Source: Candidatus Binatia bacterium (GTDB taxonomy: Bacteria > Verrucomicrobiota > Verrucomicrobiia > Limisphaerales > UBA8199). From it: a stretch of DNA of 64,000 bases. Both the position numbers and the translations under genes were made by a program. Where the stretch lies: NCBI GenBank assembly GCA_035566895.1, contig DATMQA010000088.1, positions 1 through 64,000 on the forward strand. Reading direction: 5' to 3'. Positions 1 through 64,000 of the stretch are shown in pieces. Each line of letters begins with the position of its first letter. Within the stretch, counting starts at the first letter, position 1. The notes under the pieces were generated by a model that saw nothing but the letters and a program-made list of their open reading frames with translations, did not search any database and was not told where the DNA came from.

Positions 1-561
1 ATGGACCTATCCAACGCACAAGCCGCCCGTGCGGCCAGCACCGCCACTGGTTCCAATTGGTTTTGGGGAACGACACATTCTCGACAGGTCGCGTTCATGC
101 ACGGATTCTACACCCCCCTGCAAGAAACTGGGTTGCGCCCGAATGATCTTGGACAGCGAGGATTCAATTGTGTCGTTACACTATCTTGCCGCACGGTGGC
201 CGACTGGTGCATAGCCCCGGCGGCCGGCGGGGCGCGATGTTTATAGTAGCGCTCGCTGGAACCACGCACTAAGCCGCAGCGGGGCGTGATGTTCCGAACG
301 ACGGCGTTCCAAGCTCTTTGCGCACCTCCATTTACTCCTTTGGAGGCGGCGGAAACCCCAGCCCATATTTCTTCCCAAGCTCAATCACCCGCGGGATGCC
401 CCAACGGCCGAAGCTCGCTTCTGGCTGGCGGGTAAAACTATAGTTTGATCCGTTCAACGTGTGGGAAAGTTGTCCCAATTGCCTCATTGCTACGAATTGC
501 ATGATCAAGTTTTTGCCGAAACCCTGTAACATTTTTCGGGTTTTGCTTCTGAGGAAGGTGT

Positions 562-3201
562 ATGAATGGACCCGGACCTGATCCCAAAATGGAAAGCAAA
601 TGTCCCCAATGCGGTGCGTCGCTGCCGGCCGGGGCGCTGGAGGGGCTTTGTCCCGCCTGCCTCCTCAAGCAAGGCGCCGCCGCGGAAACGGCCACCCAGC
701 CGGAAGTCGCGCCATTTCAGCCACCCAGCGTCGAGGAAATGGCGCGGATGTTTCCCCAACTCGAAATTCAGGCCTTCATCGGCAAAGGCGGCATGGGGGC
801 CGTTTACAAGGCCAGGCAGCCGGCACTGGATCGCCTGGTGGCGCTAAAAATTCTCCCGCCACAAGTGGCCAGCGGACCCGGCTTTGCCGAACGTTTCAAC
901 CGCGAAGCCCGGGCGCTCGCCAAGCTGAGTCATCCCAACATAGTCGCCGTCCATGAATTCGGCCAGGTAAACGGGCTGCCGTTCTTTATCATGGAATTCG
1001 TCGACGGGCTGAACCTTCGGCAGTTGGAGCGCGCGGGAAAATTGTCACCTCGCGAGGCCTTGCAGATCGTCCCGCAGATTTGCGAGGCGCTGGAATTCGC
1101 CCACGACGAAGGCATCGTGCACCGGGATATCAAGCCGGAGAACATCCTGTTGGACAAAAAGGGCCGGGTAAAGATCGCCGACTTCGGCATCGCAAAGATC
1201 ATGGGTGCCGAACCCGAAATCGGCCTCACCGAAACCCGGGGAGTCATCGGCACCCCGCAATATATGGCGCCCGAGCAAGTCGAGAAGCCGGAGACAGTGG
1301 ACCATCGCGCGGACATTTTTTCTTTGGGGGTGGTTTTTTATGAGATGCTCACCGGTGAACTGCCGCTGGGGAAGTTCGCTCCGCCCTCAAGCAAAGTGAA
1401 CGTGGACGTCCGATTGGATGACGTGGTGCTTCGCGCCCTGGAAAAGGAACCTGAACGCCGCTACCAATACGCGAGCCAGGTGAAGACCGCGGTGGACACC
1501 ATCGCCAGCACCACCCCGCCGCCGCCACCACCGGATGCCCAGGCCCTGGCCCGGGAAATCCTGGCCCGGGATTACGTGTTGGACATCGGGAGTTGCCTGC
1601 GCCGAAGCTGGGCGCTGGTGCGAAGCGAGTTTTGGCCGATAGTCGGCGTCAGTGCGCTCATGTTGCTGCTGGTGCAGGCCGCCAGCTCCACTGCGGTGGG
1701 TATCGTCGCCGTCGGCCCGCTGATGGGTGGTTTGTGGCTTTACCTCGTGAACCGGGCGCGCGGCGAGCCTGCCGGGCTGGACACCGCCTTCTCCGGATTC
1801 CGCATCGCCTTTGTGAACTTATTCCTGGCCGGCTTCGTCAGGTTTGTGCTGACGTTGCTCGGCTTTATCTGCCTGATTTTGCCCGGGCTTTATCTCGCCG
1901 TGGCGTGGATGTTCGCGCTGTTGCTGGTCATCGACCTGCGGCTCGATTTCTGGCCGGCCATGGAGTTAAGCCGCAAGGTCGTGACCCGTCATTGGTGGAA
2001 GCTCTTCGGGTTCTGGCTCGTGCTGTTGGTGATAAACGCCGCCGGAGCCCTCGCTTGCGGAATTGGACTATTCTTTACCGCTCCCATCGCCCTCGCGGCC
2101 ACGGTGTTCGCCTACGAAGACATCTTTGGCTCCGCCCGACGAAAGGCGCCTGAACTTTCTGCTCGCGTGGGTCCGTCCGGCACTGCGGTGCTGGCAACCG
2201 CGCCGGCGAAGGGCTCTTTACCCGGCGGCGTGGCCTGGAAGCCGCTCGTGGCCGGCCTAGCCGCCGTCGTATTCCTTCTTATCTTGGCTGTGGCGTTATT
2301 CGCTCACAGAGCGCAGAGAATTGCCGAGGCTGAGGCATGGAGCGCTCAGCAGGCGGCAGCCTGGGAAGCCGAAGCAAGACCAAACTTTGCCTTCGGCCCG
2401 GTGACCGAGCGCGTATTCGAGTTCAGCGATCCCAATCACCGGGCCTTGAATTTGGCTTCCGGCAACTTCGTGGCCTCGACGCCCGAGCATCCGCTGGATT
2501 TCAGCCTGGGTGGGAGCAACTCTTTGAGGGAAGCCGGCGTGGACCTGTATCTCAGCGACGCGGCGCTGAACGCTTTTGTTAACAAAACGGGACGTGATGA
2601 GACCGAGGTTCCCCGGCTCGACGTGCTGGATCGCCGGGCGTTTAGCCCTGCGCTTTCCGATGACGGCGGTGGACCGATGAACGATATCACCAGCGCCCAG
2701 AATGGCACCCTCGACCGGCTGATAGAACGTCGTGAGATGTTGGAGCAGACCGACGACAGCCTCGCCGGCAGCAACGTGTTCAGGCTGGTTACGCGCGACG
2801 GCACCGAGAGCCTGGTGCAGCTCAGCGGCCTCACCGACGAACCGCGCGGCGTAAGGGTTCGCTACAGACTGCTAAAAGAAACCTCAGCTTCCGGGGAAGG
2901 GCGCAACCTTTCGCTTCAAAGTCTGACCGAGCGGCGGGACGCTGCGGAGAGGATCGGTAATAACGCGGAACGGGACCGGGCGTTTGCCAGACTGGCCGGC
3001 GATTCCGCCCGGGCGGGAAAGGTGGAGCTGGTGCGCAAATCGCTTGAAGGGATCATCGATAATAACATGCGCGACCAGGCGGCGTTGGATGCAGTGCGCC
3101 TGCTGGCGGGGCGCCGGCTCCGGAAGCAGGCCATACCGATCGCCGAAAGCATCATCGGCAGTGAACTCCGCGATCGGGCATTCTCCGAATTGGCTCGGTA
3201 A
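562..3201 (+). CDS. Membrane-anchored Ser/Thr protein kinase with N-terminal zinc-ribbon, multi-TM segment and C-terminal periplasmic/extracytoplasmic domain
   Basis: ATG at 562 preceded by GAGGAAGG RBS. Cys4 ribbon (CPQCGASL...CPACL). Hanks kinase motifs HRDIKPENILLD, DFGIAK, GTPQYMAPE. About four hydrophobic helices at aa 350-520. Strong GC3 bias. Confidence 0.9.
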   Translation: MNGPGPDPKMESKCPQCGASLPAGALEGLCPACLLKQGAAAETATQPEVAPFQPPSVEEMARMFPQLEIQAFIGKGGMGAVYKARQPALDRLVALKILPPQVASGPGFAERFNREARALAKLSHPNIVAVHEFGQVNGLPFFIMEFVDGLNLRQLERAGKLSPREALQIVPQICEALEFAHDEGIVHRDIKPENILLDKKGRVKIADFGIAKIMGAEPEIGLTETRGVIGTPQYMAPEQVEKPETVDHRADIFSLGVVFYEMLTGELPLGKFAPPSSKVNVDVRLDDVVLRALEKEPERRYQYASQVKTAVDTIASTTPPPPPPDAQALAREILARDYVLDIGSCLRRSWALVRSEFWPIVGVSALMLLLVQAASSTAVGIVAVGPLMGGLWLYLVNRARGEPAGLDTAFSGFRIAFVNLFLAGFVRFVLTLLGFICLILPGLYLAVAWMFALLLVIDLRLDFWPAMELSRKVVTRHWWKLFGFWLVLLVINAAGALACGIGLFFTAPIALAATVFAYEDIFGSARRKAPELSARVGPSGTAVLATAPAKGSLPGGVAWKPLVAGLAAVVFLLILAVALFAHRAQRIAEAEAWSAQQAAAWEAEARPNFAFGPVTERVFEFSDPNHRALNLASGNFVASTPEHPLDFSLGGSNSLREAGVDLYLSDAALNAFVNKTGRDETEVPRLDVLDRRAFSPALSDDGGGPMNDITSAQNGTLDRLIERREMLEQTDDSLAGSNVFRLVTRDGTESLVQLSGLTDEPRGVRVRYRLLKETSASGEGRNLSLQSLTERRDAAERIGNNAERDRAFARLAGDSARAGKVELVRKSLEGIIDNNMRDQAALDAVRLLAGRRLRKQAIPIAESIIGSELRDRAFSELAR

Positions 3202-3222
3202 AGAGTTGCAAAACTAAATGAC

Positions 3223-3972
3223 TTGAGCACCGAAAACCCAACTGCAGCCACCGGCGCGCCGCGCGACGTCTTCGCCACCACTCATTGGACGGTGGTGCTG
3301 GCCGCCGGTCGCGGCAGGTCGCCCGAGGCTGAAGTTGCTCTGGAGGAATTGTGCCGGACGTATTGGTTCCCGCTCTACGTTTACGTTCGACGCCAAACGC
3401 CCACGCGCGAAGATGCGGAAGACCTGACCCAGGCGTTCTTTGCCCGCTTCCTGGAAAAGAATTACCTCGAAAAACTCACCAGCCAAAAAGGGAAATTCCG
3501 CGCTTTTCTCCTGGCCGCGCTGAAGCATTTTCTGGCCAATGAGTGGGACCGCGCCAGCAGGCAGAAGCGCGGAGGCGGTGTGGCGCCTCTCTCACTGGAT
3601 TGGCAGGACGCTGACGCGCGCTATCAAATTGAGCCGGCCGATAATCTGAGTCCCGACAAACTCTATGATCGCGCCTGGGCGGTGACCCTGCTGGAAAGGG
3701 TGCTGGCTCGCCTGCGCGATGAGAATGCGGCGGAAGACAAGGCGAGGTGCTTCAAACAATTGAAAGCGTTCCTGATGGTTGGCACGAACGCTATCCCCTA
3801 CGGCGAAGCCGCCGGCAGACTCAACTTAAGCGAAGGCGCGGTGCGGGTCGCCGTTCATCGCCTGCGGCGGCGCTACCGGGAGCTGCTCCGTGAGGAAATC
3901 GGCCAAACCCTCTCCGACGCCGCTGAAATCGCCGAGGAGATGCGGACCCTCTTTAGCGCCTTCGCCAATTGA
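3223..3972 (+). CDS. ECF-type RNA polymerase sigma factor (STK-associated Planctomycetes/Verrucomicrobia type)
   Basis: TTG start 22 nt after the kinase stop. N-terminal 'TTHWTVVLAA' motif. Sigma-70 region 2 (YWFPLYVYVRR) and region 4 (LNLSEGAVRVAVHRLRRRYRELL). Confidence 0.85.
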   Translation: MSTENPTAATGAPRDVFATTHWTVVLAAGRGRSPEAEVALEELCRTYWFPLYVYVRRQTPTREDAEDLTQAFFARFLEKNYLEKLTSQKGKFRAFLLAALKHFLANEWDRASRQKRGGGVAPLSLDWQDADARYQIEPADNLSPDKLYDRAWAVTLLERVLARLRDENAAEDKARCFKQLKAFLMVGTNAIPYGEAAGRLNLSEGAVRVAVHRLRRRYRELLREEIGQTLSDAAEIAEEMRTLFSAFAN

Positions 3973-4159
3973 GAAACCGCCGGCGGTCTCCTTCCACGCC
4001 TGGGGAATGGCGACCCTGCAGAAGTGTGCAGCAAACGCGCAGTTCATATCTGCTTCGAAATGAGCTATTAACCCCGGCAGACAATCCTTGGCTAATTCAT
4101 CTGCGTGAGCCTTTATGAGCGCAGATTAGCTCTGTAGCCGTTATTAGCGCTTCAACTGT

Positions 4160-4678
4160 TCAACAGAAACCTTGAAATCCGAGCAAAGCAGGAGCGGGGT
4201 GGGTCAGCCAATCGCCGGTTGGCCGGTAATCAAGCGCGGCAAGGTCATTCTCATCCTGCAGGCGATGGATGTGGTCCAGTTGCTCGTGAGTCAATCCCTG
4301 GCGGTAATCGGACCACCAGTTAAACCAACGCCAGAAAAATCGTGAGAACCCGGATTCGGGGGTAAAGGGAAGGACAATGTCGAAGCGTTCGGTCGCTTGG
4401 GCCAGGGCCGAGAGTTGCGCGAAGAGGCGGTTGCGCCTCTCCCCATGCAGTGATGCGTTTTTTCCGCTGGATGCGCCCGCCCATTCCGCGTCTTTGACAA
4501 GCGCAACCACATGTCGGCAGGCTGAAAAAATGTATATTTCCGGGGCATGAACCAGGAATTCTGTGTCGAATTCCTGCATCACGTTCAGCTCGAGTTTAGC
4601 TTCGGACATAAACAAGCCTTGCCTCAAAAAAAGGCAGTTCTTGGTGGCCGCATAGTCCGTGCCATACTGAGGTACCAA
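4160..4678 (-). CDS. Hypothetical protein (start uncertain; internal M at 4609 possible)
   Basis: 172-aa ORF in an otherwise gene-free gap. No recognisable motif. Moderate GC3. Confidence 0.4.
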   Translation of the reverse strand: MVPQYGTDYAATKNCLFLRQGLFMSEAKLELNVMQEFDTEFLVHAPEIYIFSACRHVVALVKDAEWAGASSGKNASLHGERRNRLFAQLSALAQATERFDIVLPFTPESGFSRFFWRWFNWWSDYRQGLTHEQLDHIHRLQDENDLAALDYRPTGDWLTHPAPALLGFQGFC

Positions 4679-4787
4679 GTGCCGGTGACGCCGGCTAACG
4701 GCCAGGCATTCTACCGCCTGTCCGTTCGCTAACTAGCCGTATGCGAACCGCAGCGCAAATGCTATCTTCCGTCACGAAAAAACGCTG

Positions 4788-6788
4788 ATGAAGAACAGGT
4801 CGTTTCTTGGCCCAGCTCTGGCGGTGCTGTGCCTCCTCGCCGGTCCAGGACGGGAGGTTCAAGCCGCGCCGGCTCCCAGCGACCAGGCGGCGCAACCCGG
4901 GACCTTCTTCAAAAGCTCCAAGCCATACACGCGCTGGTGGTGGTTCGCCTCCGAGATCAGGAAAGAAGACCTCGACGCGCAGTTGGAATGGCTAAAGGAT
5001 AACAATTTCGGCGGCGTCGAGATTGCCTGGCTCTACCCGCCTCGGCCCAAGGTCTGGGCCAAGCTGTTCAGCCAGTTGAGTCCCGAGGAAAAGCAGCGCC
5101 GGACCCAGGCCGCCAAGTGGCTCAGCCCCGAGTGGTCGGCGCTCGTCGCCTACGCCAAACAGAAGGCCGACAGCCTGGGACTCGGCTGCGACTTCACCTT
5201 CGGCAGCGGGTGGCCATTTGGCGATACCGGCGTCACGAAAGACGAATCGGTGCAAATATACGGCAAGCCGGACTTTGAACAACGCATCGAAAGGATCTCC
5301 TGGGAGCTGCCCGCCAAACCGCTCGTCTTGAACCATCTCGACCATCGGGCCTTCGCGCACTATGCCCAGCGGATTGGCCAAGCGCTGGCCCCTGCCCTGG
5401 CGGGCTCGCGCAGCGGCCTGTTCTGCGACTCGTGGGAGGTCGAGACGCACGGCTTGTGGACGCGCGGCTTCGGCGAGGCGTTCAAAAAGAAATTCGGCTA
5501 CCATGTGGAGCCCTTCATGAGCCGCCTCTACGACCGCGATAGCGGCGACGTCCGCTACGACTACATGAAGCTGCTGTCGGATTACGTCATCGAGGAGTTC
5601 TACCAGCCCTTCGCGCGGACCAGCCACGAGCTAGGGGCGTTCTCTCGCGTGCAAGCCCACGGTTCGCCGACCGACCTCATCAGGGCCTATGCCTTGTTTG
5701 ACGTGCCGGAAACCGAGGCGATGCTTTTCGAGCCGCCGTTCGGCAGGATCGCGGCCTCGGCCGCCGCCCTGGCCTCGCGCAGGGAAGTCAGCGCGGAGAC
5801 GTTTACCTGCTTGTACGGATACGCCCGCGAGCACCACGAGGAAGAACAGACGGCCGACCTCAAGCTCGTCGCCGACGCCATGTTCGCCAACGGGGTGAAT
5901 CAAATCGTCTGGCATGGCACGCCGCTTAGCTACAAGGACGCCGGGCACGACAGCGAATTCTACGCCACCGTGCATGTCGGGCGCGAAGGCGCGCTGGCCA
6001 AGGACCTGGCGGCCTTCAACGCCTACATGGAAAAGGTCTCCGAGTTCATGAAGCGGGGCAGGACCTTCTCGGATATCGCGGTGTACCTGCCGTTGGAGGA
6101 TTCCTGGGTGACGGGGGAATATCCGAAAGGACTGCAAATACCCTGGGGCGCATCGGATGCCTTCGAACTGCGCGACGCCCGCTTTCCGGACGAGTTGAGG
6201 GGGTATCATCCGTTGTGGATCAACCATGAGTTTTTGAAACGCGGGGCGATGGAGGGCCGCCGCCTGCGCGTCGCAGACCTGACTTTTTCGATGCTCTATG
6301 TGGATGCTTCCTATCTGGACCTGGAAACGCTCGGCACCATCTTGCAGGTTGCCAAGGCGGGACTGCCGCTCTGTCTGAAGTGCGCACCGAAACAGGCCGG
6401 CCGCATCAAGTCAAATGCGTTCGCTGCACAGCTCAAGAAGCTTCGCTCACTTGCGAACGTCTCTTCCGACCTCGGAACGGTCGTCGCCAGCAAGCCGCTG
6501 GTTGCCGGCGAGGATCTCCCGGATTACTGGGCCCGGGTGGATAAGGGCGAGGTTATCATCTTTTTTGCCCACCCGATGACGCGAGACCTCCGGCTGCCCC
6601 TGCGCTTCGGACAGTCGTTCACAGACCAGGAGCTGACGCGCGATGTGACCCTGGCGGCCGCCGGACGCTCGCTGCCGCTCAAGCTGGTATTCAAGCCGTA
6701 CCAATCGCTCTTACTTAAGCTGGATAAAGGGGGGCGTGCCGAGTTCCAGGACATCCCGTACCAACCTCCACCGGCAGTGCCTTATTGA
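4788..6788 (+). CDS. Secreted putative glycoside hydrolase (signal peptide; GH106/alpha-L-rhamnosidase-like N-terminal 'YTRWWW...GGVEI' signature)
   Basis: Signal peptide MKNRSFLGPALAVLCLLAGPGREVQA. 666-aa ORF with strong GC3 bias. Family assignment is by memory of the RWWW motif only. Confidence 0.6.
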   Translation: MKNRSFLGPALAVLCLLAGPGREVQAAPAPSDQAAQPGTFFKSSKPYTRWWWFASEIRKEDLDAQLEWLKDNNFGGVEIAWLYPPRPKVWAKLFSQLSPEEKQRRTQAAKWLSPEWSALVAYAKQKADSLGLGCDFTFGSGWPFGDTGVTKDESVQIYGKPDFEQRIERISWELPAKPLVLNHLDHRAFAHYAQRIGQALAPALAGSRSGLFCDSWEVETHGLWTRGFGEAFKKKFGYHVEPFMSRLYDRDSGDVRYDYMKLLSDYVIEEFYQPFARTSHELGAFSRVQAHGSPTDLIRAYALFDVPETEAMLFEPPFGRIAASAAALASRREVSAETFTCLYGYAREHHEEEQTADLKLVADAMFANGVNQIVWHGTPLSYKDAGHDSEFYATVHVGREGALAKDLAAFNAYMEKVSEFMKRGRTFSDIAVYLPLEDSWVTGEYPKGLQIPWGASDAFELRDARFPDELRGYHPLWINHEFLKRGAMEGRRLRVADLTFSMLYVDASYLDLETLGTILQVAKAGLPLCLKCAPKQAGRIKSNAFAAQLKKLRSLANVSSDLGTVVASKPLVAGEDLPDYWARVDKGEVIIFFAHPMTRDLRLPLRFGQSFTDQELTRDVTLAAAGRSLPLKLVFKPYQSLLLKLDKGGRAEFQDIPYQPPPAVPY

Positions 6789-7130
6789 GCCTGCCTTTCC
6801 TAAGCTGACATTAGCCGGGGAGCCGGGTGGGGTAAGGGTGCCTTGGCAAAGCCGGTAAGCCAAGCAGTGAGAGTTGACAAAGCTACCGCTGCCAGACGAG
6901 CGCCGACACGGCGGGGGACCTGAAAGAGAATTGGGTGGATGAGATCACAGATAGTCGAGGTGTTTATGCCGATCCGTTTGGCCAAGGCGGTGTGCTGCTA
7001 GGTTACTGGGTCGGCGTTCCGCCATTTCGCCATTATGGGAACAAATGCAGATTAGCAGATCCCCTTGTATTTTCAACTCCGATGCTGCCTGCCCCCCGAT
7101 GGTGGCGACTTTACGTCCGGTGCTTTTCGC

Positions 7131-8753
7131 TTAGGGCACTCGCAGCGTATAAAACTGCCGCAGGCTCGTTCCGATGGCGTTCGTGAAGGAGAATTTGCCG
7201 TTGGTGTCAAAACTCCCGTTCGTCAACACCACCCAGTTGGTGCGCGGCAATAGCAGGTTCGTCGAGATCAACACGCGATACGTGCCGCCCGGACCGCTGT
7301 TGTTCGTCCCGCTCAAGATAAAAGTTCCGCCGCTCACCGCAACGCGCTGGATCGTCGGCGCCGACAAAATGGAGGTGAAGGTAAACCTGTCCGCCGCTGT
7401 CAGGGCCGAGGTTCCATAACCAAAAATGGGCGCGTTGACATTGGCGTTGGGATTGCTGCTGATGTTGTCCACTTCGTTAGTGCCCGATTGAACCTTCACA
7501 TCCACCGTCCCGGAACCGCTGGGAATTGTCACCGAGATCTGGGTGTCGCCGAGCACGTTGACCGAGCCGGCGGCCGTGCTGCCAAAGAGCACCGACAGGC
7601 GCCCCGCCGCGCCCGAGAAGTTCTGGCCCTGAACGGTGAGAGCGCTGCCGAGCGGACCGTTGGCTGCGCTCAAGCCGGTCACGATGGGCATGAGGTTGAC
7701 AACGTCGAAATTGGTGGCCTGCAACTGCCTGATACCATTGAGGACATCGGTCATGTCCCAGGTGAGGCTGATGCCGTTGGTGGCGTTCACCGAGGCGGAC
7801 GCGCCCGTGACATACATGGCACTGCCGACATCCGCGAGGATGAGGCCGTATTGCTGCATGGCCCGGGCAAGGCTCTGAGACTGAGGACCCATCGTGCTGA
7901 TCAAAGCGTTGACGGCCGGCGTGTTCTTCAGGCGCAATCGGCCGCCAAAAGGCAAATTGGTGGCGCCCTGCGAAGTCGAAACTATGTGCGAGCCGGGAAA
8001 AACGTATTGTGGGTTAATATCGCCGGCCGGCAAGGTCATGCGCAGGGCGTGGTTGATGGCGCCCTGGCCTCCCTGCGCCACAGTCAACCCCTCATCGGGC
8101 CGGGCCAGTCCGGCCAGGATCGACAGTCCCGCGGCGTCCGCGGACGTCTCGCCGAGAGTGCGGAAGCTGTTCGCGTTAAAGTTCCAGACGGTTTCCTGGG
8201 CTGCGTGCCACTTGCCGTCCGTATGAGGAAGTTCAACGCCGCTCGTATTGGGAAACAAGGTCGTGTCGGATGGACGGGTCACCCCATACAGCTCAAAGCC
8301 GATGTTGTTGTCCTCGTCCCAAACGATCAGATGCGAGTCGCCGCGTTGACCCGTGTTGTAACCGCCCCCGTTGGGATTTGGTCCGTTTTGGTAATCGCCT
8401 TCAATTACGGCATTCGCCGGAATCGGCACCCCGACGATGTCACTTTCACCGGGATAATTGTCGATGATGACATTGATCTTCGTAGTGCTGTTGCCGTGGA
8501 CCACGTTGAAGGGAATCCCGTACAAGGGGCTGGCCCCATTGGAAGCACTATCCGCGCCCCAATCGGGGTGGATATGGATCGAGGAGCCGATGTGGGCGAT
8601 GATAGCTGCCGAATTCGTCGCCACTGGCGCGTTGCTGATGTCCTGGTTCCAGGGATAGTTCGTTGGATAGAGCTGGTTCCCAAGCAACGAAGCCAGTCCC
8701 GAGTGGACGGGCGTCAGCGCTGCACCTGTCGCCAAGGCCATCAGGCGCTTCAT
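7131..8753 (-). CDS. Secreted protein with IPT/TIG-like Ig domains and C-terminal '...FYTLRVP' sorting-like domain
   Basis: Start chosen at the internal ATG giving signal peptide MKRLMALATGAALTPVHSGLAS. 'LTVQGQNFSGAAGRLSVLFGSTAAGSVNVLGDTQISVTIPSGSG' IPT-like segment. C-terminal domain shared with two other proteins in the window. Confidence 0.75.
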   Translation of the reverse strand: MKRLMALATGAALTPVHSGLASLLGNQLYPTNYPWNQDISNAPVATNSAAIIAHIGSSIHIHPDWGADSASNGASPLYGIPFNVVHGNSTTKINVIIDNYPGESDIVGVPIPANAVIEGDYQNGPNPNGGGYNTGQRGDSHLIVWDEDNNIGFELYGVTRPSDTTLFPNTSGVELPHTDGKWHAAQETVWNFNANSFRTLGETSADAAGLSILAGLARPDEGLTVAQGGQGAINHALRMTLPAGDINPQYVFPGSHIVSTSQGATNLPFGGRLRLKNTPAVNALISTMGPQSQSLARAMQQYGLILADVGSAMYVTGASASVNATNGISLTWDMTDVLNGIRQLQATNFDVVNLMPIVTGLSAANGPLGSALTVQGQNFSGAAGRLSVLFGSTAAGSVNVLGDTQISVTIPSGSGTVDVKVQSGTNEVDNISSNPNANVNAPIFGYGTSALTAADRFTFTSILSAPTIQRVAVSGGTFILSGTNNSGPGGTYRVLISTNLLLPRTNWVVLTNGSFDTNGKFSFTNAIGTSLRQFYTLRVP

Positions 8754-8933
8754 ACGGCGTCTTTCTCGTCGCATTTTTCTCGAAACGTTGTGCCGGCATT
8801 GAAGCCCCCCAAGCACACGAAAGGGGACCGGCGCTCACACTCCGGGGCCGGCAGACGATTTCCCAAATGATACTCCCAAGGTGCAGGCTCATCCAATGAA
8901 ATTCTACGCAATACTGACTTCAGGGCGGTCAGG

Positions 8934-10373
8934 TCAATGGTCCAGGTTCCGTTGCCCCGCGGTTCTTTCCAATTTCTCAAGCCTTAACCTCAAGGCTTCA
9001 ATCTCGGCGTCCTTGGTTTTCACTTGCGCTTCGAGTTTTTGATTCAGTCCCTGAATGGCGGTCAGAGCGACGCCGCCTTCATCGACAATGCCGATGGTCG
9101 TGTCGCTGGCACCGAGACCAAAGGTTGCTTTGAAATCCTGCGCGGTCGGGCCGAGATGGCGGATATTTGGGACCTCGTTGGTGAAACGCCAGCTTTGGAT
9201 CGGCAACGCGACCAGCCTCGCCAGAATATCCTCCGGATTGACCCCGAGGAATCCGGTCTTGATGTTGCGGTCCGAACCGAGGGACGAGGAAATTATTAAA
9301 GTGTTGCCGTTGGTGCCGATGGTGACGCCGGTGCCGGCTGCTAGAATGACTCGGTCGCTTAATCCGTTGAGACTGGTCACAGCCTGGCCCGGTGAAAGGT
9401 CGGCCACGACACCGGCCGAGTAGGCGTAAAGCGCCTGGGGCGTCGGCGTGATGGGCAACGGCGGGGTGAGCGGAGTGAAACTGTTACCGTTGGGTGGCAT
9501 GACCGACATACTCAGCCAAAGCGGGTTGCCCATAAAAATGGTGGGGTTGAACGGCAACGGTGTGGTGAAAAGACCATTGACCACTTTCACCGCCTGGGTG
9601 ACCAACAAGCTTACGGGCAGGCCGTTGCTCCCGTCCAGCAGTTGGAAGGTAAAGTTGTACAGGCCGTTGCTCGGCGGCAACATGGGAATCGAATTGCAAG
9701 AGATGTTGCCCTGGAAACTCGGAAACGGCACTGGGACCGAATACGGAAGCTGGACGGGGTAGGCCCAATCCGGCGGCATGTCCGGCACGATGGCGGGAAC
9801 ATTGACGAGGGTCTCGTGGGCCTGGTTATTGCCATCCGTCCAGTCGTCGATGATGGTCAAGGTACCATTTTTTGGCTGTGTGTCCGAAAGCATTCCAAAG
9901 GTCGTGGCCGTCTTTCCGGGGGAAAGACAACCGGCACCAAACAGAAAAGTGACATCGCCCAGCGGCGTCAGTGTGCCCGAAGACACGTTGACAGTGCCGG
10001 TTCCATTGGTGAGCACGAGCACATCGTAGGTGCAGCTCAGCGGCCGGCTGAAATGGATCAAGAGTTTGACACAATGATTGGCCGCCACGGACATGCCGCT
10101 CAAGTCCAGGGAATAAACGTAAAAGACGTGGTCTTCCAAACGGACATTGTCAGCCTTATAGGACGCGACGCTGGTGACGACGCCGATTCCGGAAACCCCA
10201 GTCAACGTAAAGCTGTTGCTGGTGGTTAGGGGAGCTGGAACCAGCAGTGAATCGTCCCAGCATGGGCCGCCGGGAATGATGAGGGTCACATCGCCGACGG
10301 TCAACGAGCTGTTGGCACGCGTGGACGCAGCCACGCACGCGACGAGAAGAATTTGAACCAGGTATTTATTCAT
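8934..10373 (-). CDS. Secreted fibre-like protein with C-terminal intramolecular chaperone (peptidase S74 / tail-fibre chaperone-like) domain
   Basis: Start at internal ATG (10373) giving signal peptide MNKYLVQILLVACVAASTRA. C-terminus 'SDRNIKTGF...IRHLGPTAQDFKATFGLGASDTTIGIVDEGGVALTAIQGLNQKLEAQ...' followed by a coiled coil. Confidence 0.8.
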   Translation of the reverse strand: MNKYLVQILLVACVAASTRANSSLTVGDVTLIIPGGPCWDDSLLVPAPLTTSNSFTLTGVSGIGVVTSVASYKADNVRLEDHVFYVYSLDLSGMSVAANHCVKLLIHFSRPLSCTYDVLVLTNGTGTVNVSSGTLTPLGDVTFLFGAGCLSPGKTATTFGMLSDTQPKNGTLTIIDDWTDGNNQAHETLVNVPAIVPDMPPDWAYPVQLPYSVPVPFPSFQGNISCNSIPMLPPSNGLYNFTFQLLDGSNGLPVSLLVTQAVKVVNGLFTTPLPFNPTIFMGNPLWLSMSVMPPNGNSFTPLTPPLPITPTPQALYAYSAGVVADLSPGQAVTSLNGLSDRVILAAGTGVTIGTNGNTLIISSSLGSDRNIKTGFLGVNPEDILARLVALPIQSWRFTNEVPNIRHLGPTAQDFKATFGLGASDTTIGIVDEGGVALTAIQGLNQKLEAQVKTKDAEIEALRLRLEKLERTAGQRNLDH

Positions 10374-10411
10374 TGCTAAGTCCTTTCTCCAGGGAAGTTG
10401 TTCGTCACCGG

Positions 10412-10936
10412 CTAATGCCCGATGGTGGACGGGCCAAAAACCGATGTGATGGTCATCGGCTTTAAAATCGTCATGGTTTCGGTCGAATCGCTGGGTTGCA
10501 CACTGGCATTGAGGGCGATGGTGCCGCCGCTGGCCACGGCGCTCACGCCATTGGCCAGGGTGTTGTAGGGCTGGGAGTAGGTGCCAAAATAGAAGCCGAA
10601 GGGGCTGGAGTAATTGAAATCTACCCACACGGGGCCATAGAAGGTAACCGGGTCCGAAGAGATGCCATTGGCGATAACCCGCAGCGCGAACGTGCCCGGT
10701 GCATTGAAGACATTTGAGGGGATGGTCACCTCAGTGGTGACCATCCGCCCGCCGGTTTGCACGCTGGTAATGCTCCAATTGTAGGTGGTCCCGCAGGAAA
10801 CATTCCCCCCGCCGTCGGTGAAGGTGACAATGGGAAAGTTGCTGTCCATCTGAGCGTCGTCGCGGTAAGCGGCGCCAGAGCTGCAACCTTGTGCACAACT
10901 GCCGATTTTACCGGAGTTTTGCATGGGAGGTTTCAT
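10412..10936 (-). CDS. Hypothetical protein carrying conserved N-terminal 'MKPPMQNSGKIGSCAQGCSSG' leader (no classical signal peptide)
   Basis: ATG start. The first ~60 nt are ~85% identical to the start of the 11439..13811 gene, and the differences are synonymous. Confidence 0.7.
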   Translation of the reverse strand: MKPPMQNSGKIGSCAQGCSSGAAYRDDAQMDSNFPIVTFTDGGGNVSCGTTYNWSITSVQTGGRMVTTEVTIPSNVFNAPGTFALRVIANGISSDPVTFYGPVWVDFNYSSPFGFYFGTYSQPYNTLANGVSAVASGGTIALNASVQPSDSTETMTILKPMTITSVFGPSTIGH

Positions 10937-10976
10937 TGTTTGTTTGCCTTTCTCTTGGACGGTGCTCCGCTATTCC

Positions 10977-11426
10977 TCACGGGTTCATCAGCCGGAAAAA
11001 CCATTTGCCCGCTGGTTGAGTGAGGGTCAGATAATTCGTTCCGTTGCTGTTGGTGACGCCGCTGCTGGCCGACCAGCCGGCGGCTGCGGTAACGCTGCTG
11101 TTCTGCTGCAAGCTCCAGCTCGCAACGGCTTGCCAGTAGACCGTCACCGAATTGGTGCCTCGGCTGATGTAAAGGAGCGGCGCGCCCGGCGTTTGCACCG
11201 GCGCAATCAACGCCCAAAATCCGCCCGTGACTGAATAAGAGCCACCGGTCATCGGCCCGCCGGCATCGTGTTGGCCGATGGTGCCGCTGACCGCGTACGT
11301 TCCGCCGGTGCTGTTCATGCCACCGCCACCGGAGACTTTGTACCAGTCAATGCTGTAGCTTTGGGCGGTCGCGCGAAGGCACAGGGTAAAAGGCAAAAGG
11401 CACAAAAGAATGAGTTTGTATTTCAT
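10977..11426 (-). CDS. Small secreted protein ('SIDWYKVSGGGG...' N-domain plus shared C-terminal '...WFFRLMNP' domain)
   Basis: Signal peptide MKYKLILLCLLPFTLCLRATAQS. 12-bp gap to the upstream gene. Confidence 0.75.
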   Translation of the reverse strand: MKYKLILLCLLPFTLCLRATAQSYSIDWYKVSGGGGMNSTGGTYAVSGTIGQHDAGGPMTGGSYSVTGGFWALIAPVQTPGAPLLYISRGTNSVTVYWQAVASWSLQQNSSVTAAAGWSASSGVTNSNGTNYLTLTQPAGKWFFRLMNP

Positions 11427-11438
11427 GGTTATGCTCCT

Positions 11439-13811
11439 TCAATTTGACTTTTGGTTGCGAATGATGTTTTCCAGTGATACGAGTCGTTGTTGCAACGCCG
11501 CGTTTTCCGCGTCGCGGCGTTTCAATTCCTCCCTGAGCCTGGTGTTTTCGGAATCCACTTTCTGGTTCAACCCCTGAATCGCCGCCAGCGCTACACCTTC
11601 CTCGTCCACCGTGGCAATATGTTTATCGTCCAGGCCGACATTGAACGCCGCATAAAAGTCCTGCGCCATCGGGCCGAGATGGGGTGTGGCCAAATCGTTG
11701 GTATAATGCCAGCGCGTGATGGGCATCGCGGCCACCCGCTCCAAAACGGTCTTCGTATCCACCGGCTCGAACCCCGCCTTGACGTTCCGATCGCTGCTGC
11801 TGACAAAGGTGCCGCGCACCGTCAGGCCGGCACTGTCCAATAACAGCATGGTTGCGCCGATGGACCCGCTGTAGATGACAAAATTCGTCGTGGTCGCCCC
11901 CACATCCCATCGTTTGTTTGCATTCCCTCCAACCGTAAAGCGCAGTCGCGAAAAATCCGACGCGGTTTGCTGATCCAATTGCGCCTGTGGGAAGGAGTTG
12001 CCGCCGCTGCTGGTGACGTGCAGTTGCGCCTGCGGGTGATTCGTACCAATGCCGACACCGCCGCCGGCGTAAACCAGGAACTGGTTGGGTGCGCTCGAAC
12101 TGAAAGGGTACACTTCGCCATCCGACCAGATAAAGCAATCGTCATTCAGAGCCTGAGCGCCATTACCTGCCGCAAAGGAAGCAGCACCTTTGGCAACATT
12201 ACCCGCGCCGCCTGGCACCACCGCAGAAGCGCCGCTGGCAGTGTTGCCGTAGCCGCCGCCCACGGTCCCCTGTTGGCTGCTGGCGGTATTGTTATAGCCG
12301 CCGCTGACTGTCGAGTAATCCCCGCTGGCGGTGTTTTGGGTGCCCCCTCCCACCGTCGAGTAGCCGTAGCCCGTTCCGCTGGCCGTGTTGTAACTCCCCC
12401 CGCCCACGGTCGAGAAGCCAGAGGTTGGGATGCTGGAAGTGTTGTAGTAGCCTCCGGCCACGGTAGAGGCTTGGCCAATGGCGGCGTTGTGGTATCCACC
12501 GGCGACAGTTGCCATCACACCACTAGCGGTATTTTGAGCGCCACCGCCCACCGTGGTGTCATTGAGCGAGGCGGTGTTGCCAAACCCGCCCGCTACCGTC
12601 GCGTAGCTGAAACTGGCGGTGTTGCCGTAGCCTCCTCCCACCGTGGTGAAGCCGTAATGCCCCCCGCTGGCGGTGTTGCCAAGGCCGCCGCTAACCACAG
12701 ATGCATCGCCGCTGGCTACGTTCCCGGCGAAAATCCCGGCGCCATAACCGCCACCCCCGACGAACGAGCCGGAGCCGGTCGCAGAGTTCGAAACCCCGCC
12801 GCCCACCGTCGAATAACCGAGCAATGGCGTCGTGTAATAGTTATCCGAGCCGCTGGCAAGGTTGCCGGAGCCGCCGCCCACCGTCCCAAAGTCCGCGACT
12901 ACACTGTTGGTGCCGGGGCTGCCGAAATAATTGTTGGCACCGCCGCCGGCAATAGTCGCGCCATACACGCCCGCACCTACGGAATTGACCGCGGCACCAC
13001 CCGCCACGTTGACGATGCCTGAGTGGTTTGCATCATTGGCCGTCGGCTCCAGCCGCAAGGCACGGGTGCCGTTGATGTGCAATTCCAACGGTTGATAGTC
13101 CGTCGTGCCGACAAAGTTGCCATTGGTTGCGCTGGTGCCGGCGTTGCCGGCAATTTGCCAGGCGTTGCCCAACGCCGCCGCCGGCACGGTTCCGGTCGTC
13201 AATTGCGACGCGTTCAAGCCGGTCAACCCGCCGCCGTTGCCATTGAAACTGTCGCCTGGATTGGTCAGGTTGACCGCGCCGCCGTAGGTGCCACTGAGGC
13301 TCGCCGCCGGAATGGTCCCGCTTAGTCCCGCCGCGCTGGCGCCTTCGGCGAAAATGGCATAAGGCGTCGGCGTCAACTGCTGGCGCGGACTCAAGACCTT
13401 GAACGCTCCGACGTTGTTGGTCCGGACGGCGATTTGCAGCCAATAGGTGGTGCCGTCAAACACGCCGCCATAATCCAGCGTGATGGTAAACAGGCCGTTG
13501 CTCACCGCCACGGCCGCATTGGTAATCGGCCCGGCAAAAACAGTGCTGCCGGTACTAGTGAGATAAAGGCCAACGCGAATGTCGTAAAGGCCGTTGGCGG
13601 GATTGCCGCCGTCGTTTAGCTCGCCTTGATAGGTGAACGCAGTGCCCTGGGCTCGGACGGTTGAGGGTTGGCCAAAGAGCGTTGAGATTAACGCCACCGC
13701 CAGGACCGCACAGCGGGGAACGCCGCCGAACCGCCCGCCAGAGCTGCAACATTGCGCACCACCGCCGATTTTACCTGAATTTTGCATGGGAGTAACAACC
13801 ATGGGTTTCAT
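11439..13811 (-). CDS. Large secreted fibre/adhesin-like protein: conserved 'MKPMVVTPMQNSGKIGGGAQCCSSG' leader plus signal-like h-region, ~20 YadA-head-like Gly-rich repeats, C-terminal intramolecular chaperone (S74-like) domain
   Basis: Start placed at the internal ATG 13811. Repeats 'STVGGGxxNTASG'. C-terminus 'SDRNVKAGFEPVD...HLGPMAQDFYAAFNVGLDDKHIATVDEEGVALAAIQGLNQKV' followed by a coiled coil. Confidence 0.8.
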   Translation of the reverse strand: MKPMVVTPMQNSGKIGGGAQCCSSGGRFGGVPRCAVLAVALISTLFGQPSTVRAQGTAFTYQGELNDGGNPANGLYDIRVGLYLTSTGSTVFAGPITNAAVAVSNGLFTITLDYGGVFDGTTYWLQIAVRTNNVGAFKVLSPRQQLTPTPYAIFAEGASAAGLSGTIPAASLSGTYGGAVNLTNPGDSFNGNGGGLTGLNASQLTTGTVPAAALGNAWQIAGNAGTSATNGNFVGTTDYQPLELHINGTRALRLEPTANDANHSGIVNVAGGAAVNSVGAGVYGATIAGGGANNYFGSPGTNSVVADFGTVGGGSGNLASGSDNYYTTPLLGYSTVGGGVSNSATGSGSFVGGGGYGAGIFAGNVASGDASVVSGGLGNTASGGHYGFTTVGGGYGNTASFSYATVAGGFGNTASLNDTTVGGGAQNTASGVMATVAGGYHNAAIGQASTVAGGYYNTSSIPTSGFSTVGGGSYNTASGTGYGYSTVGGGTQNTASGDYSTVSGGYNNTASSQQGTVGGGYGNTASGASAVVPGGAGNVAKGAASFAAGNGAQALNDDCFIWSDGEVYPFSSSAPNQFLVYAGGGVGIGTNHPQAQLHVTSSGGNSFPQAQLDQQTASDFSRLRFTVGGNANKRWDVGATTTNFVIYSGSIGATMLLLDSAGLTVRGTFVSSSDRNVKAGFEPVDTKTVLERVAAMPITRWHYTNDLATPHLGPMAQDFYAAFNVGLDDKHIATVDEEGVALAAIQGLNQKVDSENTRLREELKRRDAENAALQQRLVSLENIIRNQKSN

Positions 13812-13964
13812 AGCGTTCACTCTGTCCTCAGTGCGTTGTTTCGCGGGAAAAAATATCAGCCCTCGGAAGTATTTTTGGAGGTTGAAACCAGGCCCCCTGG
13901 TATTGCCGCCCCGAAGGCGAACTCTCATCAACACCGTGGCTTCTCCGCGCTGCGGAATTCCGTG

Positions 13965-16900
13965 CTACGGCTCTGCGGTGATGGCCACGAGGAAGGGCTG
14001 GCCTCGAGTCGGTTTGTCCGACACAAAGTCGAACTGGCGTATGGGCACGTTTGGGAAGGGGTTTTCCCAGATAGTTTTGAACAGGCGGATGGCGTGGCCA
14101 CCGCGCCGGGCTGCTGGATTACTGCCGGCCCAGGCCAGGACGAAGCTCATGGGTTGCTCGTTGGGTTGAGTCCACCAATCGGCCATGTCTTTGCCGGTGA
14201 CGATCGGCAGTTCGACCTGGCGGCCATCGGCATAATGGAAGATGTAACTGCCAAGTTCGTCACCCGGACGGGCGCCGGCAGCGAGGATAGCGGCGTGCAG
14301 GAAATGCAGGTGCCGGCACTGCCGGCGGATCGGAATGTCCAGCACGTGGCTGGGATATGCCAGGCCGTTGGGGGCGCTCACCCCGATCTGGATCAGGCCG
14401 CGAACATCAAACTCAACCCCGCCGAATTTCTGCACGCCTCGCCGTAGTTCAGACAAGTTATTTTCCGCCGCTTTTGCGCTATGCCAGCTCTCGGTCAGCG
14501 GCGCGTTGTAATAGTCGGTCAGGTCGATCAAATTTGCGGCGGTGTCTGGGTCGCGGGGCGGAATGGTTTGTGCCAGTTCTTCCTTGCTGAAGGGACCTGC
14601 ATCCAGTTGCAGTACTGCCGGCCCGGTGGGCGGAGCATCGTCGGCGGCAGGAAACGGCGGGAGGCCCCAGTCCAGGTTCAACTTCATGAGTTCTTCCCCA
14701 ATGAAGCGCAAATCCCAAACATCGACCTGGCCGCTCCACTCGAAGGCGGCGAGCTTGGCGCCATCGGGACTGAAGCTGAGGCAACCGACGTGCGCGACCG
14801 TGGGCACTCGCAAAGTGGCCACCGGCTCACAGGTTGGGACCTTGAGAAGTTGAATCTCATAGGTCGCATGAACTGCCGCGAGCAGGCGGCCATCGGGGCT
14901 GAACGCCAGCGGATTGATTTCGGAGACCCGGTCGCCAGCCACGGATTGCGGCGAGGCTTCCCACGAGCCGGTTCTCCAAAGCTTCAACACAGTCATGTCG
15001 GCGGCGGCCAGCCAATGGCCATCAGGACTGAAGGCAACAAAAGCTGTGCCCCTGGCGGGCAGGCTGCGGATGAGTTGGCCGGTCGATACGTCGTACACCT
15101 TGACGCCTGTGCCCTTCCAGGTGCCGGTGGCAGCCCAGCGGCCGCCGGGATCAAAGGCGACGAATTGAGCGCCCGGATGGCCGCGCAGCTTGAGTATATT
15201 GGTCGGATTGTCCAAGTCCAACAGCAGTGGCTCATCCGTAACTTCCCTCGAAGCGAGGATCTTTTTGCCGTCGCGATCCAGCGCTGAGTAGCGAAACAGT
15301 TGATGGGCCATCAGGATTTGCGGGGCTCCGACGCGGAGGAACGAGCCGCGGGCCGTGGACTGGACCTCAAGGGGCCACCGGTAAAGGCCATCCGAAGTGC
15401 TCCCCAGAATGCCCAGCCCGCCATAGGTTTGAAAATGCGCCGAGCGGCAGGTGGCGGTGGGGATCAGACCGATTTGCTTGCCGGCGATCAGATCCCAGAA
15501 CCCTATCCCGCTGACCGTGCTGACGGCCACGAGGCGCCCATCTGGAGAGAAGTCCGCGCTCCACGGCCTGGGAGTTTCCGCAGGGCCAACGAGCCGCCGA
15601 TAACCGGTGCTATGAGCCACTTCGAGCAGCTTCGTGGTTTCACCTTCAACTGCGCACGCCAGTGTCCGGTCATCCGGACTGAAATGGAGTTCCGCGTCTT
15701 GGCTCTCGTACTCCACCAATTGCCGGCCCCTCGCGACATCCCACAGGCGCAGCGTATTGTCCCAACTCCCGCTGGCCAGCAAGTCGCCCTGCTGCGAAAA
15801 GGCTAGGGCCGTCAACCGCGCCTCATGGCCTGCCAGGCGAGCCTGCAGGCGCCCGGTCTGCGCCTCCCAAACCTCAATCTGGCCATCGAGTCGGCCGGTT
15901 GCCAGCAGAGCCCCATCGTGGCTCCAGGCCAGGAAACTCAGCTTGCCTGGCGATAGCAGGCTGGTGATGAGCTGGCCAGAGGCCAACTCCCAGATCCGCA
16001 CCGTCGAGCCGCCAAACTCCAGACCCGCCAGCCGCGTGCCGTCGGGGCTGACCCGCAGCAGACCGAGCTTGCCCTCGACGCGTAACCGCTTCAGGTCTTT
16101 CCCCGACTCAATCTCCTTAACCGAGACAGTGTCATCCGGATTGATGACCAATATCTCCTGGCCGTCGGGACTGAAATCCGGGTAGGCGCTACTGGCGAGG
16201 TCGAGCGCCAAGGCACCGCGACGGGTGAGGTCCCAAACCCGGCAACGCCACCCTCCGTTGGTGGTCAGGCAGGAAGCGGCCAGATAGCGACTGCGGGGGT
16301 CAAACCGGCGGACGATGAGCCCATTGGCAATATCACTGACGTCTTTCACGGGCAGGAAGTTTACCTCCTGGTCGTCCGCGACGCGCCGCACACTGAAGCC
16401 GGAGAGAGTTCGGTAAGCGTACAATTCGAAGGCGGTATCGAAGCACACGTTTTGAGCAGCCCAATGCGAAGGAAACCGCCAGCGCTTTTCTTCGCGCAAA
16501 TCCGGCAAGCCGAAGGCCGCGACGGCCGCCTCACTCAGGTCGGTCGAACGGTGAATCACTGCTGCCTTGCTGAGCGCTTCGAGACTTTCGAAACGTTGGC
16601 CGGCACGGCCGCTGAACTGCTTGGCGCGCGCTTCGCCCAGCAGAGCGTTGTAAAGGTGCTCTTCGGCTGCCGCCCGCTGTTTGGCTTCGCCGGTTCGAGC
16701 TCGCTCGGCCTCCTCACGCAGGCGGCCTTGTGCTCGCTCGGCCCGCCGCGCCCGGATCGCCTCCCAAGTACTCCCCGTCGTTCCCAGGACCAGCGCCAGG
16801 ACCACGGCGCCGGCGGCCGCAAAAGCAAGTTTGTTCCGGCGAACAAGTTTCTGGAATCGATACAGGTTGCTTGGGGGGCGGGCCACCACGGGTTCACTCT

Positions 16901-18188
16901 TCAAATGCCGCTGCAGGTCCATGGCCAGACCATTGGCGGTTTCATAACGCCGCGTCCGGTCCTTTTCCAGGCACTTCATCACGATCCAGTCCAGGTCCCC
17001 GCGGAGAACATTGATCAGCTCCTTCTTCTCGAGCAGCCGACGCGAGGACGCTCCACTCACCTCGGCTGTTTGGTTTTCGTTCTGTGGCCAGCCCCTCCCT
17101 AATCGGGCGGGCGTCTCGCCCGCGGAGGACTGCAGGCCAGAGGCCGGCGCCACTGATGCAGCGCTTAAGCCATTGGGCTCCGGCTTTGGACCGCGCTTTT
17201 CCCGCTTCGCGGGTTCCGCCCGTGCAAGTTCCAGGGTAAGCCGGGTGGAAGGGCGGAGCGGTTCTTTCTCTCGTATCGTTCGTCGCATCTCATCCAGCCC
17301 GGCCGACAAGAGTTCTTTCGCGTCAAACGGGGTCGTGCCGGTGAGTAATTCGTAGAGCAACACTCCGAGCGAGTAGATATCGGTACGGGTATCCACGTCC
17401 AGTCCCCTCAGTTCGGCCTGTTCCGGGCTCATATAGGCCGGAGTCCCGACGAACTGCTCGAACGACGTGAAGAGTGTTTGATCCGTCAATCGCCCCTCCG
17501 TGGCCTTGGCAATCCCAAAATCGATCACCTTGGGCATGGGCAGGCCGTCGTGAGCGGTCACCAGGACATTCGAGGGCTTGATATCGCGATGAATGATGCC
17601 TTTTTGGTGGGCATGCTGAATCGCCCGGCAGGCCTGCATGAACAGGTGAATCCGTTCCGCGGTCGAAAGATCATTCTCCTCGCAATAGTCGGTTATCTTG
17701 ACCCCCCGCACCAGTTCCATGACAAAGTAAGGCCGTCCGGTGTGGGTCGTGCCGGCGTCGAGAACCTTGGCGATGTTCGGATGGTCCATCAGGGCCAGCG
17801 CTTGGCGTTCCGCTTCGAACCTGGCTACCACCTTCTTGGTGTCCATGCCCAGCTTGATGACCTTGAGCGCCACCCGGCGACGCACAGGCTGCTCCTGTTC
17901 GGCCATATAAACCACACCACAGCCGCCTTCGCCAATTTGCTGGAGCAGTTTGTAATGGCCGATGCGGTCACCTGGCTTTTCTGCAATCAGGCCCCCGACC
18001 GCTTCCTGGCGAGGTTGTTCGGGCAGAATACCTTCACCTGTCTCATGGGCCTGGAGCAAGGCGCGCACGCGCGCCAGCAGGGCGGAGTCCTGGCCGCAAG
18101 CTCCCACCAGAAAGGCCGCGCGTTCATCGGGGCGAAACTCGATGGCCCGACTGAACAGGGCTTCCAGCCGCTCGATATTCGTACTCAT
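13965..18188 (-). CDS. Ser/Thr protein kinase with transmembrane segment and C-terminal WD40 beta-propeller repeats
   Basis: Start at ATG 18188 (MSTNIERLEALF). Kinase motifs HRDIKPSNVLV, DFGIAK, GTPAYMSPE. TM helix LAFAAAGAVVLALVLG. More than 10 WD40-like repeats (LASGSWDNTLRLWD, ...). Lies immediately downstream of an ECF sigma gene. Confidence 0.9.
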   Translation of the reverse strand: MSTNIERLEALFSRAIEFRPDERAAFLVGACGQDSALLARVRALLQAHETGEGILPEQPRQEAVGGLIAEKPGDRIGHYKLLQQIGEGGCGVVYMAEQEQPVRRRVALKVIKLGMDTKKVVARFEAERQALALMDHPNIAKVLDAGTTHTGRPYFVMELVRGVKITDYCEENDLSTAERIHLFMQACRAIQHAHQKGIIHRDIKPSNVLVTAHDGLPMPKVIDFGIAKATEGRLTDQTLFTSFEQFVGTPAYMSPEQAELRGLDVDTRTDIYSLGVLLYELLTGTTPFDAKELLSAGLDEMRRTIREKEPLRPSTRLTLELARAEPAKREKRGPKPEPNGLSAASVAPASGLQSSAGETPARLGRGWPQNENQTAEVSGASSRRLLEKKELINVLRGDLDWIVMKCLEKDRTRRYETANGLAMDLQRHLKSEPVVARPPSNLYRFQKLVRRNKLAFAAAGAVVLALVLGTTGSTWEAIRARRAERAQGRLREEAERARTGEAKQRAAAEEHLYNALLGEARAKQFSGRAGQRFESLEALSKAAVIHRSTDLSEAAVAAFGLPDLREEKRWRFPSHWAAQNVCFDTAFELYAYRTLSGFSVRRVADDQEVNFLPVKDVSDIANGLIVRRFDPRSRYLAASCLTTNGGWRCRVWDLTRRGALALDLASSAYPDFSPDGQEILVINPDDTVSVKEIESGKDLKRLRVEGKLGLLRVSPDGTRLAGLEFGGSTVRIWELASGQLITSLLSPGKLSFLAWSHDGALLATGRLDGQIEVWEAQTGRLQARLAGHEARLTALAFSQQGDLLASGSWDNTLRLWDVARGRQLVEYESQDAELHFSPDDRTLACAVEGETTKLLEVAHSTGYRRLVGPAETPRPWSADFSPDGRLVAVSTVSGIGFWDLIAGKQIGLIPTATCRSAHFQTYGGLGILGSTSDGLYRWPLEVQSTARGSFLRVGAPQILMAHQLFRYSALDRDGKKILASREVTDEPLLLDLDNPTNILKLRGHPGAQFVAFDPGGRWAATGTWKGTGVKVYDVSTGQLIRSLPARGTAFVAFSPDGHWLAAADMTVLKLWRTGSWEASPQSVAGDRVSEINPLAFSPDGRLLAAVHATYEIQLLKVPTCEPVATLRVPTVAHVGCLSFSPDGAKLAAFEWSGQVDVWDLRFIGEELMKLNLDWGLPPFPAADDAPPTGPAVLQLDAGPFSKEELAQTIPPRDPDTAANLIDLTDYYNAPLTESWHSAKAAENNLSELRRGVQKFGGVEFDVRGLIQIGVSAPNGLAYPSHVLDIPIRRQCRHLHFLHAAILAAGARPGDELGSYIFHYADGRQVELPIVTGKDMADWWTQPNEQPMSFVLAWAGSNPAARRGGHAIRLFKTIWENPFPNVPIRQFDFVSDKPTRGQPFLVAITAEP

Positions 18189-18278
18189 TGCTCGCTCGCC
18201 GCTCTCGTGGAGTAGTGCGCTTTTGAGAAGCAAAACGTCTCAGCCGAACCGCAAAAAACCTGTCCGCCCGCGAGAAAT

Positions 18279-18848
18279 TCAGCCACCGGTCTGCAATTCT
18301 GCCATCAGCCAGGCCCGGGCGAAGGCCCAATGCCGATTTGCCGTCGCCGGGGCAATCCCCAGAGCCTCAGCGGCTTCGGCAATGCTCAGGCCGGTGAAAA
18401 AGCGCAGCTTGACCAGTTGGGCCCGCTGCGGAGCTTCGGCCTCCAGCTTCTCCAACGCCTCGTTGACCCGCAGCAGCAGGTCGTCATCGGTGGTGATGGC
18501 GACGTCTAACTGGCTTAGATCAATCCGGACCAGGCCATGGCCGTGGCGCTCCCGGTGGCGCTTGCGAGCGCGGTCGATGAGGATGCGTCGCATGGCCTCG
18601 GCGGCGGCGCCAAAGAAATGGCCTCGGCCATTCCAATGTTCGTTGCCCGAGCCAACCAGCCGGAGCCACGCCTCGTGGACCAATGCTGTCGGCTGCAGGG
18701 TCTGGCCGGGAGCCTCCTGGGCCAGCTTCGCCGCCGCCAAGTGGCGGAGCTCCTTGTAAACCAACGGCAGCAACCTCTCCGCCGCCCGCTCATCGCCGGC
18801 GCCGGCAGCCTCAAGGACTTGTGTAACTTTTTCCGGAGCGGAGTCCAT
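18279..18848 (-). CDS. ECF-type RNA polymerase sigma factor (STK-associated)
   Basis: 189 aa. Region 2 'LLPLVYKELRHLAAAKL', region 4 'LVKLRFFTGLSIAEAAEALGIAPATANRHWAFARAWL'. 90 bp upstream of the kinase gene on the same strand. Confidence 0.9.
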   Translation of the reverse strand: MDSAPEKVTQVLEAAGAGDERAAERLLPLVYKELRHLAAAKLAQEAPGQTLQPTALVHEAWLRLVGSGNEHWNGRGHFFGAAAEAMRRILIDRARKRHRERHGHGLVRIDLSQLDVAITTDDDLLLRVNEALEKLEAEAPQRAQLVKLRFFTGLSIAEAAEALGIAPATANRHWAFARAWLMAELQTGG

Positions 18849-19057
18849 GCATAGTTCACCAACGGTTGACGGCTACTCAACGCCAGGGAACACTAATACA
18901 AATATTAGGACACAACCCGTTAGAACACAACCCTTTCGGCGGCAGAAACCTCGGCGCGCATGTCTGATTTTTGAGCTTGCCGACGGCGTAACGCGGATTT
19001 GCATTGGCGTGCTCTGGAGGCTGCGCGAGTGAAGCGCCGGAGGTCAACGCGGTTAAG

Positions 19058-20227
19058 TCAAGCGGCGGTGGGCGGGACGGTCCAGAGGGGCGCGCCGACG
19101 TCCTTTTCGGCTGCGGGGCCGGAGATATAAGGGGACACAAGTCCCGGCAACACTTGAACGTCGAAGATTTCCTCGACCCCTGCGCGGAACTCCAGATGGG
19201 CGGCGATAGCTCCGGTCCGCAAATCGACCACCCAAAGCCCGCAGCGCAGCTTGTCGCGCTCGGCCACGATGGGGACTCCGTCGAGCGTCGGCCGGGCCTT
19301 TGAGAGACCGACAAAGGCATACCCGCCATGAAGGGCCAGGCCGCGTGCAACGCCCGGCACGGCGACCACAGTGGTGACCTGGCCGGTCCGGGGGTCGGCC
19401 ACGGCCAAGTGACCCTGGCCGGTGTGGAGAAAAAAGATTTGGTTGCCTTCCACCCGTGGGGAGTGAGGGAGGGACAGCCCGCGGGCCACCACGCGGCCGC
19501 TGGGGACCTCGATGAGACAGCCGCCGTTGCCCTTGACAGCGCGCCAGCCGGAGGGCGCGTCGGTTTCCGCCAGGGCGGTGACGTAGCGGGGTTGCCCGTT
19601 GATCACGGCTAGACCGTTCAGATGGCAGCGGTCTTCGGGCCGCAGGGCGGATATGAACGGCGGCCGCCAGCGCGGCGCGAAACTGTAATGTGGATGCAGC
19701 GCGGACAGGCAGGAGAAGAGCGTATTGACGAGCCAGAACTCGCTGCTCCCGGCGCGCGCCCCGCCCCCAGCCCCCTCGACCCAGGCTGCTTCGTGCGCCT
19801 GGATGTCATCGGTGAAGTGGGAGGTGCGCGCCAGAAAACAGGCGTCGTGTTGTCCCGGGTGCTGCAACTTGGCGGCGACATCCGGCACGTTCCGCAGGAA
19901 CCACACTTCCTTGCGCGTGCAGACGGCGATGGTTCCGTGCCTGACGGCGATGCCCATGGCGCGCTCGAATTGGTTAAACGTCAGCGTGAGCCGGCCTTTC
20001 CGGGCCGACACAACCACCAGGTGGCCGGTCTGGTAGGTGGAGATCAGGACCGACAGACGCCGTTGCGTGAGGAGCGCGGGGAGACTGTCCGAGTGGGAAC
20101 AGCGGATGTCGCGATATTCCTGGACCGGTTCAGAAGCTTGAGCGGTCACGGGCGCTCCTGGTTGAATCGGCCAACTCGTTCCGGTGCTGAATTGAACTAA
20201 ACACTCCCCGGGGTCGGGTGTTTCCAT
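19058..20227 (-). CDS. Conserved hypothetical protein (TIGR03032-like, predicted beta-propeller fold)
   Basis: 389-aa ORF with strong GC3 bias. Family assignment is by recollection only. Confidence 0.55.
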   Translation of the reverse strand: METPDPGECLVQFSTGTSWPIQPGAPVTAQASEPVQEYRDIRCSHSDSLPALLTQRRLSVLISTYQTGHLVVVSARKGRLTLTFNQFERAMGIAVRHGTIAVCTRKEVWFLRNVPDVAAKLQHPGQHDACFLARTSHFTDDIQAHEAAWVEGAGGGARAGSSEFWLVNTLFSCLSALHPHYSFAPRWRPPFISALRPEDRCHLNGLAVINGQPRYVTALAETDAPSGWRAVKGNGGCLIEVPSGRVVARGLSLPHSPRVEGNQIFFLHTGQGHLAVADPRTGQVTTVVAVPGVARGLALHGGYAFVGLSKARPTLDGVPIVAERDKLRCGLWVVDLRTGAIAAHLEFRAGVEEIFDVQVLPGLVSPYISGPAAEKDVGAPLWTVPPTAA

Positions 20228-21549
20228 GGCGTGCGATACGTGCGTGCCAGCCGGCCATTGGCTTCGTCGTCGCCCGCAATTTTTCCCGCCTCAGCGTCCC
20301 AGCGCAAACTGCGGCCTAACTCCATGGAAACGTTGGCGAGGATGCAGCAAGCGGTTGAGATATAGCCTTCTTCAATATCCGCAACCGGGCGTTGGCCGGA
20401 TTTGCGGGCCTGGACAAAGTTCAAGAGGTTCCGCCGGTTTGCCGGCGCGGCAAACAACTCGGTTTCTTTGTGCTCGACGTCTTCCGGATATTTCTCGCGT
20501 TCCTCCACCGCTTTGACCCTCTCGGGCGAGCCGCCATCGTTTGGAATGTAGTCGTACGACCAGACACTGAGCTTCAAAGTGCCTTTCTCCCCGTAGTAGG
20601 TCACCCCCCAGGGGTAGTCCGGTTCCGGGTTCCGGCCCCAATTGCGCTGGTTCCAAACGACCTGGACATCGCCATAATCGAAAAGCGCCGTCTGCGTGTC
20701 GTGCACGTTCAGGCTCGAGTGGCGGTCCCGCATCAAAATGCCGCCGGTCGAAGAAATGCTCCTGGGCCAGCGGAGCTCGAGGAACATTCGCGTCACATCG
20801 AACAGGTGAACGCCCAGGTCACCGGTTTGGCCGTTGCTGAATTCGCGCGCATCACGCCAACTGCGTGGATGGATGCCCGGGTTGTAATCACGCCACGTCG
20901 CCGGCCCGACATACATCTCCCAATCCAGCGTGGAGGGAGGCGCGGTCGGCGCGGGGAAACTTTTTCTGCCGCCGTAATAGCTGTGGATATCCACATAGGC
21001 GATCTTTCCGAGTTTGCCGCTCTTGATGTAGCGATCTCGCGCTTCAAGAATATGGGGAGTGCTGCGCCGTTCCAATCCCACCTGGACTGTGCGGTTATAT
21101 TTTCGCGCCGCGGCAACCATCGCCTGGCCTTCGACGACGTCATAGCTGATCGGCTTTTGGACATAGACATCCGCTCCCGCCTTGACGGCATCGATCATCG
21201 GCAGGCAATGCCAGTGGTCGGGCGTGCCGATCAGCACGATTTCCGGCCGCTGGTCCGCCAGCAATTTGCGGTAGTCGCCAAACACCGGTGGCTTCTTTTT
21301 GGATGGTTGGCGCCTGGCGACCAACTCCGCCGCGGCTTCCACCATTTTACGGTCCACATCGCACAGGCCGACGACTTCGATTGGCGCAACCTGGATTAGA
21401 TGAAACAGATCGGTCTTTCCATACCACCCACAGCCGATCAGTGCGACGCGCAAAGGCTTTTCCTCCTCGGCGGCGAAGAGGCTTGTTTTCGCCGCCGCCA
21501 AAGCCAGCGCCCCGGCTCCGCTTGTTTTCAAGAAACTCCGTCTGGTCAT
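20197..21549 (-). CDS. Gfo/Idh/MocA family oxidoreductase with TAT signal
   Basis: MTRRSFLKTSGAGALALAAA twin-arginine signal. Rossmann motif 'LRVALIGCGWYG'. Confidence 0.9.
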   Translation of the reverse strand: MTRRSFLKTSGAGALALAAAKTSLFAAEEEKPLRVALIGCGWYGKTDLFHLIQVAPIEVVGLCDVDRKMVEAAAELVARRQPSKKKPPVFGDYRKLLADQRPEIVLIGTPDHWHCLPMIDAVKAGADVYVQKPISYDVVEGQAMVAAARKYNRTVQVGLERRSTPHILEARDRYIKSGKLGKIAYVDIHSYYGGRKSFPAPTAPPSTLDWEMYVGPATWRDYNPGIHPRSWRDAREFSNGQTGDLGVHLFDVTRMFLELRWPRSISSTGGILMRDRHSSLNVHDTQTALFDYGDVQVVWNQRNWGRNPEPDYPWGVTYYGEKGTLKLSVWSYDYIPNDGGSPERVKAVEEREKYPEDVEHKETELFAAPANRRNLLNFVQARKSGQRPVADIEEGYISTACCILANVSMELGRSLRWDAEAGKIAGDDEANGRLARTYRTPWKHPTPGSV

Positions 21550-21699
21550 GTGTCAGCTCTTTCGTTTTGTTTTCGCAATGTTCGCTCCGAGACGGTCTCC
21601 CGGCAACGCCAAATGCGCATCGGGCGAGAAGGGATTCGGGTGTCACGTGGTCAGAGTGAAATGGCATGGAAACATCTCCCGAAAAAAAATTTAGTGTTA

Positions 21700-22215
21700 A
21701 GAAATGTTAAGGAGTGTTAAGAAGTGCTAAGGCCGCGATAGCGGGATGGGGTGGACGGGGCGGCGGCGAGGAGCGGGAAGGTGGCACGGGGAGCTGGGCT
21801 TCATGTTTGCTTGTACGGTTTTCTGTTTTCCGGGCCGCTCGCTGTTGGCGACAGTGGCCTCTACTATGTATTGTGCGACAAAGGTTGTCTGACGGCGGAC
21901 ATGTTTGCTGGTACGAATTTCTGTTTTCGGGGCCGGCCGCAGTTGGCGACACTGCCCTCTACTATATATGGCGCGACGAAAGTAGTCTGACGGCGGACAT
22001 CGGAGCGCCAAGATTGTAGCAGCCGACGCCAGGAGGCTTTGATCTCTCGGCCAATGGACAAAGGATCAGAGCCTCCTGGCGTCTGGCTGCTACGGCAGGG
22101 GGTTAGTTGGCTTTTCCTTCCGGCAGGCGGAGCAGCGGACGAGTGGACTTGGTGAACGCGGAACCGCACCGGACCGAGGCGCGGCAAGGAGATGTGGGGC
22201 CGGTGTGGCGCAGGA
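21700..22215. repeat. Copy A of a ~0.5 kb segmental direct repeat (contains two ~100-bp tandem units at about 21795-22003 and an 80-nt hairpin at 22010-22095)
   Basis: Long blocks are near-identical to 23025-23693 (read by eye). Contains an internal tandem duplication of a ~100-bp unit. Confidence 0.8.
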
Positions 22216-22413
22216 GATCGAGGATCCGGAAGTGAAGATGAGTGTGTGGCGGCGCCGCCGAGCCTCCAAAATTGCCGGGGCCAGCAATGCGGCGGATCGA
22301 CGCGAGCTGCGGGAACACACCGATCTTCCCTTAACTGCGTTGGGCTCCGGCAGCGATTACGCGAGTTTTTTGGATTTCCTGGGCATCCCCTGCGTGAGCC
22401 TCGATTTCGCTGA

Positions 22414-23007
22414 CGAGAGCAACGATGCGGCAGCTCGTGGGCCACAGGTGATGAGTATGTCGGTGCCCTAGGCGACGGGAAGACCAACGGCTATACGAAC
22501 GCCTGGGAGATGGTCGTAGCCAGCGGTGTCACGGCGGTTGCGGCCGGGAGCCGCCATAGTCTGTTCCTCGAATCCGACGGCAGCCTCTGGGGCATGGGCG
22601 ACGGTACCACCACGGACCGGCTCACTCCGGAGCAGATTCTGTCGAGCGGCGTGGTCGCGGTCGCGGCCGGGCATGGGCACAGTCTTTTCCTCAAGTCTGA
22701 CGGCAGCCTTTGGGGGATGGGCGAAAACGGGTTCGGTCAGTTGGGCGACGGCACGTACACGAGCCGTCCGACACCGGTAACGATTGTCCCGCCGCCGCCG
22801 CCCACGATCACTAGCATTAGCCTGGCGGGGACGAATATGGTCATCGTGTGGCCGGCGAACCAGTGCGGTTTCACGTTGCAATGCGCCTCGAATCTGGAGC
22901 CGCAGGTAACTTGGAGCAACGTTTCCGCTGGAGTGGTCGTCAGCAACCAATACGTAGTGACCAATTCCATCTCCGTCCCGCGGATGTTCTATCGGCTGGC
23001 CGAATAG
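22414..23007 (+). pseudogene. RCC1-repeat (regulator of chromosome condensation-like) gene fragment with shared C-terminal '...RMFYRLAE' domain; no in-frame ATG before 22510
   Basis: Frame opens after the TGA at 22411. RCC1 blades 'YVGALGDG...SRHSLFLESDGSLWGMGDG...GHGHSLFLKSDGSLWGMGENGFGQLGDG'. The first ATG (22510) lies inside a repeat blade. Confidence 0.55.
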
Positions 23008-23024
23008 CTGGGAAAAAATTAGTG

Positions 23025-23693
23025 TCAAAAAAGCTTAGAAACCGCTAAAAAGGTTAAAGCTGATGGCGGCTTAATGGATGGGGGCGGCGGCGGGCAGAGC
23101 GGCGAGGCTGCGGCGAGGGAGTGTGGGTGCCCGGGGTGGTATGGAGGGTTGGGCTTTCATCTTTGCTGATACGAATTTCTATCTTCGGGGCTGGCCGCGG
23201 TTGGCGACACTGCCCTCTACTTTATATGGCGCGACGATAGTAGTCTGACGGCGGACAGGGCCGCCGGGATGATATTATCTGCCCAGACTGGAGCACGTTT
23301 TTTATCAGGCCGACGCGGTGGTGCATTGGGAGATGAGCGTTGCTCACCGCGATACCGGCTGGCTCACGCGGACGTTTCATTGCCCTTTTCGTGAGATATG
23401 GTGCACACGGGCGCGCGCTGCACGAAGAGCAAGGACCCGGCCGCATCAATGGTGCGGCGTCCGATCAAAAGGACCATCGAAGCGCCAAGATCGTAGCAGC
23501 CGACGCCAGGAGGCTCTGATCATTTGTTCGATTGACCGAGAGATCAGAGCCTCCTGGCGTCGGCTGCGACGGGAGGGGGGTGGTTGGCTTTTCCTTCCGG
23601 CAGACGGAGCAGGAGGCGAGTGGACCTGGTGAACGCGGAACCGGACCGGGCCGAGGTGCGGCAAGGAGATGTGGGGCCGGGGTGGTTACCGGA
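23025..23693. repeat. Copy B of the segmental direct repeat (one ~100-bp unit, a ~210-bp unique insert, and a perfect-stem hairpin at 23493-23570); it ends exactly at the ggt stop codon
   Basis: Matches 21700-22215. The hairpin GTAGCAGCCGACGCCAGGAGGCTCTGATC-N20-GATCAGAGCCTCCTGGCGTCGGCTGCGAC has a 23-bp perfect core. Confidence 0.8.
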
Positions 23694-25418
23694 TTACCAG
23701 GCGAGCGCAGCACCGTTCGCGCGCGGATCGGCTGCGCTGAGAAAGCCGTGGCCGTCGGGCGCGAGGCCGACTGCTTGCGTCGCCCCAAACCATTTGATCG
23801 GGCGCACGATGTGACCGCGTGTCGCGAGGTCGAACTGGACCGCGGGATTCAGTGCCTCCTCGACCTTCAGTTCGTCCGGCCTCCATTGGTGATGAAATTT
23901 CGGCTGGTTGATCGCGGTCTGAGCATCCATACCCAAATCCAAAACATTGACGATGCTCAACAGCGTTTGACTGATGATGGTAGGGCCGCCCGCCGCACCG
24001 AGCGCCAGGATGGGTTGCCGACCCTTCAGGACGATGGTCGGACTCATGCTGGAGAGCGGACGTTTCCCAGGCGCGATCGCGTTAGCTTCACCGCCAACCA
24101 GGCCAAAGTAATTGGGGACCCCCGGTTGAGCGGAGAAGTCATCCATCTGGTTGTTCATGACGACGCCCGTGCCGGGAATGACGACCTTGGACCCAAAATG
24201 AGTGTTGATGGTGGTGGTCAGCGCTACCCAAGTTCCTCCCGCATCCACGGTTGACAGATGTGTAGTGTGTTTTGAAAACAGGTCGATTTCGGAATCGGAG
24301 GGTGTGCCGTGGCCGTGCACCGGCGTCGCGTGCTTCAAATCGATTCTCGCGGCGCGAGCGCGGGCGTAATCCTTGCTCATGAGACCACGCGGCACTTTGA
24401 CAAAATCCGGATCGCCCAGCCAAAAGGCGCGGTCGGCAAACACCAGCTTCATCGATTCGGCGATGAAGTGGTCTCGGTCGGCCTCCGTGAAGTTCGAAAT
24501 ATTGTGACTTTCCAGCATGTTCAGCGCTTCAAGGATATGGACCCCGCCGGAACTGGGCGGCGGAAACGAAATCACCGTGTAGCCACGATACACGGTGGAG
24601 ACCGGCGCACGCAGCACCGGACGATAACCCTTGAGGTCCGCAGTGGTAACCAGGCCATGATTCTCCTTCATCCACTTTTCCACCGCTTGAGCAAACGGCC
24701 CATCGTAAAACCATTCCAGGCCGTGTTCCGCGATAGCGCGATAGGTTCGCGCGAGGTCGGTTTGCCGCAGGATTTCGCCTTCTCCCCATGGAGTGCCATC
24801 GGGCTTGACAAAAACGGCTCGGGCAGCGGGATACTTCGCCAGGTCGGCGGCGTTTTCTCGAAGGTGCGTGGCGTATTGCTTGTCGATCCGAAAACCCGTC
24901 TCGGCCATTTCAGCGGCAGCCAGAAGATGTTCCTTGAGCGGGATTTTGCCCCAGGATTTCACGGCCAGAGCATACGCGGCCAAGGCGCCAGGCGTAGCGA
25001 TGGCCAACGCACCAGTTTCGCTAAGGCCCGGAATAACTTTGCGTTTGTGCAGCAGGCTTCGTTTGCTCAGATACATGTCGTGCGTGGCGGCAGCGGGGGA
25101 GGTCTCGCGACCATCAACGCAGACGATCTCGCCGCTGGCAAGGCGGACGAGAATGAAACAGCCGCCGCCGATACCTGAATTGTATCCGTTAACGACACCG
25201 AGCGTCAGGGCGGCGGCAATTGCGGCATCGACCGCGTTGCCCCCCTTCTTCATGGCGTCAATGCCGGCCTGGCTGGCAATGCCGTCCACCGTAGCCACCG
25301 CGCCGTGAGGACCTACGGCTGGTTGAGCAGGGGCGCAGAAGGAAAACAAGACTACCAGGACCGCGAGCTCGCGCAGATGTCTGACCGTGCGGGTCATATG
25401 GATTCCATTTGTTTTCAT
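23694..25418 (-). CDS. ggt: Gamma-glutamyltranspeptidase (secreted)
   Basis: The GGT family is conserved throughout (GGGCFILVRL, ...TTHLSTVDAGGTWVALTTTINTHFGS autocatalytic Thr region). Signal peptide present. Alternative start at 25397. Confidence 0.9.
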   Translation of the reverse strand: MKTNGIHMTRTVRHLRELAVLVVLFSFCAPAQPAVGPHGAVATVDGIASQAGIDAMKKGGNAVDAAIAAALTLGVVNGYNSGIGGGCFILVRLASGEIVCVDGRETSPAAATHDMYLSKRSLLHKRKVIPGLSETGALAIATPGALAAYALAVKSWGKIPLKEHLLAAAEMAETGFRIDKQYATHLRENAADLAKYPAARAVFVKPDGTPWGEGEILRQTDLARTYRAIAEHGLEWFYDGPFAQAVEKWMKENHGLVTTADLKGYRPVLRAPVSTVYRGYTVISFPPPSSGGVHILEALNMLESHNISNFTEADRDHFIAESMKLVFADRAFWLGDPDFVKVPRGLMSKDYARARAARIDLKHATPVHGHGTPSDSEIDLFSKHTTHLSTVDAGGTWVALTTTINTHFGSKVVIPGTGVVMNNQMDDFSAQPGVPNYFGLVGGEANAIAPGKRPLSSMSPTIVLKGRQPILALGAAGGPTIISQTLLSIVNVLDLGMDAQTAINQPKFHHQWRPDELKVEEALNPAVQFDLATRGHIVRPIKWFGATQAVGLAPDGHGFLSAADPRANGAALAW

Positions 25419-25620
25419 TCCGGTCCTCTCATTCGAGGAGTTGGGTCTCCTAATCGCAGGCGAGATAAAGCGTTGCGGTTCTCGGACATCAACGACTCCT
25501 ATCAGTTCAGCCGGCCCCAGAAAAGGAATTTACCGGTGTGCCGGTTTCGTAGGTATGGGAGTTCTTCCCGCCCGCGATTCTCCATCCCGTGAGCTCGTTT
25601 CATCGTGGCTTCAGTTCACC

Positions 25621-25697
25621 TTGGTCCCAATGGCGCGTCCGGCAGGACTTGAACCTGCAACCTTCTGATCCGAAGTCAGAAGCTCTATCCAATTGAG
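25621..25697 (-). tRNA. tRNA-Arg (anticodon TCG)
   Basis: Reverse complement GCGTCCGTAGCTCAATTGGATAGAGCTTCTGACTTCGGATCAGAAGGTTGCAGGTTCAAGTCCTGCCGGACGCGCCA folds as a cloverleaf with anticodon loop CTTCGGA. CCA is encoded. Confidence 0.9.
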
Positions 25698-26178
25698 CTA
25701 CGGACGCACGATTGTCGTTGAATGCTACGCTATCCTGACCAAGCACGAAGTCAACGCTGCATCGTTTCGGAGGCGTGACCAGTGACAAGTGGCGAGTGAG
25801 AGGCTTCTCGCTCGCGCGGTGCTTCTCCCTAAGTGCCTCGCGCCGGGAAGGTTGTACCTGGCTTTCTTGACAACCCGGCGAGTTATGGGATTGGTGGTAC
25901 AGCAGTTGAAGCAGCCTAAGTTGGCTTTCCTTCCTGAAGGCCAATGCGGGGGACCCAAAGTCCTCGAACAGGTGTTTGGGGAAGGGGCGAAAGGCCGCGG
26001 GTAACCGCGGTTAAGGTCACTTCCTGGACCGAGCCCGTCAGCTAACCTCGCCGGCAATGGGAAGGGCGATCCTCTAGGGTCCCGCTCGGGCGGGTTCCCA
26101 CGTTCACCCAGTCAAGAAAGCGCGCTGCGCCTTGCGCGGCGATACCGCAGCGGTGTGCAGCCACATCGGAGAATCGGT

Positions 26179-28026
26179 ATGAATACAATGATTCTATTTG
26201 GAACACTCGGGCCCGTGGAACTCGGGCTGGCGGTAATCGTGATGCTGGGTTTGCTATCGATCGGACCGCTGGTGCTCGGCGCGGTATTAATCCGCGAGCG
26301 CCAGGTCGGGATCGTGGTGAAGAAGTTTGGCGGCCGGGGGTTACCGCCGGGGCGATTGGTTGCCCTGGCCGGCGAATCCGGCTACCAGGCCGACACCCTC
26401 GCGCCGGGCCTGCACTTCGGATATTTCCGGTGGCAATACCGGATTCTGAAGATGCCGGTGACGGTCGTGTCGCAAGGCGAGATCGCGCTGGTGGTGGCCG
26501 CTGATGGGGCTTCGATTCCATCGGAACGCATCCTGGGCAAAGTGGTCGATTGCGACAACTTCCAGGACGCGCGGAAGTTCCTGGTCAACGGCGGCGAGAA
26601 AGGGCGCCAATTGGGCGTCCTCACCGCGGGCACGTACCGGATCAACCGGGCGTTGTTCACGGTGATCACCTCGGACACGGCGCAGGACCACGGCATGCTG
26701 GGCTCGCAACTGCGGTTGCACCAGATCGAGCCGGACATGGTGGGGATTGTGACCGCCATGGACGGCCAGCCGATTGAGGCCGGCGAAATCGCAGGGCCGG
26801 TGATTGCCGGCCACCAAAACTTCCAGAACACGCAAGCGTTTCTGGACGGCGGCGGCCGGCGCGGATTGCAGGACCAAATCCTGTTGTCCGGCACCTGGAA
26901 CCTCAATCCGTGGTTCGTGCAGGTCGAGCAGGTGCCGATGGTGCAGATCCCGATCGGCTACGTCGGCGTCGTCATCTCGTATGTGGGCAAAGCCCACGTC
27001 GATGTGAGCGGCATCGAGTTCAAGCACGGCGACCTGGTCGAGACCGGCCACAAAGGTGTGTGGGTGACCCCGCTTTACCCGGGGAAGCATCCGATCAACA
27101 CCCGCGTGATGAAAGTCGAGCTGGTACCGACGACCAACATCGTGCTCAACTGGGCGGCCCGCACCGAGACGCATAAGTACGACGAGAAACTCTCGTCCAT
27201 CACGGTGCGGTCGAAGGACGGGTTCGCCTTCAGCCTGGACGTGTCGCAGATCATCCACGTCGGCGCGTTGGACGCGCCGAAGGTGATCTCGCGCGTCGGC
27301 TCGATGCAAAACCTGGTCGATCACGTCTTGCAGCCGATTGTGGGAAATTACTTCCGCAATTCGGCGCAGGACTACACGGTGCTCGACTTCCTCGGGGCGC
27401 GCAGCCAGCGCCAGGTGGAAGCGGCCGAGCACATCCGGGCGGCGTTGTCCGCCTATGATGTGCAGGCCATCGACACGCTGATCGGCGACATCAATCCGCC
27501 GGCGCAACTGATGCAAACGCAGACGGACCGGAAAATCGCCGAAGAACAGCGCAAAACCTACGAGGTACAGGAAGCGGCGCAGGTGCAGCGCCAGCAACTC
27601 GTGCGACAGACCTCGCTGGCGGATATCCAGCATGAGGTGGTCGGCGCCGAGCAAGGCGTGAGCATCGCCGAACTGCACGCGAACGCGCAGGTGAAACAGG
27701 CGACCGGTGAAGCCGAGTCAGTGCGCTTACGGGCGCACGGCGAGGCGGAGGCCATTCGGGCCACCGGCCAGGCCAAGGCCGAGGCCTACCGGGCCGGCGT
27801 TGAAGCGCTGGGCCCGCAGGCCTACACGACGATGCAGCTCATGCAAATCGTCGGCGACCGACAGGTACGGATCGTGCCGGACGTTGCCGTCAACGGCGCC
27901 AACGCGAGTCCTGGTCTCGTGGACGGGCTGCTCGGACTGATGGTCCGCAGCCAGGCCAACGGGGAAGGGCGCAGCGCGAAGGCCGAAGTGCCAGGCGCCG
28001 AAGCGGTGCTGCCGCGCGCGAACTAA
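26179..28026 (+). CDS. Flotillin / SPFH (band-7) domain membrane protein (YqiK-like)
   Basis: N-terminal TM helix, SPFH core, and a long Ala/Glu/Gln-rich coiled coil (EAEAIRATGQAKAEAYRAGVEALG). Confidence 0.85.
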   Translation: MNTMILFGTLGPVELGLAVIVMLGLLSIGPLVLGAVLIRERQVGIVVKKFGGRGLPPGRLVALAGESGYQADTLAPGLHFGYFRWQYRILKMPVTVVSQGEIALVVAADGASIPSERILGKVVDCDNFQDARKFLVNGGEKGRQLGVLTAGTYRINRALFTVITSDTAQDHGMLGSQLRLHQIEPDMVGIVTAMDGQPIEAGEIAGPVIAGHQNFQNTQAFLDGGGRRGLQDQILLSGTWNLNPWFVQVEQVPMVQIPIGYVGVVISYVGKAHVDVSGIEFKHGDLVETGHKGVWVTPLYPGKHPINTRVMKVELVPTTNIVLNWAARTETHKYDEKLSSITVRSKDGFAFSLDVSQIIHVGALDAPKVISRVGSMQNLVDHVLQPIVGNYFRNSAQDYTVLDFLGARSQRQVEAAEHIRAALSAYDVQAIDTLIGDINPPAQLMQTQTDRKIAEEQRKTYEVQEAAQVQRQQLVRQTSLADIQHEVVGAEQGVSIAELHANAQVKQATGEAESVRLRAHGEAEAIRATGQAKAEAYRAGVEALGPQAYTTMQLMQIVGDRQVRIVPDVAVNGANASPGLVDGLLGLMVRSQANGEGRSAKAEVPGAEAVLPRAN

Positions 28027-28091
28027 GCCAGGAGCCGGGGACATTGGGGAAGAACAAGTGGAGTGCGTCCGAAAGGGCGCACTCCATCGTT

Positions 28092-29225
28092 TTATTTCGA
28101 CTGCTTCAACAGCTTCGCCAGATGCTTCTTCCAGACGGCGGCGAGCGTGTGGGTTCCGTGGCCGCGGGTTCGGTCGCTCATCGGCATGACGAGCGCCTGC
28201 CCCTTGGGCACGCGTTTGATCTCGCGTTGGAGGATGCCCAGCTCAGGCGGATTGATGAGGTCGTCCGCAAAATTGATCGCGAGCAATGGAGCTTTGATTT
28301 GTTGGAGGCCGGGGCCGGGATCATAATCGTGTGAAGCTTCAAGCGCGTAGAGCACGTCATTGGCATCGTGGGTTTTCAGTGTGCTGGCGACGCTGGCATC
28401 CAACAGCTTATCAGCCTGTTCCAGTGTCGGGGCCTCCTTCTGCCGCTGGACCGGGTTGTTTCCCATGAAATAGAGGACCTCCGCTGCAACGCCCAGGCCA
28501 TGAGGCTGGGTTTGGTATTCGCCGTTCTGCCAACCGGGATCGGTGCGGATGGCATCGATGATCATGCGGCGCCAGACGCGGTTGCGGCCAGAGATCTGGG
28601 TCGGGAAGCTGGCCAGAGGCAGCAGAGCGTCCATGAAGTCCGGGTGCGTTTCGCCCCAAAGCCAGGTGTGCATGCCGCCCATCGAGGTGCCCATCACGAG
28701 CCGCAAGTGATTTACTTTCAACCCTTCGGTAACCAGCCGGTACTGCGCCTCGATCATATCGCGGTAACCGTAATGTGGAAACCGCGCGTGTAGTCCGTCG
28801 CTGGGTTTGGTGGATTGCCCGTGGCCGATGCCGTCCGGGAGAATGATGTAGTAACGGGTCGCGTCCAGGATTTGGCCTGGGCTGAAAAGTTCGCCGGCGA
28901 ACTCGCGCCGGATGAAGTTGCCGCCGTTGCCGGTGGTGCCGTGCAGGACGAGGATCGCGTTCCGGACGAGACCCTGCGCGTCGCGCTGCGGCGTTCCCAC
29001 CGTGCGATAGTGGATGCGCAGTTCGGGCAAATTTTCACCGGAACGAAAATGGAAATCGCGGATGAGATAATCGCCGGCCTGCGGCGCCGGATAATCGGCG
29101 GCGGAAAGGAGGCTGATTGGGGAAAGGAGCAGGAGGAGAAAGGAGCCAGCGAGCCGAGCTGTTATGCGGCACGAATTGTTCGGGTGCATGGGGGAAACCA
29201 TAGATTGGCGCTTGTAGCTTGCCAA
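28092..29225 (-). CDS. Secreted alpha/beta-hydrolase (homoserine O-acetyltransferase-like fold)
   Basis: Signal peptide. Nucleophile elbow 'GTSMGGM'. MetX-like overall pattern. Start codon is uncertain. Confidence 0.75.
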   Translation of the reverse strand: MASYKRQSMVSPMHPNNSCRITARLAGSFLLLLLSPISLLSAADYPAPQAGDYLIRDFHFRSGENLPELRIHYRTVGTPQRDAQGLVRNAILVLHGTTGNGGNFIRREFAGELFSPGQILDATRYYIILPDGIGHGQSTKPSDGLHARFPHYGYRDMIEAQYRLVTEGLKVNHLRLVMGTSMGGMHTWLWGETHPDFMDALLPLASFPTQISGRNRVWRRMIIDAIRTDPGWQNGEYQTQPHGLGVAAEVLYFMGNNPVQRQKEAPTLEQADKLLDASVASTLKTHDANDVLYALEASHDYDPGPGLQQIKAPLLAINFADDLINPPELGILQREIKRVPKGQALVMPMSDRTRGHGTHTLAAVWKKHLAKLLKQSK

Positions 29226-29236
29226 TGCGGATCGGA

Positions 29237-29294
29237 GTAGTAATCAGTAATCAGTAATCAGCAATCAGTAGTCACTAATCAGTAGTCAGTAATG
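29237..29294. repeat. Heptanucleotide tandem repeat (GTAATCA)x8 with point variants
   Basis: gtagtaatcagtaatcagtaatcagcaatcagtagtcactaatcagtagtcagtaatga; lies immediately upstream (promoter side) of the 28092..29225 gene. Confidence 0.85.
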
Positions 29295-29331
29295 ATTGAC
29301 CAGTGCTCGCGGGTGAGCGGGGAGGCTTAAC

Positions 29332-30015
29332 CTATTTAATGCTTCCGACGAGCGCGGCGCGGTCGCGCAACTCGGCCAACCCCGCTTCGAGTTCGGCGCG
29401 CGGCAAGTTGCCGGCCGCAAGGCTCGAGTCACTTTGCCCCTGAAGCCGCCGATAGAACGAGAGGCCGAAATCCACCAGGCCCGGATGCCCAGGCTCGGCT
29501 TCCAGCATCCCAAAGAGCGCGTCCTCCGCTTTGGCGAATTGCCCGGTGCGCTCATAATGCTGCATCAGCAGTCCATGTGTCGGGAGCGGTAGCGGCGCCT
29601 CGCCCAAAGACGCTACGAAGCTTTCGACTTTGGGGACGAAATCCGGAAAATCGGAAACCTCGCCCTGGGCAAGGATATTGAGCAAGAGATTCAGCCCTTT
29701 CAAGTAGCAAGCGCGGCTTTCGTGCTCTCGGTTTTGTGCGGCGGCGATATCGCCGGCCTCTTTGAGCAAGGTGGTGAGCAGGAGCGTTTTTTGCCGTACC
29801 GCCTGTGTGGGTTCGCCCTGGATAAGCCTGGCCAGAAGTTCCGTCTCGCTGAGTTGGACCACTGCCTTGGCTCCCTGGCCCATCAGCCGCTGAAATTCCT
29901 CATCCACCGTCCCGGCCGCCTCTTGCCAGTGCTGGCCTTGCTTGAGCGATTTGATGCGGGATAGCGCCTGGAAAAACTCTTCGATCATCCGCAGGATGTA
30001 ATCGCGCCGAATCAT
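29332..30015 (-). CDS. Hypothetical helical protein
   Basis: 227-aa ORF with ATG start and good GC3 bias. No recognised motif. Confidence 0.6.
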   Translation of the reverse strand: MIRRDYILRMIEEFFQALSRIKSLKQGQHWQEAAGTVDEEFQRLMGQGAKAVVQLSETELLARLIQGEPTQAVRQKTLLLTTLLKEAGDIAAAQNREHESRACYLKGLNLLLNILAQGEVSDFPDFVPKVESFVASLGEAPLPLPTHGLLMQHYERTGQFAKAEDALFGMLEAEPGHPGLVDFGLSFYRRLQGQSDSSLAAGNLPRAELEAGLAELRDRAALVGSIK

Positions 30016-30037
30016 GGTAAATCCACCGCTCCAGCCA

Positions 30038-30135
30038 AAGAGTTAAATGGGTCAAAAGAGTTAACTGAGTTAAATGAGGGACACGGCTTTTGAGAACCCA
30101 CAAGAAATTTGCGCATGCTGCGCAAACTTTGAAGG
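30038..30135. repeat. Intergenic element, copy A: 9-10-bp GAGTTAAAT/GTTAAAAGG-type tandem units plus conserved tail containing palindrome TTTGCGCA-TGC-TGCGCAAA
   Basis: Shares unit and tail with 31166-31250 and 31993-32105. Confidence 0.75.
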
Positions 30136-30175
30136 AAGCAGTACGAAGAACGGCTGACGAGAAAGCGAAATTCCT

Positions 30176-31075
30176 TCATCGGTGCCCGCCGCCGTGTCCA
30201 CCACCGAATCCGCCGCCCCTGGCACCACCGCTGAATCCGCCTCTGAATCCGCCACCGAAACTCCGAGTGCCGCCGAAGGCGCTGCTGCGGGTGGCCATCA
30301 TGCCTGGGCGGCTGCCGAAACTGCGGGCCGGAGCGAACGGGGCGGAAGACCTGGCGGCGAAGGAGGTTCGAGGAAACCCTCCGAAAGGACGCGAGGCGAA
30401 CCGCTGGTTTGGACCACCAAAGCGGTGGTGGAAATCAAAATCGCGATCAAAACGGCGGCGGCCGAAATCGAAATCACGGAAATGCCGATGTCCGAAGAAG
30501 TCGAAGCTGGCAAAGAAAGGCGAGTAGAATCCCCACGGGTAGCCGTAATTGTACCACCAGTAGCTGGAGTAGTAAGGATAAGCGTATGGATAGGCCGGGT
30601 ATCCGTAATCTACATACCCAGGCTCGATGCCATAATCATAGGGGTAAGCGGGGGCTTGAGGGTAAGCGTAATTGGGAGTTTGGGGATAAGGATAAACCGG
30701 GGCGGTCGGAACGCCGTTACCCTGACCGGCTCGCACCTCACCGCCGCGCTGCAACATGGCGGCCAGGACATCATCAGGAACACCCCGCTCTTTCAGCGCG
30801 ATAATTTCCGAGGCGGTCGGATTATAGGCGACGGTCGAGTTTTTGATGTAGGCCTTGATGACGTCGGTGCCTACCCTGGCGTCCACCATCTTCAGAATCT
30901 CGGCGGCTCCTGGGGAATACCTGACCGTAGAGACAGTTGGTGTGGTGGTTTGGGCGGCCGGCGCGTCTACCGTTGTCAATGCGCCAGCCGGCAGCACGAA
31001 CGTCGCGCCTGTAAACACCCCAAAGGTCATCAACCCTCCGGCCAAGCGCCCCTTCATTCGCTTCAAGATTCTCAT
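30176..31075 (-). CDS. Secreted low-complexity protein (two ~30-aa 'EIIALKERGVPDDVLAAMLQ'-like modules, then Tyr/Pro-rich and Gly/Arg/Phe-rich tail)
   Basis: Signal peptide. Strong GC3 bias despite low complexity. Confidence 0.7.
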   Translation of the reverse strand: MRILKRMKGRLAGGLMTFGVFTGATFVLPAGALTTVDAPAAQTTTPTVSTVRYSPGAAEILKMVDARVGTDVIKAYIKNSTVAYNPTASEIIALKERGVPDDVLAAMLQRGGEVRAGQGNGVPTAPVYPYPQTPNYAYPQAPAYPYDYGIEPGYVDYGYPAYPYAYPYYSSYWWYNYGYPWGFYSPFFASFDFFGHRHFRDFDFGRRRFDRDFDFHHRFGGPNQRFASRPFGGFPRTSFAARSSAPFAPARSFGSRPGMMATRSSAFGGTRSFGGGFRGGFSGGARGGGFGGGHGGGHR

Positions 31076-31165
31076 AGCGGCTCCTGGTTAAACTGTACGG
31101 AGTACCATTGTCCTTTTGCGCCAGTTGTCAAGTGCTGGGTGGCTCCGGAGCTGACGCTGCAACCA

Positions 31166-31250
31166 ATGAGTTAAATGGGCTAACTGAGTTAAATGAGGAA
31201 CACGGCACCGGCCCGTTTGCGGATGTTGCTGCGCCCGCAGGGCGCTCTTC
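31166..31250. repeat. Intergenic element, copy B (GAGTTAAATGGGCTAACTGAGTTAAATGAGGAACACGGC...)
   Basis: About 90% identical to copy A over the array. Overlaps the annotated 5' end of ORF 31193..31957, so the true start is probably downstream. Confidence 0.7.
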
Positions 31251-31957
31251 GGCGTTGCGCGAGGGGTGAAAACCGGATTATTAGGGCACGAGTGAATTAC
31301 ACGATACGCGGCGCTGACGGGACCCCGAAGCTCGAGACCGACTGGCACGACCCATTCTGGAGCCAGGCCGAAACCCTGGAGATAAGCCACTTTCTCCCCG
31401 AAAGCAGCTCGCATCATCCGCGGACTCAGGTGCGCCTGCTGTATGACGAACGCGGCATACGCGGCATTTTCCAGGTTCACGATCAGTATGTGCGGTGCGT
31501 GCGAACCAATTACTTCGACGAAGTGTGGAAGGACAGTTGCGTGGAGTTTTTTGCCGAGCCGCAGCCTGACCGCGGCTATTTCAATTTCGAGTTCAACTGC
31601 GGCGGGGCGTTTCTCTGCTGTCACATCCTCGACCCGGAGCGGGTGCCCGGCGGATTCAGAGAATTCACCAAAGTGCCGGCCAGCCTTGGCGGACAGATCA
31701 AGGTCTGCTCCTCACTTCCCAGCCGCATCGAGGCGGAAATCGCAGATCCCGTGGTGTGGACGCTGCGTTTTTCCATACCTTTCGCGTTCTTCGAACACTA
31801 CCTCGGTCCACTGGGGGACACAAAGGGTCAGGTCTGGCGCGGGAATTTCTTCAAATGTGCCGAGGAGATTTCACATCCTCATTGGGCGGCCTGGGCGCCA
31901 GTGGACAAATTCGATTTCCATCGGCCCGAGTGCTTCGGGACGCTGCGGTTTGTTTAA
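31193..31957 (+). CDS. Hypothetical protein (possibly carbohydrate-binding/DOMON-like; true start likely near 31290, GTG)
   Basis: Good coding signal from about 31290 onward (WHDPFWSQAETLEISHF...). The upstream 30 codons overlap a repeat element. Confidence 0.55.
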   Translation: MRNTAPARLRMLLRPQGALRRCARGENRIIRARVNYTIRGADGTPKLETDWHDPFWSQAETLEISHFLPESSSHHPRTQVRLLYDERGIRGIFQVHDQYVRCVRTNYFDEVWKDSCVEFFAEPQPDRGYFNFEFNCGGAFLCCHILDPERVPGGFREFTKVPASLGGQIKVCSSLPSRIEAEIADPVVWTLRFSIPFAFFEHYLGPLGDTKGQVWRGNFFKCAEEISHPHWAAWAPVDKFDFHRPECFGTLRFV

Positions 31958-31992
31958 CCACGGATGAACACAGCGCGGCAAAGCCGCAACCA

Positions 31993-32105
31993 AAGAGTTA
32001 AAAAGGTTAAAAAGGTTAGAAAAGTTAAATGGGTTAAAAGAGTTAGATCCGGGACGCACGTTTGCGCACGCACAAGAAGTTTGATAAAGCTGCGCAAACT
32101 AAAAG
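31993..32105. repeat. Intergenic element, copy C (AGTTAAAAAGGTTAAAAAGGTTAGAAAAGTTAAATGGGTTAAAAGAGTTAGATCC plus tail with TTTGCGCA...TGCGCAAACT)
   Basis: Same unit and tail as copies A and B. Confidence 0.75.
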
Positions 32106-32169
32106 TGACGCAGAAGCGCTTTTCTGCCTTTTTGATTCTCCTATCTCCCGTCTCTCGAGATTCGGCCTG

Positions 32170-32913
32170 CTACTTGCTCGCATCCGGGGCGGGCGCCTGC
32201 TTTTGCTGGACCGGCCACTCGAAGCTGAGTTTGACCGGGTCGCCGGTACTGAGTAAACCGATTAACACTGGCGCTTCCACTTTGAAGTCGCTCATCTTGA
32301 GAGTAATGGAACCCGAAATCTTGAGCTTTTTATCCCCCAGGGGCAATACGTTGACCGGCATGGAAATGGAATTGGTGACGCCAGCGACGGCCAATTCGCC
32401 TTTGGAATCGAACACATAAGGCAGGTCTTTGCTCCGGGGCGACTCTTTGAGCACGAGCTCGATTGAGTGATAGGTGATGCGCGGGTTGGCAGCGCTTTTC
32501 ATCTTGTCATACATCACCTCGTCCATCTTGTCGCTGTAATGGGAGCCGTCTTTTTCAACGCTCTTGAGCCCCCGCACGGGAATGTAAGCTTTCACTTCGG
32601 CCTGGACTTTGCCGGGCGTGGCTGCCTGGCCGGGTTCGGTGGGAAAACCGGGCCCGACTTCGATGGACCCGCCGATGATATGGCCCTCGACCTGCCAATC
32701 GTGAATGGTAGAAGTGCCTTCGATGCGCACCTTCATGTCCGGACCCGACTTTGCATCGAAACGCGTTAAGCCAGCCGCGACGACGGGTGGAGGATTGGTT
32801 TTTTCAAGGTCGGCCAGCGAAGGCTCCTCGTGCTTCGGAGGTTTCGCGCAACCCGCCGCAAGTGCCAGTACGAAGATGGCCATGGCTGCCCTGCCGACCC
32901 TCTGAAATTCCAT
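32170..32913 (-). CDS. YceI-like family lipoprotein (paralog 1)
   Basis: Start at ATG 32913 (MEFQRVGRAAMAIFVLALAAGC lipobox). YceI-like beta-barrel pattern. About 85% identical to the adjacent paralog. Confidence 0.8.
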   Translation of the reverse strand: MEFQRVGRAAMAIFVLALAAGCAKPPKHEEPSLADLEKTNPPPVVAAGLTRFDAKSGPDMKVRIEGTSTIHDWQVEGHIIGGSIEVGPGFPTEPGQAATPGKVQAEVKAYIPVRGLKSVEKDGSHYSDKMDEVMYDKMKSAANPRITYHSIELVLKESPRSKDLPYVFDSKGELAVAGVTNSISMPVNVLPLGDKKLKISGSITLKMSDFKVEAPVLIGLLSTGDPVKLSFEWPVQQKQAPAPDASK

Positions 32914-32990
32914 AGTCACAATCTGGATTTGCGCGAAGCGGGGAGGGCATCTCGGTCCGCGGCCCGCCGTGAGAGGTCTGACCTCGGGCT

Positions 32991-33668
32991 TTATTTGCTG
33001 GCGTCCGCGGCAGGCGCCTGCTTCTGCTGGACCGGCCACTCGAAGCTGAGTTTGACGGGGTCGCCGGTGCTCAAAATTCCGATCAGCACGGGCGCTTCCA
33101 CCTTGAAATCGCTCATCTTGAGAGTAGTGGAACCGGAAATCTTCAGCTTTTTATCCCCCAGGGGCAATACGTTGACCGGCATGGAAATGGTATTGGTGAC
33201 TCCGGCTACGGCCAGTTCGCCCTTGGAATCAAACACGTAAGGCAGATCCTTGCTCTTCGGCGCCTCTTTAAGCACAAGTTCGGTCGAATGATAAGTGATG
33301 CGCGGGTTGGCAGCGCTTTTCATCTTGTCGTACATCACCTCGTCCATCTTGTCGCTGTAATGGGAGCCGTCTTTTTCGACGCTCTTGAGCACCCGCACCG
33401 GAATGTAGGCCTTTACTTCGGCCTGGACCTTGCCGGGCGTGACGGTCTGGCCCGGCTCCGTGGGAAAACCCGGCCCCACTTCGATGGACCCGCCGATGAT
33501 GTGGCCCTCGACCTGCCAATCGTGAATGGTAGAAGTGCCTTCGATGCGCACCTTCATGTCCGGACCCGACTTCGCGTCGAAACGTGTCGTCGGCTCGGCG
33601 GCCCGCGACAGAGAGGCCAGGGCAAGACCCAGGACGATTTGGCCAGCGAGTAAATTTCGTGTTTTCAT
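32991..33668 (-). CDS. YceI-like family protein (paralog 2, signal peptide)
   Basis: MKTRNLLAGQIVLGLALASLSRA signal peptide. Tandem duplicate of 32170..32913. Confidence 0.8.
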   Translation of the reverse strand: MKTRNLLAGQIVLGLALASLSRAAEPTTRFDAKSGPDMKVRIEGTSTIHDWQVEGHIIGGSIEVGPGFPTEPGQTVTPGKVQAEVKAYIPVRVLKSVEKDGSHYSDKMDEVMYDKMKSAANPRITYHSTELVLKEAPKSKDLPYVFDSKGELAVAGVTNTISMPVNVLPLGDKKLKISGSTTLKMSDFKVEAPVLIGILSTGDPVKLSFEWPVQQKQAPAADASK

Positions 33669-33755
33669 ATTCCTAATTTTCGAGTTGCGCAGCCGCTTGA
33701 GCTGCAATTTTGATTTTTAGACCCAACCGCCAGAAAGATGCGATCCGAATTTCGC

Positions 33756-35126
33756 TTACGAATTCAAGGCAAACAGCTCTGGCTGGATGAGCACCCGTTG
33801 ATGACTCATCACCGCTTCGTTGGCTTTGATGGCAACCACTGTGGCCCGATAGGCATCCAGGTAGCTGCACATGTGCCGTTTCGGCACGTTCTTGCTGAGA
33901 TATTCGAGCAAACCCTTGACGTCATCAGCGCCGTTCAAATCGACATAATCCTGTGTGTTGCCGGCGATGTCTGCGGCGGTGAGAACGAAGTTTTCCAAGG
34001 CATGGTCCAGAGGAGTCCTTTCCAGCGCTTTTTTGGCCTCAGGGCTGTCGTTCACCACGGCTTTGCTGGCGTCGGCGAGCAGCGCAATGCCCGTATCTTT
34101 GTAGAAGGTCTCTTTGCGAGCATAGACTTCCCAGCCCAGCAGCGGCGAATTGACTTCTTTGAACATCCAGGCCTTGCTGTCGCGGAGCATCACCGCCGCG
34201 TTGTTGCCGTAAAACATCTCGTACTCGCTATCGAAGGAATTGGCCAGCGTCGCGTCGTAGATCATATTGACGCCGCCGGGGAACTCCAGCACCACCTGGA
34301 TCGTATCGGGCACTTCCCGCCCATCGTCTCGGTGGACAAGGAGCGACCCAAACCCAGTGACCGCCACCGGCTGCCCATTCAAAAACCAACAGGCCTGGTC
34401 CAGCGGATGGCACCCAATCTCGCCGACCAGTCCGAGCGAAATTGACTTATCCAGCCGCCAGTTGAGCTCTTTCTCGCGTTCGGGGTTCGGGGACTGCGAG
34501 CGCCAGGTCTGGAACTTGTGCCACTGCGCGCGCGCCATGACGGTGGTTCCCAGGCAGCCCGAGCGGATGAACGGCAGCAGGAAAGGCCGCTCCGGGTCCG
34601 AGCGCGTCTGGAGTCCCGCTTGAAACAACTGGGTTTTGGGCGCGGCGTGCGCTGCCGAGGCAATCGCTTTCGCATCTTCGATGGTGTTGGCCAGCGGCGC
34701 TTCGCAATAGACATGTTTGCCCGCCTTGAGCGCCTCGATAACAATATCCTTGTGCTTATGTGTCGGAGTGGCGATGACCACGGCCTTGATATCCTTGTTC
34801 TCCAGTATCGTCTTGTAATCAGGAGTCTGGGCTGCCCCGGGCGCCGTCGAGGCGCAACGGCGGAGCGAGGCTGGGTAGGTGTCGCAAATGGCGGCGATGT
34901 CCGCCTGCGGTATCTTGGTCAAACTGGTGAGCAGTTCCCGGCCCCAGGCGCCGAGGCCAATGACGGCGACTTTGGTTTTCGCCCCGGAGTAGGCCGTTTT
35001 CACCGGCTCGGTGGTCTGGGCCAGGAGTTCGACGCCGCCGAGCATCGTCATGATGGTGGCCACTGAACCGCCCTTGAGAAAGTCCCGCCGGTTAAAATCC
35101 TGAGAAATAATTTCGCTGTCTTTCAT
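33756..35126 (-). CDS. Gfo/Idh/MocA family oxidoreductase with TAT signal
   Basis: RRDFLKGGSVATIMTMLGG TAT motif. 'KVAVIGLGAWGRE' Rossmann motif. Confidence 0.9.
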   Translation of the reverse strand: MKDSEIISQDFNRRDFLKGGSVATIMTMLGGVELLAQTTEPVKTAYSGAKTKVAVIGLGAWGRELLTSLTKIPQADIAAICDTYPASLRRCASTAPGAAQTPDYKTILENKDIKAVVIATPTHKHKDIVIEALKAGKHVYCEAPLANTIEDAKAIASAAHAAPKTQLFQAGLQTRSDPERPFLLPFIRSGCLGTTVMARAQWHKFQTWRSQSPNPEREKELNWRLDKSISLGLVGEIGCHPLDQACWFLNGQPVAVTGFGSLLVHRDDGREVPDTIQVVLEFPGGVNMIYDATLANSFDSEYEMFYGNNAAVMLRDSKAWMFKEVNSPLLGWEVYARKETFYKDTGIALLADASKAVVNDSPEAKKALERTPLDHALENFVLTAADIAGNTQDYVDLNGADDVKGLLEYLSKNVPKRHMCSYLDAYRATVVAIKANEAVMSHQRVLIQPELFALNS

Positions 35127-35220
35127 GTCGGTCTCTAAAAGTCGGAAGCATACGGCATCGGTTACGTGTTAGACGAATAAAATCATCCCAGCCATGTCGT
35201 CTAAATTACCGACAGGCGGA

Positions 35221-36120
35221 CTACTCGACCTTTTGCGGCTTGGCATTCCACGATTCCAGGCCCACGGCCCATTTAATGCCATTTAAGATGAGCTGTTGGT
35301 AGGCCTCGGCAACCTCTTTGGAGTTCTTCCGGTCGGTCCAGTTGGGGTCCCACACATCTTCACGATGGCCGAGTGAAGTATAGAACACGCGCCCCTTGCC
35401 GTATTCCTTGCACCAGGAAATCGGGTAGTCACCGGGAGTCTTTTCGTTGGGATGCTTGTCGAGGGTCAGCAGGCCGTGGACTTTGGAGCGGTCGAAGCCA
35501 TTGAAAATGTAAATTTCATCGAAGACCTTCCAGTCTGCGGGCAGCTGCTTGCAAGCGGGGCATCCCTGGTCCTGGTTGAGCACGTCCACCTCTACTTGCG
35601 CATGATGTTCTTTGAATTCAGCGCCGAGCATTTCCACGTAGGAGTCCAGCGGTTTGTGGCCTCGGAAGGTGTCGGTGGCGGAGTGCATGCCAACGAAACC
35701 CTTGCCCGATTTGATCCAGTCCAGGAAAGCCTGTTTGTCCGGCAACGGCAGGTCACCCGTGGTATTCGCAAAAATCACGGCATCGTAGTTTTTGAGCGCC
35801 TCGGGGCTCATCTTTTCGGCGAGGACCTGTTTGATGGCCGCATCCACTTTCGCCGTGTCCGGTTTGCCGTCGTCACCTTTGTATTCAGCGTCCTTGGGCT
35901 CGACCCGGGCGTACTCGACAGTGAAGGCGCCGCTCTTCTCGCCTAACTCAGCGATGATTTTCTCGGCGGTGGGAATCGAGCTGTGGCGGAAACCTTTGGT
36001 AACGGTCACCACCAACACCTTTTTGGGCGCAGCCTGGGCCGAGGGCACGGCACTTAACGCGCAGACAAACAAACCTGTGCAGAGCAGGCTTGCTGATAGG
36101 GAGAGACTCATATTTTTCAT
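35221..36120 (-). CDS. ThuA-like (type-1 glutamine amidotransferase-like) secreted protein
   Basis: Signal peptide. 'VLVVTVTKGFRHSSIP', 'GFVGMHSATDTF', 'VFYTSLGHRED' ThuA signature. Confidence 0.8.
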   Translation of the reverse strand: MKNMSLSLSASLLCTGLFVCALSAVPSAQAAPKKVLVVTVTKGFRHSSIPTAEKIIAELGEKSGAFTVEYARVEPKDAEYKGDDGKPDTAKVDAAIKQVLAEKMSPEALKNYDAVIFANTTGDLPLPDKQAFLDWIKSGKGFVGMHSATDTFRGHKPLDSYVEMLGAEFKEHHAQVEVDVLNQDQGCPACKQLPADWKVFDEIYIFNGFDRSKVHGLLTLDKHPNEKTPGDYPISWCKEYGKGRVFYTSLGHREDVWDPNWTDRKNSKEVAEAYQQLILNGIKWAVGLESWNAKPQKVE

Positions 36121-36365
36121 AAGCTTAATTGGCCAATCAAGGGGCGGTTTCGCAAATCATCAGACTTGCGCACCCGCGATAAAATTCATTTTTGGCCCGC
36201 AGGTCAATCTTAAATAGACCACAGAAAGGCCGTAGAAGTCACAAAACAACCAAGTTTCCCTTTTTTGTGTCCCTTTTTTGTTGCTCTTTGCGCCTCTTTG
36301 TGGCCAATTCAACCCGGCCTCGTTTTATATTGCCACTTTGCCGCGTCCGGCTATTAATAACTCCC

Positions 36366-37088
36366 ATGCAAATCCGCTGCCCAATCAGATTATTCGGACC
36401 TTTTACCGCAATCCTGCTCGCGGCCTCCGCGGCTCCAGCCGCTGCCCCCAATCAACTCACCGACCAGGAGCAAGCCGCCGGATGGAAGCTGCTTTTCGAC
36501 GGCAAAGACACCGCGGGCTGGCGCACCTTCAAGAAGGAAACCTTCCCGAAGAAGGGTTGGGTGGTCGAGGATGGCTGGCTGCATTGCCTGGGCAGCGGCG
36601 GCGGCGACATCATTACCGACGTCGAATTCGACGACTTCGAATTACAATGGGAATGGAAGCAGGCACCTGCCGGCAACAGCGGTGTGAAATATTTCATCAC
36701 CGAGACGCGCAACTCCGCCATCGGTCACGAGTACCAGATGATCGACGAAGCCCTCGAGCCGGACGCCAAATTGGCGGATGGCAAACGCGTCAGCGCCTCG
36801 TTTTATGACGTGCTCAAGCCGACGAAGGTGGCGACGAAGCCGCCGGGGGAGCTTAATCAGTCACGCATCGTGGTGAAAGGCAATCTCGTCGAGCACTGGC
36901 TTAATGGCGAGAAGGTGCTCGAGTACGAATGCGGCAGCGAGGCGCTCAAGGCGGCCGTCGCCGAGAGCAAATTCAAAACCACGGCCGGCTTTGGCGATAA
37001 AATCAAAGGCCACATCCTGCTTCAAGATCATCACAGCGAGGTTTGGTTCCGCAACGTGAAGCTTCGCCCGCTCAACCTCCATTCTTAA
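36366..37088 (+). CDS. DUF1080 (3-keto-disaccharide hydrolase-like) domain secreted protein
   Basis: Signal peptide. 'GWKLLFDGKDTAGWR...GWVVEDGWLH...EFQWEWK...HILLQDHHSEVWFRNVKLRPL'. Confidence 0.8.
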   Translation: MQIRCPIRLFGPFTAILLAASAAPAAAPNQLTDQEQAAGWKLLFDGKDTAGWRTFKKETFPKKGWVVEDGWLHCLGSGGGDIITDVEFDDFELQWEWKQAPAGNSGVKYFITETRNSAIGHEYQMIDEALEPDAKLADGKRVSASFYDVLKPTKVATKPPGELNQSRIVVKGNLVEHWLNGEKVLEYECGSEALKAAVAESKFKTTAGFGDKIKGHILLQDHHSEVWFRNVKLRPLNLHS

Positions 37089-37198
37089 AACGTCCGGGCT
37101 CTTTGAGTTCCCTTGTGGGTGCTTTTGTGGCGAATCGAATCCGCGCAAAACCAAGCCATCCAATTCCGCTCTAAGTTCCGCCACGGAAAGAACCGAAC

Positions 37199-38191
37199 AT
37201 GAAAGCCGCATTCATCAACCAAACCGGGACTCCCGAAGTGATCACCTATGGCGAGCTGCCCACCCCCAAACCATCCCGCAGGCAATGCCTGATCAAAGTC
37301 GGCGCCGTCGATGTGAACCCCATCGATACCTATATTCGCAGCGGAGCCATTCCGGCTAAATTGTCGTTCCCCTTTATCCTCGGGCGCGACCTGGCGGGAA
37401 CCGTGGTCGAGGTGGGCGCCAGCGTGAAGAGCTTCAAACCGGGCGACCGCGTTTGGGCCACCAGCCAGGGCGCCGATGGGCGCCCGGGCACCTTCGCCGA
37501 ATTCGCCGCCGTGGACCAGCGCTGGCTCCATCTCACGCCCGCCGGGGTGAGCGACGAAGACATCGTGGCCCTCTCCCTGGTCGGGATTACCGCCCAGCTT
37601 GGCCTGGTGCGCAGCGCCAACTTGAAAACAGGCGAGGTCCTGTTCGTTAACGGCGGCTCCGGCGGTGTCGGCTCCAGCGTAGTCCAAATGGCGAAAATCC
37701 TCGGCGCGCGCGTTATCACCACTGCCGGCACCGATGAAAAGGTCAAAATCTGCCGCGACCTGGGCGCCGACCTCGCCCTTAACTATAAAACTCAGGATGT
37801 GGACGCTGCCGTCAAGCAGTTCGCCCCTGAAGGCGTAAACGTCTGGTGGGAGACCCTGCGCGAGCCCAACTTCGAACGCACGCTCCCCCTGCTGGCATTG
37901 CGCGGCCGGATGATCGTTATGGCTGGGCGCGACGCCCGGCCGGTGTTCCCGGTCGGCCCGTTCTATGTGAAGGACTGCTCGCTTCATGGTTTCGCCATGT
38001 TTAACGCGACCGCTCGCGAGCAGCGCTCCGCAGCCAACTCGATCAATCGCTGGCTCGCCGAAGGCAAACTCAAGCCGCGCATCGATCGCGTCCTGCCGCT
38101 CTCGCAGGCTGCCGAAGCCCACCGCCTCCAGGAGCAGAGCACGGTTCACGGCTCCAGCGCCCTGGCGGGCAAGCTTGTCTTGAAACCGTGA
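37199..38191 (+). CDS. Zinc-type/quinone oxidoreductase (MDR superfamily NADPH:quinone reductase)
   Basis: 'GAVDVNPIDT', 'VNGGSGGVGSSVVQMAK' NAD(P)-binding motif. Confidence 0.85.
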   Translation: MKAAFINQTGTPEVITYGELPTPKPSRRQCLIKVGAVDVNPIDTYIRSGAIPAKLSFPFILGRDLAGTVVEVGASVKSFKPGDRVWATSQGADGRPGTFAEFAAVDQRWLHLTPAGVSDEDIVALSLVGITAQLGLVRSANLKTGEVLFVNGGSGGVGSSVVQMAKILGARVITTAGTDEKVKICRDLGADLALNYKTQDVDAAVKQFAPEGVNVWWETLREPNFERTLPLLALRGRMIVMAGRDARPVFPVGPFYVKDCSLHGFAMFNATAREQRSAANSINRWLAEGKLKPRIDRVLPLSQAAEAHRLQEQSTVHGSSALAGKLVLKP

Positions 38192-38224
38192 AGCATACAT
38201 CGATACGCCGGCCTGCGGACTGAC

Positions 38225-38347
38225 GCGCGAAGCGTTTGGAGTGCGTGCGCTCTGCGCCGCTTTGTTATGTTCGAGCTGAGTGGTTACATTTAGCTGCTCG
38301 AGAGTCCGAGAACGGCGCAGAGCGCACGCACTCCAAACGCTTCGCGC
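38225..38347. repeat. Perfect 35-bp inverted repeat (stem) with 53-nt loop, followed by T-rich tract
   Basis: Left arm GCGCGAAGCGTTTGGAGTGCGTGCGCTCTGCGCCG (38225-38259). Exact reverse complement at 38313-38347. Confidence 0.9.
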
Positions 38348-38425
38348 CTCTCGTTCAATGATTTTGCGCTTTTTTCTGTAACAATTGCCCCCTCTCCTGC
38401 GTATTACCTGCAGGGTCATCGTGTT

Positions 38426-39652
38426 ATGCTGAATGTTAATCAACCTTTGCCCGGCCTGCCACGCCGTACCTTCCTCAAAGGCGTGGCGGCCAGTGCCGGC
38501 GCTCTCGCGCTCGGCGGCCCAAGCTTGCTGGCCCAGCCCTTGCCCGGCAAGACCCTTCCGGCGAAACCCCCGTATCGCGGCCCAAAGGTCATTATCGTCC
38601 GCTTCGGTGGCGGAGCGCGCCGGCGGGAAACAATTGACCCGCAGACTACCTGCGCGCCGTTTCTCTGCCGCGATTTTGCCAAACGCGGCACGCTGTTTAC
38701 GAAAATGGAGATCGACTCCTTCACGCCCACCGTCGGCGTCGATACCAGTCATGGCCAAGGCACGCTCTACATCATCACTGGCAAATACGAAAAGTATAAG
38801 GACATCACCGAAAAATTCCTCTCGGAACGATTCGCGTCGAAAGCGCCGACCATTTTCGAGTATCTCCGCAAGTCCTATAACGTGCCAGAGAGCCAGACCC
38901 TCATCATCAACAGCGAAGACCGCACCAACGAGGAGTTTTACACCTTCAGCAACCATCATCTCTACGGCATCAATTACCGCTCGAACACGTTGAGCCTTTA
39001 CCGCTACAAAACCTACCTGCTGCGCCGCGCCATCCAGGCCGGCAAATGGAGCGGTAAAGAACTCGAAAAGCAGCAAAAGCAATTGGCCAAACTCGAAGCG
39101 GTCGATTACCGCAACGCCGAACCCAACGGCCAGGGACCCGAGTTAGTGCGCTTCTGGGACCGGTGGCGCGAGTATTACGGCGAAACCGGCCTCGTCAACC
39201 CGCGCGGCGACCGATTGCTCACCGAGCTTGCTATCCGGTCGCTCAAGGACTTGCGGCCCCAATTGCTCATGGTCAATTACCAGGACTGCGACTACGTCCA
39301 CTGGGGCAACCTCACGCATTACACCCGTGCCCTTACGATCATCGATGACGGTTTGAAGCAGCTCGTCGCTGCCGTCGAAGCCGATCCCGAATATCGCGAC
39401 AACACCGTCTTTGTCGTCGTGCCCGATTGTGGACGTGACAACAATCCGCTGGCCGATGTGCCCTGCCAGCACCATTTCGGCTCGCGCTCGTCGCATGAGA
39501 TTTTCGCGCTGCTGGTCGGCGCAGGCGTGCGGCGCGGGCTGGTGGTCGATAACGCCACCGACCAAATCAGCATCGCCGGCACCATCGGCCACCTGATGGG
39601 CTTCAAAGCCGAGCACGCCGAAACCCGCGTCCTGGAAGAGGCGATCGCTTAG
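38426..39652 (+). CDS. TAT-secreted hypothetical protein (possibly sulfatase/phosphatase-like or DUF1501-like)
   Basis: RRTFLKGVAASAGALALG twin-arginine signal. 408 aa with good coding bias. Function not assignable. Confidence 0.65.
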   Translation: MLNVNQPLPGLPRRTFLKGVAASAGALALGGPSLLAQPLPGKTLPAKPPYRGPKVIIVRFGGGARRRETIDPQTTCAPFLCRDFAKRGTLFTKMEIDSFTPTVGVDTSHGQGTLYIITGKYEKYKDITEKFLSERFASKAPTIFEYLRKSYNVPESQTLIINSEDRTNEEFYTFSNHHLYGINYRSNTLSLYRYKTYLLRRAIQAGKWSGKELEKQQKQLAKLEAVDYRNAEPNGQGPELVRFWDRWREYYGETGLVNPRGDRLLTELAIRSLKDLRPQLLMVNYQDCDYVHWGNLTHYTRALTIIDDGLKQLVAAVEADPEYRDNTVFVVVPDCGRDNNPLADVPCQHHFGSRSSHEIFALLVGAGVRRGLVVDNATDQISIAGTIGHLMGFKAEHAETRVLEEAIA

Positions 39653-39678
39653 GGCGGATGATGGATGGTGGATGATGG

Positions 39679-41112
39679 ATGATGAACACGGGCAATAACA
39701 TTGATTCCTCTGCACTCCCTCTCGATGCCGCGGCTGCACCTATCGACTCCTTGTCGCCCGCCATCGAGCCTCCATCATCCATCATCTACCATCCACCATC
39801 CTCCGCCGCTCTGCGGCGGCTCCGTCGCGCGTTGCTCTTCCCGGTAAAACTCTTTTGGGGAATGATCTTCTGCCAGGGATTGCTCGGAAGCATTTTCGTG
39901 GTCGGCTGGAGCTACCGCCTGGCGCAACGATTCGCCCTGAAATACTGGTGGTCGCACAGTTCACGCGCGCAGCCGAACACCACGTTCGCCGATTTTCTGG
40001 CCGGCAGCGAGCGGACCAGAGACCACCGCCACTGGCCTAATTGGTTCCTCCAGCAGGATTTCGCCGAGGCGCTCCGCCGGCAGCCTGGCGTGAGCGCGGG
40101 AAGGTATGTTTTTTCAGTGGTACGGGCGTTTACCCACGGCCTGTGGTTGAATTTCTGGATGGGGTTGCGCGCCATCGCCAATACCTGGGCGCTGACGCTA
40201 CCTGCCTGTATTTTCTGGTGGTTCGGCTGGTATGACGGCTGGAACAATTCGTTTAACAAAGGCTACGAGCAGGCCGCAGTGGGCCCGCTGGTTTCTTTGC
40301 TGGGCATCCTGTTGTTCATCGCGGCTATGTTTTATGTCCCGCTCGCCCAAGCCCGCCAGGCCGTCACCGGCGATTGGCGCGCGTTCTTTGAGTTCCGGCT
40401 GGTCTGGAATTTAGCGCGCTTGCGCTGGGTCTCGTGCGTGGGCTTGGCGCTGCTTTATTCTCTGCTGGCGCTTCCGCTCAATATCCTGAAAACCTCGCCC
40501 ATGTTCTGGATGCAAAAACATCCGGAGCTGGTTTATGTTTCCGACGCGCTGCTTCTCAAGATGCTCAACGACTATTTCTTTTGGTGCGCCCTGCTGATGT
40601 TGCCGGCCTATGTGCTGCTGCGTGTGCTCGCGGCCCGGGTTTATGCCTCAGCCATAATGGCCTCGGTCCAATCCGGCAATATTCAGCCCGCCGCGCTCGC
40701 CGTTTATGAACGCGAAACCCTCGACCGTCTGGGACTCCTGGAGACCCGCCCGTCTCGCGAACGCCACGTCTTCGTCCGCTTTCTGGCCTGGACCGGCACG
40801 CGGGTGGGACGCGTGCTCGGCGGCGCGGCGCTGTTCTTTACCTGGTTCGGCTTTGTTGCCCAGATTTACATCGCCGAGTTCTTCAATTACCACGGCGGCC
40901 TAGGCTGGCTGAACCAGCCGCTCGTCCAGCTCCCCTGGTTCCATTACTTGCCGTCGCGGTTGAAAACCCCGCTGGGAGAGGTTTTCTTCGTGCTCCTGGC
41001 CTGGTTCGTTGCCTTGCTGATCTGGTCGGTTTTAAGCACGATTGCCAGAAGCACGAGCAGGCAGGCCAGCACACCGCCGCCAACGAACAGCTTGAACCAG
41101 AGGTCGGTCTGA
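39679..41112 (+). CDS. Polytopic membrane protein of unknown function (low-complexity N-terminus; start uncertain)
   Basis: About 10 hydrophobic helices. The N-terminal 40 codons overlap an imperfect inverted repeat of GATGATGG motifs. Confidence 0.65.
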   Translation: MMNTGNNIDSSALPLDAAAAPIDSLSPAIEPPSSIIYHPPSSAALRRLRRALLFPVKLFWGMIFCQGLLGSIFVVGWSYRLAQRFALKYWWSHSSRAQPNTTFADFLAGSERTRDHRHWPNWFLQQDFAEALRRQPGVSAGRYVFSVVRAFTHGLWLNFWMGLRAIANTWALTLPACIFWWFGWYDGWNNSFNKGYEQAAVGPLVSLLGILLFIAAMFYVPLAQARQAVTGDWRAFFEFRLVWNLARLRWVSCVGLALLYSLLALPLNILKTSPMFWMQKHPELVYVSDALLLKMLNDYFFWCALLMLPAYVLLRVLAARVYASAIMASVQSGNIQPAALAVYERETLDRLGLLETRPSRERHVFVRFLAWTGTRVGRVLGGAALFFTWFGFVAQIYIAEFFNYHGGLGWLNQPLVQLPWFHYLPSRLKTPLGEVFFVLLAWFVALLIWSVLSTIARSTSRQASTPPPTNSLNQRSV

Positions 41113-41197
41113 CGCTGAATGCGCCGGACCTCGGTCGCAGACGTGCGCGCCTCGGGGTCTTCCGCAAACTCCGCGCTCCCATCGGTGAACATCATGC

Positions 41198-42820
41198 TTA
41201 GAAGCCCGTTGCGATGCCGGCTGGACCGGAGTTTCCGCCGCGGTTATTACCCGTCGTCGGGTTTCCACTGGTGCTGTTCTGCTGCTGAGTTTGGCGCACA
41301 GTCAGCGGGTTGTTGTCCCCCAGCAATGAGTTTCGGCTGCTCGTGCTGGAGCTGGCGGCGGTGTTACGATGGAATAGGTCCTGCAGCATCTGGTTAATAT
41401 CCTGCGGCTCGGCATTCCGCAGCTCATACACCTGTACCAATTCCTTGCGGGCCGCGCTGGCATCGAGTTGCTCGATGAGCTGCGCGATTTGCGGCATCCA
41501 CGTCGTCGCTGCGCTGACCAATAGCGACGAGGTGCGCGCATCTGCCACCGCCAGCACCCGGCCCTTCTTCTTCGCCCGCTCGCTGCTGCCAGTTTGGTTG
41601 CCGGTGTTGTTCCCTCCATCAAAAACCGGTGGCGGAGGGAAACCACCAACCCGGAACTCCGCCTGGTTCTGTTCCGACCCGCTCTTGGAATCGTCGGGGA
41701 AGAGCTGGGCGAGTTGGCCGGCCAATTCCCTCGGGTCGGCATTGAGCAGGTGGAAGACGCGCAGTTCGGTGATGTCGGTGACCGGCTGATCGATTTGTTG
41801 GACAATGTTGGCGGTCGTGTCCATCAGGGCGGCCGGCGAACTGACGATCAGGGAGTTGGAGGTCTCATCCGCCACAGCGACCACTTTGGCCGCGGCGGCG
41901 TTGCCGCCAGTGCCCGAACTCGAACTCCCCTGCGGCTCCACAAATCCCGGCGGACCGAAACCGCCCGGACCCGGTCCGGGCCCATTGAAGAGTTGGGCAC
42001 GCTGGTTCGCGTTCTGGCTGGAGCCCTGCGACGAAAAGAGCTGCTGGAGCACCGTGGCCAACTGTTTGGCATCCGCATAATGCAGCGGGAAAACCTTGAG
42101 CGTGGACACCTTCGCGATGGAAGTATCCAGCGCGCTGACGATCTTAAGGACCCGCCGGATATCCCGCTTGGTGGCCACCAGCAGCAGGGTATTGGCGCTT
42201 TCGTTGACTGAGAGCGTGGCGGTCGCCGGCAGCAACGGTTGCAGATTATTGACTAACTGGCCGGCATTGGCATAGCGCACCGGAATGAGTTGAGTGACGG
42301 TTTCATCCGACTTGGCCACGGTCTCCGGGTCGTTGCCGGTAACTATCTCCAGGTCCGAGGTCCTGGCATTTTCCTGTCGCACGATGCTCAGAATCCGCCC
42401 GTCTCGAATCACCGCATACCCGTTTTTTTTGAGCGCCGAGTTGAGTAAGTCCACGGCCTCGTCCTTGCTCACGGGCGTTGTGCTCCAGACATCGAGCGTA
42501 CCGCGCACCTCGGTCTCCTGGTTGATGACGAACCCAGCCGCATCGCTCAGATAGTCCAGGACCAGGCTTAATGGTGCCCCACGGAAGCTCAGGCGCAGGC
42601 TGTTGGTGGCGCCGGCGCCCTTCGTGGGAACTGCCAACGGATGCGTGTCGGCCGGTAGTAGGGGCTCACCTGACGCAGGCAGACGAGTCGCTCGCGTGAC
42701 GCTCGCAACTTCGGCTGCAGCCGCCGCCGCTCGTTCCAATTGTGGTGCCGGCTCGGCTCCCAATGCCAGGCCCGTTCCCGTGAAAATTGCCAGTATACTC
42801 ACTCCCCAATTTGTTTTCAT
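41198..42820 (-). CDS. Secreted protein with five tandem secretin-N (NolW/GspD N-domain-like) modules, a Gly/Pro-rich linker and no secretin beta-barrel
   Basis: Start at ATG 42820 (signal MKTNWGVSILAIFTGTGLALG). Repeated 'xxLxVxxLxxAxAxxLxxxLxxLF' modules (e.g. STLKVFPLHYADAKQLATVLQQLF). Confidence 0.75.
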   Translation of the reverse strand: MKTNWGVSILAIFTGTGLALGAEPAPQLERAAAAAAEVASVTRATRLPASGEPLLPADTHPLAVPTKGAGATNSLRLSFRGAPLSLVLDYLSDAAGFVINQETEVRGTLDVWSTTPVSKDEAVDLLNSALKKNGYAVIRDGRILSIVRQENARTSDLEIVTGNDPETVAKSDETVTQLIPVRYANAGQLVNNLQPLLPATATLSVNESANTLLLVATKRDIRRVLKIVSALDTSIAKVSTLKVFPLHYADAKQLATVLQQLFSSQGSSQNANQRAQLFNGPGPGPGGFGPPGFVEPQGSSSSGTGGNAAAAKVVAVADETSNSLIVSSPAALMDTTANIVQQIDQPVTDITELRVFHLLNADPRELAGQLAQLFPDDSKSGSEQNQAEFRVGGFPPPPVFDGGNNTGNQTGSSERAKKKGRVLAVADARTSSLLVSAATTWMPQIAQLIEQLDASAARKELVQVYELRNAEPQDINQMLQDLFHRNTAASSSTSSRNSLLGDNNPLTVRQTQQQNSTSGNPTTGNNRGGNSGPAGIATGF

Positions 42821-42982
42821 GGGCTCAACCTGGCCCAACTCACCTTAAAACAACGTGAAGGGAAGCCGGTTTGCGAAGCTCATTCTTCATCGCCTCTTAA
42901 GGTCCCTCCTGCCACGATAGTACATGGCGAATTGCATTGATTACTGTGCGATTTACCGCCATCTAGAATTGAGGCAAGACCG

Positions 42983-43642
42983 ATGCGCGTGCTTGTGGTT
43001 GAAGACGAACCGGACCTGCTAGCCAGCCTATTGCGGGCCGTGCGCGAGGATGGTTATGCCGCCGATGGCGCGGCCGACGGCGAGGAGGGCCTGTACAAAG
43101 CCGAGAACTACGATTACGACGCCATCGTTCTGGACATCATGCTGCCGGGGCTCGATGGCTGGGAAGTCTTGCGCCGCTTGCGCAAAACCAAGAAAACCGC
43201 GGTGCTGATGCTGACCGCCCGCGATGCCGTGCGTGACCGGGTCCGGGGACTGGACACCGGTGCTGATGATTACGTGCTCAAGCCTTTCGACCTCGACGAG
43301 CTTCTGGCGCGGCTGCGCGCGCTCATCCGCCGCTCGGCCAACCAGCCTCAAGCCCGCCTGGAGATTGGCGATATCCTCATTGATACAGCCGGAAGGACGG
43401 TTTGCCGTCAGGGCGAGCCGGTTTCCCTGACCGCGCGAGAATACGCCCTGGTGGAATTCCTCGCCCTGCACCGTGGCAAAGTGGTCACCCGCACGACGCT
43501 CTACGAACACCTCTTCGATGAAAATGACTCGACGCTCTCCAACCTCCTCGACGTGCATGTCTCCAATATCCGCAAGAAACTCGGCCACGACTTTATCACC
43601 ACGCGGCGGGGACATGGCTACAGCATCGAGAAAACGCAATGA
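42983..43642 (+). CDS. OmpR-family two-component response regulator
   Basis: Receiver domain (VLVVEDEPDL...DAIVLDIMLPGLDGWEV...LMLTARD) plus winged-helix C-terminus (GHGYSIEK). Confidence 0.9.
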   Translation: MRVLVVEDEPDLLASLLRAVREDGYAADGAADGEEGLYKAENYDYDAIVLDIMLPGLDGWEVLRRLRKTKKTAVLMLTARDAVRDRVRGLDTGADDYVLKPFDLDELLARLRALIRRSANQPQARLEIGDILIDTAGRTVCRQGEPVSLTAREYALVEFLALHRGKVVTRTTLYEHLFDENDSTLSNLLDVHVSNIRKKLGHDFITTRRGHGYSIEKTQ

Positions 43643-45138
43643 TCTTTAACTCTATCCGCTGGCGCCTGCAGGCCTGGCACGGCCTGATTCTGGTCCTGGT
43701 GCTCGCCGGCTTCGGCCTCAGCGCCTATCATGTCACTCGTGACAACCAGTTGCGCCGTGTAGATCAGGAACTGGACCAGCGGCTGGGAGCCCTGTTTCGG
43801 CCGCCTCCCCCACAGGACCCGGGCTCGTCTCCGGAGCATCATCATCGAGAGGCGCGCTTCGACCCCTCGGAGTTCACGGTCAGAATTCGTGAAGCTATCC
43901 AGCGCGCCGTTCAGCAAGCTGGCGCGGCGGATGCCAGTCAAACCAACGCTTGCTATTACGTCTTATGGCAGGCGGACGGCTCGGTCCTGGCCAACTCTAC
44001 TGCGAACCCCCAAGCCATCCCGTTGCCCGAACGCATCGAACCCGCTGCTCCGCCGGAAAGTCAGGGCCGGGAACCGTCGGGCCGCCCGTCCGCCGAACCC
44101 CGCCCCGGACCGCGAATGTTTCAAGGAGCCGCCCGCACTCGCGAGGAGCAGCGTGAGCTCTTCCGTTTCCTGCCGCATGGCGAGTGCATCCTTGTCGGAC
44201 GCTCCCTGGCGCCGGAGTTGGCGGCGATGCACCGCCTGGGCTTTTGGCTGGTCGTCGCCGGCACGGCCGTGCTGCTGTTGGGCCTGGCGGGCGGATGGTG
44301 GCTGGCCTCGCGTGCGATCCGCCCGATTGAGGACATCAGCGCTACGGCCATGAAGATCGCCGCCGGCGACCTCTCCCAACGCATTAACGCGGCCGATACC
44401 GACAGTGAGTTCGGCCGGCTGACCGCGGTGCTCAACTCCACCTTCGCCCGGCTCGAGGCGGCCTTCGCGCATCAGTCCCGGTTTACCTCTGATGCCTCCC
44501 ACGAGCTGCGCACTCCCCTCTCAGTTATTCTTTCTGAAACCCAAAGCTCCCTCTCCCGCGAGCGCAGCGCCCCGGAATATCGCCAGGCCCTCGAAGCCTG
44601 CCGCCGCGCCGCTCAGCGCATGCGCACGCTGGCCGAATCCCTCCTTGAATTGGCCCGGTTGGATGCAGGACAGGAGCCGATGAAACGCGAACCGTTCGAC
44701 CTGGCCCGGGTCGCGCGTGAAGCCGTTGAACTGCTGCGGCCGCTCGCAACGGAACGCAGCGTCGAGGTTCGTTGCGAACTCAGTCCCTTGGAATGCCTCG
44801 GCGATGCGGAACGCATCAGCCAGGTCGCCACCAACCTCCTCACCAACGCCATTCATTTCAATCGTACCCAGGGGGAAGTCCGAATTGCCACCCTCGCTGA
44901 GAATGGCACAGCAGTTCTCACCGTGACCGATACCGGCGAGGGCATTTCCACCGAGGATCTGCCGCACATCTTCGAGCGTTTTTATCGCGCCGATAAATCC
45001 CGCTCCCGCGCCCAGGGCCGGGCTGGTCTGGGGCTGGCCATCTCCAAAGCTATTGTTGATGCCCACGGCGGGGCCCTCGAAGTCTCCAGTCAACCCGGCG
45101 CCGGCAGTACCTTCCGCCTCACCCTGCCGCTCAAGTAA
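43639..45138 (+). CDS. Sensor histidine kinase (TM, HAMP, HisKA H-box 'SHELRTPL', HATPase 'DTGEGIS...GLGLAI')
   Basis: Overlaps the response-regulator stop by 4 nt; classical operon arrangement. Confidence 0.9.
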   Translation: MIFNSIRWRLQAWHGLILVLVLAGFGLSAYHVTRDNQLRRVDQELDQRLGALFRPPPPQDPGSSPEHHHREARFDPSEFTVRIREAIQRAVQQAGAADASQTNACYYVLWQADGSVLANSTANPQAIPLPERIEPAAPPESQGREPSGRPSAEPRPGPRMFQGAARTREEQRELFRFLPHGECILVGRSLAPELAAMHRLGFWLVVAGTAVLLLGLAGGWWLASRAIRPIEDISATAMKIAAGDLSQRINAADTDSEFGRLTAVLNSTFARLEAAFAHQSRFTSDASHELRTPLSVILSETQSSLSRERSAPEYRQALEACRRAAQRMRTLAESLLELARLDAGQEPMKREPFDLARVAREAVELLRPLATERSVEVRCELSPLECLGDAERISQVATNLLTNAIHFNRTQGEVRIATLAENGTAVLTVTDTGEGISTEDLPHIFERFYRADKSRSRAQGRAGLGLAISKAIVDAHGGALEVSSQPGAGSTFRLTLPLK

Positions 45139-45174
45139 AGTTGTCGTTTGTTGCACCACTCACGAAGGCGTTCT

Positions 45175-45201
45175 CCCTCTCCCCTTCATAAGGGGAGAGG
45201 G
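45175..45201 (+). terminator. REP-like perfect hairpin CCCTCTCCCCTT-CAT-AAGGGGAGAGGG downstream of the histidine kinase
   Basis: 12-bp perfect stem with 3-nt loop, 37 nt after the stop codon. A widely dispersed motif type that, translated, gives the well-known spurious '...LSPYEGERE' peptide. Confidence 0.45.
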
Positions 45202-45302
45202 TTGGGGTGAGGGGTAGCTTGCTTTTCTCTCGCCGCGGAGAAAATGATGCGTCTTGAATCACCCGGCCGGATTCCCCACACTCATCCGAGCCTGCACCGC
45301 CG

Positions 45303-45653
45303 ATGCCACGCCCGAACGACAGTCCGAACGAGCTTCCCGACTTCCGAGTAGTCCTCCGTAATGCCCAAGGGAAGTATGTGGCGAGCGACGCCCACGGAGT
45401 GTTTTTTACCGAAGATCGCCACGCCGCCATCGTGCTCAGTTACCGCGCGGAACGTGTCCCGGAACAAATCGAGGCGATTCGGAACAACCACGGCTTCACC
45501 CTGACAGCGGACCCGGTGCCCCTCGAGGAAATCTATGAAACCTGCGATCGGTGCAAGGACTTCTTCATGCCCTTCATGACGTTTTTTGACGGCAAGCGCT
45601 TCCTTTGTGCCGATTGCCGCAAGCCCGACCCCACCCGCTCTGCCCGCGCCTGA
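45303..45653 (+). CDS. Small hypothetical protein with C-terminal CxxC...CxxC zinc-ribbon
   Basis: 116 aa with good GC3 bias. 'CDRCKDFFMPFMTFFDGKRFLCADC'. Confidence 0.5.
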   Translation: MPRPNDSPNELPDFRVVLRNAQGKYVASDAHGVFFTEDRHAAIVLSYRAERVPEQIEAIRNNHGFTLTADPVPLEEIYETCDRCKDFFMPFMTFFDGKRFLCADCRKPDPTRSARA

Positions 45654-45661
45654 ACCGCAAA

Positions 45662-46471
45662 TCAAAAATTCCTCGCCGCGAGCACTTCTCTAGCCGGCTT
45701 CCGGTCCCCCGTGCAACTAATCCGCCTCGGTCCGTCCAAAAAACGCAGTTTGAAGCCGAGCTTCTCGTAAAGCGTCAGAATCCGCTCCGTGGCCTGGTTG
45801 GACAAGATCACCGGCCCTTTATGTCGCGCCAGCCATTCCGCCGCCCGCACCTGGTCCTCCCAACCGAATGGTTCCTTCGCGTACCGAGTGAATTCCACGT
45901 CGAACGGCGGGTCGGCATAAATAAAATCGTCCGCTTCCAACCGCGTGTTCTCAAAATCGACACTCGTGAACTCCCAATTCGAAAATACCTGTTGGTAAGC
46001 GCTGAAATCCCGAATGTAGTTGATGCTCTTGTAACGCCCAAAAGGCACATTGAATTCGCCGCTGGCGTTGAACCGGCACAGACCGTTGAAACAGGTCCGA
46101 TTCAGGTAATAAAACAGCGCTGCCGCCTCCGCGCAATCAGCCTTGCCTTCGCGCAGCAGTTCATTGAACCGCTTTCGATGCGCATAATAGAGCTCCCGAT
46201 CATTCTCCATCCAGAGCGTGATCTGCATTCCTCGCTTCAGCCACCCGTAGAAGTGCATAACGTGCGGATTAGCATCATTGAGCAAGGCGCGTTCGGGGAC
46301 CAGGCCGAGCGTGATCGCCAATGCGCCGCAAAACGGCTCAACTAGGCGGCGCTCCGAGAATGGCTGCCAGAGCGGTATAAGCTGTGGCACCAGCCAGCGC
46401 TTTCCGCCCGCCCATTTCAGAGGCGGCGAAAGCGGGACGGCCAACGGCAATGGGGTTTCGGTTTCGGACAC
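45662..46471 (-). CDS. DNA N6-adenine methyltransferase, D12 class (Dam-like), apparently stand-alone
   Basis: 'LKWAGGKRWL' motif, 'EPFCGALAI' (FxGxG-like motif I), 'YADPPFDVEF' (DPPF catalytic motif IV). Confidence 0.85.
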   Translation of the reverse strand: MSETETPLPLAVPLSPPLKWAGGKRWLVPQLIPLWQPFSERRLVEPFCGALAITLGLVPERALLNDANPHVMHFYGWLKRGMQITLWMENDRELYYAHRKRFNELLREGKADCAEAAALFYYLNRTCFNGLCRFNASGEFNVPFGRYKSINYIRDFSAYQQVFSNWEFTSVDFENTRLEADDFIYADPPFDVEFTRYAKEPFGWEDQVRAAEWLARHKGPVILSNQATERILTLYEKLGFKLRFLDGPRRISCTGDRKPAREVLAARNF

Positions 46472-46595
46472 ACCGGGATCATTCTCGGCCTCAATCGCGA
46501 ACGCAACGCTGAAATAGTGGAACGCTGCTTCACGTCACTCGCGCACTCCATAGACGGACTTTCCCCAATTTAATTTGGGCGCGATTTCGATACGA

Positions 46596-47015
46596 TCAGA
46601 TGTAATACATCTTTTCCTTGGCCGAGCTTTCGTCCAACAGCTTCTGAAAGGTGATCTCGTCCGCGGCGGCTTCGACTGCTTGTTGCAAACGTTTCCAAGC
46701 CCGGTGCAATTCGGGTGGGCAATCCGAATCGCTAAGCGCCGGGGTGTCGAACACCGTTCCATCCACCGCGCGGAGTACGTCACCCAGCGAGATTTCTGCC
46801 GGCGGCCGGGCCAGGAGATAGCCTCCCTCCTTCCCGCGCACGCTGCGAGCGATACCTTGCGACTTCAATTCGATGAGAATCTGCACCAGATAATTGGCCG
46901 GCACCCCTTGCTCCTCGGCCAGGTCCTCGACCCGAAGGGCGACACCGTTTGGATGATGCCGCGCCAGGCCAAGCACCGCGCGCGCGGCATAATCGCTTTT
47001 AACGGAAAGCTTCAC
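46596..47015 (-). CDS. Rrf2 family transcriptional regulator
   Basis: 'MKLSVKSDYAARAVLGLARH...', wHTH, and a C-terminal Cys (possible Fe-S ligand region). Confidence 0.85.
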   Translation of the reverse strand: MKLSVKSDYAARAVLGLARHHPNGVALRVEDLAEEQGVPANYLVQILIELKSQGIARSVRGKEGGYLLARPPAEISLGDVLRAVDGTVFDTPALSDSDCPPELHRAWKRLQQAVEAAADEITFQKLLDESSAKEKMYYI

Positions 47016-47278
47016 TTTCTCAAACTAGCGGAAACGACAAGGCGGTGCAATGACCAGAATCGACACGATGGAATACCGTGTTAAAATTGCTCTAATCAAT
47101 ACTTAAAGATGCCAGAAAATTTGAGCCTCCTTGCGTCGGCTGCTACGATGGGAATGATTCCTTGCGCGCTCTTAGACCTGGGGCGTGCATGAGAACCGCG
47201 TGGATGATGCGTGAAACCACTCGAATAATTTCACGCATCACGCATCACTCATCACCACCCCATCACGCATCAGTACCG

Positions 47279-48430
47279 TCACTTGAGCCGCTCTTCCATC
47301 CACGCCAGCGTCTTGGCCCACATCTCGGGCGTATAAACGTGACCCAAACCAGGGTAAATGATGCTCTGAAAATCACTCTCCTTCCCATAGATCCCATAGA
47401 CCGGGCGCACTGCTGTTTCAATCGCGTGAATCCCATCCTCCGGCGAACCGTTGTCCTGGTCGCCAGTTTGGAACAACACCGGGCGGGGTGCCGCCAAGGC
47501 GACGACGGCTTCGGTATCGAAATGATTCAACAGGCCCGGTACGAAATAGTAGATGCCATGCGCCTTGAGCTCCTCGTGCTGAATCAGGTTCTGGTAGCGT
47601 GTCACGCAGGCAATAGCGACACCGGTCTTGAGCCGGTCGTCCAGCGCCATCAGCCACCAGGTGCGCGTCGCCCCCATGCTGATGCCGGTAACCCCGAGAC
47701 GGGTTGCATCCACTTCCGGGCGGGATGCCAGGTAATCCAGCCCCATCAAATCATCCCGCAAAATCATCCCCCACAGCGTGCGGCCGACCCACAAGTTAAA
47801 CTTGCTGGCGGTCAGCTCGCCGTTGCTCCCTTTCTCTTCCGGACCGCCGGGGCCTCGACCATTGCGCTCGCCGAAGCAATAGGCATCAATCCCCAACACC
47901 ACAAATCCGCGTTTGGCTAATGCGGGCCCGGGAGGTTCTGGCGTATGCCGTGCCTGGAACAATTCCTCTTTGCCAATCTCATACTCGCCGCCATGCCAGT
48001 GGCAATACAGGATCGCCGGCGCTTTTCCGGAAAGGTTTTCGGGCAACAGGAGATAGCCCGCCACCGTCGCACCCGCGCCGTTATCGAATTGGAATTTCTC
48101 GACCTTGCAGCCGTCCCGAGTTTCCCGGGAAAGGATCGCGATCTCAGGTAATTTGGGTCGCGGTGGAAGTTTGCCGAGCAACTGCCAAAGCTGCGCCCGC
48201 ACTTCTTTTCGCTGGCGTTCCCAGGCGCTTTTGGAACCGGGCGCCTTAAAATCTGGCGCCAGCGCGGAACTTGCGAGCCACCGGGCGGCGTCGCTTTGAT
48301 TGGTCTGAGCCATCGCGGCACTCAAAGTCAGGTTAACTGCCGCCCAGAGGGCTGCGAGGCTAAAGCGGAAGGTGCAAGGTCGAAGATGCAAGATGGTCCG
48401 AACGGATGTGTTCCATCTCCCATCTTCCAT
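47279..48430 (-). CDS. Secreted alpha/beta-hydrolase (acetyl-xylan-esterase / dienelactone-hydrolase-like)
   Basis: Start at ATG 48430 with signal-like segment. 'GISMGA' nucleophile elbow. 'LYCHWHGG' motif. Confidence 0.8.
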   Translation of the reverse strand: MEDGRWNTSVRTILHLRPCTFRFSLAALWAAVNLTLSAAMAQTNQSDAARWLASSALAPDFKAPGSKSAWERQRKEVRAQLWQLLGKLPPRPKLPEIAILSRETRDGCKVEKFQFDNGAGATVAGYLLLPENLSGKAPAILYCHWHGGEYEIGKEELFQARHTPEPPGPALAKRGFVVLGIDAYCFGERNGRGPGGPEEKGSNGELTASKFNLWVGRTLWGMILRDDLMGLDYLASRPEVDATRLGVTGISMGATRTWWLMALDDRLKTGVAIACVTRYQNLIQHEELKAHGIYYFVPGLLNHFDTEAVVALAAPRPVLFQTGDQDNGSPEDGIHAIETAVRPVYGIYGKESDFQSIIYPGLGHVYTPEMWAKTLAWMEERLK

Positions 48431-48440
48431 CTTCTTTCTC

Positions 48441-49022
48441 CTACTTGACGCCGCCTTTCTGGATTTCAGCAGAGATGGCCTTGACATCGTCCGCAATGGC
48501 GACTGCCTTAAGGCGGTTCAATCCGTTCTCCTGAAAGATCGCCTGCACATCCGCAAAGATGCCATCGAGTTTCGCCTGCGGATACTTGCCCGGATTAAGC
48601 ACCGCATCGAGTTCCTGCACCAAACGCGCGCGGCTTGTCGCCGGCAACGGCTTTTCAGCGAATGCAGCGCTGAGGTCGTCGGCCAGCTTGGCGGCGGCAG
48701 CCGGGGAAGGCTTCGCCCCCTGCGCGGCGGCGAGCAATTCATTCGCAAGCTGCTGCTTCTGCGCTTCGGTTGCCGGCGAACCAGTTCCAATAACGGCCAG
48801 GTCGGTCTGGAATTTCGTAAGCGCGGGCGAGAGCCTTGGCGGTGGTGGAGTCGTGGCTCCCGGAGTGGGAGTGCCGGGTTGCGTCGGCGGAGCCACACCC
48901 TGCCGCACGTTGTTTTGGTTGCTCAATTCCTTGGCCCGCTGCTTGATGATGGCGTCCTGGCCGGCAACCGGGCCGGCCGCCACCAGTACGACGGCGCCGA
49001 TGAATCCAAACGTTGCGTTCAT
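48441..49022 (-). CDS. Secreted hypothetical protein (Pro/Ala-rich linker; helical)
   Basis: Start at ATG 49022 (MNATFGFIGAVVLVAAGPVAG). Lies downstream of the Mla-like operon on the same strand. Confidence 0.6.
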   Translation of the reverse strand: MNATFGFIGAVVLVAAGPVAGQDAIIKQRAKELSNQNNVRQGVAPPTQPGTPTPGATTPPPPRLSPALTKFQTDLAVIGTGSPATEAQKQQLANELLAAAQGAKPSPAAAAKLADDLSAAFAEKPLPATSRARLVQELDAVLNPGKYPQAKLDGIFADVQAIFQENGLNRLKAVAIADDVKAISAEIQKGGVK

Positions 49023-49097
49023 AGGAGGGTGAATATTGTAGATTTGCTCTAAAAACAGACTGCACCGCGCGGTTTGCAATGTCAATGGCGCGCCTTG

Positions 49098-50375
49098 TTA
49101 CTCGCGCTTCTCCTTCGGCGAACGGAGCCGCTCCGATGGGGCCGCCGGCGGCGCGTTGGTTTTTTTGGTTTTAAACGCGGAGCGAAGCAGCCAGTGGTGT
49201 TTGAGCCCCTGCACGAATGTGTCGGCGTCAATGATAGTTTTGGAAATAGCGCTCAGGAGATTGGTGTTGGTTTCGACCTGTTGGTTCAGATTGCTGGTGA
49301 TGCCGGCTAGATTGTCGAGCGACCGGCTCAGATTCTCGACCAGCGCCGTGAGGTTGGTATTCGCATTTGTCAAAGTGATGCTGGCGTTGCCGAGGGTGGT
49401 CTCGAGTTGGCGGTTGAGGTTGGTGGGCAGCAGCCATTCGCCCAACGCGCCAGGATGGTCCAATTGGGCGGTAGCGGCCGCAAGGTTACTGACCGCGGGT
49501 CGAGCGTTGACCGCGACCACGTTGAGATTTGAGGTCAGCATGGTGCTGTTGGAAAGCAGGGTGGTCAATTGGTTGGTCAGATTGAGAATATTGGGCAGCG
49601 CGGCTTCCACCTGTCCGACTACCTTTTCCAGGCGTTCGGTCACCGCAGCGGATTCCTCGACCGGCAGCCAATAGGGTTTGGTGCTCTTTGTGTAGGGGTC
49701 GTAACGGGCTCGCTTCCGATGCCAAATGCCGGTGATTGAACTTCCGGTGACCCGGCTATCCAGGACGGAGATGTTGGAATAACCGGCAGCGGCGATCACG
49801 TCGAGATTTGTCAGGGGCGTCAGCGCTTTGACTACCAGGTTGGTTCGTGTCCGATCAAAAACATCCTGCGCGAGTTCCCATTTGGGCAGGTCGGCCAACA
49901 GCTTCGCCTCAGCGAGCGGGACGTTCGTCCGCAAGGGAAAAAAGACGTAGGCCGGGTAGCCGCCGGTGCCCTTCGTTACCTCCACGACCCGTTTGCCGAG
50001 GAAGTCCGCCGTTGCGACTTTCGCATGCGAGCCGTCGGTCCACATGTACTCGTAATTGGGCCATTTCAGTTCGAACTGGACGTAAACATTGTAGATGAAT
50101 TGTTCGGCCGGCATCGGTTTAATGTCCGTAATTCGGCCCGCTTCAAAACCCATCAGCATGACCGGATCGCCTACTTTGAGGCCAGTTGCCCGGTCGGTAA
50201 AAGTGAAATACGGGGCCTTGGTCAGGAACCATCCCTTGCGCTCTGCGGTGGTATAGACGTAGTAAAAAAAGCCGAACCCCAGCAGCCCCATGGCGACAAT
50301 AACGAACCAGCCGACGGCTCGTTCCATCCGGCTGAGGCGGGTGCGCAATTGCGGAGTTAAATCTTGCAGTGCCAT
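49098..50375 (-). CDS. MCE/MlaD-family substrate-binding protein with long C-terminal Asn/Leu-rich helical extension
   Basis: N-terminal TM helix. MCE domain (KGWFLTKAPYFTFTDRATGLKVGDPVMLMGFEAGRITDI). Confidence 0.8.
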   Translation of the reverse strand: MALQDLTPQLRTRLSRMERAVGWFVIVAMGLLGFGFFYYVYTTAERKGWFLTKAPYFTFTDRATGLKVGDPVMLMGFEAGRITDIKPMPAEQFIYNVYVQFELKWPNYEYMWTDGSHAKVATADFLGKRVVEVTKGTGGYPAYVFFPLRTNVPLAEAKLLADLPKWELAQDVFDRTRTNLVVKALTPLTNLDVIAAAGYSNISVLDSRVTGSSITGIWHRKRARYDPYTKSTKPYWLPVEESAAVTERLEKVVGQVEAALPNILNLTNQLTTLLSNSTMLTSNLNVVAVNARPAVSNLAAATAQLDHPGALGEWLLPTNLNRQLETTLGNASITLTNANTNLTALVENLSRSLDNLAGITSNLNQQVETNTNLLSAISKTIIDADTFVQGLKHHWLLRSAFKTKKTNAPPAAPSERLRSPKEKRE

Positions 50376-51169
50376 TATTCCATTTTTGTTTGCTCGACGG
50401 TCAACAACTCCTGGACCAATTCACCGCTGGCCGCCTCGAGTTGTTCCCAGTTGCCCAGCAGCGTCCAACGACGATCTTTTAACACCGCGAATTGATGCGC
50501 GCGGCCTTTCCAGGGCCGCAAATCGGCTGTCGTCAGCACCAGCGTGACCGGCCGCCCGCCCATCAAGCCGTGCCCCTTGGACAATTGTCCCAGGAACCCC
50601 AGCCACCATTGCATGTGCCGCAGGTCCAGCCCGCCTAGCGGATTATCCACCAGCAGCACCTCCGGCTTGAGCATCAGCGCGCGAGCCATGCCTACCCGCT
50701 TTTGCCAGTTTCGCCCCAGAGCGCCCGGGGTGCTGTCGGCCCAGGGCATCAGGTCCATCGCCTCGAGGACGGCCCGCACCTCAGGCTCAGCTTGGGCTTG
50801 CGTCAGGTTCCGGTGATAGCGCAACGGCAACGCAACATTCTCGCGAACCGTCAAATGATTAAACAACTGGCCTCCGTCGAATACCAGTCCCAACCGCAAG
50901 CGCACTTGCAGGCGCGCATCATCGAAAATCGGCATCTCCTCGCCAAAAAGCCGGTAGCGTCCACGCAGCGGCGGAATGACCCCGCCGGTCATCATCAGGA
51001 AGTCGCTCTTACCCGAGCCTTGCAATCCTCCGATCACCCAATAGGCCCCGGCCTGGACGGTCCAGTTGATGTCCTCCGCTACCACTGTCTCAGGATCCTG
51101 CATCGAGCTGACCGCCACCCGTTCCATTCTGATGACCGTGACCTCCGGTTTGGCGGCGGGCTGTTCCAT
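50375..51169 (-). CDS. ABC transporter ATP-binding protein (MlaF-like)
   Basis: Walker A 'GGLQGSGKS'. Signature/Walker B region (LLVDNPLGGLD). Confidence 0.85.
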   Translation of the reverse strand: MEQPAAKPEVTVIRMERVAVSSMQDPETVVAEDINWTVQAGAYWVIGGLQGSGKSDFLMMTGGVIPPLRGRYRLFGEEMPIFDDARLQVRLRLGLVFDGGQLFNHLTVRENVALPLRYHRNLTQAQAEPEVRAVLEAMDLMPWADSTPGALGRNWQKRVGMARALMLKPEVLLVDNPLGGLDLRHMQWWLGFLGQLSKGHGLMGGRPVTLVLTTADLRPWKGRAHQFAVLKDRRWTLLGNWEQLEAASGELVQELLTVEQTKME

Positions 51170-51172
51170 TCC

Positions 51173-52030
51173 CTAGGCCAGGTAGAGGATAATGAAGATC
51201 GCGTCGATCAAAACGCAAACGATGATGCTTTGTGCCACCGCGCGCACCGTCGCATAGGACACCTCCTCCAGGCGCAAGGGCTGTGCCAGCCCGTGATAGC
51301 ACGTCACAATGGCGACGATGAACCCGAACAAAAGGGTCTTGAGCGCCAGCAACGCAAAATCCAACCCGCTCAATGCCCCGGTGAGCTGATGGAAATAATC
51401 GGATGGCCGGAGCGGTACATCCTGCAGAAAGGCCCATAAGTAACCGCTAAAAACCGCTCCGAGGACCAAATACACCGTCAACGAGAAAACCCCGAGCGTC
51501 AGGCCCAGCACCCGTGGCATCACCATGTAATGAACCGGGTCGATGCCCAGCGCTTCCAGCGCCTCGACTTCCCCCATCGCCCGGGCTGTGCCTAATTCGA
51601 TCACGTTGGCGGTGCCGATGCGGGCCAGCACGAGCAACACCGCTAGCAGCGGACCTAGCTCGCGCACCACCACAATCACCATGATCGTCCCAAGATAATT
51701 AATCGCTCCTACGCGCGTCAGCCAGGAGACCGTCTGCCCGATGACCAGCAGGCCCAGCGCGGCCGCAATGAACAAAAACATCGGCAGCAACCGCAGCCCG
51801 GCGCGAGCAATCTCGTGATAAATCAACGGCCACACGACGTGCCGGGCCTCGCGAAATTTTCTCAGTATGACTCCCAGCGTAATCAGGGCAAACGCTCCCA
51901 ACCCGTGCAGCGTCAGCAGGAATCGAAAAAACTTCCGCGCCAGGTAATGCGCCAGAGATTGGGGCAGAGGCATGCGCAACAGCAAGCGAACTCGAGGTGA
52001 ATCCAAAGTGCTCGCATGGCCTTTTTGCAC
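51173..52030 (-). CDS. ABC transporter permease (MlaE-like)
   Basis: MlaE family pattern with five TM helices. Immediately upstream of the ATPase gene. Confidence 0.85.
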   Translation of the reverse strand: MQKGHASTLDSPRVRLLLRMPLPQSLAHYLARKFFRFLLTLHGLGAFALITLGVILRKFREARHVVWPLIYHEIARAGLRLLPMFLFIAAALGLLVIGQTVSWLTRVGAINYLGTIMVIVVVRELGPLLAVLLVLARIGTANVIELGTARAMGEVEALEALGIDPVHYMVMPRVLGLTLGVFSLTVYLVLGAVFSGYLWAFLQDVPLRPSDYFHQLTGALSGLDFALLALKTLLFGFIVAIVTCYHGLAQPLRLEEVSYATVRAVAQSIIVCVLIDAIFIILYLA

Positions 52031-52160
52031 TCGGGCAACATAATTTCCCTGGCATCACGGGTCAAGCTCACTGAGGCCCCATATCGGTTGCTGAAGTTAT
52101 GTCAATTTGCTTTTCCCGGTGCCAGGGCTCGCTGTAAAGTGGGCGTGCACGGAATTTGTG

Positions 52161-52694
52161 ATGAACAACGTTGTCTATTTCGACTTGGAAACCAAGAAGT
52201 CCGCCAAGGAAGTCGGCGGTTGGGACAAGATTAGTCGGATGGGCATGAGCGTAGGAGTCACCTACAGCACCGCCCGGGCCGGGTACCGAATTTACGGCGA
52301 GCCGGACGTGAATGAATTGCTCACGGAATTGCAGCGGGCGGATTTGGTCGTGGGCTTCAACAATCTGCGGTTCGATTATGAGGTGCTACACGGCTACACC
52401 GCTTATGACCTGCGCCAGTTGCCCACCCTGGACATGCTGATTGAGTTGCAAAACAAACTGCAACACCGGCTTTCACTTGATTCGATTGCCACCGCAACTT
52501 TCGGTGTCGAAAAGACCGCCGAGGGGATGCAGGCCATCCAGTGGTTCAAGGAAGGCCGCTTGCTCGAGATTGCCGAATACTGCTGCTACGATGTAAAAAT
52601 CACCCGCCTGGTTCACGAATACGGCGCACAGAACCGCCAACTGCATTACCACAATCGGTTCGGGAAAAAACTTAGCGTGCCCGTGAGCTGGTAA
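52161..52694 (+). CDS. RNase H-like fold 3'-5' exonuclease domain protein (YprB-like)
   Basis: Start at ATG 52161. 'VVYFDLETKK' (Exo I), 'VVGFNNLRFDYEVL' (Exo II), 'YCCYDVKITRLV' (Exo III). Confidence 0.75.
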   Translation: MNNVVYFDLETKKSAKEVGGWDKISRMGMSVGVTYSTARAGYRIYGEPDVNELLTELQRADLVVGFNNLRFDYEVLHGYTAYDLRQLPTLDMLIELQNKLQHRLSLDSIATATFGVEKTAEGMQAIQWFKEGRLLEIAEYCCYDVKITRLVHEYGAQNRQLHYHNRFGKKLSVPVSW

Positions 52695-52711
52695 GTTCAG
52701 GGAGGGCTTCG

Positions 52712-54184
52712 CTAGGAACCTCGTTTCGCGCCGGGGTCCATTTTCACGGCCTCCGGAGACGCGCCTCCTTTGAACGACAAGGCCACGGCGGCTTTGGTTA
52801 GATCCCCGCCGTCAATTTTGATGCCCCCGCTGCCGGCTCCTTCCACTTGCAGGAAGACCGCCGCCCCCGCAAGCACTCGCGCGCCGGTCAACAGCACGTC
52901 GCGCGCGTCGATGAAACGCAGCAGCGACTCGGCCTCCGGATGTCCTTGCGCGCTCAACCCGTTGATGGCGGCATCACTGACGTGGTCCAACACTACCGCG
53001 GGCCGCAAATCCGGATTGGCCATCTCGAAGCGCACGTTCTGCAGCGTTAGGCCGTGCACGTTGCGCGCGAACAGGGCGTAAGCGGGCGGCACGCCGATGG
53101 CGTAATACTCCCCGGCAATTTTCGGCACGTCCCTCACGGCGCCCTGCTCGGTTGTGCCGCCGCCGGGGAAGGTGACATGTGACATTGTTCATCACCAGAT
53201 CCGAGAAGGAAATGTTCTCGAACCGTGAGCGGGACCGCACCGCATTTTGATCGGGCAACCATAGGTTCCATAGATGAGGCAATTCGAGACGGTAATGTTC
53301 TCGGCCTCGCCCCCGCCGAAACGGAAGACCGACCAGCGCGTCGTGAACGAGCAATTGGTTACCGTGACAAACTTGCAACTGCCGAACAGCGCGCACGCGT
53401 CGTCCTGGCACTCCACATCGCAATTGCTGACATGGACGTATTGGCTGCTGATGAAATGAAACCCGTCGTTGTTGTGGTTGACCCGGTTGTGAATGTGGAT
53501 GCCTTCCAGCTTCACATATTTGCTTTGGATAATCCGGACCGAGTGAAACGCGCTCTCCGTCAGAAAAATGTCACGCACGGTGAGGTTCTGGCATTGATGG
53601 AACAGCAGGTGATACGGACGGTGGCTGCCCCCGATGCCGGCGGGAGGTGGCGCACCGCGGGCAGGGCTGCGAAATTGCGCGCCCTGGCCGTCAATTGTTC
53701 CAGGCCCCTCGATGACGACATTCTGGAGGCCGACACCGAAGATCAAACCGACGTTCAAACCGACGTTCCCGTCCTCCAGCGTCGAGTCTCCGTGAAGCGG
53801 GATGGCCTCGGCCGCATGGTACTGGTTCCCATCAGCGCTGCCCAACAGCTTGCCCTGCGCCGCAAGGTGCAGTTTGATATTGCTCTTCATCTCGATCGTG
53901 CCGATGACAAACACGCCGGCGGGCACAAGAACCGTCCCGCCCTGGTCCTGGTGGCAGGCATCAATCGCGGCCTGAACGGCGGCTGTGTCCAGCGAGCAAA
54001 TCTGGAACAGGACGTGCGAGAGGCTTATCGTCTGGGGGCCAATTCCTACTTCACCAAGCCCAGTGCCTTGAACGACCTGATGGACATGCTCCGCGTTACG
54101 TATGAATACTGGTCGCGGTGCGAGTGTCCTCCCGTGCCATGCTGTTGAGCTGCCGAAAAAACCTTCGGCGTCGTCCGGGATCAC
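52712..54184 (-). pseudogene. Glycoside hydrolase family 28 (polygalacturonase-like), frameshifted near 53186-53192 and lacking a signal peptide
   Basis: N-part ORF 53192..54184 has GH28 motifs 'QDQGGTVLVPAGVF', 'NNDGFHFISS', 'CQDDACALFGS'. The C-terminal continuation is in another frame (52712..53185). The first ~65 codons are antisense to a receiver-gene fragment. Confidence 0.65.
53990..54148 (+). pseudogene. C-terminal fragment of a response-regulator receiver gene ('...EQDVREAYRLGANSYFTKPSALNDLMDMLRVTYEYWSRCECPPVPCC*')
   Basis: Matches the C-terminus of the intact receiver at 60483..61022 (ISRAYKLGANSYVTKPSSF...FW). No receiver N-terminus upstream. Confidence 0.5.
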
Positions 54185-54486
54185 TTTTCATTCGCCGATA
54201 GGATCAACACGATATATGCCGTGCGTGTCAGCATTTATCCTGCGGCGGTTGCTCCTTGGCGACAAGACAAATCCTTTTCAACCCTCGCCTCGCCCTCGCA
54301 TAACACAGACCCAGCGCATGATCTAGGTGGAAAAACTCACCGGCAAGCTTTCGGCTGCGGAAATGGCACGCAATGACTCCCAAGGCCGGGAGCAGCGGGC
54401 GGAGTTAACAGTGCAATAGTGAAAAAAGAAGCCATAGGCAGCACCGTTGCCTACGGCCTGGGGTTGTGCGTTCCAGCCGGTTGATA

Positions 54487-55032
54487 CTACTTGCCGCAGC
54501 CGGTGGGGTGGATTTGGAGATTGCCACTGCTGATGGCCACCGGGTCAATATCGCTCGGATTGGCCGGGTCGGTGCTGATGAGCTGCAGCGTTGCGCCGGT
54601 GGTGCAGTCAACGACATTGAGGTAAAGGCGATCTTTGCCAGCACCGGGCTCGCCGTGGTCCTCCGCATGGCCGATAAAGCAGACGGGCCGGGGGGCCGAG
54701 GGGTTGCCGTCGCTGCCGGAGAGTGTTCCGGTGCCGTCGAAATCGATGGTATTAACCTTGACCCTGGGGGCTTTGTCGGGCGAGCCGCTGCACCCGATGA
54801 CAGTGATCTGCTGGCCTTTGAAATGCAGGTGATGCACGTGGTCAACCGCGTGCCAGTTACCACCCCCTGCGGCGGTGGGACTGCAGCCCGGATTGACCAC
54901 GCCCCCGAAGCTGAAGTCTGGCATGCCTTTGGTCTTGCCAATGGTTCCGCCCCCTGTGAGCCAGCACCCCCCTTGAGCGGGAGGCGATGTGCAGAAGGCA
55001 CCACTCAGGGTGAATGCGCCGAAAACGGGCAT
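54487..55032 (-). CDS. Secreted hypothetical protein (Cys/His-containing; signal peptide MPVFGAFTLSGAFCTSPPAQG)
   Basis: Very strong C-ending GC3 bias; preferred over the overlapping + strand ORF 54466..55095. Confidence 0.7.
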   Translation of the reverse strand: MPVFGAFTLSGAFCTSPPAQGGCWLTGGGTIGKTKGMPDFSFGGVVNPGCSPTAAGGGNWHAVDHVHHLHFKGQQITVIGCSGSPDKAPRVKVNTIDFDGTGTLSGSDGNPSAPRPVCFIGHAEDHGEPGAGKDRLYLNVVDCTTGATLQLISTDPANPSDIDPVAISSGNLQIHPTGCGK

Positions 55033-55102
55033 TCTCCTTGGCAGGGGGGTTTACCCCATACCGAAAATCCGCTCTCTGCCCCATGGTTAAGATAGTCGCC
55101 GT

Positions 55103-55175
55103 ATGCCCGATCAGGCACTGTTACTGGTCGTCGAGGACTCTGAGAACGATGCGCTTTTGCTTCGCCGCGCCTGCC
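55103..55175 (+). pseudogene. N-terminal fragment of a response-regulator receiver gene ('MPDQALLLVVEDSENDALLLRRA', then no receiver homology)
   Basis: Matches beta1-alpha1 of the receiver 60483..61022 (QALLLLVEDSEDDVALLRCA). The ORF continues as low-complexity sequence. Confidence 0.45.
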
Positions 55176-55554
55176 TCAGGGCCAGAGCCGCTGGTCGATT
55201 CGATGCCCGGTTCGCTCGATTCTGCGTCGAAAAGTCGCTTAGAGCGTGTCTTAAAATTGGGGCCGCGTTGTTCTGCCCGGAAAACCGCTCAACTTTCCGC
55301 CTCCTCACGTCGGCGGCTACAATTTCCAAACACGCTCTTAAACACGCTTTGCGCTTCAAAAAACACGCTCTCTCGCTCTCGTGACGTTCGTGCGCGTGAG
55401 ACTTGATAGCTTTATGATAGACTTTCGCGCATCTTTTCAGAACAGAACAAGAGCGACTAACAGAGCATAACGGCGCACTACGCAAAAAGATCGCAATGCG
55501 AGCATAGCTCAGTAAATACGAGTGAAAAACGCTCTTCTCTCAGCAGTTTTGGAG

Positions 55555-55640
55555 TGGTGGTAGGTGATGGATTCGAACCATCGAAGGCGTGAGCCAGCAG
55601 ATTTACAGTCTGCCCCCGTTGGCCACTTGGGTAACCTACC
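55555..55640 (-). tRNA. tRNA-Tyr (anticodon GTA), type II long variable arm
   Basis: Reverse complement GGTAGGTTACCCAAGTGGCCAACGGGGGCAGACTGTAAATCTGCTGGCTCACGCCTTCGATGGTTCGAATCCATCACCTACCACCA. Anticodon loop CTGTAAA. T-loop TTCGAAT. Confidence 0.9.
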
Positions 55641-55995
55641 GCCGGGTAGTGGATAGTTGCCAGTGGATAGTGAGCAGCCGGAGTTCTCCAGCCTGACGCG
55701 ACCATCAAAGACAACCAGCGCGAGCGGTGAATTTAGCCGAAGCGGTGGGCTTGTCAATGCGGGGGTATCACACTAAACTAGCGGTCAGTCGTGGACGAGG
55801 CGCATGGCGGCTCTCATTGGCACCCCACTTTAGTGGGGTGTCAGAGCCGGGCTGGCCAAGGGAACCGTTTCAACGGTTTCTCGCGGCGCCGCTAAACCGT
55901 TGAAACGGTTTCGCTGACCTCCGCCGATGCGATACACCCCGCTGAAGCGGGGTGTTAATGAGAGTGGGACGGTGAGTCCAGGCCAGGTCTTTTTT

Positions 55996-57336
55996 ATGTT
56001 CGATTCGTTAAGCGGCAAGCTGCAGAACGCCTTTCGCAACCTGCGGGGGCTGGGGAAGATCTCCGAGGGCAACGTCGGGGAGGCGTTGCGCGAAGTGCGC
56101 CTGGCGTTGCTGGAGGCGGACGTCAATTTCAAGGTGGCGCGGGATTTCATCGAACGGGTCAAAAGCAAGTCGCTCGGGCAGGAGGTCGTCCAGAGCATTC
56201 AACCGGGGCAACAGATCGTCAAAATCATCCATGATGAGCTGGTGGATTTGCTGGGGTCGGCCAACGCCGGCTTGCAGTTGAGCGGCAACCCGAGCTGCGT
56301 GCTGATGGTGGGGCTGCATGGGTCGGGCAAGACGACGTCGAGCGGCAAGCTGGGGCGGTTGCTGTTGAAGCAGGGGCGCACGCCGCTGCTGGTGGCGGCG
56401 GACGTGTATCGGCCGGCGGCCATGGACCAGCTCGAAACTCTCGGCAAGCAGGTTGATTTGCCGGTATATGTCCATCGCGGCGCAACCGACGTGCTCAAGA
56501 TTGCGCGCGAGGCGCTTGAGTTTGCGCGGGCGAACAATCGCAACACGCTGATTTTCGACACGGCGGGCCGGCTGCAGATCGATGAACCGCTGGTGCAGGA
56601 GCTGGTGCGCCTGCGCGACCTGATCAAACCGCAGGAAACGCTGCTGGTGCTGGACGCGGCGACGGGCCAGGAAGCGGTGAATGTGGCGACGCATTTTGAC
56701 CAGGCGCTAAACATCACGGGCTCGATTTTGACCAGGCTCGATGGCGACGCGCGCGGCGGGGCGGCGCTGAGCATGAAGGCGGTGACGGGCAAGCCGATCA
56801 AGTTTGCCGGCATCGGCGAAAAGCTGGAGGATTTCGAGCCGTTTCATCCGGAGCGGATGGCGTCGCGCATTCTGGGGATGGGCGACGTGGTGAGCCTGGT
56901 GGAGAAGGCGGCCGAGGCGGTGGACCTGGACGAGGCGAAGCGGCTGGAAGAGAAGATGCGCAAGGGGCAGTTTTCGCTGGAGGATTTCCTGGACCAATTG
57001 CGCCAGATGAAAAAGCTGGGGTCGTTGGAATCAATTGTGGGGATGCTGCCAGGCGGGGCCGAGGTGATCAAAAACAACGACTTGAACAAGCAGGAGAAGG
57101 AATTCCGCCACATGGAGGCGATGATTTGCGGGATGACGTTTCAGGAGCGAAAGAATCCGCACATGCTGAACGCAAAGCGGCGCCAGCGGATTGCCAAGGG
57201 CAGCGGGGTGACGGTGACGGAGCTGAACACGATGCTCAACAAATTTGCCCAGATGCAGCAGATGATGAAGAAGATGGGCAAGTTCCAGAAGATGATGGCC
57301 AAGATGGGGGGCGGGGCGGCGGGGCTGCTGAGGTAA
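55996..57336 (+). CDS. ffh: Signal recognition particle protein Ffh
   Basis: N-domain and G-domain ('GLHGSGKTTSSGKLG', 'DTAGRLQIDE') plus Met-rich M-domain ('MLNKFAQMQQMMKKMGKFQKMMAKMGG'). Confidence 0.95.
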   Translation: MFDSLSGKLQNAFRNLRGLGKISEGNVGEALREVRLALLEADVNFKVARDFIERVKSKSLGQEVVQSIQPGQQIVKIIHDELVDLLGSANAGLQLSGNPSCVLMVGLHGSGKTTSSGKLGRLLLKQGRTPLLVAADVYRPAAMDQLETLGKQVDLPVYVHRGATDVLKIAREALEFARANNRNTLIFDTAGRLQIDEPLVQELVRLRDLIKPQETLLVLDAATGQEAVNVATHFDQALNITGSILTRLDGDARGGAALSMKAVTGKPIKFAGIGEKLEDFEPFHPERMASRILGMGDVVSLVEKAAEAVDLDEAKRLEEKMRKGQFSLEDFLDQLRQMKKLGSLESIVGMLPGGAEVIKNNDLNKQEKEFRHMEAMICGMTFQERKNPHMLNAKRRQRIAKGSGVTVTELNTMLNKFAQMQQMMKKMGKFQKMMAKMGGGAAGLLR

Positions 57337-57348
57337 GAAGAGTTCTGA

Positions 57349-58224
57349 CTACACCTTTCGCTCGGCAAGGACAGCGACGCCGAGCGGAGCCAACGCGACC
57401 TCCGTTACTCGTTCTTGCCCGGTAACCAGCTCGTTCATGGGATGGGGGAGCGGAACATCGTGCTGGGTCTCAGTCAGATTCAGGAGGAAGTAATAAATCG
57501 CGTCGGCCGTTTCGCGGGTAGTGACTTCGACGCCCCTCGGTGCATCGAGGAGCGGAACCAGCCGGCCGGCCGCAGCAGCCTCGCGCGCCAGGGTTTCGTA
57601 AAATCCAACGTCAGCCGAATCCGTTCCCGCATAAAAGACGAAGCCGCGTTCGTGCCGATGGCGAGTCACGGCAGGGTTTCCGGCCATGCTGCCGCCGCGA
57701 AAGGTCGCGATGGGTTCTGCGCCGTCGAGGCGGAGGCCCTCCAACATGGTTCGCGGCGCGAAAACAGTCTCGCTGCCGGAGAAGACGATGCCTAAAGCGG
57801 CATTGAGTTTGGGATCGAGCATCCCCGCGGCCAGGTTTTCCTCCTTGGAAAGCTCGGAGACCGCGGTTACGCCGGCCATGGCAGCGAAAGGACCCGGTGG
57901 AAGCACCCGGCGCATGCTGTTGTCCGGGTTTTGCGTGCCGGCGTGGAAATTCAGGACCAGGATGCCGCCAGCGGCCACATAGGCCCGCAGCCGGGACACA
58001 GTCGCATCATCGACGAGGCGCAAATTGGGCGCAAAGATCAGTTTGTAAGCGGAGAGCGGGGCGGTGGGGGGCACTACATCGACGTTGCGCTGCAGGACTC
58101 TGATCCCGCGATAATTGCGCTCTCCGTCGGCATCGTAATTTCGGCCGCTGCCCCAAAAGCCTTGCGACCATTCATTGGCATAATCATCTGGCGGAAATCG
58201 CTCTCCCATTGCGCTTCGTCCCAC
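57349..58224 (-). CDS. Beta-galactosidase (GH42-type) trimerisation-like domain protein; probably a remnant. The TAT-signal/'YYPE' N-terminal piece is in a different frame at 58224..58436
   Basis: 'AGGILVLNFHAGTQ' GATase1-like trimerisation-domain pattern. The upstream ORF 58224..58436 'MEITRRDFLKLSSLASVGLSLPLVA...WDHYFLGSSYYPE' ends in a stop overlapping this start. No TIM-barrel catalytic domain between them. Confidence 0.55.
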   Translation of the reverse strand: MGRSAMGERFPPDDYANEWSQGFWGSGRNYDADGERNYRGIRVLQRNVDVVPPTAPLSAYKLIFAPNLRLVDDATVSRLRAYVAAGGILVLNFHAGTQNPDNSMRRVLPPGPFAAMAGVTAVSELSKEENLAAGMLDPKLNAALGIVFSGSETVFAPRTMLEGLRLDGAEPIATFRGGSMAGNPAVTRHRHERGFVFYAGTDSADVGFYETLAREAAAAGRLVPLLDAPRGVEVTTRETADAIYYFLLNLTETQHDVPLPHPMNELVTGQERVTEVALAPLGVAVLAERKV

Positions 58225-58471
58225 TATTCGGGGTAATAGGAGGAGCCAAGAAAATAATGGTCCCAGGCGCGGGTGGGGTGATTGGTGCCAGGGGCAGCCG
58301 GCACGGTCCGGCAGGCGACCAGCGGGAGAGAGAGACCGACGGAGGCCAGGCTGCTCAGTTTAAGAAAATCACGGCGGGTAATTTCCATAGGTGGACTCAC
58401 TCGCAAGGCATAAACGAAACCGAACGGATGGCGCAAGCCGTTATCCGATTAATCATTCAGCAACGCTCGCC

Positions 58472-60274
58472 CTACCGACCGGGTTCGGCGAGAGGAACAC
58501 CGCCGGCGCTGCACTCGCCCGGGCCGCGGCCTTCGAGCGAGAAGGGCACTTGGGCGTCCCAATCGAAGTAAAAGCTTTGGTCCGCGGTGAGCGCCGGGAC
58601 AGGACGATAGCGGACCGCGAGTTCTTCAGCCGTTTTGCGCCCGCCGTTGTCGATGAAGCGGTGGAAATCGGGCGCTTCGGCCGACTGCAGAAAAGCGGCG
58701 AGAAAATCCTGAAGGAACGCCGGAACATTTTTCGCCGGGAGGGTGTCTGCGCCGGCGCCAAATCGAGTTAGGCCTTCGGCTACTCGCCCACCCAGCAGGA
58801 CGGAGTAATGGGGAACCAGGCGGCCCTCGACGCGCCGTGCCGCGCCGTGCAAGCCGATGTCCGCCACCGGGTGGCGCCCGCAGGAATTGGGACAGCCGCT
58901 GATCTGGATTTTGAGGTCACCGAGCTTTTTCAAGTCCAGGTTGCTGGCCTCCAGACTGGCGGTTATCGCTTTGGCCAGACCGCGTGACAGGCAGATACCC
59001 AAACGGCAGGTGGATGCGCCGGCGCAAGCGACCAGGTTGCGCAGAACGGATGGGCGCGGCTCCGCTAACTCAAGGGGTTTGAGTTTTTGATGAAGCGCGG
59101 CCAATTCCGACTCCGCGATCCATCGCAGCGCGAGATTCTGAGATTGAGTGGCGCACAACAGCCGGTCTCCATGCGCGGCGACGACGTCCGCCAAGGCCGC
59201 CATTTTGCCGGCCTCGATATCGCCCAGCGGCAGTGGCAGCTCCACGATAAAGAATCCCGGATGCTTTTGCGGTCGGACATGGCATTGCCGCCAGATTGAG
59301 AACTCAGGGAGCACCGGAGCCTGGAGCGTGCCGGCCTGGCCCGCTGCCTTTAGGTTCCGCGGCCCTGAGGCGCCGGCGCTTTGACTATTGCCAGGATATG
59401 CCCGGGTCTGGAGCGGCGCAAGGTTCATGGCGCGCAGCCCGGCCAGTTGATTCTGGTAAAGTTCGACAAAGGTGATGAAGCCGATGCGTTCGACGAGGAA
59501 TCGGAGCCGGGCGAGGTGCTTGTTTTTGCGCTCCCCGTGTTGGTTGAAAACGCGTTTGACCGCCTCGGCGACGAGAAAGGCCTCCGCCGCCGGCACGAAA
59601 TCGTGGAGCAAAACGGCCACGCGGCTTTTCGCGCCCATGCCGCCGGCGACATATACCGCGAAGCCATCACCGCCGTCTTTGCGGCGCGTGATGAAGCCCA
59701 GGTCCTGCACCGTCACGCCGGCGCAATCGGAAGCGCAACCGGAGAAGGCGATTTTATATTTGCGCGGAAGCTGGAACGAAACCGGGTCGGCGATGAGGCG
59801 TTCGGTCAAAGCAACTGCGAAGGGGGCGACGTCGAACAGTTCTCGCGGGCACACGCCGCAATCGGGGCAGGCGGTAATGTTCCGCACGGTGTTGCCGCCG
59901 CCGCCTTTGGTGGCGAGGCCCGCCCCACGCAGCGACTCGAGGGCCGGATGAATGGCGTCGAGGGGAACGCGATGCACCTGGAGTTCCTGGCGCGTCGTCA
60001 CGTGGAGAATGCCGTTGCCAAACGATTTTGAAACGTGGGCCAGGCGCCGCAATTGAGCGGGCAGCACTCCGCCCGCGGGACAGCGCACTCGCAACATGTA
60101 AGTGCCCGACTCCCGCTGCTCATAAACGCCCATGGGCACACGGAAGGCGCGGAATTCTTCCACGGACATGGTCCCGGCCTTAAACCGCTCGACGTTAGCC
60201 TTGAACTCAGCCAGGTCGTTGGCCAGGCAGGAGGGAATTTGGAAGGCCCAACGGGGCATCGCGGAAATTCGCAT
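58472..60274 (-). CDS. Ferredoxin-dependent sulfite/nitrite reductase (siroheme + 4Fe-4S)
   Basis: Two NIR_SIR ferredoxin-like halves. 'CPNSCGRHPVADIGL' and 'ACPDCGVCP' Cys clusters. Confidence 0.9.
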   Translation of the reverse strand: MRISAMPRWAFQIPSCLANDLAEFKANVERFKAGTMSVEEFRAFRVPMGVYEQRESGTYMLRVRCPAGGVLPAQLRRLAHVSKSFGNGILHVTTRQELQVHRVPLDAIHPALESLRGAGLATKGGGGNTVRNITACPDCGVCPRELFDVAPFAVALTERLIADPVSFQLPRKYKIAFSGCASDCAGVTVQDLGFITRRKDGGDGFAVYVAGGMGAKSRVAVLLHDFVPAAEAFLVAEAVKRVFNQHGERKNKHLARLRFLVERIGFITFVELYQNQLAGLRAMNLAPLQTRAYPGNSQSAGASGPRNLKAAGQAGTLQAPVLPEFSIWRQCHVRPQKHPGFFIVELPLPLGDIEAGKMAALADVVAAHGDRLLCATQSQNLALRWIAESELAALHQKLKPLELAEPRPSVLRNLVACAGASTCRLGICLSRGLAKAITASLEASNLDLKKLGDLKIQISGCPNSCGRHPVADIGLHGAARRVEGRLVPHYSVLLGGRVAEGLTRFGAGADTLPAKNVPAFLQDFLAAFLQSAEAPDFHRFIDNGGRKTAEELAVRYRPVPALTADQSFYFDWDAQVPFSLEGRGPGECSAGGVPLAEPGR

Positions 60275-60482
60275 ACCTTAATACCGCCTTGCGCGCCGCT
60301 TTTGTAAAGGGAATCCGCGCGTCCTGCCAATTTATAAGCGGCTTTTGCCAAAATTGGTAAACCCGCCTGCGCTTGCGGTGACTACTGGTGGCGACGGAGC
60401 CAGACGGACGCGGTAACAAGCGGGCCAGTTGGCGGCGGGGTTTTGGCGAGCGGAATCAGTTACCTGAGGTGACCGCTGCCGG

Positions 60483-61022
60483 CTAACTCTCGGGGTGCGC
60501 TTTGGCGAGCGCATCCTCTGCCTGGCGGGGAGCCGGCGCGGGGCGGGATGCCTCGGGAGCCTGGCTCAACCGCAACCAAAAGTCGCTGATGGCCTGGCTG
60601 ACTTCGGCTAACCGAGCGAAGGAGCTGGGTTTGGTGACGTAGGAATTGGCCCCGAGTTTATAGGCACGGCTAATGTCCTCGGCCGCGCCCGAAGCGGTGA
60701 GCACGACGACGCGCAAGCTCTTAAAGGTGGGCTGGGAGCGAATCCATTGGAGCACCTCGAACCCATCCATCATCCCAGGCATTCTGAGGTCGAGGAGCAC
60801 CAGGGCGGGGAGGGGAAACTCGGCGCGGTTGGCGTAGGGGCCGAACCCACTAAGGTAGGCGACGGCTTCTCCGCCGCTTCTGACCACCTGAAGAGGGTTG
60901 GTGATATTAGCCTGGTCGAAGGCACAGCGAAGCAGGGCCACGTCATCCTCGGAGTCCTCGACAAGGAGAAGGAGAGCTTGAGCGCGCATATCGGCGTGAA
61001 ATGATTCGGCAAGATGCGTCAC
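60483..61022 (-). CDS. Single-domain response regulator (receiver only)
   Basis: 'LLLVEDSEDD', 'LVLLDLRMPGMMDGFEVL', 'VVVLTAS', 'KLGANSYVTKP'. Confidence 0.85.
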   Translation of the reverse strand: MTHLAESFHADMRAQALLLLVEDSEDDVALLRCAFDQANITNPLQVVRSGGEAVAYLSGFGPYANRAEFPLPALVLLDLRMPGMMDGFEVLQWIRSQPTFKSLRVVVLTASGAAEDISRAYKLGANSYVTKPSSFARLAEVSQAISDFWLRLSQAPEASRPAPAPRQAEDALAKAHPES

Positions 61023-61082
61023 GCAGGAGGTTGGGGCTATGGGGTGTCCGCCCCAGCGCCGCGCGCTTGGGGGCGGCGGAAG

Positions 61083-61232
61083 GCTTAAAAAGGTTAAAAG
61101 GGTTAAAAAGGTTACAAGGTTACAAGAGTTAAAAGAGTTAGAAGGGTTAAACGGGTTAAGAAGGTCAAAGAGGTTACGAGGGTTACAAAGTTACAAGGTT
61201 ACGAGGGTTACAAAGTTACAAGGTTACAAGGG
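61083..61232. repeat. Long tandem array (about 17 units) of 9-bp GGTTA(A/C)AAG-type repeats (same unit family as the 30038/31166/31993 elements)
   Basis: aggcttaaaaaggttaaaagggttaaaaaggttacaaggttacaagagttaaaagagttagaagggttaaacgggttaagaaggtcaaagaggttacgagggttacaaagttacaaggttacgagggttacaaagttacaaggttacaagggtt. Confidence 0.85.
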
Positions 61233-61376
61233 TTCCCTTGGGAAGGGGGAGTCACCAATCGGTCCTTCACCCCATTGAGCAAACCACCCCAAGCGCTCCA
61301 TGTTAGGTTCGGGGGGGCGAGCCTCTGGTTCGTCCCGGCGCGCCAAAAGCCGGAATTAATTACAGTGGACTGGAGG

Positions 61377-61679
61377 TCAGGCCGCTTCGCGGACCATGTC
61401 CATGCTGCCGAATGGATTGGGGACGCGCACGGTGCATTCAGGGTCGTCGAACCATTCACCATCCACGATGAAGCGGTAGGTGTGTTTGCCTGGGCGCAGT
61501 TGGATCGAGGTTGTCCAAATGCCGTCCTTGTCCTTGCGCATCAGGATGCTGTGCTTGCGCCATTCGGTAAAGTCGCCAGCCAGGAGAACGCTGATGGCGT
61601 TGGGAGCAAAAAAGCGAAAAGTTTGGTTCCGGGAAGTTGAGGTTGGTTTGGTCATAAGCATGAAATTTTTCTCGAACAT
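61377..61679 (-). CDS. Glycogen-binding (CBM48 / AMPK-beta GBD-like) domain protein
   Basis: 'FRFFAPNAISVLLAGDFTEW...GIWTTSIQLRPGKHTYRFIVDGEWFDDP'. Confidence 0.7.
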   Translation of the reverse strand: MFEKNFMLMTKPTSTSRNQTFRFFAPNAISVLLAGDFTEWRKHSILMRKDKDGIWTTSIQLRPGKHTYRFIVDGEWFDDPECTVRVPNPFGSMDMVREAA

Positions 61680-61751
61680 CGCCTAGGGCATTTTTGGAGT
61701 CAACGGTAGGCATATACCCCAGGACAATTCCTCGGGAGTTTTGGCTATTTC

Positions 61752-61950
61752 AAGCAGCCCGGCATGGGCGGACACGCGCACCGCGACCAGTATTCATAAG
61801 TGCCGCGCAGGATCTCCATCAGGTCGTTCAACGCAGTGGGCTTGGTGAAGTAGGAATTGGCGCCCAGGCGATAAGCCTCGCACACATCTCTTTCCAGGTT
61901 TAGGATCGTCCTCAATCAGGAGCATGCTCAACCGTCCCAACTTCATCACC
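61752..61950 (-). pseudogene. Internally deleted response-regulator receiver remnant (beta1 'MLLIEDDPKPGKR' joined by a frameshift to alpha5 '...EAYRLGANSYFTKPTALNDLMEILRGTYEYWSRCACPPMPGCLK*')
   Basis: Both ends match the receiver family at 60483..61022 and the fragment at 53990..54148. The middle ~90 residues are absent. Confidence 0.5.
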
Positions 61951-62145
61951 CAATATACCACCAATTTCTGACGGGGCACGCTGGTGCTTGTTCTCCCGAC
62001 GGCTGCACTACAAGGCGGGCGGATGTCGGCACGGTCCTGGTGCCATTGCCCCGGCTCGTGGGTGGCTAGTGGCGCAATCGCATCCGAACGTCCTGTTCGG
62101 GATCGTATGAATTGACCTGACGGGGAGGGGGGGCATAATGGTTCC

Positions 62146-63990
62146 ATGTCCCTGCTAAGAAGCGCCGAGGCATGGCTGCCGCGCCTGCGGCGATTGATTT
62201 GTGCGTTTGCGGTTGCGGGCGCCGCGGTGTTTGGCGGGGGTTTTCCGTTTCGAGCAGAGGGGGTGGAGTATCTCATTGATGTTTGGGACACGGAGAAAGG
62301 TTTGCCCAACAGCTCGGTAACGGCGATCGCCCAAACGCCCGATGGTTATCTATGGGTGGGAACGTATAACGGGCTGGCGCGATTCGACGGGGTGCGATTT
62401 ACCACTTTCAACGCGCCCGAGTTAGGGCACGCGCGGACGCAGGACCTTTTCGTCGACAACAATGGGACGCTATGGATCAACACCTACCGCGGCGGGCTGA
62501 CGTCGTATCGCAACGGGGTGTTTCGGCGCGAATGGCCTGAACGGGGCGAGTTCGACAGCCACACGATATTGGCGGCCTCGTCCTCAAACGAGGTGGTGTT
62601 TGTTACGCAGGCGGGCGAGGTGCTGCGCCGGCAGGGCGCGGCGGCGGACAGGAACGCGGCCTGGAGCAGGGTGACGCCGCCGGGGGGAGCGCGCCTGCTT
62701 TACGGTTGCGCGGATGGCCAGGGGACGCTGTGGTTCATGACGCGCGAGGGCCGGCTGATGAAAGAGACCGGCGGGGAGTTCAAGGAAGTGGCGGAGTCGT
62801 GCGGCCTGGCGGGAAGGGTGCTGGCACTGGCGGCCGATGCGAAGGGAAAAGTCTGGACGGGCACCGACCGCGAGGTGGCGGTGTGGGAAGGCGGTGAGTT
62901 CCGGCCTTTGAACGACACGAACAGCGAGCCGGCCCTGGATGCACAATTTGTATTGCCGACTCGCGACGGGGGTTTGTGGGTGCTGGCGGACGGGCGCTTG
63001 CGCAAACGGATGGGCCGGCAATGGGCCGGGGAAGCAAAGGAGTGGCGGGGGTTGCTGGGGCGAGCTTCGGGCCGGGCGATGGGGATGCACGAGGATCGGG
63101 AAGGCGGGGTTTGGTTCAACCATTACGGCAACGGCCTGTTCCATGTGACCCCCGACGGGCAGTTTCAGCGGTTCACGACCGATGAAGGATTGCCGGGGGA
63201 CCGGGTGTGGGCGTGGTTCGAGGATGCCGAAGGGAACCTGTGGGTAGGGGTCGAGCGAGGCGGGTTGGTGCGGCTGCGCGAGAAGCGGTTTCAGGTGATC
63301 GGGCCGGGGGAGGGACTGCCGGCGCGAGCGGCGCAATCGGTTTGCGAGGATGAAAGCGGAGCGATGTGGTTCGGGACGGCAGGAGGGGGTTTGTGCCGCT
63401 GGAAAAGCGGGGGCCTGGAGAGCTTTCCCGTCGGCACGGATGCTTCGGGCAATTTTGTGTTCTCAGTTTTTCCGTCGCGAGCCCAGGGGTTGTGGTTGAG
63501 CGCAGCGGCGGGTGAGGACCTGTTCATTTTCAAGGGGGGACAAGTTCGGCGAGCGCCCTGGCAGGTTCATGGCATCAAAGCCATCCTGGAAGATCGAGGC
63601 GGGCGCGTGTGGATGGGAACCAAAAGCGGCCTGAGCTGGTACACGCCGGAGCGGCGGGGGAGCTTCGGCGCGCGGGACGGCCTGACGGTCTCGGCGGTGC
63701 GCGCGCTGGCCGAGGGCGCGAACGGCAGCATTTGGTGCGGCAATGATGAGGGCAGTTTGTATCGATGCCAGGCGGAGCGGTTGACGGCGTTTCGTCCGGC
63801 AGATGCGCTGGCGGACCAGCCGATTTGGTCGTTGCTGGCGGATGCCGAGGGGACGGTCTGGGCGGGAACCTTCCAGGGAGGATTGCTGCGGTTCAAAGAG
63901 GGGAGCTTCAAGCGGGTGACGACGGAGCAAGGACTGCCCAGCGATGTTATCTGCGAGATCCTGGAGGACGGGAAGGGCCAGCTCTGGCTC
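62146..63990 (+). CDS. Two-component-regulator propeller (Y_Y_Y-type ligand-binding sensor) domain protein, probably a hybrid sensor kinase; 3' end runs off the window
   Basis: ATG 62146. Signal/TM 'LICAFAVAGAAVFGG'. Repeated 'GLPxxxVxxIxQDxxGxLWIGTxxGL' blades to the end of the window. The frame is open through 63990. Not in the ORF track because it has no stop. Confidence 0.8.
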
Positions 63991-64000
63991 GGGACTTATC

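Follow-up and report, generated by a model that had tools for sequence, protein, structure and literature searches.

A probable non-viral surface-fibre cassette with a proposed tether protein and co-inserted sigma/kinase genes in a soil bacterium

The window analysed here is a 64-kb stretch (64,000 nucleotides) from a soil bacterium, probably one of the Verrucomicrobiota. It carries a block of about 10.3 kb in which the gene order is ECF sigma factor, kinase, fibre gene A, partner gene B, gene remnant C and fibre gene D. The block and its flanking genes comprise the following features.

19058-20227, minus strand: DUF4915 gene (PF16261, E 1e-107), upstream partner of E, flanking the insertion and outside the module
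8920-19047, minus strand: inserted block sigma-kinase-A-B-C-D, ~10.3 kb, right edge approximate
18279-18848, minus strand: ECF sigma factor, 189 aa, first gene of the block (Pfam Sigma70_ECF PF07638, E 1.4e-58)
13965-18233, minus strand: Ser/Thr kinase, 1422 aa, with WD40 beta-propellers and an uncharacterised C-terminal domain (Pfam Pkinase, E 8.7e-46)
11439-13811, minus strand: fibre gene A, 790 aa (Pfam, structure and profile searches, AF2)
A, residues 1-54: long signal peptide
13362-13649, minus strand: A, conserved N-terminal AN beta-sandwich, residues ~55-150
A, residues 150-300: low-confidence stalk
12042-12914, minus strand: A, UspA1-head-like beta-roll, residues ~300-590
11607-11795, minus strand: A, S74 module, residues 673-735, with Ser673/Lys678
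A, residues 736-790: coiled coil
13736-13792, minus strand: 57-nt direct repeat, copy 1, over the first codons of A
10977-11426, minus strand: partner gene B, 149 aa (homologue search, AF2 model and fold search)
B, residues 1-21: signal peptide
11211-11363, minus strand: B, conserved Gly-rich module, residues 22-72
B, residues 80-149: FN3/Ig-like C-terminal sandwich, last residues FFRLMNP
10412-10936, minus strand: C, 174 aa, 3′ remnant of a ~580-aa secreted Kelch/galactose-oxidase-like protein, no signal peptide
10873-10929, minus strand: 57-nt direct repeat, copy 2, over the first codons of C
8934-10373, minus strand: fibre gene D, 479 aa
D, residues 1-20: signal peptide
D, residues 21-235: unique domain
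9324-9674, minus strand: D, AN-like domain, residues ~234-350
9087-9275, minus strand: D, S74 module from Ser367/Lys372, followed by a coiled coil
7131-8753, minus strand: E, 540 aa (547 aa possible from ATG 8774), conserved secreted IPT/TIG protein outside the fibre module

The sequence-only reading had taken A to E as one operon of five secreted fibre or adhesin genes. When genes were called independently on the source contig, the same five minus-strand ORFs (790, 149, 174, 479 and 540 aa) came out, and the intergenic gaps are indeed short: 12 bp for A-B, 40 bp for B-C and 38 bp for C-D. The 118 bp proposed before E, on the other hand, apply only to a start at GTG 8816; the called start at 8753 leaves 180 bp and ATG 8774 leaves 159 bp. 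The common strand, the short gaps and the absence of predicted terminator-like sites from the A-E stretch would all suit a single transcription unit. However, E is part of another conserved unit with its own upstream region: its homologues (70-83% identical; TIG domain in E at E 1.6e-9, Pfam) directly follow DUF4915 in four relatives, and a motif upstream of E, GTAGAAT..ATTTCATT, is conserved. Gene C encodes just the C-terminal part of a protein whose family members are larger: its residues 12-173 align with the last ~160 residues of 560-590-aa proteins. It has no hydrophobic signal segment, so secretion is not common to all five proteins. Neither the Kelch/galactose-oxidase-like fragment C nor the IPT/TIG protein E is fibre-like, and homologues of the two were found in 0 of 82 fibre loci. 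We therefore consider the five-adhesin operon improbable.

The DUF4915-TIG pair is split here by the ~10.3-kb insertion. In blastn of a related genome (L093) against the window, homology stops at 19048 and restarts at 8734, the matching gap in L093 being 168 bp; the ECF sigma gene lies inside the segment missing from that genome. The shared motif upstream of E places the block edge near 8915-8934. No tRNA was found at the block junctions. Within the block, A and B are flanked by the two copies of the 57-nt repeat, which are 89% identical (chance expectation, 0 matches).

The prediction of S74 intramolecular-chaperone modules in both A and D is borne out by Pfam Peptidase_S74 (PF13884; cut-off 22 bits), which matches residues 673-723 of A at 36.4 bits and residues 367-418 of D at 31.6 bits. 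The catalytic-type motif reads S673-D-R-N-V-K678 in A and S367-D-R-N-I-K372 in D, and is followed in each by a helical, heptad-like tail of ~55 aa. A profile of the fibre C-termini found the MyRF ICA domain (7dc3, E 1.4e-6) as its best solved-structure match; weaker matches were the fibre of phage S16 (6f45) and phi29 (3gud), with SDRxxK aligned in all three. Foldseek likewise assigned 7dc3 a probability of 1.0. MyRF, a eukaryotic membrane-bound transcription factor, is of interest here for its related fold alone. The N-terminal domain of D is 63% identical to a 487-aa S74 protein that adjoins an A homologue in two loci (L002 and L003). Since the AN-like domain of D stands just before S74 and not at the N-terminus, AN is not strictly a base domain.

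Upstream of its S74 module, A matches the UspA1 head (3pr7, E 9.5e-16), and AF2, whose predictions here are of monomers, models the beta-roll with pLDDT >90 over residues 490-580. As in YadA/UspA1, 14-15-residue GGxxNxAxGxxSTVxGG head repeats form a left-handed beta-roll. Such repeats would suit a trimeric autotransporter adhesin (type Vc secretion), and several automated JGI annotations name A homologues accordingly. A nevertheless has no YadA-type C-terminal beta-barrel to serve as translocator and anchor, and carries the S74 module and coiled coil in its place, so that trimerisation would presumably proceed via S74. The autotransporter assignment is thus refuted at the domain level and is hardly credible.

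Phage tailspikes and fibres are the best-known carriers of S74, and it is reasonable to ask whether A and D might be receptor-binding proteins left behind by a prophage or tailocin that has decayed, with no cellular function of their own. Related S74 ends occur in 74 IMG/VR loci, the block is an insertion relative to kin genomes, it contains the gene remnant C, and the 57-nt repeat hints at rearrangement. Against this, capsid, terminase, portal, sheath, tube and integrase genes were all absent in Pfam scans of the 64 kb (~48 genes), and the sequence-only reading had said as much of all of these but portal; no lysis genes were found in the block or the 64 kb. The junctions lack a tRNA, A has a Sec signal peptide that phage fibres do not need, and the block holds its own cellular sigma/kinase regulators. 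Although the genome and viral locus sets came from different retrieval patterns and the locus counts are phylogenetically non-independent, AN was present in 46 of 78 genome loci versus 2 of 74 IMG/VR loci, and B in 30 of 78 versus 0 of 74. The two viral AN cases sit at contig ends by integrase or Mu-like genes and are thus probably host flank. Fibre relatives lie on chromosomal contigs of up to 2.6 Mb, adjoining housekeeping genes. A chromosomal, non-prophage locus is supported, and a domesticated or decaying tail fibre appears very improbable. The phage S74 chaperones (K1F endosialidase 3GW6, T5 pb1 4UW8, S16 gp37 6f45, phi29 gp12 3gud) share with A and D the C-terminal position, the Ser-Lys motif, the helical tail and the presumed job of folding and then releasing a triple beta-helix or fibre. 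A and D, by contrast, are cellular and Sec-exported, lack a virion attachment domain and stand outside any phage context.

The fibre type of A and D is known already. Its closest characterised system is that of the mosaic adhesive trimeric (MAT) fibres of Bdellovibrio bacteriovorus, which have been studied experimentally and include an S74 subgroup, e.g., Bd3182 (Caulton et al. 2024, PMC10769870). In both systems the genes are chromosomal, and the proteins have a signal peptide, an N-terminal domain that is conserved and rich in beta structure, a long trimeric shaft, also beta-rich (predicted here), and a C-terminal S74 with SDxxxK. Both also have multiple paralogues with mosaic tips; some fibre relatives carry non-S74 tips, e.g., BclA_C/TNF-like domains, which mirror the NS74 MATs. 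The present locus differs in phylum and lifestyle, with no sign of predation, in the YadA/UspA1-head-type repeats of its shaft, and in its partner gene B and co-inserted sigma/kinase pair. Nor is the family rare, as had been implied: in addition to the MAT precedent (PMC10769870), upwards of 7,300 relatives of A were detected in many phyla, all on contigs of chromosomal type and under the name "tail fiber domain-containing protein". According to the MAT study, the element at the cell surface to which the MAT N-terminal domain binds is unidentified (PMC10769870).

The partner protein B is undescribed and new here; the sequence-only reading had passed over this small conserved protein. Over 5,500 homologues share 65-80% identity with it, and a Pfam search with B found no family. 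B lies directly 3′ of the fibre genes in 30 of the 78 (phylogenetically non-independent) genome loci. It follows the S74 gene, 105-354 bp from the S74 domain, in 26 of 46 AN loci versus 4 of 32 non-AN loci (Fisher p = 1e-4, with the same non-independence). At least four phyla (Verrucomicrobiota, Chloroflexota, Planctomycetota and KSB1) have B immediately after AN-type fibre genes, and B also stands downstream of AN fibres without S74. Across the family the Gly-rich N-module is constant and the C-terminus is a lineage-specific sorting domain: the module is fused to the T9SS sorting domain TIGR04183 (E 5e-13 and 9e-10), to a GC-type dockerin and, as seen by eye, to a PEP-CTERM-like tail or short YLPLVLR tails. 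Modelled alone in AF2, the module has pLDDT <50, although no other part of B is as highly conserved. This gene linkage and domain swapping suggest that B may be the cell-surface anchor of the fibres.

Alternatively, B could be a secreted fibre-assembly chaperone, an adaptor at the distal end or a minor pilin-like subunit that joins the fibres to another filament. Its position directly downstream of fibre genes recalls phage Tfa or gp38-type genes, and B also occurs solo in some genomes, including next to a prepilin-like N_methyl gene. B also resembles PamT, the predicted donor-strand-accepting tip pilin, not an anchor, of the CPR Pam pilus, whose operon neighbourhood also holds a "tail fibre-like protein" (bioRxiv 10.64898/2026.03.03.709456). 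Against NCBIfam, the N-module alone found PamT (NF058579) as its sole family, in 5 of 35 members (best E 4.7e-9), with a local match to the first ~100 PamT positions; the window's B reached E 0.0068 with its signal peptide and had no match at E ≤ 0.01 without it. These B-family scores are at most 36 bits versus a family cut-off of 240, and the PamA/B pilins, reported as CPR-exclusive (bioRxiv 10.64898/2026.03.03.709456), and PapD-like chaperones are absent here. Lineage-specific surface-sorting domains (T9SS CTD, dockerin) would be superfluous in a protein that acted purely as a chaperone. Moreover, a single B accompanies each array of one to five fibres and follows AN fibres regardless of tip, which fits binding to the constant N-terminal fibre end. 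We thus consider a non-anchor role unlikely, if worth keeping in mind. B may nonetheless have a more general role, since it occurs solo and its N-module also heads giant DUF11 or tandem-95 proteins; 20 of the 46 AN loci, in the same non-independent set, have no adjacent B.

Paired ECF sigma factors and Ser/Thr kinases form a group exemplified by Vibrio EcfP/PknT and are common in Planctomycetota-Verrucomicrobiota. The pair in the block likewise consists of an adjacent PF07638-type ECF sigma factor and a membrane Ser/Thr kinase with no intervening anti-sigma gene; the kinase differs in its large WD40 propellers, which many propeller models in Pfam match. One transmembrane segment, AFAAAGAVVLALVLG, is predicted, as read off the translation. 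The window does contain the two such pairs that were said to bracket the locus (18848-13965, minus strand; 562-3972, plus strand), but the bracketing is meaningless because the second lies outside the insertion, past a GH106 gene. The proposed control by envelope signals is accordingly plausible for the upstream pair, in the same inserted block, and not for the second. In two further loci, which bring the loci showing this link to three, a WD40-sensor signalling pair lies immediately 5′ of the fibre and B genes and shares their strand: in L015 the order is ECF sigma, STK-WD40, fibre, B, fibre, and in L007 it is WD40 histidine kinase, response regulator, fibre, fibre, B.

We put at roughly 60% the probability of what we consider the best explanation, a non-viral chromosomal surface-fibre cassette with B as the proposed tether and co-inserted sigma/kinase control. 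Given their signal peptides, A and D would be exported via Sec. The C-terminal S74 module and coiled coil would nucleate trimerisation of the beta-rich shaft, a YadA/UspA1-head-like beta-roll in A, and S74 would then cleave itself off, the cut falling at Ser673 in A and at Ser367 in D, as the Ser-Lys motif and homology to the modules of endosialidase, T5 pb1, MyRF and Bdellovibrio Bd3182 suggest. In the mature trimer, the former C-terminal end may be the exposed distal ligand-binding tip, and the end nearest the cell may be the AN domain, whose mature N-terminus, QGTAFTYQGxL, is invariant. Neither fibre carries a membrane anchor itself; the 52-aa Gly-rich module of B may bind the fibre base while its C-terminal domain, here an FN3-like sandwich ending FFRLxxP, would fix B to the envelope. 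Expression would probably be driven by the co-inherited sigma/kinase pair upon a periplasmic signal, the kinase propellers being presumably periplasmic, as the shared insertion, the shared strand and the recurrence in relatives suggest. The fibres probably serve to attach the cell to particles, polymers or other cells.

The DNA between 13811 and 7131 carries five minus-strand ORFs, as the sequence-only reading had described, and gene calls made independently on the JGI source contig (144 kb) give products of identical size for all of them. What that reading took for a five-gene operon is a six-gene cassette, composed of an ECF sigma factor, a Ser/Thr kinase (STK) with WD40 propellers, and A, B, C and D; the finding was real, but its framing was off. 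We consider the core description correct with a probability of about 0.85. The genes concerned are the following:

20227-19058: DUF4915 gene, flanking the cassette
13811-11439, minus strand: A, fibre gene with Peptidase_S74 (S74) module, 790 aa
11426-10977, minus strand: B, small partner gene, 149 aa
10936-10412, minus strand: C, neighbouring ORF, 174 aa
10373-8934, minus strand: D, fibre gene with S74 module, 479 aa
8753-7131, minus strand: E, neighbouring ORF, 540 aa

The intergenic gaps A–B, B–C and C–D measure 12, 40 and 38 bp. The D–E gap is 180 bp with the called start of E and 159 bp with the ATG at 8774; the 118 bp previously assigned to it fits an upstream GTG only.

A relative with 82–85% nucleotide identity to the window (L093, blastn) delimits the insertion. 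Homology stops at 19048 and resumes at 8734; a stretch of 168 bp separates the two homologous blocks in L093, against 10.3 kb in the window. In four independent relatives, E is found directly after the DUF4915 gene, whatever the surroundings. Taken together, the L093 gap and the conserved DUF4915–E pair indicate that ECF sigma–STK–A–B–C–D is an insertion and E an unrelated flanking gene. A motif upstream of E (GTAGAAT...ATTTCATT) is common to L093 and the window, which puts the right edge of the insertion just after the D stop. E has >1,400 homologues (70–83% identity), named “IPT/TIG domain-containing protein”, and the DUF4915 gene followed by a ~540-aa IPT/TIG protein forms a tightly conserved two-gene unit in Verrucomicrobiota-like genomes (the window, L093 and L095). 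The N-domain of D has no Pfam or NCBIfam match, nor does that of E, where it spans ~330 aa. No relatives of C or E occurred in the 82 fibre loci fetched at that point. Residues 12-173 of C align to the last ~160 residues of 560–590-aa secreted Kelch/galactose-oxidase-like proteins, and C has neither their propeller part nor a signal peptide; it is, on this alignment, a 3′ gene remnant inside the cassette. The view that all five products are secreted therefore does not hold.

Two copies of a 57-nt direct repeat (89% identical; 13736-13792 and 10873-10929, minus strand) flank A–B and supply the first ~22 codons (MKP..PMQNSGKIGxxAQxCSSG) of A and of C, respectively. Homologues of A do not carry the N-terminal extension that the repeat encodes; the repeat accounts for the odd N-terminus of A. 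The repeat hints at a recombinational origin: it may be the scar of a recombinational cassette insertion or a shared translation-initiation region, and a Campbell-type insertion of A–B between the two copies is speculation. An exact-pattern scan of metagenome contigs with the repeat core gave 0 matches. There are no tRNA genes near the block, Rfam found no element over 6800-20400 at E ≤ 0.1, and a promoter/terminator consensus scan of 6700-19200 gave counts no higher than shuffled expectation and hence carried no information.

The S74 chaperone call for A and D was confirmed, both C-termini scoring above the curated Pfam cut-off of 22 bits for PF13884 (A, residues 673-723, 36.4 bits; D, residues 367-418, 31.6 bits). 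The Ser-Lys motif of the S-D-x-x-x-K type is present in both (A, S673-DRNV-K678; D, S367-DRNI-K372), its S, D, R and K being invariant over 18 aligned C-termini. A profile built from these C-termini reached the ICA domain of MyRF (7dc3) at E 1.4e-6; weak matches were the long tail fibre of phage S16 and the appendage of phi29, and the motif aligned in every case. At the sequence level, A and D belong to the S74 family, and the fibres are predicted to lose their own C-terminus by self-cleavage. The AlphaFold2 (AF2) monomer model of A has beta-strands to residue 665, an alpha/beta region at 686-723 and one long helix at 735-788, in agreement with the coiled coil that had been proposed to follow S74 (the last 55 residues are a single long helix). 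Foldseek with this model returned 7dc3 at probability 1.0, but with E 0.16 and a target-normalised TM-score of 0.42, and nothing at E ≤ 0.001; monomers of obligate trimers are poor queries.

Upstream of this module, A has a conserved N-terminal beta-sandwich (AN; ~57-147, ~95 aa), confidently modelled (pLDDT 82-90), then a low-confidence stretch and a beta-roll of 14–15-residue GGxxNxAxGxxSTVxGG repeats that matches the UspA1 head (3pr7, E 9.5e-16) and exceeds pLDDT 90 over residues 490-580; S74 and the coiled coil complete the protein. The signal peptide of A is long, and those of its homologues are ordinary, all ending ...AQG|TAFTYQG, a junction with which the signal peptides read from the sequence agree. 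The mature N-terminus QGTAFTYQGxL is nearly invariant among the fibres.

These repeats bring A close to trimeric autotransporter adhesins (TAAs), with which it shares YadA/Hep_Hag-type head repeats, and JGI gives several A homologues that name. Pfam Hep_Hag itself has no match in A and is recorded for two homologues (P0067 and P0115). Pfam YadA_anchor likewise finds nothing in A at E ≤ 0.1, and the C-terminus consists of S74 and a coiled coil; A is not a type Vc adhesin because the anchor barrel is missing. Prophage origin, the other identity suggested by automated names, fails as well. No capsid, terminase, portal, tail tube/sheath, baseplate, lysis or integrase family came up when every called gene of the 64 kb was scanned with Pfam, which bears out the earlier description of a chromosomal, non-prophage locus. 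Fibres of a tailocin, an eCIS or a T6SS are ruled out by the same lack of sheath, tube and baseplate genes. Other window genes are metabolic, regulatory or housekeeping (Ffh/SRP54, MlaDEF, sulfite reductase, gamma-glutamyltranspeptidase, glycoside hydrolases). Elsewhere in the window, a GspD-like protein (41198-42838, minus strand, 546 aa) has N0 and three Secretin_N domains and no match to a C-terminal secretin pore domain at E ≤ 1e-4.

Viral sequences were covered by 74 IMG/VR loci carrying S74 relatives, of which two have AN and none has B; neither A alone nor the B alignment found relatives when scanned against IMG/VR. Both AN fibres lie at a contig end, one beyond an integrase (L097, 7124-12001) and the other beside Mu-like TniB/ParB transposition genes (L100, 2954-11527), and are probably host flank mis-assigned to virus. 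Being nearly absent from viral loci, AN and B are cellular rather than phage features. The automated names “tail fiber” and “trimeric autotransporter adhesin” should not be taken to indicate a prophage or type V secretion.

Relatives of A number at least 7,339 proteins at E ≤ 1e-5 (8,000 candidates scored), and NCBI calls them “tail fiber domain-containing protein”. Scanning a single genome for each species gave 567 confirmed relatives, whose best 78 loci, on contigs up to 2.6 Mb, come from Verrucomicrobiota, Chloroflexota, Planctomycetota, Ignavibacteria, Eremiobacterota, Acidobacteriota, KSB1, Zixibacteria and others. We found no paper on S74 or “tail fiber domain-containing protein” fibres in Verrucomicrobia/Verrucomicrobiota. 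The class of cellular S74 fibres to which A and D belong is very large and annotated but has hardly been studied; its precedent dates from 2024. Among characterised systems, the mosaic adhesive trimeric (MAT) fibre family of Bdellovibrio comes closest: its chromosomally encoded fibres carry a signal peptide, an invariant beta domain at the N-terminus and a trimeric shaft, and end in S74 (SDxxxK, with cleavage shown for Bd3182) or in other tips (PMC10769870). A and D resemble them in signal peptide, S74 tip and chromosomal encoding. The conserved N-terminal domain of MATs, ~130 aa, beta-rich and common to all 21 of them, binds a surface element stated as unknown (PMC10769870); AN occupies the equivalent position in A. 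By analogy, A and D would work like S74 MATs, formal membership hinging on the N-domain.

Partner B is far more conserved than A, with >5,500 homologues, mostly ~147 aa and 65–80% identical to it, none with a Pfam domain or a name; we found no paper describing it. Local HMMs for B, AN and S74, run over the 78 genome loci, revealed a recurrent layout of one to five tandem fibre genes (AN...S74) and then a single B on the same strand, starting 105–354 bp past the S74 domain. Of the 46 loci with AN, 26 have the S74→B pair, against 4 of the 32 without (Fisher p = 1e-4, not corrected for phylogeny). B also follows AN fibres with no S74 tip: L083 (1939-8447) has two consecutive fibre→B pairs whose fibres (886 aa, with a weak BclA_C match, and 825 aa) lack S74, which argues that B tracks the N-terminal domain and not the S74 end. 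This arrangement echoes the non-S74 MATs. B is also found alone in genomes, and hhalign of the B and A profiles showed no relationship (probability 7.7%).

Across phyla, only the N-terminal ~52 residues of B past the signal peptide are conserved (consensus YxLxWxTIDGGGGxSxGGxYxLxGTIGQPDAGxLxGGxYxLxGGFW), and the C-terminus varies by lineage as follows:

C-termini of B homologues by lineage
Verrucomicrobiota: FN3/Ig-like sandwich ending FFRLxxP (AF2 pLDDT 77-94)
One Ignavibacteria MAG and one unclassified MAG: T9SS type-A sorting domain (TIGR04183, E 5e-13 and 9e-10)
Phycisphaerae: GC-type dockerin
One Planctomycetales MAG: PEP-CTERM-like tail, read by eye
Chloroflexota: short tail ...IYLPLVLR/K, read by eye

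The module occasionally stands at the head of giant DUF11 or tandem-95 proteins. B-like ORFs of Chloroflexota (L010, L013, L018, L024, L027, L035, L041, L049, L052, L054 and L067) encode ~60–70 mature residues with a conserved tail, ...(K/R)xYLPLV(L/V)(R/K)xx, that has no transmembrane segment and was not recognised as a known sorting signal. Three secreted proteins of the window, B (10977-11189), E (7131-7360) and an RCC1-repeat protein (22510-23007), end in a small beta-sandwich closing with [FY][FY][RT]L and two or three more residues (FFRLMNP, FYTLRVP and FYRLAE), possibly a C-terminal domain for sorting or attachment that is specific to the lineage. BLASTP of the B and E sandwiches was not significant, and the resemblance of the endings is therefore at motif level only.

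An adaptor that fixes something to the envelope would be expected to show just this pattern of one constant module with exchangeable surface-sorting devices, and the fibres themselves carry no anchor. We tentatively propose, at somewhat less than even odds, that B is the cell-surface anchor of the fibres: B would fix them to the envelope, and the fibre N-terminus would bind its Gly-rich module. That module is the most conserved part of B and yet has an AF2 pLDDT <50, which would be consistent with a fold needing a partner. Foldseek with the B model matched only generic FN3/Ig sandwiches, over residues 80-149, and a PDB sequence search with the module profile returned nothing. The mature strand QGTAFTYQGxL is a candidate donor strand for the module; a specific donor-strand lock between B and fibre is a good deal less probable than the anchor role itself.

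PamT, a CPR pilus protein, is predicted to be a tip pilin whose truncated Ig-like fold accepts a donor strand, and the Pam operon neighbourhood is reported to include a “tail fibre-like protein” (bioRxiv 10.64898/2026.03.03.709456). With signal peptides removed, the B module has a single NCBIfam match, CPR PamT (5 of 35 members, best E 4.7e-9). Membership of B in that family fails: the window B scores 15.8 bits against NF058579 (cut-off 240) and the best B-family member 36 bits, over the first ~100 profile positions alone, so that the similarity is local only. It is possible, albeit unlikely, that B is a cross-phylum anchoring adaptor in the full sense, in which a 52-aa Gly-rich incomplete beta-fold, distantly akin to PamT, would be completed by the fibre QGTAFTYQGxL strand, and the swapped C-terminus would plug into the sorting system of each lineage.

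Directly upstream of the fibre genes, on the same strand and inside the insertion, lie the adjacent and co-oriented genes of the sigma factor (PF07638, E 1.4e-58) and the kinase (Pkinase, E 8.7e-46). In the kinase (1,422 aa), the kinase domain is accompanied by a single transmembrane segment, WD40 propellers and an uncharacterised C-terminal domain, and the pair, an ECF-type sigma next to a membrane kinase, is on domain content of the ECF sigma/STK class. The order ECF sigma→STK-WD40→fibre→B→fibre occurs in L015 and WD40 histidine kinase→response regulator→fibre→fibre→B in L007; a WD40-sensor signalling pair is thus a recurrent, not universal, companion of the cassette. This linkage, within one block here and again in L015 and L007, suggests that the pair may control the fibre genes. 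The sequence-only reading saw the fibre genes bracketed by two such pairs; we regard the second (562-3972), outside the insertion, as coincidental. Upstream of the sigma gene, at ~18905-18933 on the minus strand and just before an AT-rich stretch, GGGTTGTGT(T/C)CTAA occurs twice in tandem, a possible operator or promoter for the cassette. Part of what the locus adds is the physical coupling of fibre genes to a sensor kinase and an ECF sigma factor. The MAG with these exact proteins is labelled “Candidatus Binatia bacterium” at NCBI; labelled relatives of A, B and E are overwhelmingly Verrucomicrobiota, the sigma factor is of the PF07638 type, and the bin may be mislabelled.

In uncultured soil and sediment phyla, phage-type trimeric fibres that cleave themselves appear to be a common organelle of the cell surface (>7,300 relatives). 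Only the Bdellovibrio MATs among such fibres have been investigated, and what holds them on cells is posed as a question in that work (PMC10769870). The cassette travels as one piece together with a sensor kinase and a sigma factor of its own, offering a rare handle on an ECF/STK regulon in Verrucomicrobiota. New here are the cross-phylum fibre→B linkage and the anchor hypothesis that it suggests; the gene pair is a concrete tether candidate, and the sorting domains swapped on B predict its residence. If the fuller reading of B as a cross-phylum adaptor is true, the “unknown surface element” by which MAT-type fibres stay on cells would be B, and its C-termini would provide two new candidate sorting signals, one in Verrucomicrobiota and one in Chloroflexota.

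What the first reader, a model, noticed from the sequence alone, without database searches (positions are those of the whole stretch)
13738..13811. Second copy of the conserved leader at the start of the large YadA-repeat fibre gene
Same element as 10874..10936 (see that finding). Here it is followed by the h-region 'RCAVLAVALISTLFGQPSTVRAQG', consistent with an N-terminally extended signal peptide. The ORF-track start at 13934 adds 41 unconserved residues; the internal ATG at 13811 is the more likely start.
Basis: seen in the sequence. Interest (0 to 1): 0.5.

Follow-up and report, generated by a model that had tools for sequence, protein, structure and literature searches.

The report
Private duplicated 5' leader on fibre gene
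Two neighbouring surface-protein genes in this uncultured bacterium begin with the same roughly 21-codon stretch. It looks like a one-off local duplication that gives the fibre gene its start codon and an unusually long signal-peptide head, not a conserved secretion leader, so it is ordinary.

Summary
The repeat is real. On the minus strand, 13811..13736 and 10936..10873 share ATGAAAC plus a 57-nt block that is 51/57 identical. Flanks fall to about 30% identity, and there is no third copy in the window.

The start call at ATG 13811 is supported. JGI and NCBI both call a 790-aa protein. The 41 upstream codons have no counterpart in 111 homologues, whose median presequence is 28 aa.

Gene A therefore has a 56-aa presequence: about 31 hydrophilic residues ahead of a family-typical h-region and an AQG|T cleavage site.

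It is not a conserved leader. An exhaustive HMMER search of 1.84 billion representatives found only gene B itself. Pfam (ESPR included) and Rfam found nothing, and the two copies share no RNA fold.

The other copy heads gene B. B is a 174-aa remnant of a Kelch-plus-Ig-like family, with no signal peptide and no Kelch part, and its first 31 residues model as disordered. The locus is rearranged relative to a syntenic relative.

Best reading: a small intra-locus duplication of a 5' coding end, weakly favoured B to A, which now supplies start codons. Interest is low.

The parts
13736..13811 (-). Leader copy A. Contains ATG 13811..13809 (MKP), a second ATG at 13802..13800, and 12 extra in-frame nt between 13805 and 13792. 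Also contains a third ATG at 13787..13785 (MQNSGK) and the 57-nt shared block 13792..13736. Encodes MKPMVVTPMQNSGKIGGGAQCCSSG.
   Evidence: GC is 0.49 and the codon score is -0.23 bits/codon, against +0.25 to +0.34 for neighbouring coding sequence.
13644..13735 (-). Rest of the A presequence. A short linker (GRFGGVP) is followed by a family-typical n/h/c signal peptide, RCAVLAVALISTLFGQPSTVRAQG. The predicted cleavage is AQG|TAFTYQG.
   Evidence: The hydropathy maximum is 3.16 at residue 38. The stretch aligns with the signal peptides of the homologues listed and with the L042 A-like protein from its residue 2.
11439..13811 (-). Gene A, 790 aa. It has the extended presequence, a conserved N-domain (GTAFTYQG...), UspA1/YadA-head-like G-rich repeats, and a C-terminal Peptidase_S74 intramolecular-chaperone domain.
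   Evidence: Pfam; PDB; JGI and NCBI gene calls.
13812..13934 (-). The 41 codons added by the ORF-track start at GTG 13934. They are probably non-coding spacer between the kinase stop (TAG 13967..13965, in frame) and gene A.
   Evidence: No counterpart in homologues. The codon score is 0.02 bits/codon, which is neutral. Not called as coding by JGI or NCBI. Against this: a GGAG lies 8 nt upstream of the GTG.
13825..13862 (-). Possible decayed copy of the 3' end of gene X. It aligns with 11010..10974 at 25/38 identity and is collinear with the leader.
   Evidence: The local alignment beat 478 to 479 of 500 dinucleotide shuffles (p about 0.04) under two permissive scoring schemes. It was not significant under the other two, the stringent one and the blastn-like one. 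Suggestive only.
10873..10936 (-). Leader copy B. Contains ATG 10936..10934, a second ATG at 10924..10922, and the shared block 10929..10873. Encodes MKPPMQNSGKIGSCAQGCSSG.
10412..10936 (-). Gene B, 174 aa. It is the leader followed by the C-terminal Ig-like and terminal domains of a family that normally begins with a Kelch propeller. It has no signal peptide.
   Evidence: Homologues. Family profile alignment starts at B residue 12. In the AF2 model, residues 1-31 have pLDDT below 50 and most of the rest is above 90. The hydropathy maximum is 0.82.
10977..11426 (-). Gene X, 149 aa with a signal peptide. It lies between the two leader copies. In a syntenic relative its homologue lies after the B-type gene.

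Best explanation
The 'leader' is a private, two-copy segmental duplication of a 5' coding end. It covers a start codon plus about 21-25 codons and arose while this surface-protein gene cluster was rearranged.

**In gene A.** The copy replaced the usual short MKxK n-region. Translation starts at ATG 13811, or at one of the two in-frame ATGs 9 or 24 nt downstream. The product has a 56-residue presequence. About 31 hydrophilic residues rich in Gly, Ser and Cys precede an ordinary Sec h-region and an AQG|T signal-peptidase site. The leader would therefore be removed with the signal peptide and take no part in the mature fibre.

**In gene B.** The same segment supplies the only upstream start for a fragment that has lost its signal peptide and Kelch domain. 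There it forms a disordered tail.

**Shown:** the repeat, its sharp limits, its absence elsewhere, the atypical presequence length of A, the truncation of B, and the rearranged synteny.

**Inferred:** that it is translated, that A is still exported and cleaved at AQG|T, and that the copy went from B to A.
For: **The repeat**
- 51/57 identity with about 30% identity in the flanks.
- Only two copies in 64 kb.
- Both copies are in frame with their downstream bodies, and the indel between them is 12 nt.

**Privacy**
- A degenerate codon pattern found only chance hits in 185,579 species genomes and in JGI metagenome contigs, and none in viral contigs.
- Exhaustive HMMER over 1.84 billion representatives found only P0121, which is B itself.
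- A's 90%-identity cluster has one member.

**A is atypical for its family**
- Median presequence is 28 aa against 56 in A, and A has no Met near the h-region.
- The L042 A-like protein aligns from its residue 2 to A residue 33 and starts MKTKLRSLF.

**B is a remnant**
- Its homologues continue upstream into a Kelch-type region. In L042 that is one gene broken only by scaffold Ns.
- B's C-terminus matches the family end.

**Rearrangement**
- L042 has the order A-like, Kelch-B, X-like, D-like. The window has A, X, B, C, D.

**Direction B to A (weak)**
- B residues G12, G17 and G21 fall on invariant or near-invariant family glycines. The permutation p is 0.013 for B and 0.14 for A.
- A possible decayed X 3' end lies upstream of A.

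**No sign of an RNA or known-family element**
- Rfam found nothing.
- Fold z-scores were +0.47, -1.60, +1.13 and -0.33, with different structures in the two copies.
- Pfam found nothing at E up to 10.
Against: - The copies are about 10% diverged, yet the boundaries are sharp, the frame is kept and half of the six changes are synonymous. That could mean purifying selection on a functional peptide or mRNA segment. The count is not significant: 3 of 6 synonymous gives p about 0.17 by my own binomial estimate.
- The block has 49-51% GC and atypical codon use in a 60% GC genome. This is not explained by a plain copy of native coding sequence. It fits either a nucleotide-level constraint near start codons or a foreign origin.
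- Against a distant homologue, hand-counted nucleotide identity drops from 26/30 just after the block to 12/30 inside it (sequence). The block could therefore be foreign to B as well, and the direction of transfer is unresolved.
- The rest of the genome could not be read, so further copies are not excluded.
- Proteins carrying the leader could hide behind 50%-identity cluster representatives that lack it. Gene A itself does.
Confidence: 0.6

Rival explanations
1. The block is a selected N-terminal peptide module. It would be a lineage-specific analogue of an extended signal peptide region that modulates targeting or the timing of export. Alternatively it would be a tag recognised by another factor and shared by two co-transcribed cluster proteins.
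For: It sits at the extreme N-terminus of both genes, in frame, with an in-frame 12-nt indel. Three of the six substitutions are synonymous, and each copy has two Cys although at shifted positions. In A it precedes a normal signal peptide by about the length reported for autotransporter extensions, roughly 25 residues (PMC2805444).
Against: Only two copies are known anywhere. One of them is on a protein with no h-region that is a truncated remnant. The block has no hydrophobic H1-like segment; hydropathy stays at or below 0.7 over residues 1-30. There is no ESPR or other Pfam match. It models as disordered in B. None of 111 A-family homologues has it.
Confidence: 0.13
2. The block is conserved at the nucleotide level as a translation-initiation or regulatory segment of the mRNA. 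It would be an AT-rich, weakly structured 5' coding ramp with two or three in-frame AUGs, or a shared target for a small RNA or RNA-binding protein that co-regulates A and B.
For: GC is 0.49-0.51 against 0.60 for the window, and the codon score is -0.23 to -0.25 bits against +0.25 to +0.34 for the adjacent coding sequence. The 57-nt blocks fold no better than shuffles (z +1.13 and -0.33), as expected for an unstructured start region. Neither gene has a well-spaced Shine-Dalgarno sequence, unlike X and C (read).
Against: With only two sequences, no covariation test is possible. Rfam found nothing. AT-rich gene starts are common and need no duplication. No regulator or partner RNA was identified.
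Confidence: 0.12
3. The two direct repeats are substrates for deletion or switching. Recombination between them would excise the body of A together with X (2,875 bp) and place B behind A's upstream region.
For: The repeats are in direct orientation and flank a discrete segment of the cluster.
Against: The repeats are only 57 nt long and 10% diverged. No recombinase lies in the cluster (gene list). Two independent assemblies give the undeleted arrangement around copy B. The product would be expression of a signal-less fragment.
Confidence: 0.03
4. The longer ORF from GTG 13934 is the real gene, and the motif is internal to the protein.
For: A GGAG lies 8 nt upstream of GTG 13934. The frame is open from the kinase stop codon. 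The codon score of the 41 codons is neutral at 0.02, better than the other two frames.
Against: The 41 codons have no counterpart in any homologue. Both public annotations start at 13811. In B the same motif must be N-terminal. The presequence would be 97 aa long.
Confidence: 0.07

Closest known systems
Extended signal peptide region (ESPR) of type V secreted proteins, Pfam PF13018
   Same: In A, an N-terminal extension lies ahead of an otherwise classical Sec signal peptide. The protein carries YadA/UspA1-head-like repeats. The extension length is similar to the roughly 25 residues reported for autotransporters (PMC2805444).
   Different: There is no sequence match to ESPR and no hydrophobic sub-region in the extension. 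The protein has no beta-barrel translocator and ends in Peptidase_S74. The motif is not conserved beyond two genes of one genome. One of those two genes has no signal peptide.
Small segmental duplication or gene-conversion tract that creates chimeric 5' gene ends
   Same: Two same-strand copies lie 2.9 kb apart with sharp boundaries. They are joined to unrelated downstream sequences, are absent from homologous genes elsewhere, and sit in a locus whose gene order differs from a relative.
   Different: The donor and the mechanism are not identified. The unusually low GC of the tract is not explained by this alone.
Verrucomicrobial 'tail fiber domain-containing' surface proteins with a Peptidase_S74 C-terminal chaperone
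   Same: Gene A has the family N-domain (GTAFTYQG...), G-rich repeats and the S74 domain. NCBI names it 'tail fiber domain-containing protein'.
   Different: Family members start with a short MKxK n-region about 28 aa before the cleavage site. A has 56 aa.

Membership tests
ESPR (extended signal peptide region, PF13018) | Sequence match to the ESPR profile | tested here: not met
   Pfam scan of full-length A at E up to 0.01 and of the first 69 aa of A and 44 aa of B at E up to 10. No ESPR hit.
ESPR (extended signal peptide region, PF13018) | [quoted passage not shown] | tested here: inconclusive
   Met in A: a 31-33-residue extension followed by an h-region and AQG|T. Not met in B, which has no h-region (maximum hydropathy 0.82). 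The extension has no hydrophobic sub-region.
ESPR (extended signal peptide region, PF13018) | Carried by type V secreted proteins with a C-terminal beta-barrel or YadA anchor | tested here: not met
   The C-terminus of A is Peptidase_S74. No autotransporter or YadA_anchor domain was found.
ESPR (extended signal peptide region, PF13018) | Recurs across many proteins and taxa | tested here: not met
   Only B itself was recovered from 1.84 billion representatives. DNA pattern scans gave only chance hits.
Sec-type cleavable signal peptide (gene A) | Positively charged n-region, a hydrophobic h-region of about 10-15 residues, and small residues at -3 and -1 of the cleavage site | tested here: met
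   The n-region has K2, K14, R27 and R33. The h-region is CAVLAVALISTLF, with hydropathy 3.16. A-Q-G|T aligns with the AQG|T of 111 homologues. No SignalP-type predictor was available, and cleavage has not been tested experimentally.
Intragenomic segmental duplication | Two or more copies with high identity, abrupt loss of similarity at both ends, and absence from orthologous or homologous positions | tested here: met
   Identity is 51/57 inside the block, against 18/60 and 16/60 outside it. The block is absent from A-family and B-family homologues.
Structured cis-regulatory RNA (riboswitch or leader) | Match to a curated RNA family, or a stable shared secondary structure | tested here: not met
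   Rfam at E up to 1 found nothing in 10000..15000. Fold z-scores ranged from -1.60 to +1.13, and the two copies fold differently.
Trimeric autotransporter adhesin (YadA family) | YadA-like head repeats | tested here: met
   Residues 412-538 of A match the UspA1 head, 3pr7 at E 9.5e-16 and 3ntn at E 0.0043. Pfam Hep_Hag itself was not reported.
Trimeric autotransporter adhesin (YadA family) | C-terminal YadA membrane anchor | tested here: not met
   The C-terminus matches Peptidase_S74 (E 6.5e-09) instead.

The most novel reading that the evidence does not exclude
The 57-75-nt block is a portable start module kept by selection in two co-transcribed genes. It would be an AT-rich, multi-AUG, unstructured 5' coding segment whose peptide is discarded with the signal peptide in A. 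It would set or co-regulate translation initiation, or delay Sec targeting of a very large trimeric fibre, as a lineage-specific functional analogue of ESPR that evolved independently in Verrucomicrobiota.
Probability: 0.1. Interest if true: 0.45.

Novelty: new member of a known kind. Interest (0 to 1): 0.15.

Why it matters
**Annotation.** The finding fixes the likely start of a 790-aa fibre gene. It also warns against reading a two-copy local repeat as a conserved secretion leader.

**Evolution of the locus.** It gives a small documented case of how a rearranged surface-protein cluster can patch truncated or re-joined genes with a shared start-codon segment. It also shows that a Sec signal peptide in this family may tolerate about 30 extra N-terminal residues, if A is in fact exported.

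**If selection were shown.** It would be an independent, non-proteobacterial example of an extended signal peptide on a protein with YadA-head repeats. The present evidence does not support that.

Tried and rejected
**Searches for more copies**
- A leader-only word-index protein search returned 'no candidate'. This was a false negative. P0121, P0185 and P0186 carry the leader and are in the collection. I do not use as evidence.
- A degenerate codon pattern scan of genome contigs gave one hit, a chance match in a Limnohabitans MAG with an in-frame stop.
- The same approach on metagenome contigs gave 39 hits. None is followed by AQxCSSG.
- Viral contigs gave no hits.

**RNA, family and context checks**
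- Rfam on 10000..15000 found nothing.
- RNA folding of both copies showed no shared or unusually stable structure.
- NCBIfam gave no hit for A, B or C. X had only a far-sub-threshold match.
- Tandem Repeats Finder found nothing in gene A.
- The promoter and terminator scan found nothing on the gene strand.

**Ideas rejected**
- A frameshift joining B to gene C. Gene C has its own start and signal peptide, MNKYLVQILL, and is called separately.
- An assembly artefact. The copies differ at 6 positions, and an independent Logan assembly is identical across X, B and the start of C.

**Inconclusive**
- Upstream similarity between the A spacer and the X 3' end was not significant under two of four scoring schemes (the stringent and the blastn-like one) and marginal under the two permissive ones.
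- A Foldseek search of the B model against the PDB gave only weak Ig-like, filamin and IPT matches, all with E above 0.001.
- A literature search for a verrucomicrobial signal-peptide extension found nothing relevant.
Full report
**1.

All genes discussed are on the minus strand. Gene A begins ATGAAAC (13811..13805). It then has 12 extra nucleotides, followed by a 57-nt block (13792..13736). A second gene, B, begins ATGAAAC (10936..10930), followed directly by the same block (10929..10873).

- The block is 51/57 identical.
- Ungapped identity is 18/60 immediately downstream and 16/60 upstream of the first ATG, which is background level.
- A 27-nt core pattern with up to three mismatches matched only these two sites, with none expected in 100 shuffles.
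- Sensitive blastn and tblastn scans of the 64-kb window found no third copy.

The peptides are MKPMVVTPMQNSGKIGGGAQCCSSG in A and MKPPMQNSGKIGSCAQGCSSG in B. The six substitutions are three synonymous third-position changes and three first-position Gly/Ser/Cys exchanges. The indel is a multiple of three.

**2. Local gene map**

Reading 5' to 3' on the minus strand:

| Gene | Coordinates | Size | Features |
|---|---|---|---|
| Ser/Thr kinase-WD40 | 18233..13965 | about 1,407 aa | Kinase and WD40 domains |
| A | 13811..11439 | 790 aa | Extended presequence, fibre domains |
| X | 11426..10977 | 149 aa | Signal peptide |
| B | 10936..10412 | 174 aa | Leader, no signal peptide |
| C | about 10373..8934 | 479 aa | Own signal peptide MNKYLVQILL, Peptidase_S74 |
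| D | 8753..7131 | 540 aa | TIG-domain protein |

- An early suspicion that B and C are one frameshifted gene is wrong. C has its own start and is called separately in public annotation.
- The source contig is public (JGI sample 3300050821, 144 kb). There, A is called at 790 aa and B at 174 aa.
- The same sequences are in NCBI as HWX20207.1 ('tail fiber domain-containing protein') and HWX20205.1.
- An independent Logan assembly is 100% identical over the region that includes copy B.

**3. What gene A is**

- The C-terminus matches Peptidase_S74, the intramolecular chaperone of endosialidase and tail spikes (E 6.5e-09).
- Residues 412-538 match the head domain of the trimeric autotransporter UspA1 (3pr7, E 9.5e-16).
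- 'YadA-repeat fibre' is therefore fair for the repeats. There is no YadA anchor, so A is not an autotransporter.
- Residues 57-158 form a domain that is abundant in Pedosphaera and Limisphaerales-type Verrucomicrobiota.

**4. Where gene A starts**

- Among 111 homologues that begin with Met, the distance from Met to the G of the AQG|TAFTYQG cleavage motif has a median of 28 aa. 85 of them fall between 25 and 34 aa.
- Only six are 45 aa or longer. Five of those have an internal Met at the normal distance, so they are over-extended start calls.
- A has 56 aa counted from ATG 13811. Its Met closest to the h-region is 48 residues before that G.
- A syntenic A-like gene (L042) starts MKTKLRSLF, with an in-frame stop seven codons upstream. 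It aligns from its residue 2 to residue 33 of A.
- In B the homologous ATG is the first possible start of the ORF.
- One point in favour of GTG 13934 is a GGAG 8 nt upstream. The codon score of the 41 codons is neutral (0.02 bits/codon).

I conclude that 13811, or the in-frame ATGs at 13802 or 13787, is the start. That makes the presequence of A about 28-31 residues longer than the family norm. The h-region (hydropathy 3.16) and the cleavage motif are family-typical.

**5. It is not a conserved leader**

- An exhaustive HMMER search with a profile of the two leaders against 1.84 billion cluster representatives found one protein, P0121. That is B itself, taken from the Logan assembly.
- Codon-degenerate DNA scans of 185,579 species genomes, the JGI metagenome contigs and IMG/VR returned only chance matches. 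None of them is followed by AQxCSSG.
- Pfam, which includes ESPR, gave nothing even at E up to 10.
- Rfam gave nothing.
- The two copies fold differently and no better than shuffles.

The word-index search returned nothing, but it missed known positives and I disregard it.

Two limits remain. Members could hide behind 50%-identity representatives that lack the leader, as A itself does. The rest of the source genome could not be read.

**6. What gene B is**

- B's homologues continue upstream of the region aligned with B. The family consensus there is ...AGKPTIxSIxxNxDGSYHLTGTLFNGISQGAAYGDDAQMDSNYPLVRFTDGSGNVYYGRTYNWSSTSVQTGG.
- On long contigs the B-like part is preceded by a Kelch-type ORF. 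In L042 the two parts are one gene interrupted only by scaffold Ns.
- B has the family's natural C-terminus but lacks the Kelch part and any signal peptide (hydropathy maximum 0.82).
- An AF2 model built on 49 sequences is confident for most of residues 32-174. It is unstructured (pLDDT below 50) for residues 1-31, which include the leader.
- Structural matches are only weak Ig-like, filamin or IPT hits.
- Another fragment of the same family (P0181, 98 aa) occurs in the same sample.

**7. Rearrangement and direction of copying**

L042 has the order A-like, Kelch-B, X-like, D-like. The window has A, X, B (without Kelch), C, D. The leader therefore marks two junctions that are new relative to that relative: the front of A's signal peptide, and the front of truncated B.

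Unambiguous family homology in B begins exactly where the repeat ends (...CSSG|AAYRDDAQMD).

Evidence that B was the donor:
- The ten residues before that point (GSCAQGCSSG) place Gly at the three invariant or near-invariant family glycine columns and Ser at one family Ser column of GTLFNGISQG. The permutation p is 0.013 for B and 0.14 for A's version.
- A 38-nt stretch upstream of A (13862..13825) resembles the last codons of X, which lie upstream of B. It is 25/38 identical, with p about 0.04 under permissive scoring and no significance under the other two schemes.

Evidence against B as donor:
- Against L042, hand-counted nucleotide identity falls from 26/30 just after the block to 12/30 inside it (sequence).
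- The block is compositionally odd in both genes. GC is 0.49-0.51 against 0.60 for the window, and the codon score is about -0.24 bits against about +0.3 for neighbouring coding sequence.

The direction, and any third source, remain open.

**8. Mechanism I commit to**

I put about 0.6 on the following. This is a by-product of local rearrangement that now acts as a start-codon patch.

- In A it lengthens the n-region of a Sec signal peptide and is removed with it at AQG|T.
- In B it heads a signal-less remnant.

The rivals are:

| Rival | Confidence |
|---|---|
| A selected N-terminal peptide module, ESPR-like in effect | 0.13 |
| A nucleotide-level translation or regulatory segment | 0.12 |
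| The long ORF from GTG 13934 | 0.07 |
| A deletion or switching substrate | 0.03 |

The main facts a pure by-product model leaves unexplained are the low GC of the block and its preservation at about 90% identity with sharp edges.

**9. Comparison with known systems**

- In layout, A resembles proteins with an ESPR: an extension of about 25 residues ahead of a classical signal peptide (PMC2805444), on a protein with YadA-head-like repeats.
- Membership fails on sequence, on the missing hydrophobic sub-region, on the missing beta-barrel anchor and on recurrence.
- It fits best as an ordinary small segmental duplication that creates chimeric 5' gene ends.

**10. Verdict**

The feature is real and the start call is correct. 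The interpretation as a conserved leader is overstated. Interest is low, at 0.15.

Noticed in passing
window 11439..13811 and 10412..10936: NCBI labels the source MAG 'Candidatus Binatia bacterium' (HWX20207.1, HWX20205.1). The few homologues of A and B that carry an organism name are Verrucomicrobiota (Pedosphaera parvula, Verrucomicrobiae, Limisphaerales); most hits are unnamed. The taxonomic label or the binning looks doubtful.
   Followed up: partly
window 11439..13811: Gene A combines UspA1/YadA-head-like repeats (residues 412-538, E 9.5e-16 to 3pr7) with a phage-tailspike-type Peptidase_S74 C-terminal chaperone, and has no membrane anchor. That is a mixed architecture of adhesin head and tail-fibre chaperone.
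   Followed up: partly
window 10412..10936; L042 1890..3672: Gene B is the C-terminal Ig-like and terminal domain of a Kelch-containing family. Its weak fold hits include the C-terminal domain of a glyoxal oxidase. It has lost its Kelch part and signal peptide. A second fragment of the family (P0181, 98 aa) is in the same sample.
   Followed up: partly
window 7131..13811 versus L042 71..6403: Gene order differs from a syntenic relative. L042 has A-like, Kelch-B, X-like, D-like. The window has A, X, B, C, D. Gene C (479 aa, Peptidase_S74) contains an internal segment 36% identical to the A-type N-domain.
   Followed up: partly
window 13825..13862 versus 10974..11010: The spacer upstream of A may hold a decayed copy of the last codons of gene X (25/38 identity, shuffle p about 0.04 under permissive scoring only).
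   Followed up: yes
window 13932..13967: The kinase stop codon TAG (13967..13965) is in frame with the gene A ORF. A GGAG lies 8 nt upstream of GTG 13934, which explains why an ORF track picks the long form.
   Followed up: partly
window about 562..4000 and 13965..19000 (gene list): The fibre cluster is flanked on both sides by a sigma-factor-like gene next to a Ser/Thr kinase gene. One pair is ECF sigma plus kinase-WD40. The other is a Sigma70_r4_2 protein plus an 879-aa kinase. This suggests kinase-linked ECF control of the cluster.
   Followed up: no
tool behaviour: The word-index protein search with the two-leader alignment reported no candidate, although three proteins carrying the leader are in that collection. 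Negative results from very short, Gly/Ser-rich queries in that tool should not be trusted.
   Followed up: yes

Follow-up and report, generated by a model that had tools for sequence, protein, structure and literature searches.

A strain-variable intergenic island of dispersed repeats and gene fragments beside ggt in a soil Verrucomicrobia genome

The 2.1-kb gap between the oxidoreductase and ggt sides of this locus in a soil Verrucomicrobia genome, here called the "island", occupies positions 21550-23693 of the window (the whole stretch of DNA analyzed, 64,000 nt). It contains two and a half copies of a ~220-260-nt repeat, "family 1", that has no Rfam counterpart; two GTAG-tagged, REP/REPIN-like inverted doublets, each folding into a long hairpin; and a ~114-nt local tail. 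Gene fragments lie between the two repeated regions, copy A and copy B. The features are listed below; L numbers denote loci fetched for comparison.

21642-21680, + strand: piece that precedes some family-1 copies (GTCACGTGGTCAGAGTGAAATGGCATGG...); aligns with L017, L023 and L025; nhmmer match from 21642
21681-21901, + strand: family-1 element A; A-run at 21682-21689, G-rich tract, then unit U1 at 21802-21901
21900-21999, + strand: unit U2, a 5'-truncated family-1 unit that abuts the end of U1 and opens the locally duplicated block
22016-22094, unstranded: hairpin A, a GTAG-tagged REP-like inverted doublet with the GTAG termini outside and a 19-nt spacer
22095-22208, + strand: tail A, local and duplicated with the hairpin; 90% identical to 23562-23685
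22205-22471, + strand: ORF of a NAALADase/M28-like fragment (JGI: N-acetylated-alpha-linked acidic dipeptidase); pseudogene
22414-23007, + strand: RCC1 fragment (Pfam RCC1 and RCC1_2), ~2.5 blades and a FYRL-type C-terminal domain; pseudogene
23013-23257, + strand: family-1 element B, from the alignment and an nhmmer match at 23003-23290 (E = 8.5e-62); unit U3 at 23158-23257
23258-23474, unstranded: 217-nt insert, in copy B only (MAFFT), bounded by GGACA and GGACC
23492-23571, unstranded: hairpin B, the same REP-like doublet; stem of 30 bp, 97% complementary
23572-23685, + strand: tail B; stops 8 nt short of the ggt stop codon
47124-47146, - strand: solo REP-like arm with one mismatch to the arm consensus

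Repeat families in the island

The initial annotation described copies A and B as a direct repeat of about 0.5 kb built of long, near-identical blocks. BLAST, a repeat search and MAFFT agree that repeats occur at 21700-22215 and 23025-23693, far beyond chance. Near identity holds for two blocks in BLAST of the island against the window, the unit (23158-23257 vs 21900-21999, 92% over 100 nt, E = 2e-36) and the hairpin with its tail (23475-23685 vs 21998-22208, 87.3% over 212 nt, E = 5.6e-69), but not for the A/T-rich leader and the G-rich tract, which are ~65-77% alike. The similarity is thus not confined to the hairpin; unit and tail are also shared. It stops at 23685, 8 nt short of the stop codon of ggt (23694-23696), which copy B had been thought to reach exactly. 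What had been taken for one 0.5-kb repeat is instead a mosaic of two unrelated dispersed families, each found separately elsewhere, and the local tail. The tail is absent from every other locus fetched and from viral contigs, and the 217-nt insert is unmatched in any fetched locus and carries ORFs without a Pfam match.

Copy A carries two tandem units (21802-21901 and 21900-21999) and copy B carries one (23158-23257). U1 is 94% identical to L017b, 82% to U2 and 77% to U3, U2 and U3 are mutual nearest neighbors (89% in the unit comparison), and the leader 10-mers of the two copies belong to different subfamilies. By these sequence relationships copy A is a chimera of an independent family-1 element (leader and U1) and a local duplicate, U2-hairpin-tail, which by the same comparison is the only true local duplicate of copy B's U3-hairpin-tail. 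The idea of copy A as a full duplicate of copy B fails, because its leader and U1 are closer to copies at other loci.

Family 1 is a previously undescribed intergenic repeat of ~220-260 nt. Its layout, an A-run followed by two to four phased 10-mers, a small hairpin, a G-rich tract and an invariant ~68-nt core, is kept over the 11 full-length copies that were aligned. Thirteen further copies were found at eight other distinct metagenome loci, and the unit core was found, with neither a hairpin nor a tail adjoining it, at 10 other metagenome loci (8 distinct). Element A has four 10-nt motifs, AGTGTTAAGn (subfamily 1, 21693-21732), and the small hairpin GCCGCGATAGCGG (21732-21744); its identity to full-length copies is 83-87% in L017, L023 and L025 and 76% in L020/L026. 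Element B has an A-run, subfamily-2 10-mers (..AAAAAAGCTTAGAAACCGCTAAAAAGGTTAAAG), a decayed small hairpin and a longer G-rich tract. The two 10-mer subfamilies are common to several loci, tandem pairs of family 1 occur in L017 and L025, and the orientation of the elements and their distance to neighboring genes vary, several of them facing a convergent gene. The piece that precedes element A is located upstream of the start of the oxidoreductase gene.

The core carries three GGCG(n)ACA motifs and its 3' end is razor-sharp. An invariant core amid diverging flanks implies some sequence-specific constraint, for which a binding protein or a recombinase is a candidate agent. This constraint is not accounted for by an explanation of the island as a junkyard of repeats, and it counts against that explanation. 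Across the 11 full copies the A-run at the 5' end bears no relation to the ...GGCGGACA at the 3' end, and no terminal inverted repeats or target duplications were seen at the ends of these copies.

Several other identities for family 1 were rejected. A structured RNA, whether the unit or the whole element, is ruled out by RNAalifold, which found no compensatory pairs over 14 units, by fold stabilities relative to shuffled sequences (z-scores of +0.44 and +0.28) and by the Rfam blank; a single compensatory change was seen, in the leader's small hairpin of 5 bp (GCCGC..GCGGC vs ACCGC..GCGGT). Variable columns are even over codon phases, which excludes a coding role in general, and for the small peptide that can be read from the unit (ending …LATVASTMYGATKVV before a stop) the start codon is unconserved, the frames differ among units and variation has no codon phase. 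TGGCAC…GC in the G-rich tract was dismissed by eye as a sigma-54 (-24/-12) site on wrong and unconserved spacing, and a MITE is rejected for want of terminal inverted repeats and flanking direct repeats.

The second dispersed family is the arm of the long hairpin, found at 10 loci in five other Limisphaerales/Verrucomicrobiota MAGs, with the unit and the tail never alongside. Nearly all arms start with GTAG (GTAGCAGCCGACG..., GTAGGAGCC..., GTAGCCGCC...), four being degenerate (GTCG, GTTG, CTAG and GCAG), and the GTAG sits at the outer ends of the doublets. The single-arm palindrome of the main variant is AGCC-N10-GGCT (4-5 bp, by eye) and that of the L006 variant is CGCCGAC-GTCA-GTCGGCG (7 bp). 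Doublets are present in the window (two), L006, L008, L010, L011, L013, L020 and L027, those in L007 and L009 are interrupted by contig ends, and solo arms are present in the window (47124 and 55298), L006, L012, L014 and L015. Two MAGs have three to four exact-arm loci each, and the 64-kb window holds four to five arms, mostly intergenic; viral contigs gave no match to the arm. ORFs that run through the arms (LLTSAAT-type strings) are spurious and recur in related MAGs. The spacer of hairpin B is inverted relative to that of hairpin A, matching its reverse complement at 16 of 20 positions and its direct sequence at 10 of 20. Hairpins also turn over between strains: L027 has a full doublet upstream of ggt, where the window has only a vestige.

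Gene fragments and strain variation

The RCC1 frame was correctly described as start-less: it opens after a TGA at 22411-22413, and its earliest ATG (22510) is inside a blade. The best homologues over its full length have 245-345 aa and 38-56% identity, and among 5.8 billion proteins there is no intact parent closer than ~56% over the full length. Copy B starts 6 nt past the RCC1 stop. A second gene fragment, the NAALADase/M28-like ORF at 22205-22471, had been overlooked. It has no Pfam match, and its residues 43-77 align to residues 507-541 of the 743-aa chain 4twe_A (E = 0.04). The cargo between the copies is two unrelated gene fragments fused, an internal NAALADase/M28-like piece and an RCC1 C-terminus. 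We regard both as dead because the RCC1 piece lacks a start and comprises ~2.5 blades, the NAALADase piece comes from the interior of a protein, and there is no close intact parent. The practical consequence for annotation is that HWX20212.1 and HWX20213.1, the "hypothetical protein" calls in the island, are pseudogene fragments.

Homology to the nearest relatives available breaks off at both edges of the island, and the site differs between close strains. The ggt of L027 is 95% identical to that of the window, and homology ends exactly at the ggt stop; an SDR gene that is absent from the window follows, with no hairpin or tail downstream of the L027 ggt. On the other side, oxidoreductase relatives share sequence only as far as 21613. 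Oxidoreductase relatives and ggt relatives of 70% identity have no conserved neighborhood, so that only the breakpoints are informative. An intact RCC1 gene here, which would have pointed to simple local decay, is present in none of the related genomes fetched, and no ancestral or intermediate arrangement was recovered among the loci fetched.

Rfam, applied to the whole window at the gathering threshold and to 21500-23800 in E-value mode, returned only spurious miRNA-hairpin matches to the palindrome. A promoter scan of the island found no promoter-like site, and terminator-like matches in the island were no commoner than in shuffled sequence. None of eight ORFs of the island had any Pfam match (E <= 0.1), and they hold no relic of a transposase or integrase.

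Origin of the island and alternative explanations

We consider it probable that the island is a strain-variable intergenic patchwork of small, non-coding dispersed repeats and neither a single mobile element nor a cassette. Its likeliest origin is a scar of repeat-driven rearrangement; a transposon or a gene cassette is not favored. The island as a whole is probably without function, and single repeats may act on transcript ends or DNA topology, as has been proposed for REPs.

Homologous recombination between dispersed family-1 units, unequal or ectopic, would have duplicated the unit-hairpin-tail block, for which there is a precedent in REP clusters "reiterated in tandem along with flanking DNA" (PMC3733652). 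Accompanying deletions would have truncated the NAALADase-like and RCC1 genes, recombination or template switching inside the palindrome could have flipped the hairpin spacer, and an event at GGAC microhomology could account for the gain or loss of the 217-nt segment. The order of duplication, deletions and flip in this scheme is read from one genome.

A bolder proposal, which we put forward tentatively, is that family 1 in soil Limisphaerales is a non-autonomous DNA element of a class not yet described, whose phased 10-mers, small stem and core would be putative sites for a recombinase, a transposase or a DNA-binding protein and which, with the REP-like hairpins, would drive the reshuffling of gene neighborhoods. 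Such reshuffling would fit the observation that the contexts of highly conserved genes such as the oxidoreductase gene and ggt differ in every relative fetched.

It is improbable that the island is instead a functional regulatory or RNA module kept in duplicate by selection, with family 1 supplying promoters or small-RNA genes (the A-tract as an UP-like element, the phased 10-mers as operators) and the hairpin and tail serving as a 3' stabilizer or terminator of ggt. Constraint is indeed indicated by the 68-nt core, which is invariant, and by the compensatory change seen in the small hairpin, the phasing at 10 bp suggests a protein bound along one face of the helix, and the hairpin and tail lie directly 3' of ggt, on the ggt strand. 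Against such a module, the island has neither a sigma-70-like promoter nor a canonical terminator, the unit has no RNA fold signal or covariation, the elements keep no fixed orientation or distance to their neighbors (several being opposite a convergent gene), and neither hairpin nor tail follows the L027 ggt, which is 95% identical.

The arrangement of repeat, gene fragment and repeat with no transposase, from which a decayed composite element or a cassette swap had been proposed, is real; those two readings of it are unsupported. They would make the 0.5-kb copies the ends of an RCC1-carrying unit or the arms for swapping a secreted protein. Direct repeats around gene fragments, a site that differs between strains and the start of copy B 6 nt after the RCC1 stop are all in keeping with either version. 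Both nonetheless lack support, and we judge them very unlikely, because the supposed ends are mosaics of two unrelated families that are separate elsewhere, the 5' half of copy A is not paralogous to copy B, the eight island ORFs hold no transposase or integrase remnant in Pfam, the ends of family 1 show no terminal inverted repeats or target duplications, and the cargo joins unrelated internal and C-terminal pieces that have no close parent. Nor is family 1 consistently adjacent to FYRL-domain genes, and the same 3' flank is missing at the other FYRL-domain gene of the window and at that of L025.

Lambda-type attP sites offer a model for a further interpretation, equally unlikely in our estimation, in which family-1 copies are attL/attR-like hybrid relics (A-tract bend, 10-bp arm-type sites and core) of lost integrative elements and the island is a former hotspot. 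The anatomy is suggestive, with a length of ~240 bp, asymmetric ends, direct 10-mers on one side and a sharply bounded invariant core on the other, and tandem pairs occur in L017 and L025. However, no integrase is nearby at any locus inspected by ORF listing, flanks differ on both sides between copies and the element interior is invisible, the 10-mers vary in number (2 to 4), and a scan of IMG/VR viral contigs gave no match to the unit core.

A metagenome misassembly that collapsed or chimerized repeats is hardly credible: repeats do break assemblies, several hairpin loci are at contig ends, and L001 and L016 terminate inside the island, but the outer junctions are 100% identical in these independent short contigs from other samples (L016, 21346-22478; L001, 23314-25687), gene order is the same on a 144-kb JGI contig and a 68-kb NCBI MAG contig (long contigs alone back the middle of the island, 22479-23313), and copies A and B differ by 8-13%.

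Taken as a rearrangement scar the island leaves current concepts unchanged, for intergenic scars that are rich in repeats and vary between strains are familiar from other bacteria. The island contributes a case from soil Verrucomicrobia of GTAG-type REP doublets common to several species-level MAGs, together with a second and longer intergenic repeat family, described here for the first time, whose core is unusually conserved. If the repeats are active or recombinogenic, they could explain the poor synteny around conserved genes in this lineage and the breaks of MAG assemblies at such sites.

Comparison with known repeat systems

GTAG-REPs (Di Nocera et al. 2013, PMC3733652) and REPINs, which are REP doublets forming hairpins (Bertels & Rainey 2011, PMC3116915), resemble the hairpins most directly. 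The former are described from Verrucomicrobia among other bacteria, as singletons, as inverted "HH dimers" and in clusters that include flanking DNA. As in those systems, nearly all arms have the 5' GTAG tag at the outer end, outside the stem; inverted dimers with a ~20-27-nt spacer form one long stem-loop; singletons occur beside doublets, apparently, from the loci counted, in several copies per genome, mostly intergenic and near gene ends; and sequence variants among genomes, clusters with duplicated flanks and presence/absence differences between close strains are all found. A GTAG-REP unit is a short imperfect palindrome with a stem of 5-13 bp and a loop of 2-20 nt (PMC3733652, Table 1); the arm palindrome of the main variant, 4-5 bp with a 10-nt loop, is at or below the stem range (7 bp in the L006 variant). 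Unlike many lineage-specific REPIN populations, one arm sequence is common to at least five GTDB species-level MAGs.

BIMEs of enterobacteria and the mosaic intergenic repeat regions of Neisseria are strain-variable groupings between genes, where REP-type palindromes alternate with further conserved short motifs or repeat families. The Neisseria regions are mentioned by Di Nocera et al. (PMC3733652). The island is like both in being strain-variable and in interleaving REP-type palindromes with another repeat family, and unlike both in that its partner repeat, family 1, has a much greater length (~220-260 nt) and an architecture of its own. It also differs in having only two hairpins and no regular alternation of REP orientation.

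ERIC/IRU sequences, Correia elements (CREE) and MITEs are non-autonomous intergenic repeats. Family 1 shares with them a length of 0.2-0.3 kb, a non-coding, dispersed and intergenic character, occurrence in either orientation to genes, and subfamilies. It has neither terminal inverted repeats nor a detectable target-site duplication nor a stable fold, and is set apart from them by its A-run, its direct repeats phased at 10 bp, a 3' core that is invariant and an occasional tandem arrangement.

Architecture of the intergenic island

As the initial annotation proposed, a composite repeat occurs in two direct copies, A on the left and B on the right, within the 2.1-kb gap between an oxidoreductase gene and ggt. 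BLAST, a repeat search and MAFFT alignment all recover them, and the last two define the blocks listed here.

Features of the gap and its borders
20197-21549, minus strand: Gfo/Idh/MocA oxidoreductase, TAT-signal (Pfam); gene start borders the gap
Both copies: A/T leader carrying motifs of 10-nt period, followed by a G-rich tract
21802-21901 and 21900-21999: tandem 100-nt units U1 and U2, copy A
22016-22094: long hairpin, copy A
22095-22208: tail of ~114 nt, copy A
23158-23257: single 100-nt unit U3, copy B
23258-23474: 217-nt insert, copy B only, none in copy A
23492-23571: long hairpin, copy B
23572-23685: tail of ~114 nt, copy B
23694-25418, minus strand: gamma-glutamyltransferase, ggt (Pfam); gene stop borders the gap

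The further claim of near-identical blocks holds for the unit and for hairpin plus tail only, the leader and G-rich parts being ~65-77% alike. When the island was searched against the window by BLAST, hairpin and tail (23475-23685 versus 21998-22208) were 87% identical over 212 nt (E = 5.6e-69) and the unit (23158-23257 versus 21900-21999) 92% identical over 100 nt (E = 2e-36). Assembly duplication of the repeat is excluded, because independent short contigs crossing the outer junctions are 100% identical to the window (L016 to 21346-22478, L001 to 23314-25687), a 144-kb JGI contig has the same gene order, and the copies differ by 8-13%.

The ~20-nt hairpin spacer is reverse-complemented between 22016-22094 and 23492-23571 while both flanks stay collinear, with 16/20 matches as reverse complement versus 10/20 in direct orientation. 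The difference amounts to a short inversion spanning a 30-bp palindrome; the spacer may flip-flop within the population.

A dispersed element within the copies

The unit core GTTGGCGACANTGNCCTCTACT, used to scan JGI metagenomes, returned the window itself (L016) and 10 other loci, 8 of them distinct. Because homology elsewhere covers leader, G-rich tract and unit (window 21681-21901, 74-87% identity), with no hairpin or tail beside the copies at the 10 other loci (one hairpin lies 3.5 kb off, in L020), the stretch from leader to unit constitutes a dispersed element of ~220-260 nt, family 1, and the modules are separable.

Parts of family 1, in order
Part 1: A-run of 6-8 bases
Part 2: 10-nt motif repeated 2-4 times, in two subfamilies, AGTGTTAAGn or GGTTAAAA../ACCGCTAAAA
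Part 3: 5-bp hairpin with a compensatory change by subfamily, GCCGC-GATA-GCGGC versus ACCGC-GGGA-GCGGT
Part 4: G-rich tract, followed by a T-rich stretch
Part 5: nearly invariant core of ~68 nt, ending sharply at ...GTCTGACGGCGGACA

Two contigs (L018 and L021) retain the ~68-nt core alone, and L019 a diverged unit alone. A profile search places three copies in the 64-kb window, all in the island. At the loci inspected every copy is intergenic, in variable orientation and at variable distance from its neighbours. Tandem head-to-tail pairs occur in L025 (11719-12240, ~300 nt start-to-start) and L017 (9950-10572, ~400 nt); subfamily order is 2 then 1 in the L025 pair, and 1 (copy A) then 2 (copy B) in the window.

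Copy A is a chimera. Pairwise identities among the units put U1 nearest to members of those tandem pairs (L017b, 94%; L017a, 91%; L025a, 90%), at 82% to U2 and 77% to U3, while U2 and U3 are closest to each other (89%). The leader 10-mers belong to subfamily 1 in copy A and subfamily 2 in copy B. Leader and U1 of copy A are therefore a family-1 element in their own right, and what was truly duplicated locally is U2-hairpin-tail (21900-22208) versus U3-insert-hairpin-tail (23158-23685). The insert is flanked by GGACA and GGACC, borders that would fit a deletion or insertion through microhomology.

Family 1 was not matched in Rfam, its core was absent from IMG/VR, neither terminal inverted repeats nor target duplications are visible at the ends of aligned copies, and the island scan gave no sigma-70-like promoter or canonical terminator. 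Two readings of the element were rejected: a structured RNA (0 compensatory pairs in 14 units, consensus energy -11 kcal/mol; fold z = +0.44 and +0.28, no better than shuffles on both strands) and a coding sequence (variable columns lack codon periodicity). That the core is invariant while the rest of the copies diverges implies a sequence-specific constraint at the DNA level. Possibly, though less likely than not, family 1 represents a new kind of non-autonomous substrate for recombination or transposition, in which the phased 10-mers, as putative protein-binding sites, accompany the invariant core.

Gene fragments, strain variation and origin of the island

The cargo between the copies is dead. 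The RCC1 ORF is start-less, as first described: its frame opens after a TGA (22411-22413), with no ATG before 22510. It comprises RCC1/RCC1_2 repeats (Pfam), roughly 2.5 blades, and a C-terminal domain ending FYRLAE; Pfam matches in it are RCC1-type only, and none covers the C-terminal part. A second fragment, previously overlooked, is ORF 22205-22471 (JGI name, N-acetylated-alpha-linked acidic dipeptidase), which aligns with residues 507-541 of the 743-residue NAALADase-like chain 4twe_A (E = 0.04) and is therefore an internal piece. The FYRL/FFRL-type C-terminal domain is common to unrelated secreted proteins of the window and L025 (a 955-aa protein ending QTFYRLKAVP); a second window ORF, ~10977-11440 (minus strand), has a similar beta-rich C-terminal domain, ending GKWFFRLMNP at the stop.

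The site does differ among related strains. The closest ggt relative, P0002 on contig L027 from another sample, is 94% identical in amino acids and 95% in ggt DNA, and homology stops exactly at the ggt stop codon; L027 has a convergent short-chain dehydrogenase gene 13 nt downstream, which the window lacks. Relatives of the oxidoreductase gene, 84% identical in DNA, match up to 21613 only, and their neighbours differ. Since homology ends at these two points, the gene boundaries on both sides are breakpoints, and the island between them (about 21614-23693) varies from strain to strain. More distant ggt relatives gave no synteny, and synteny in the lineage is strikingly poor. The oxidoreductase protein (20197-21549, minus strand) is >=90% identical across 241 cluster members; its neighbourhood is different in each fetched relative (L002-L005 and a 60-kb JGI contig).

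The initial annotation likened the island to a decayed composite transposon or a cassette swap. This is unsupported, because the 8 island ORFs searched had no Pfam match, 5.8 billion proteins included no close intact parent of the RCC1 fragment, and the further FYRL-domain genes seen do not share its flank. A scar left by rearrangement in an intergenic region rich in repeats is the reading with the best support; for it we infer both order and mechanism. Dispersed family-1 units would have recombined, ectopically or unequally, and so duplicated the unit-hairpin-tail block, accompanying deletions would have left two dead gene fragments, fused, and recombination inside the palindrome would have flipped the hairpin spacer.

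The NCBI label "Candidatus Binatia bacterium" is probably wrong, since all close relatives of ggt, the oxidoreductase and the repeats are Verrucomicrobiae/Limisphaerales. Beyond ggt, a c-di-AMP riboswitch (RF00379; 25903-26071, plus strand; 57 bits, above the gathering score) precedes an SPFH/Band-7 gene (26155-28026) by ~85 nt; SPFH genes are not known to be among its usual targets.

The hairpin and its known relatives

Searching one genome per GTDB species for the arm GATCAGAGCCTCCTGGCGTC turned up 10 loci, spread over five other Verrucomicrobiota/Limisphaerales MAGs and numbering <=4 in any one MAG. By BLAST these match in the ~80-nt hairpin only, never in unit or tail. In a mismatch-tolerant census, for which shuffles gave 0 hits, nearly all arm heads carry GTAG (GTAGCAGCCGACG..., GTAGGAGCC..., GTAGCCGCC...) and a few are degenerate. 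Arms form inverted doublets with the GTAG ends outermost, and also stand solo (window 47124-47146 and 55298-55320, both minus strand; L006, L012, L014, L015); one variant is by itself a 7-bp palindrome. The solo arm at 47124-47146 is flanked by two minus-strand genes, one for a Dam-family methyltransferase (45662-46471), the other hydrolase-like (47279-48496). Translated as LLTSAAT, LLASAAT, RRLTSAAT and the like, arms open long spurious ORFs (L006, L008, L020 and others); this probably gives rise to false "hypothetical proteins" and misplaced start codons when MAGs are annotated.

Upstream of ggt the hairpin is a presence/absence polymorphism between close strains. In L027 (1-82) a full doublet lies 16 nt 5' of the ggt start codon and 4 nt before the shared ribosome-binding region; at the same site the window (25440-25460) shows just the outermost bases of each arm, TAGGAGAC-CCAA-CTCCTC, which are either a small palindromic target site or the scar of an excision or deletion.

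The defining partner of REPINs is the RAYT transposase. Judged by its arms, the hairpin is REP/REPIN-like and resembles the GTAG-REP superfamily (PMC3733652), with which it has GTAG ends, inverted doublets and solo arms in common; Di Nocera et al. 2013 (PMC3733652) report GTAG-REPs from the PVC superphylum, Verrucomicrobia among them. REP-type hairpins and mosaic clusters of intergenic repeats are known kinds, of which family 1 and the arm sequence common to several Limisphaerales species, with no Rfam match, are new members.
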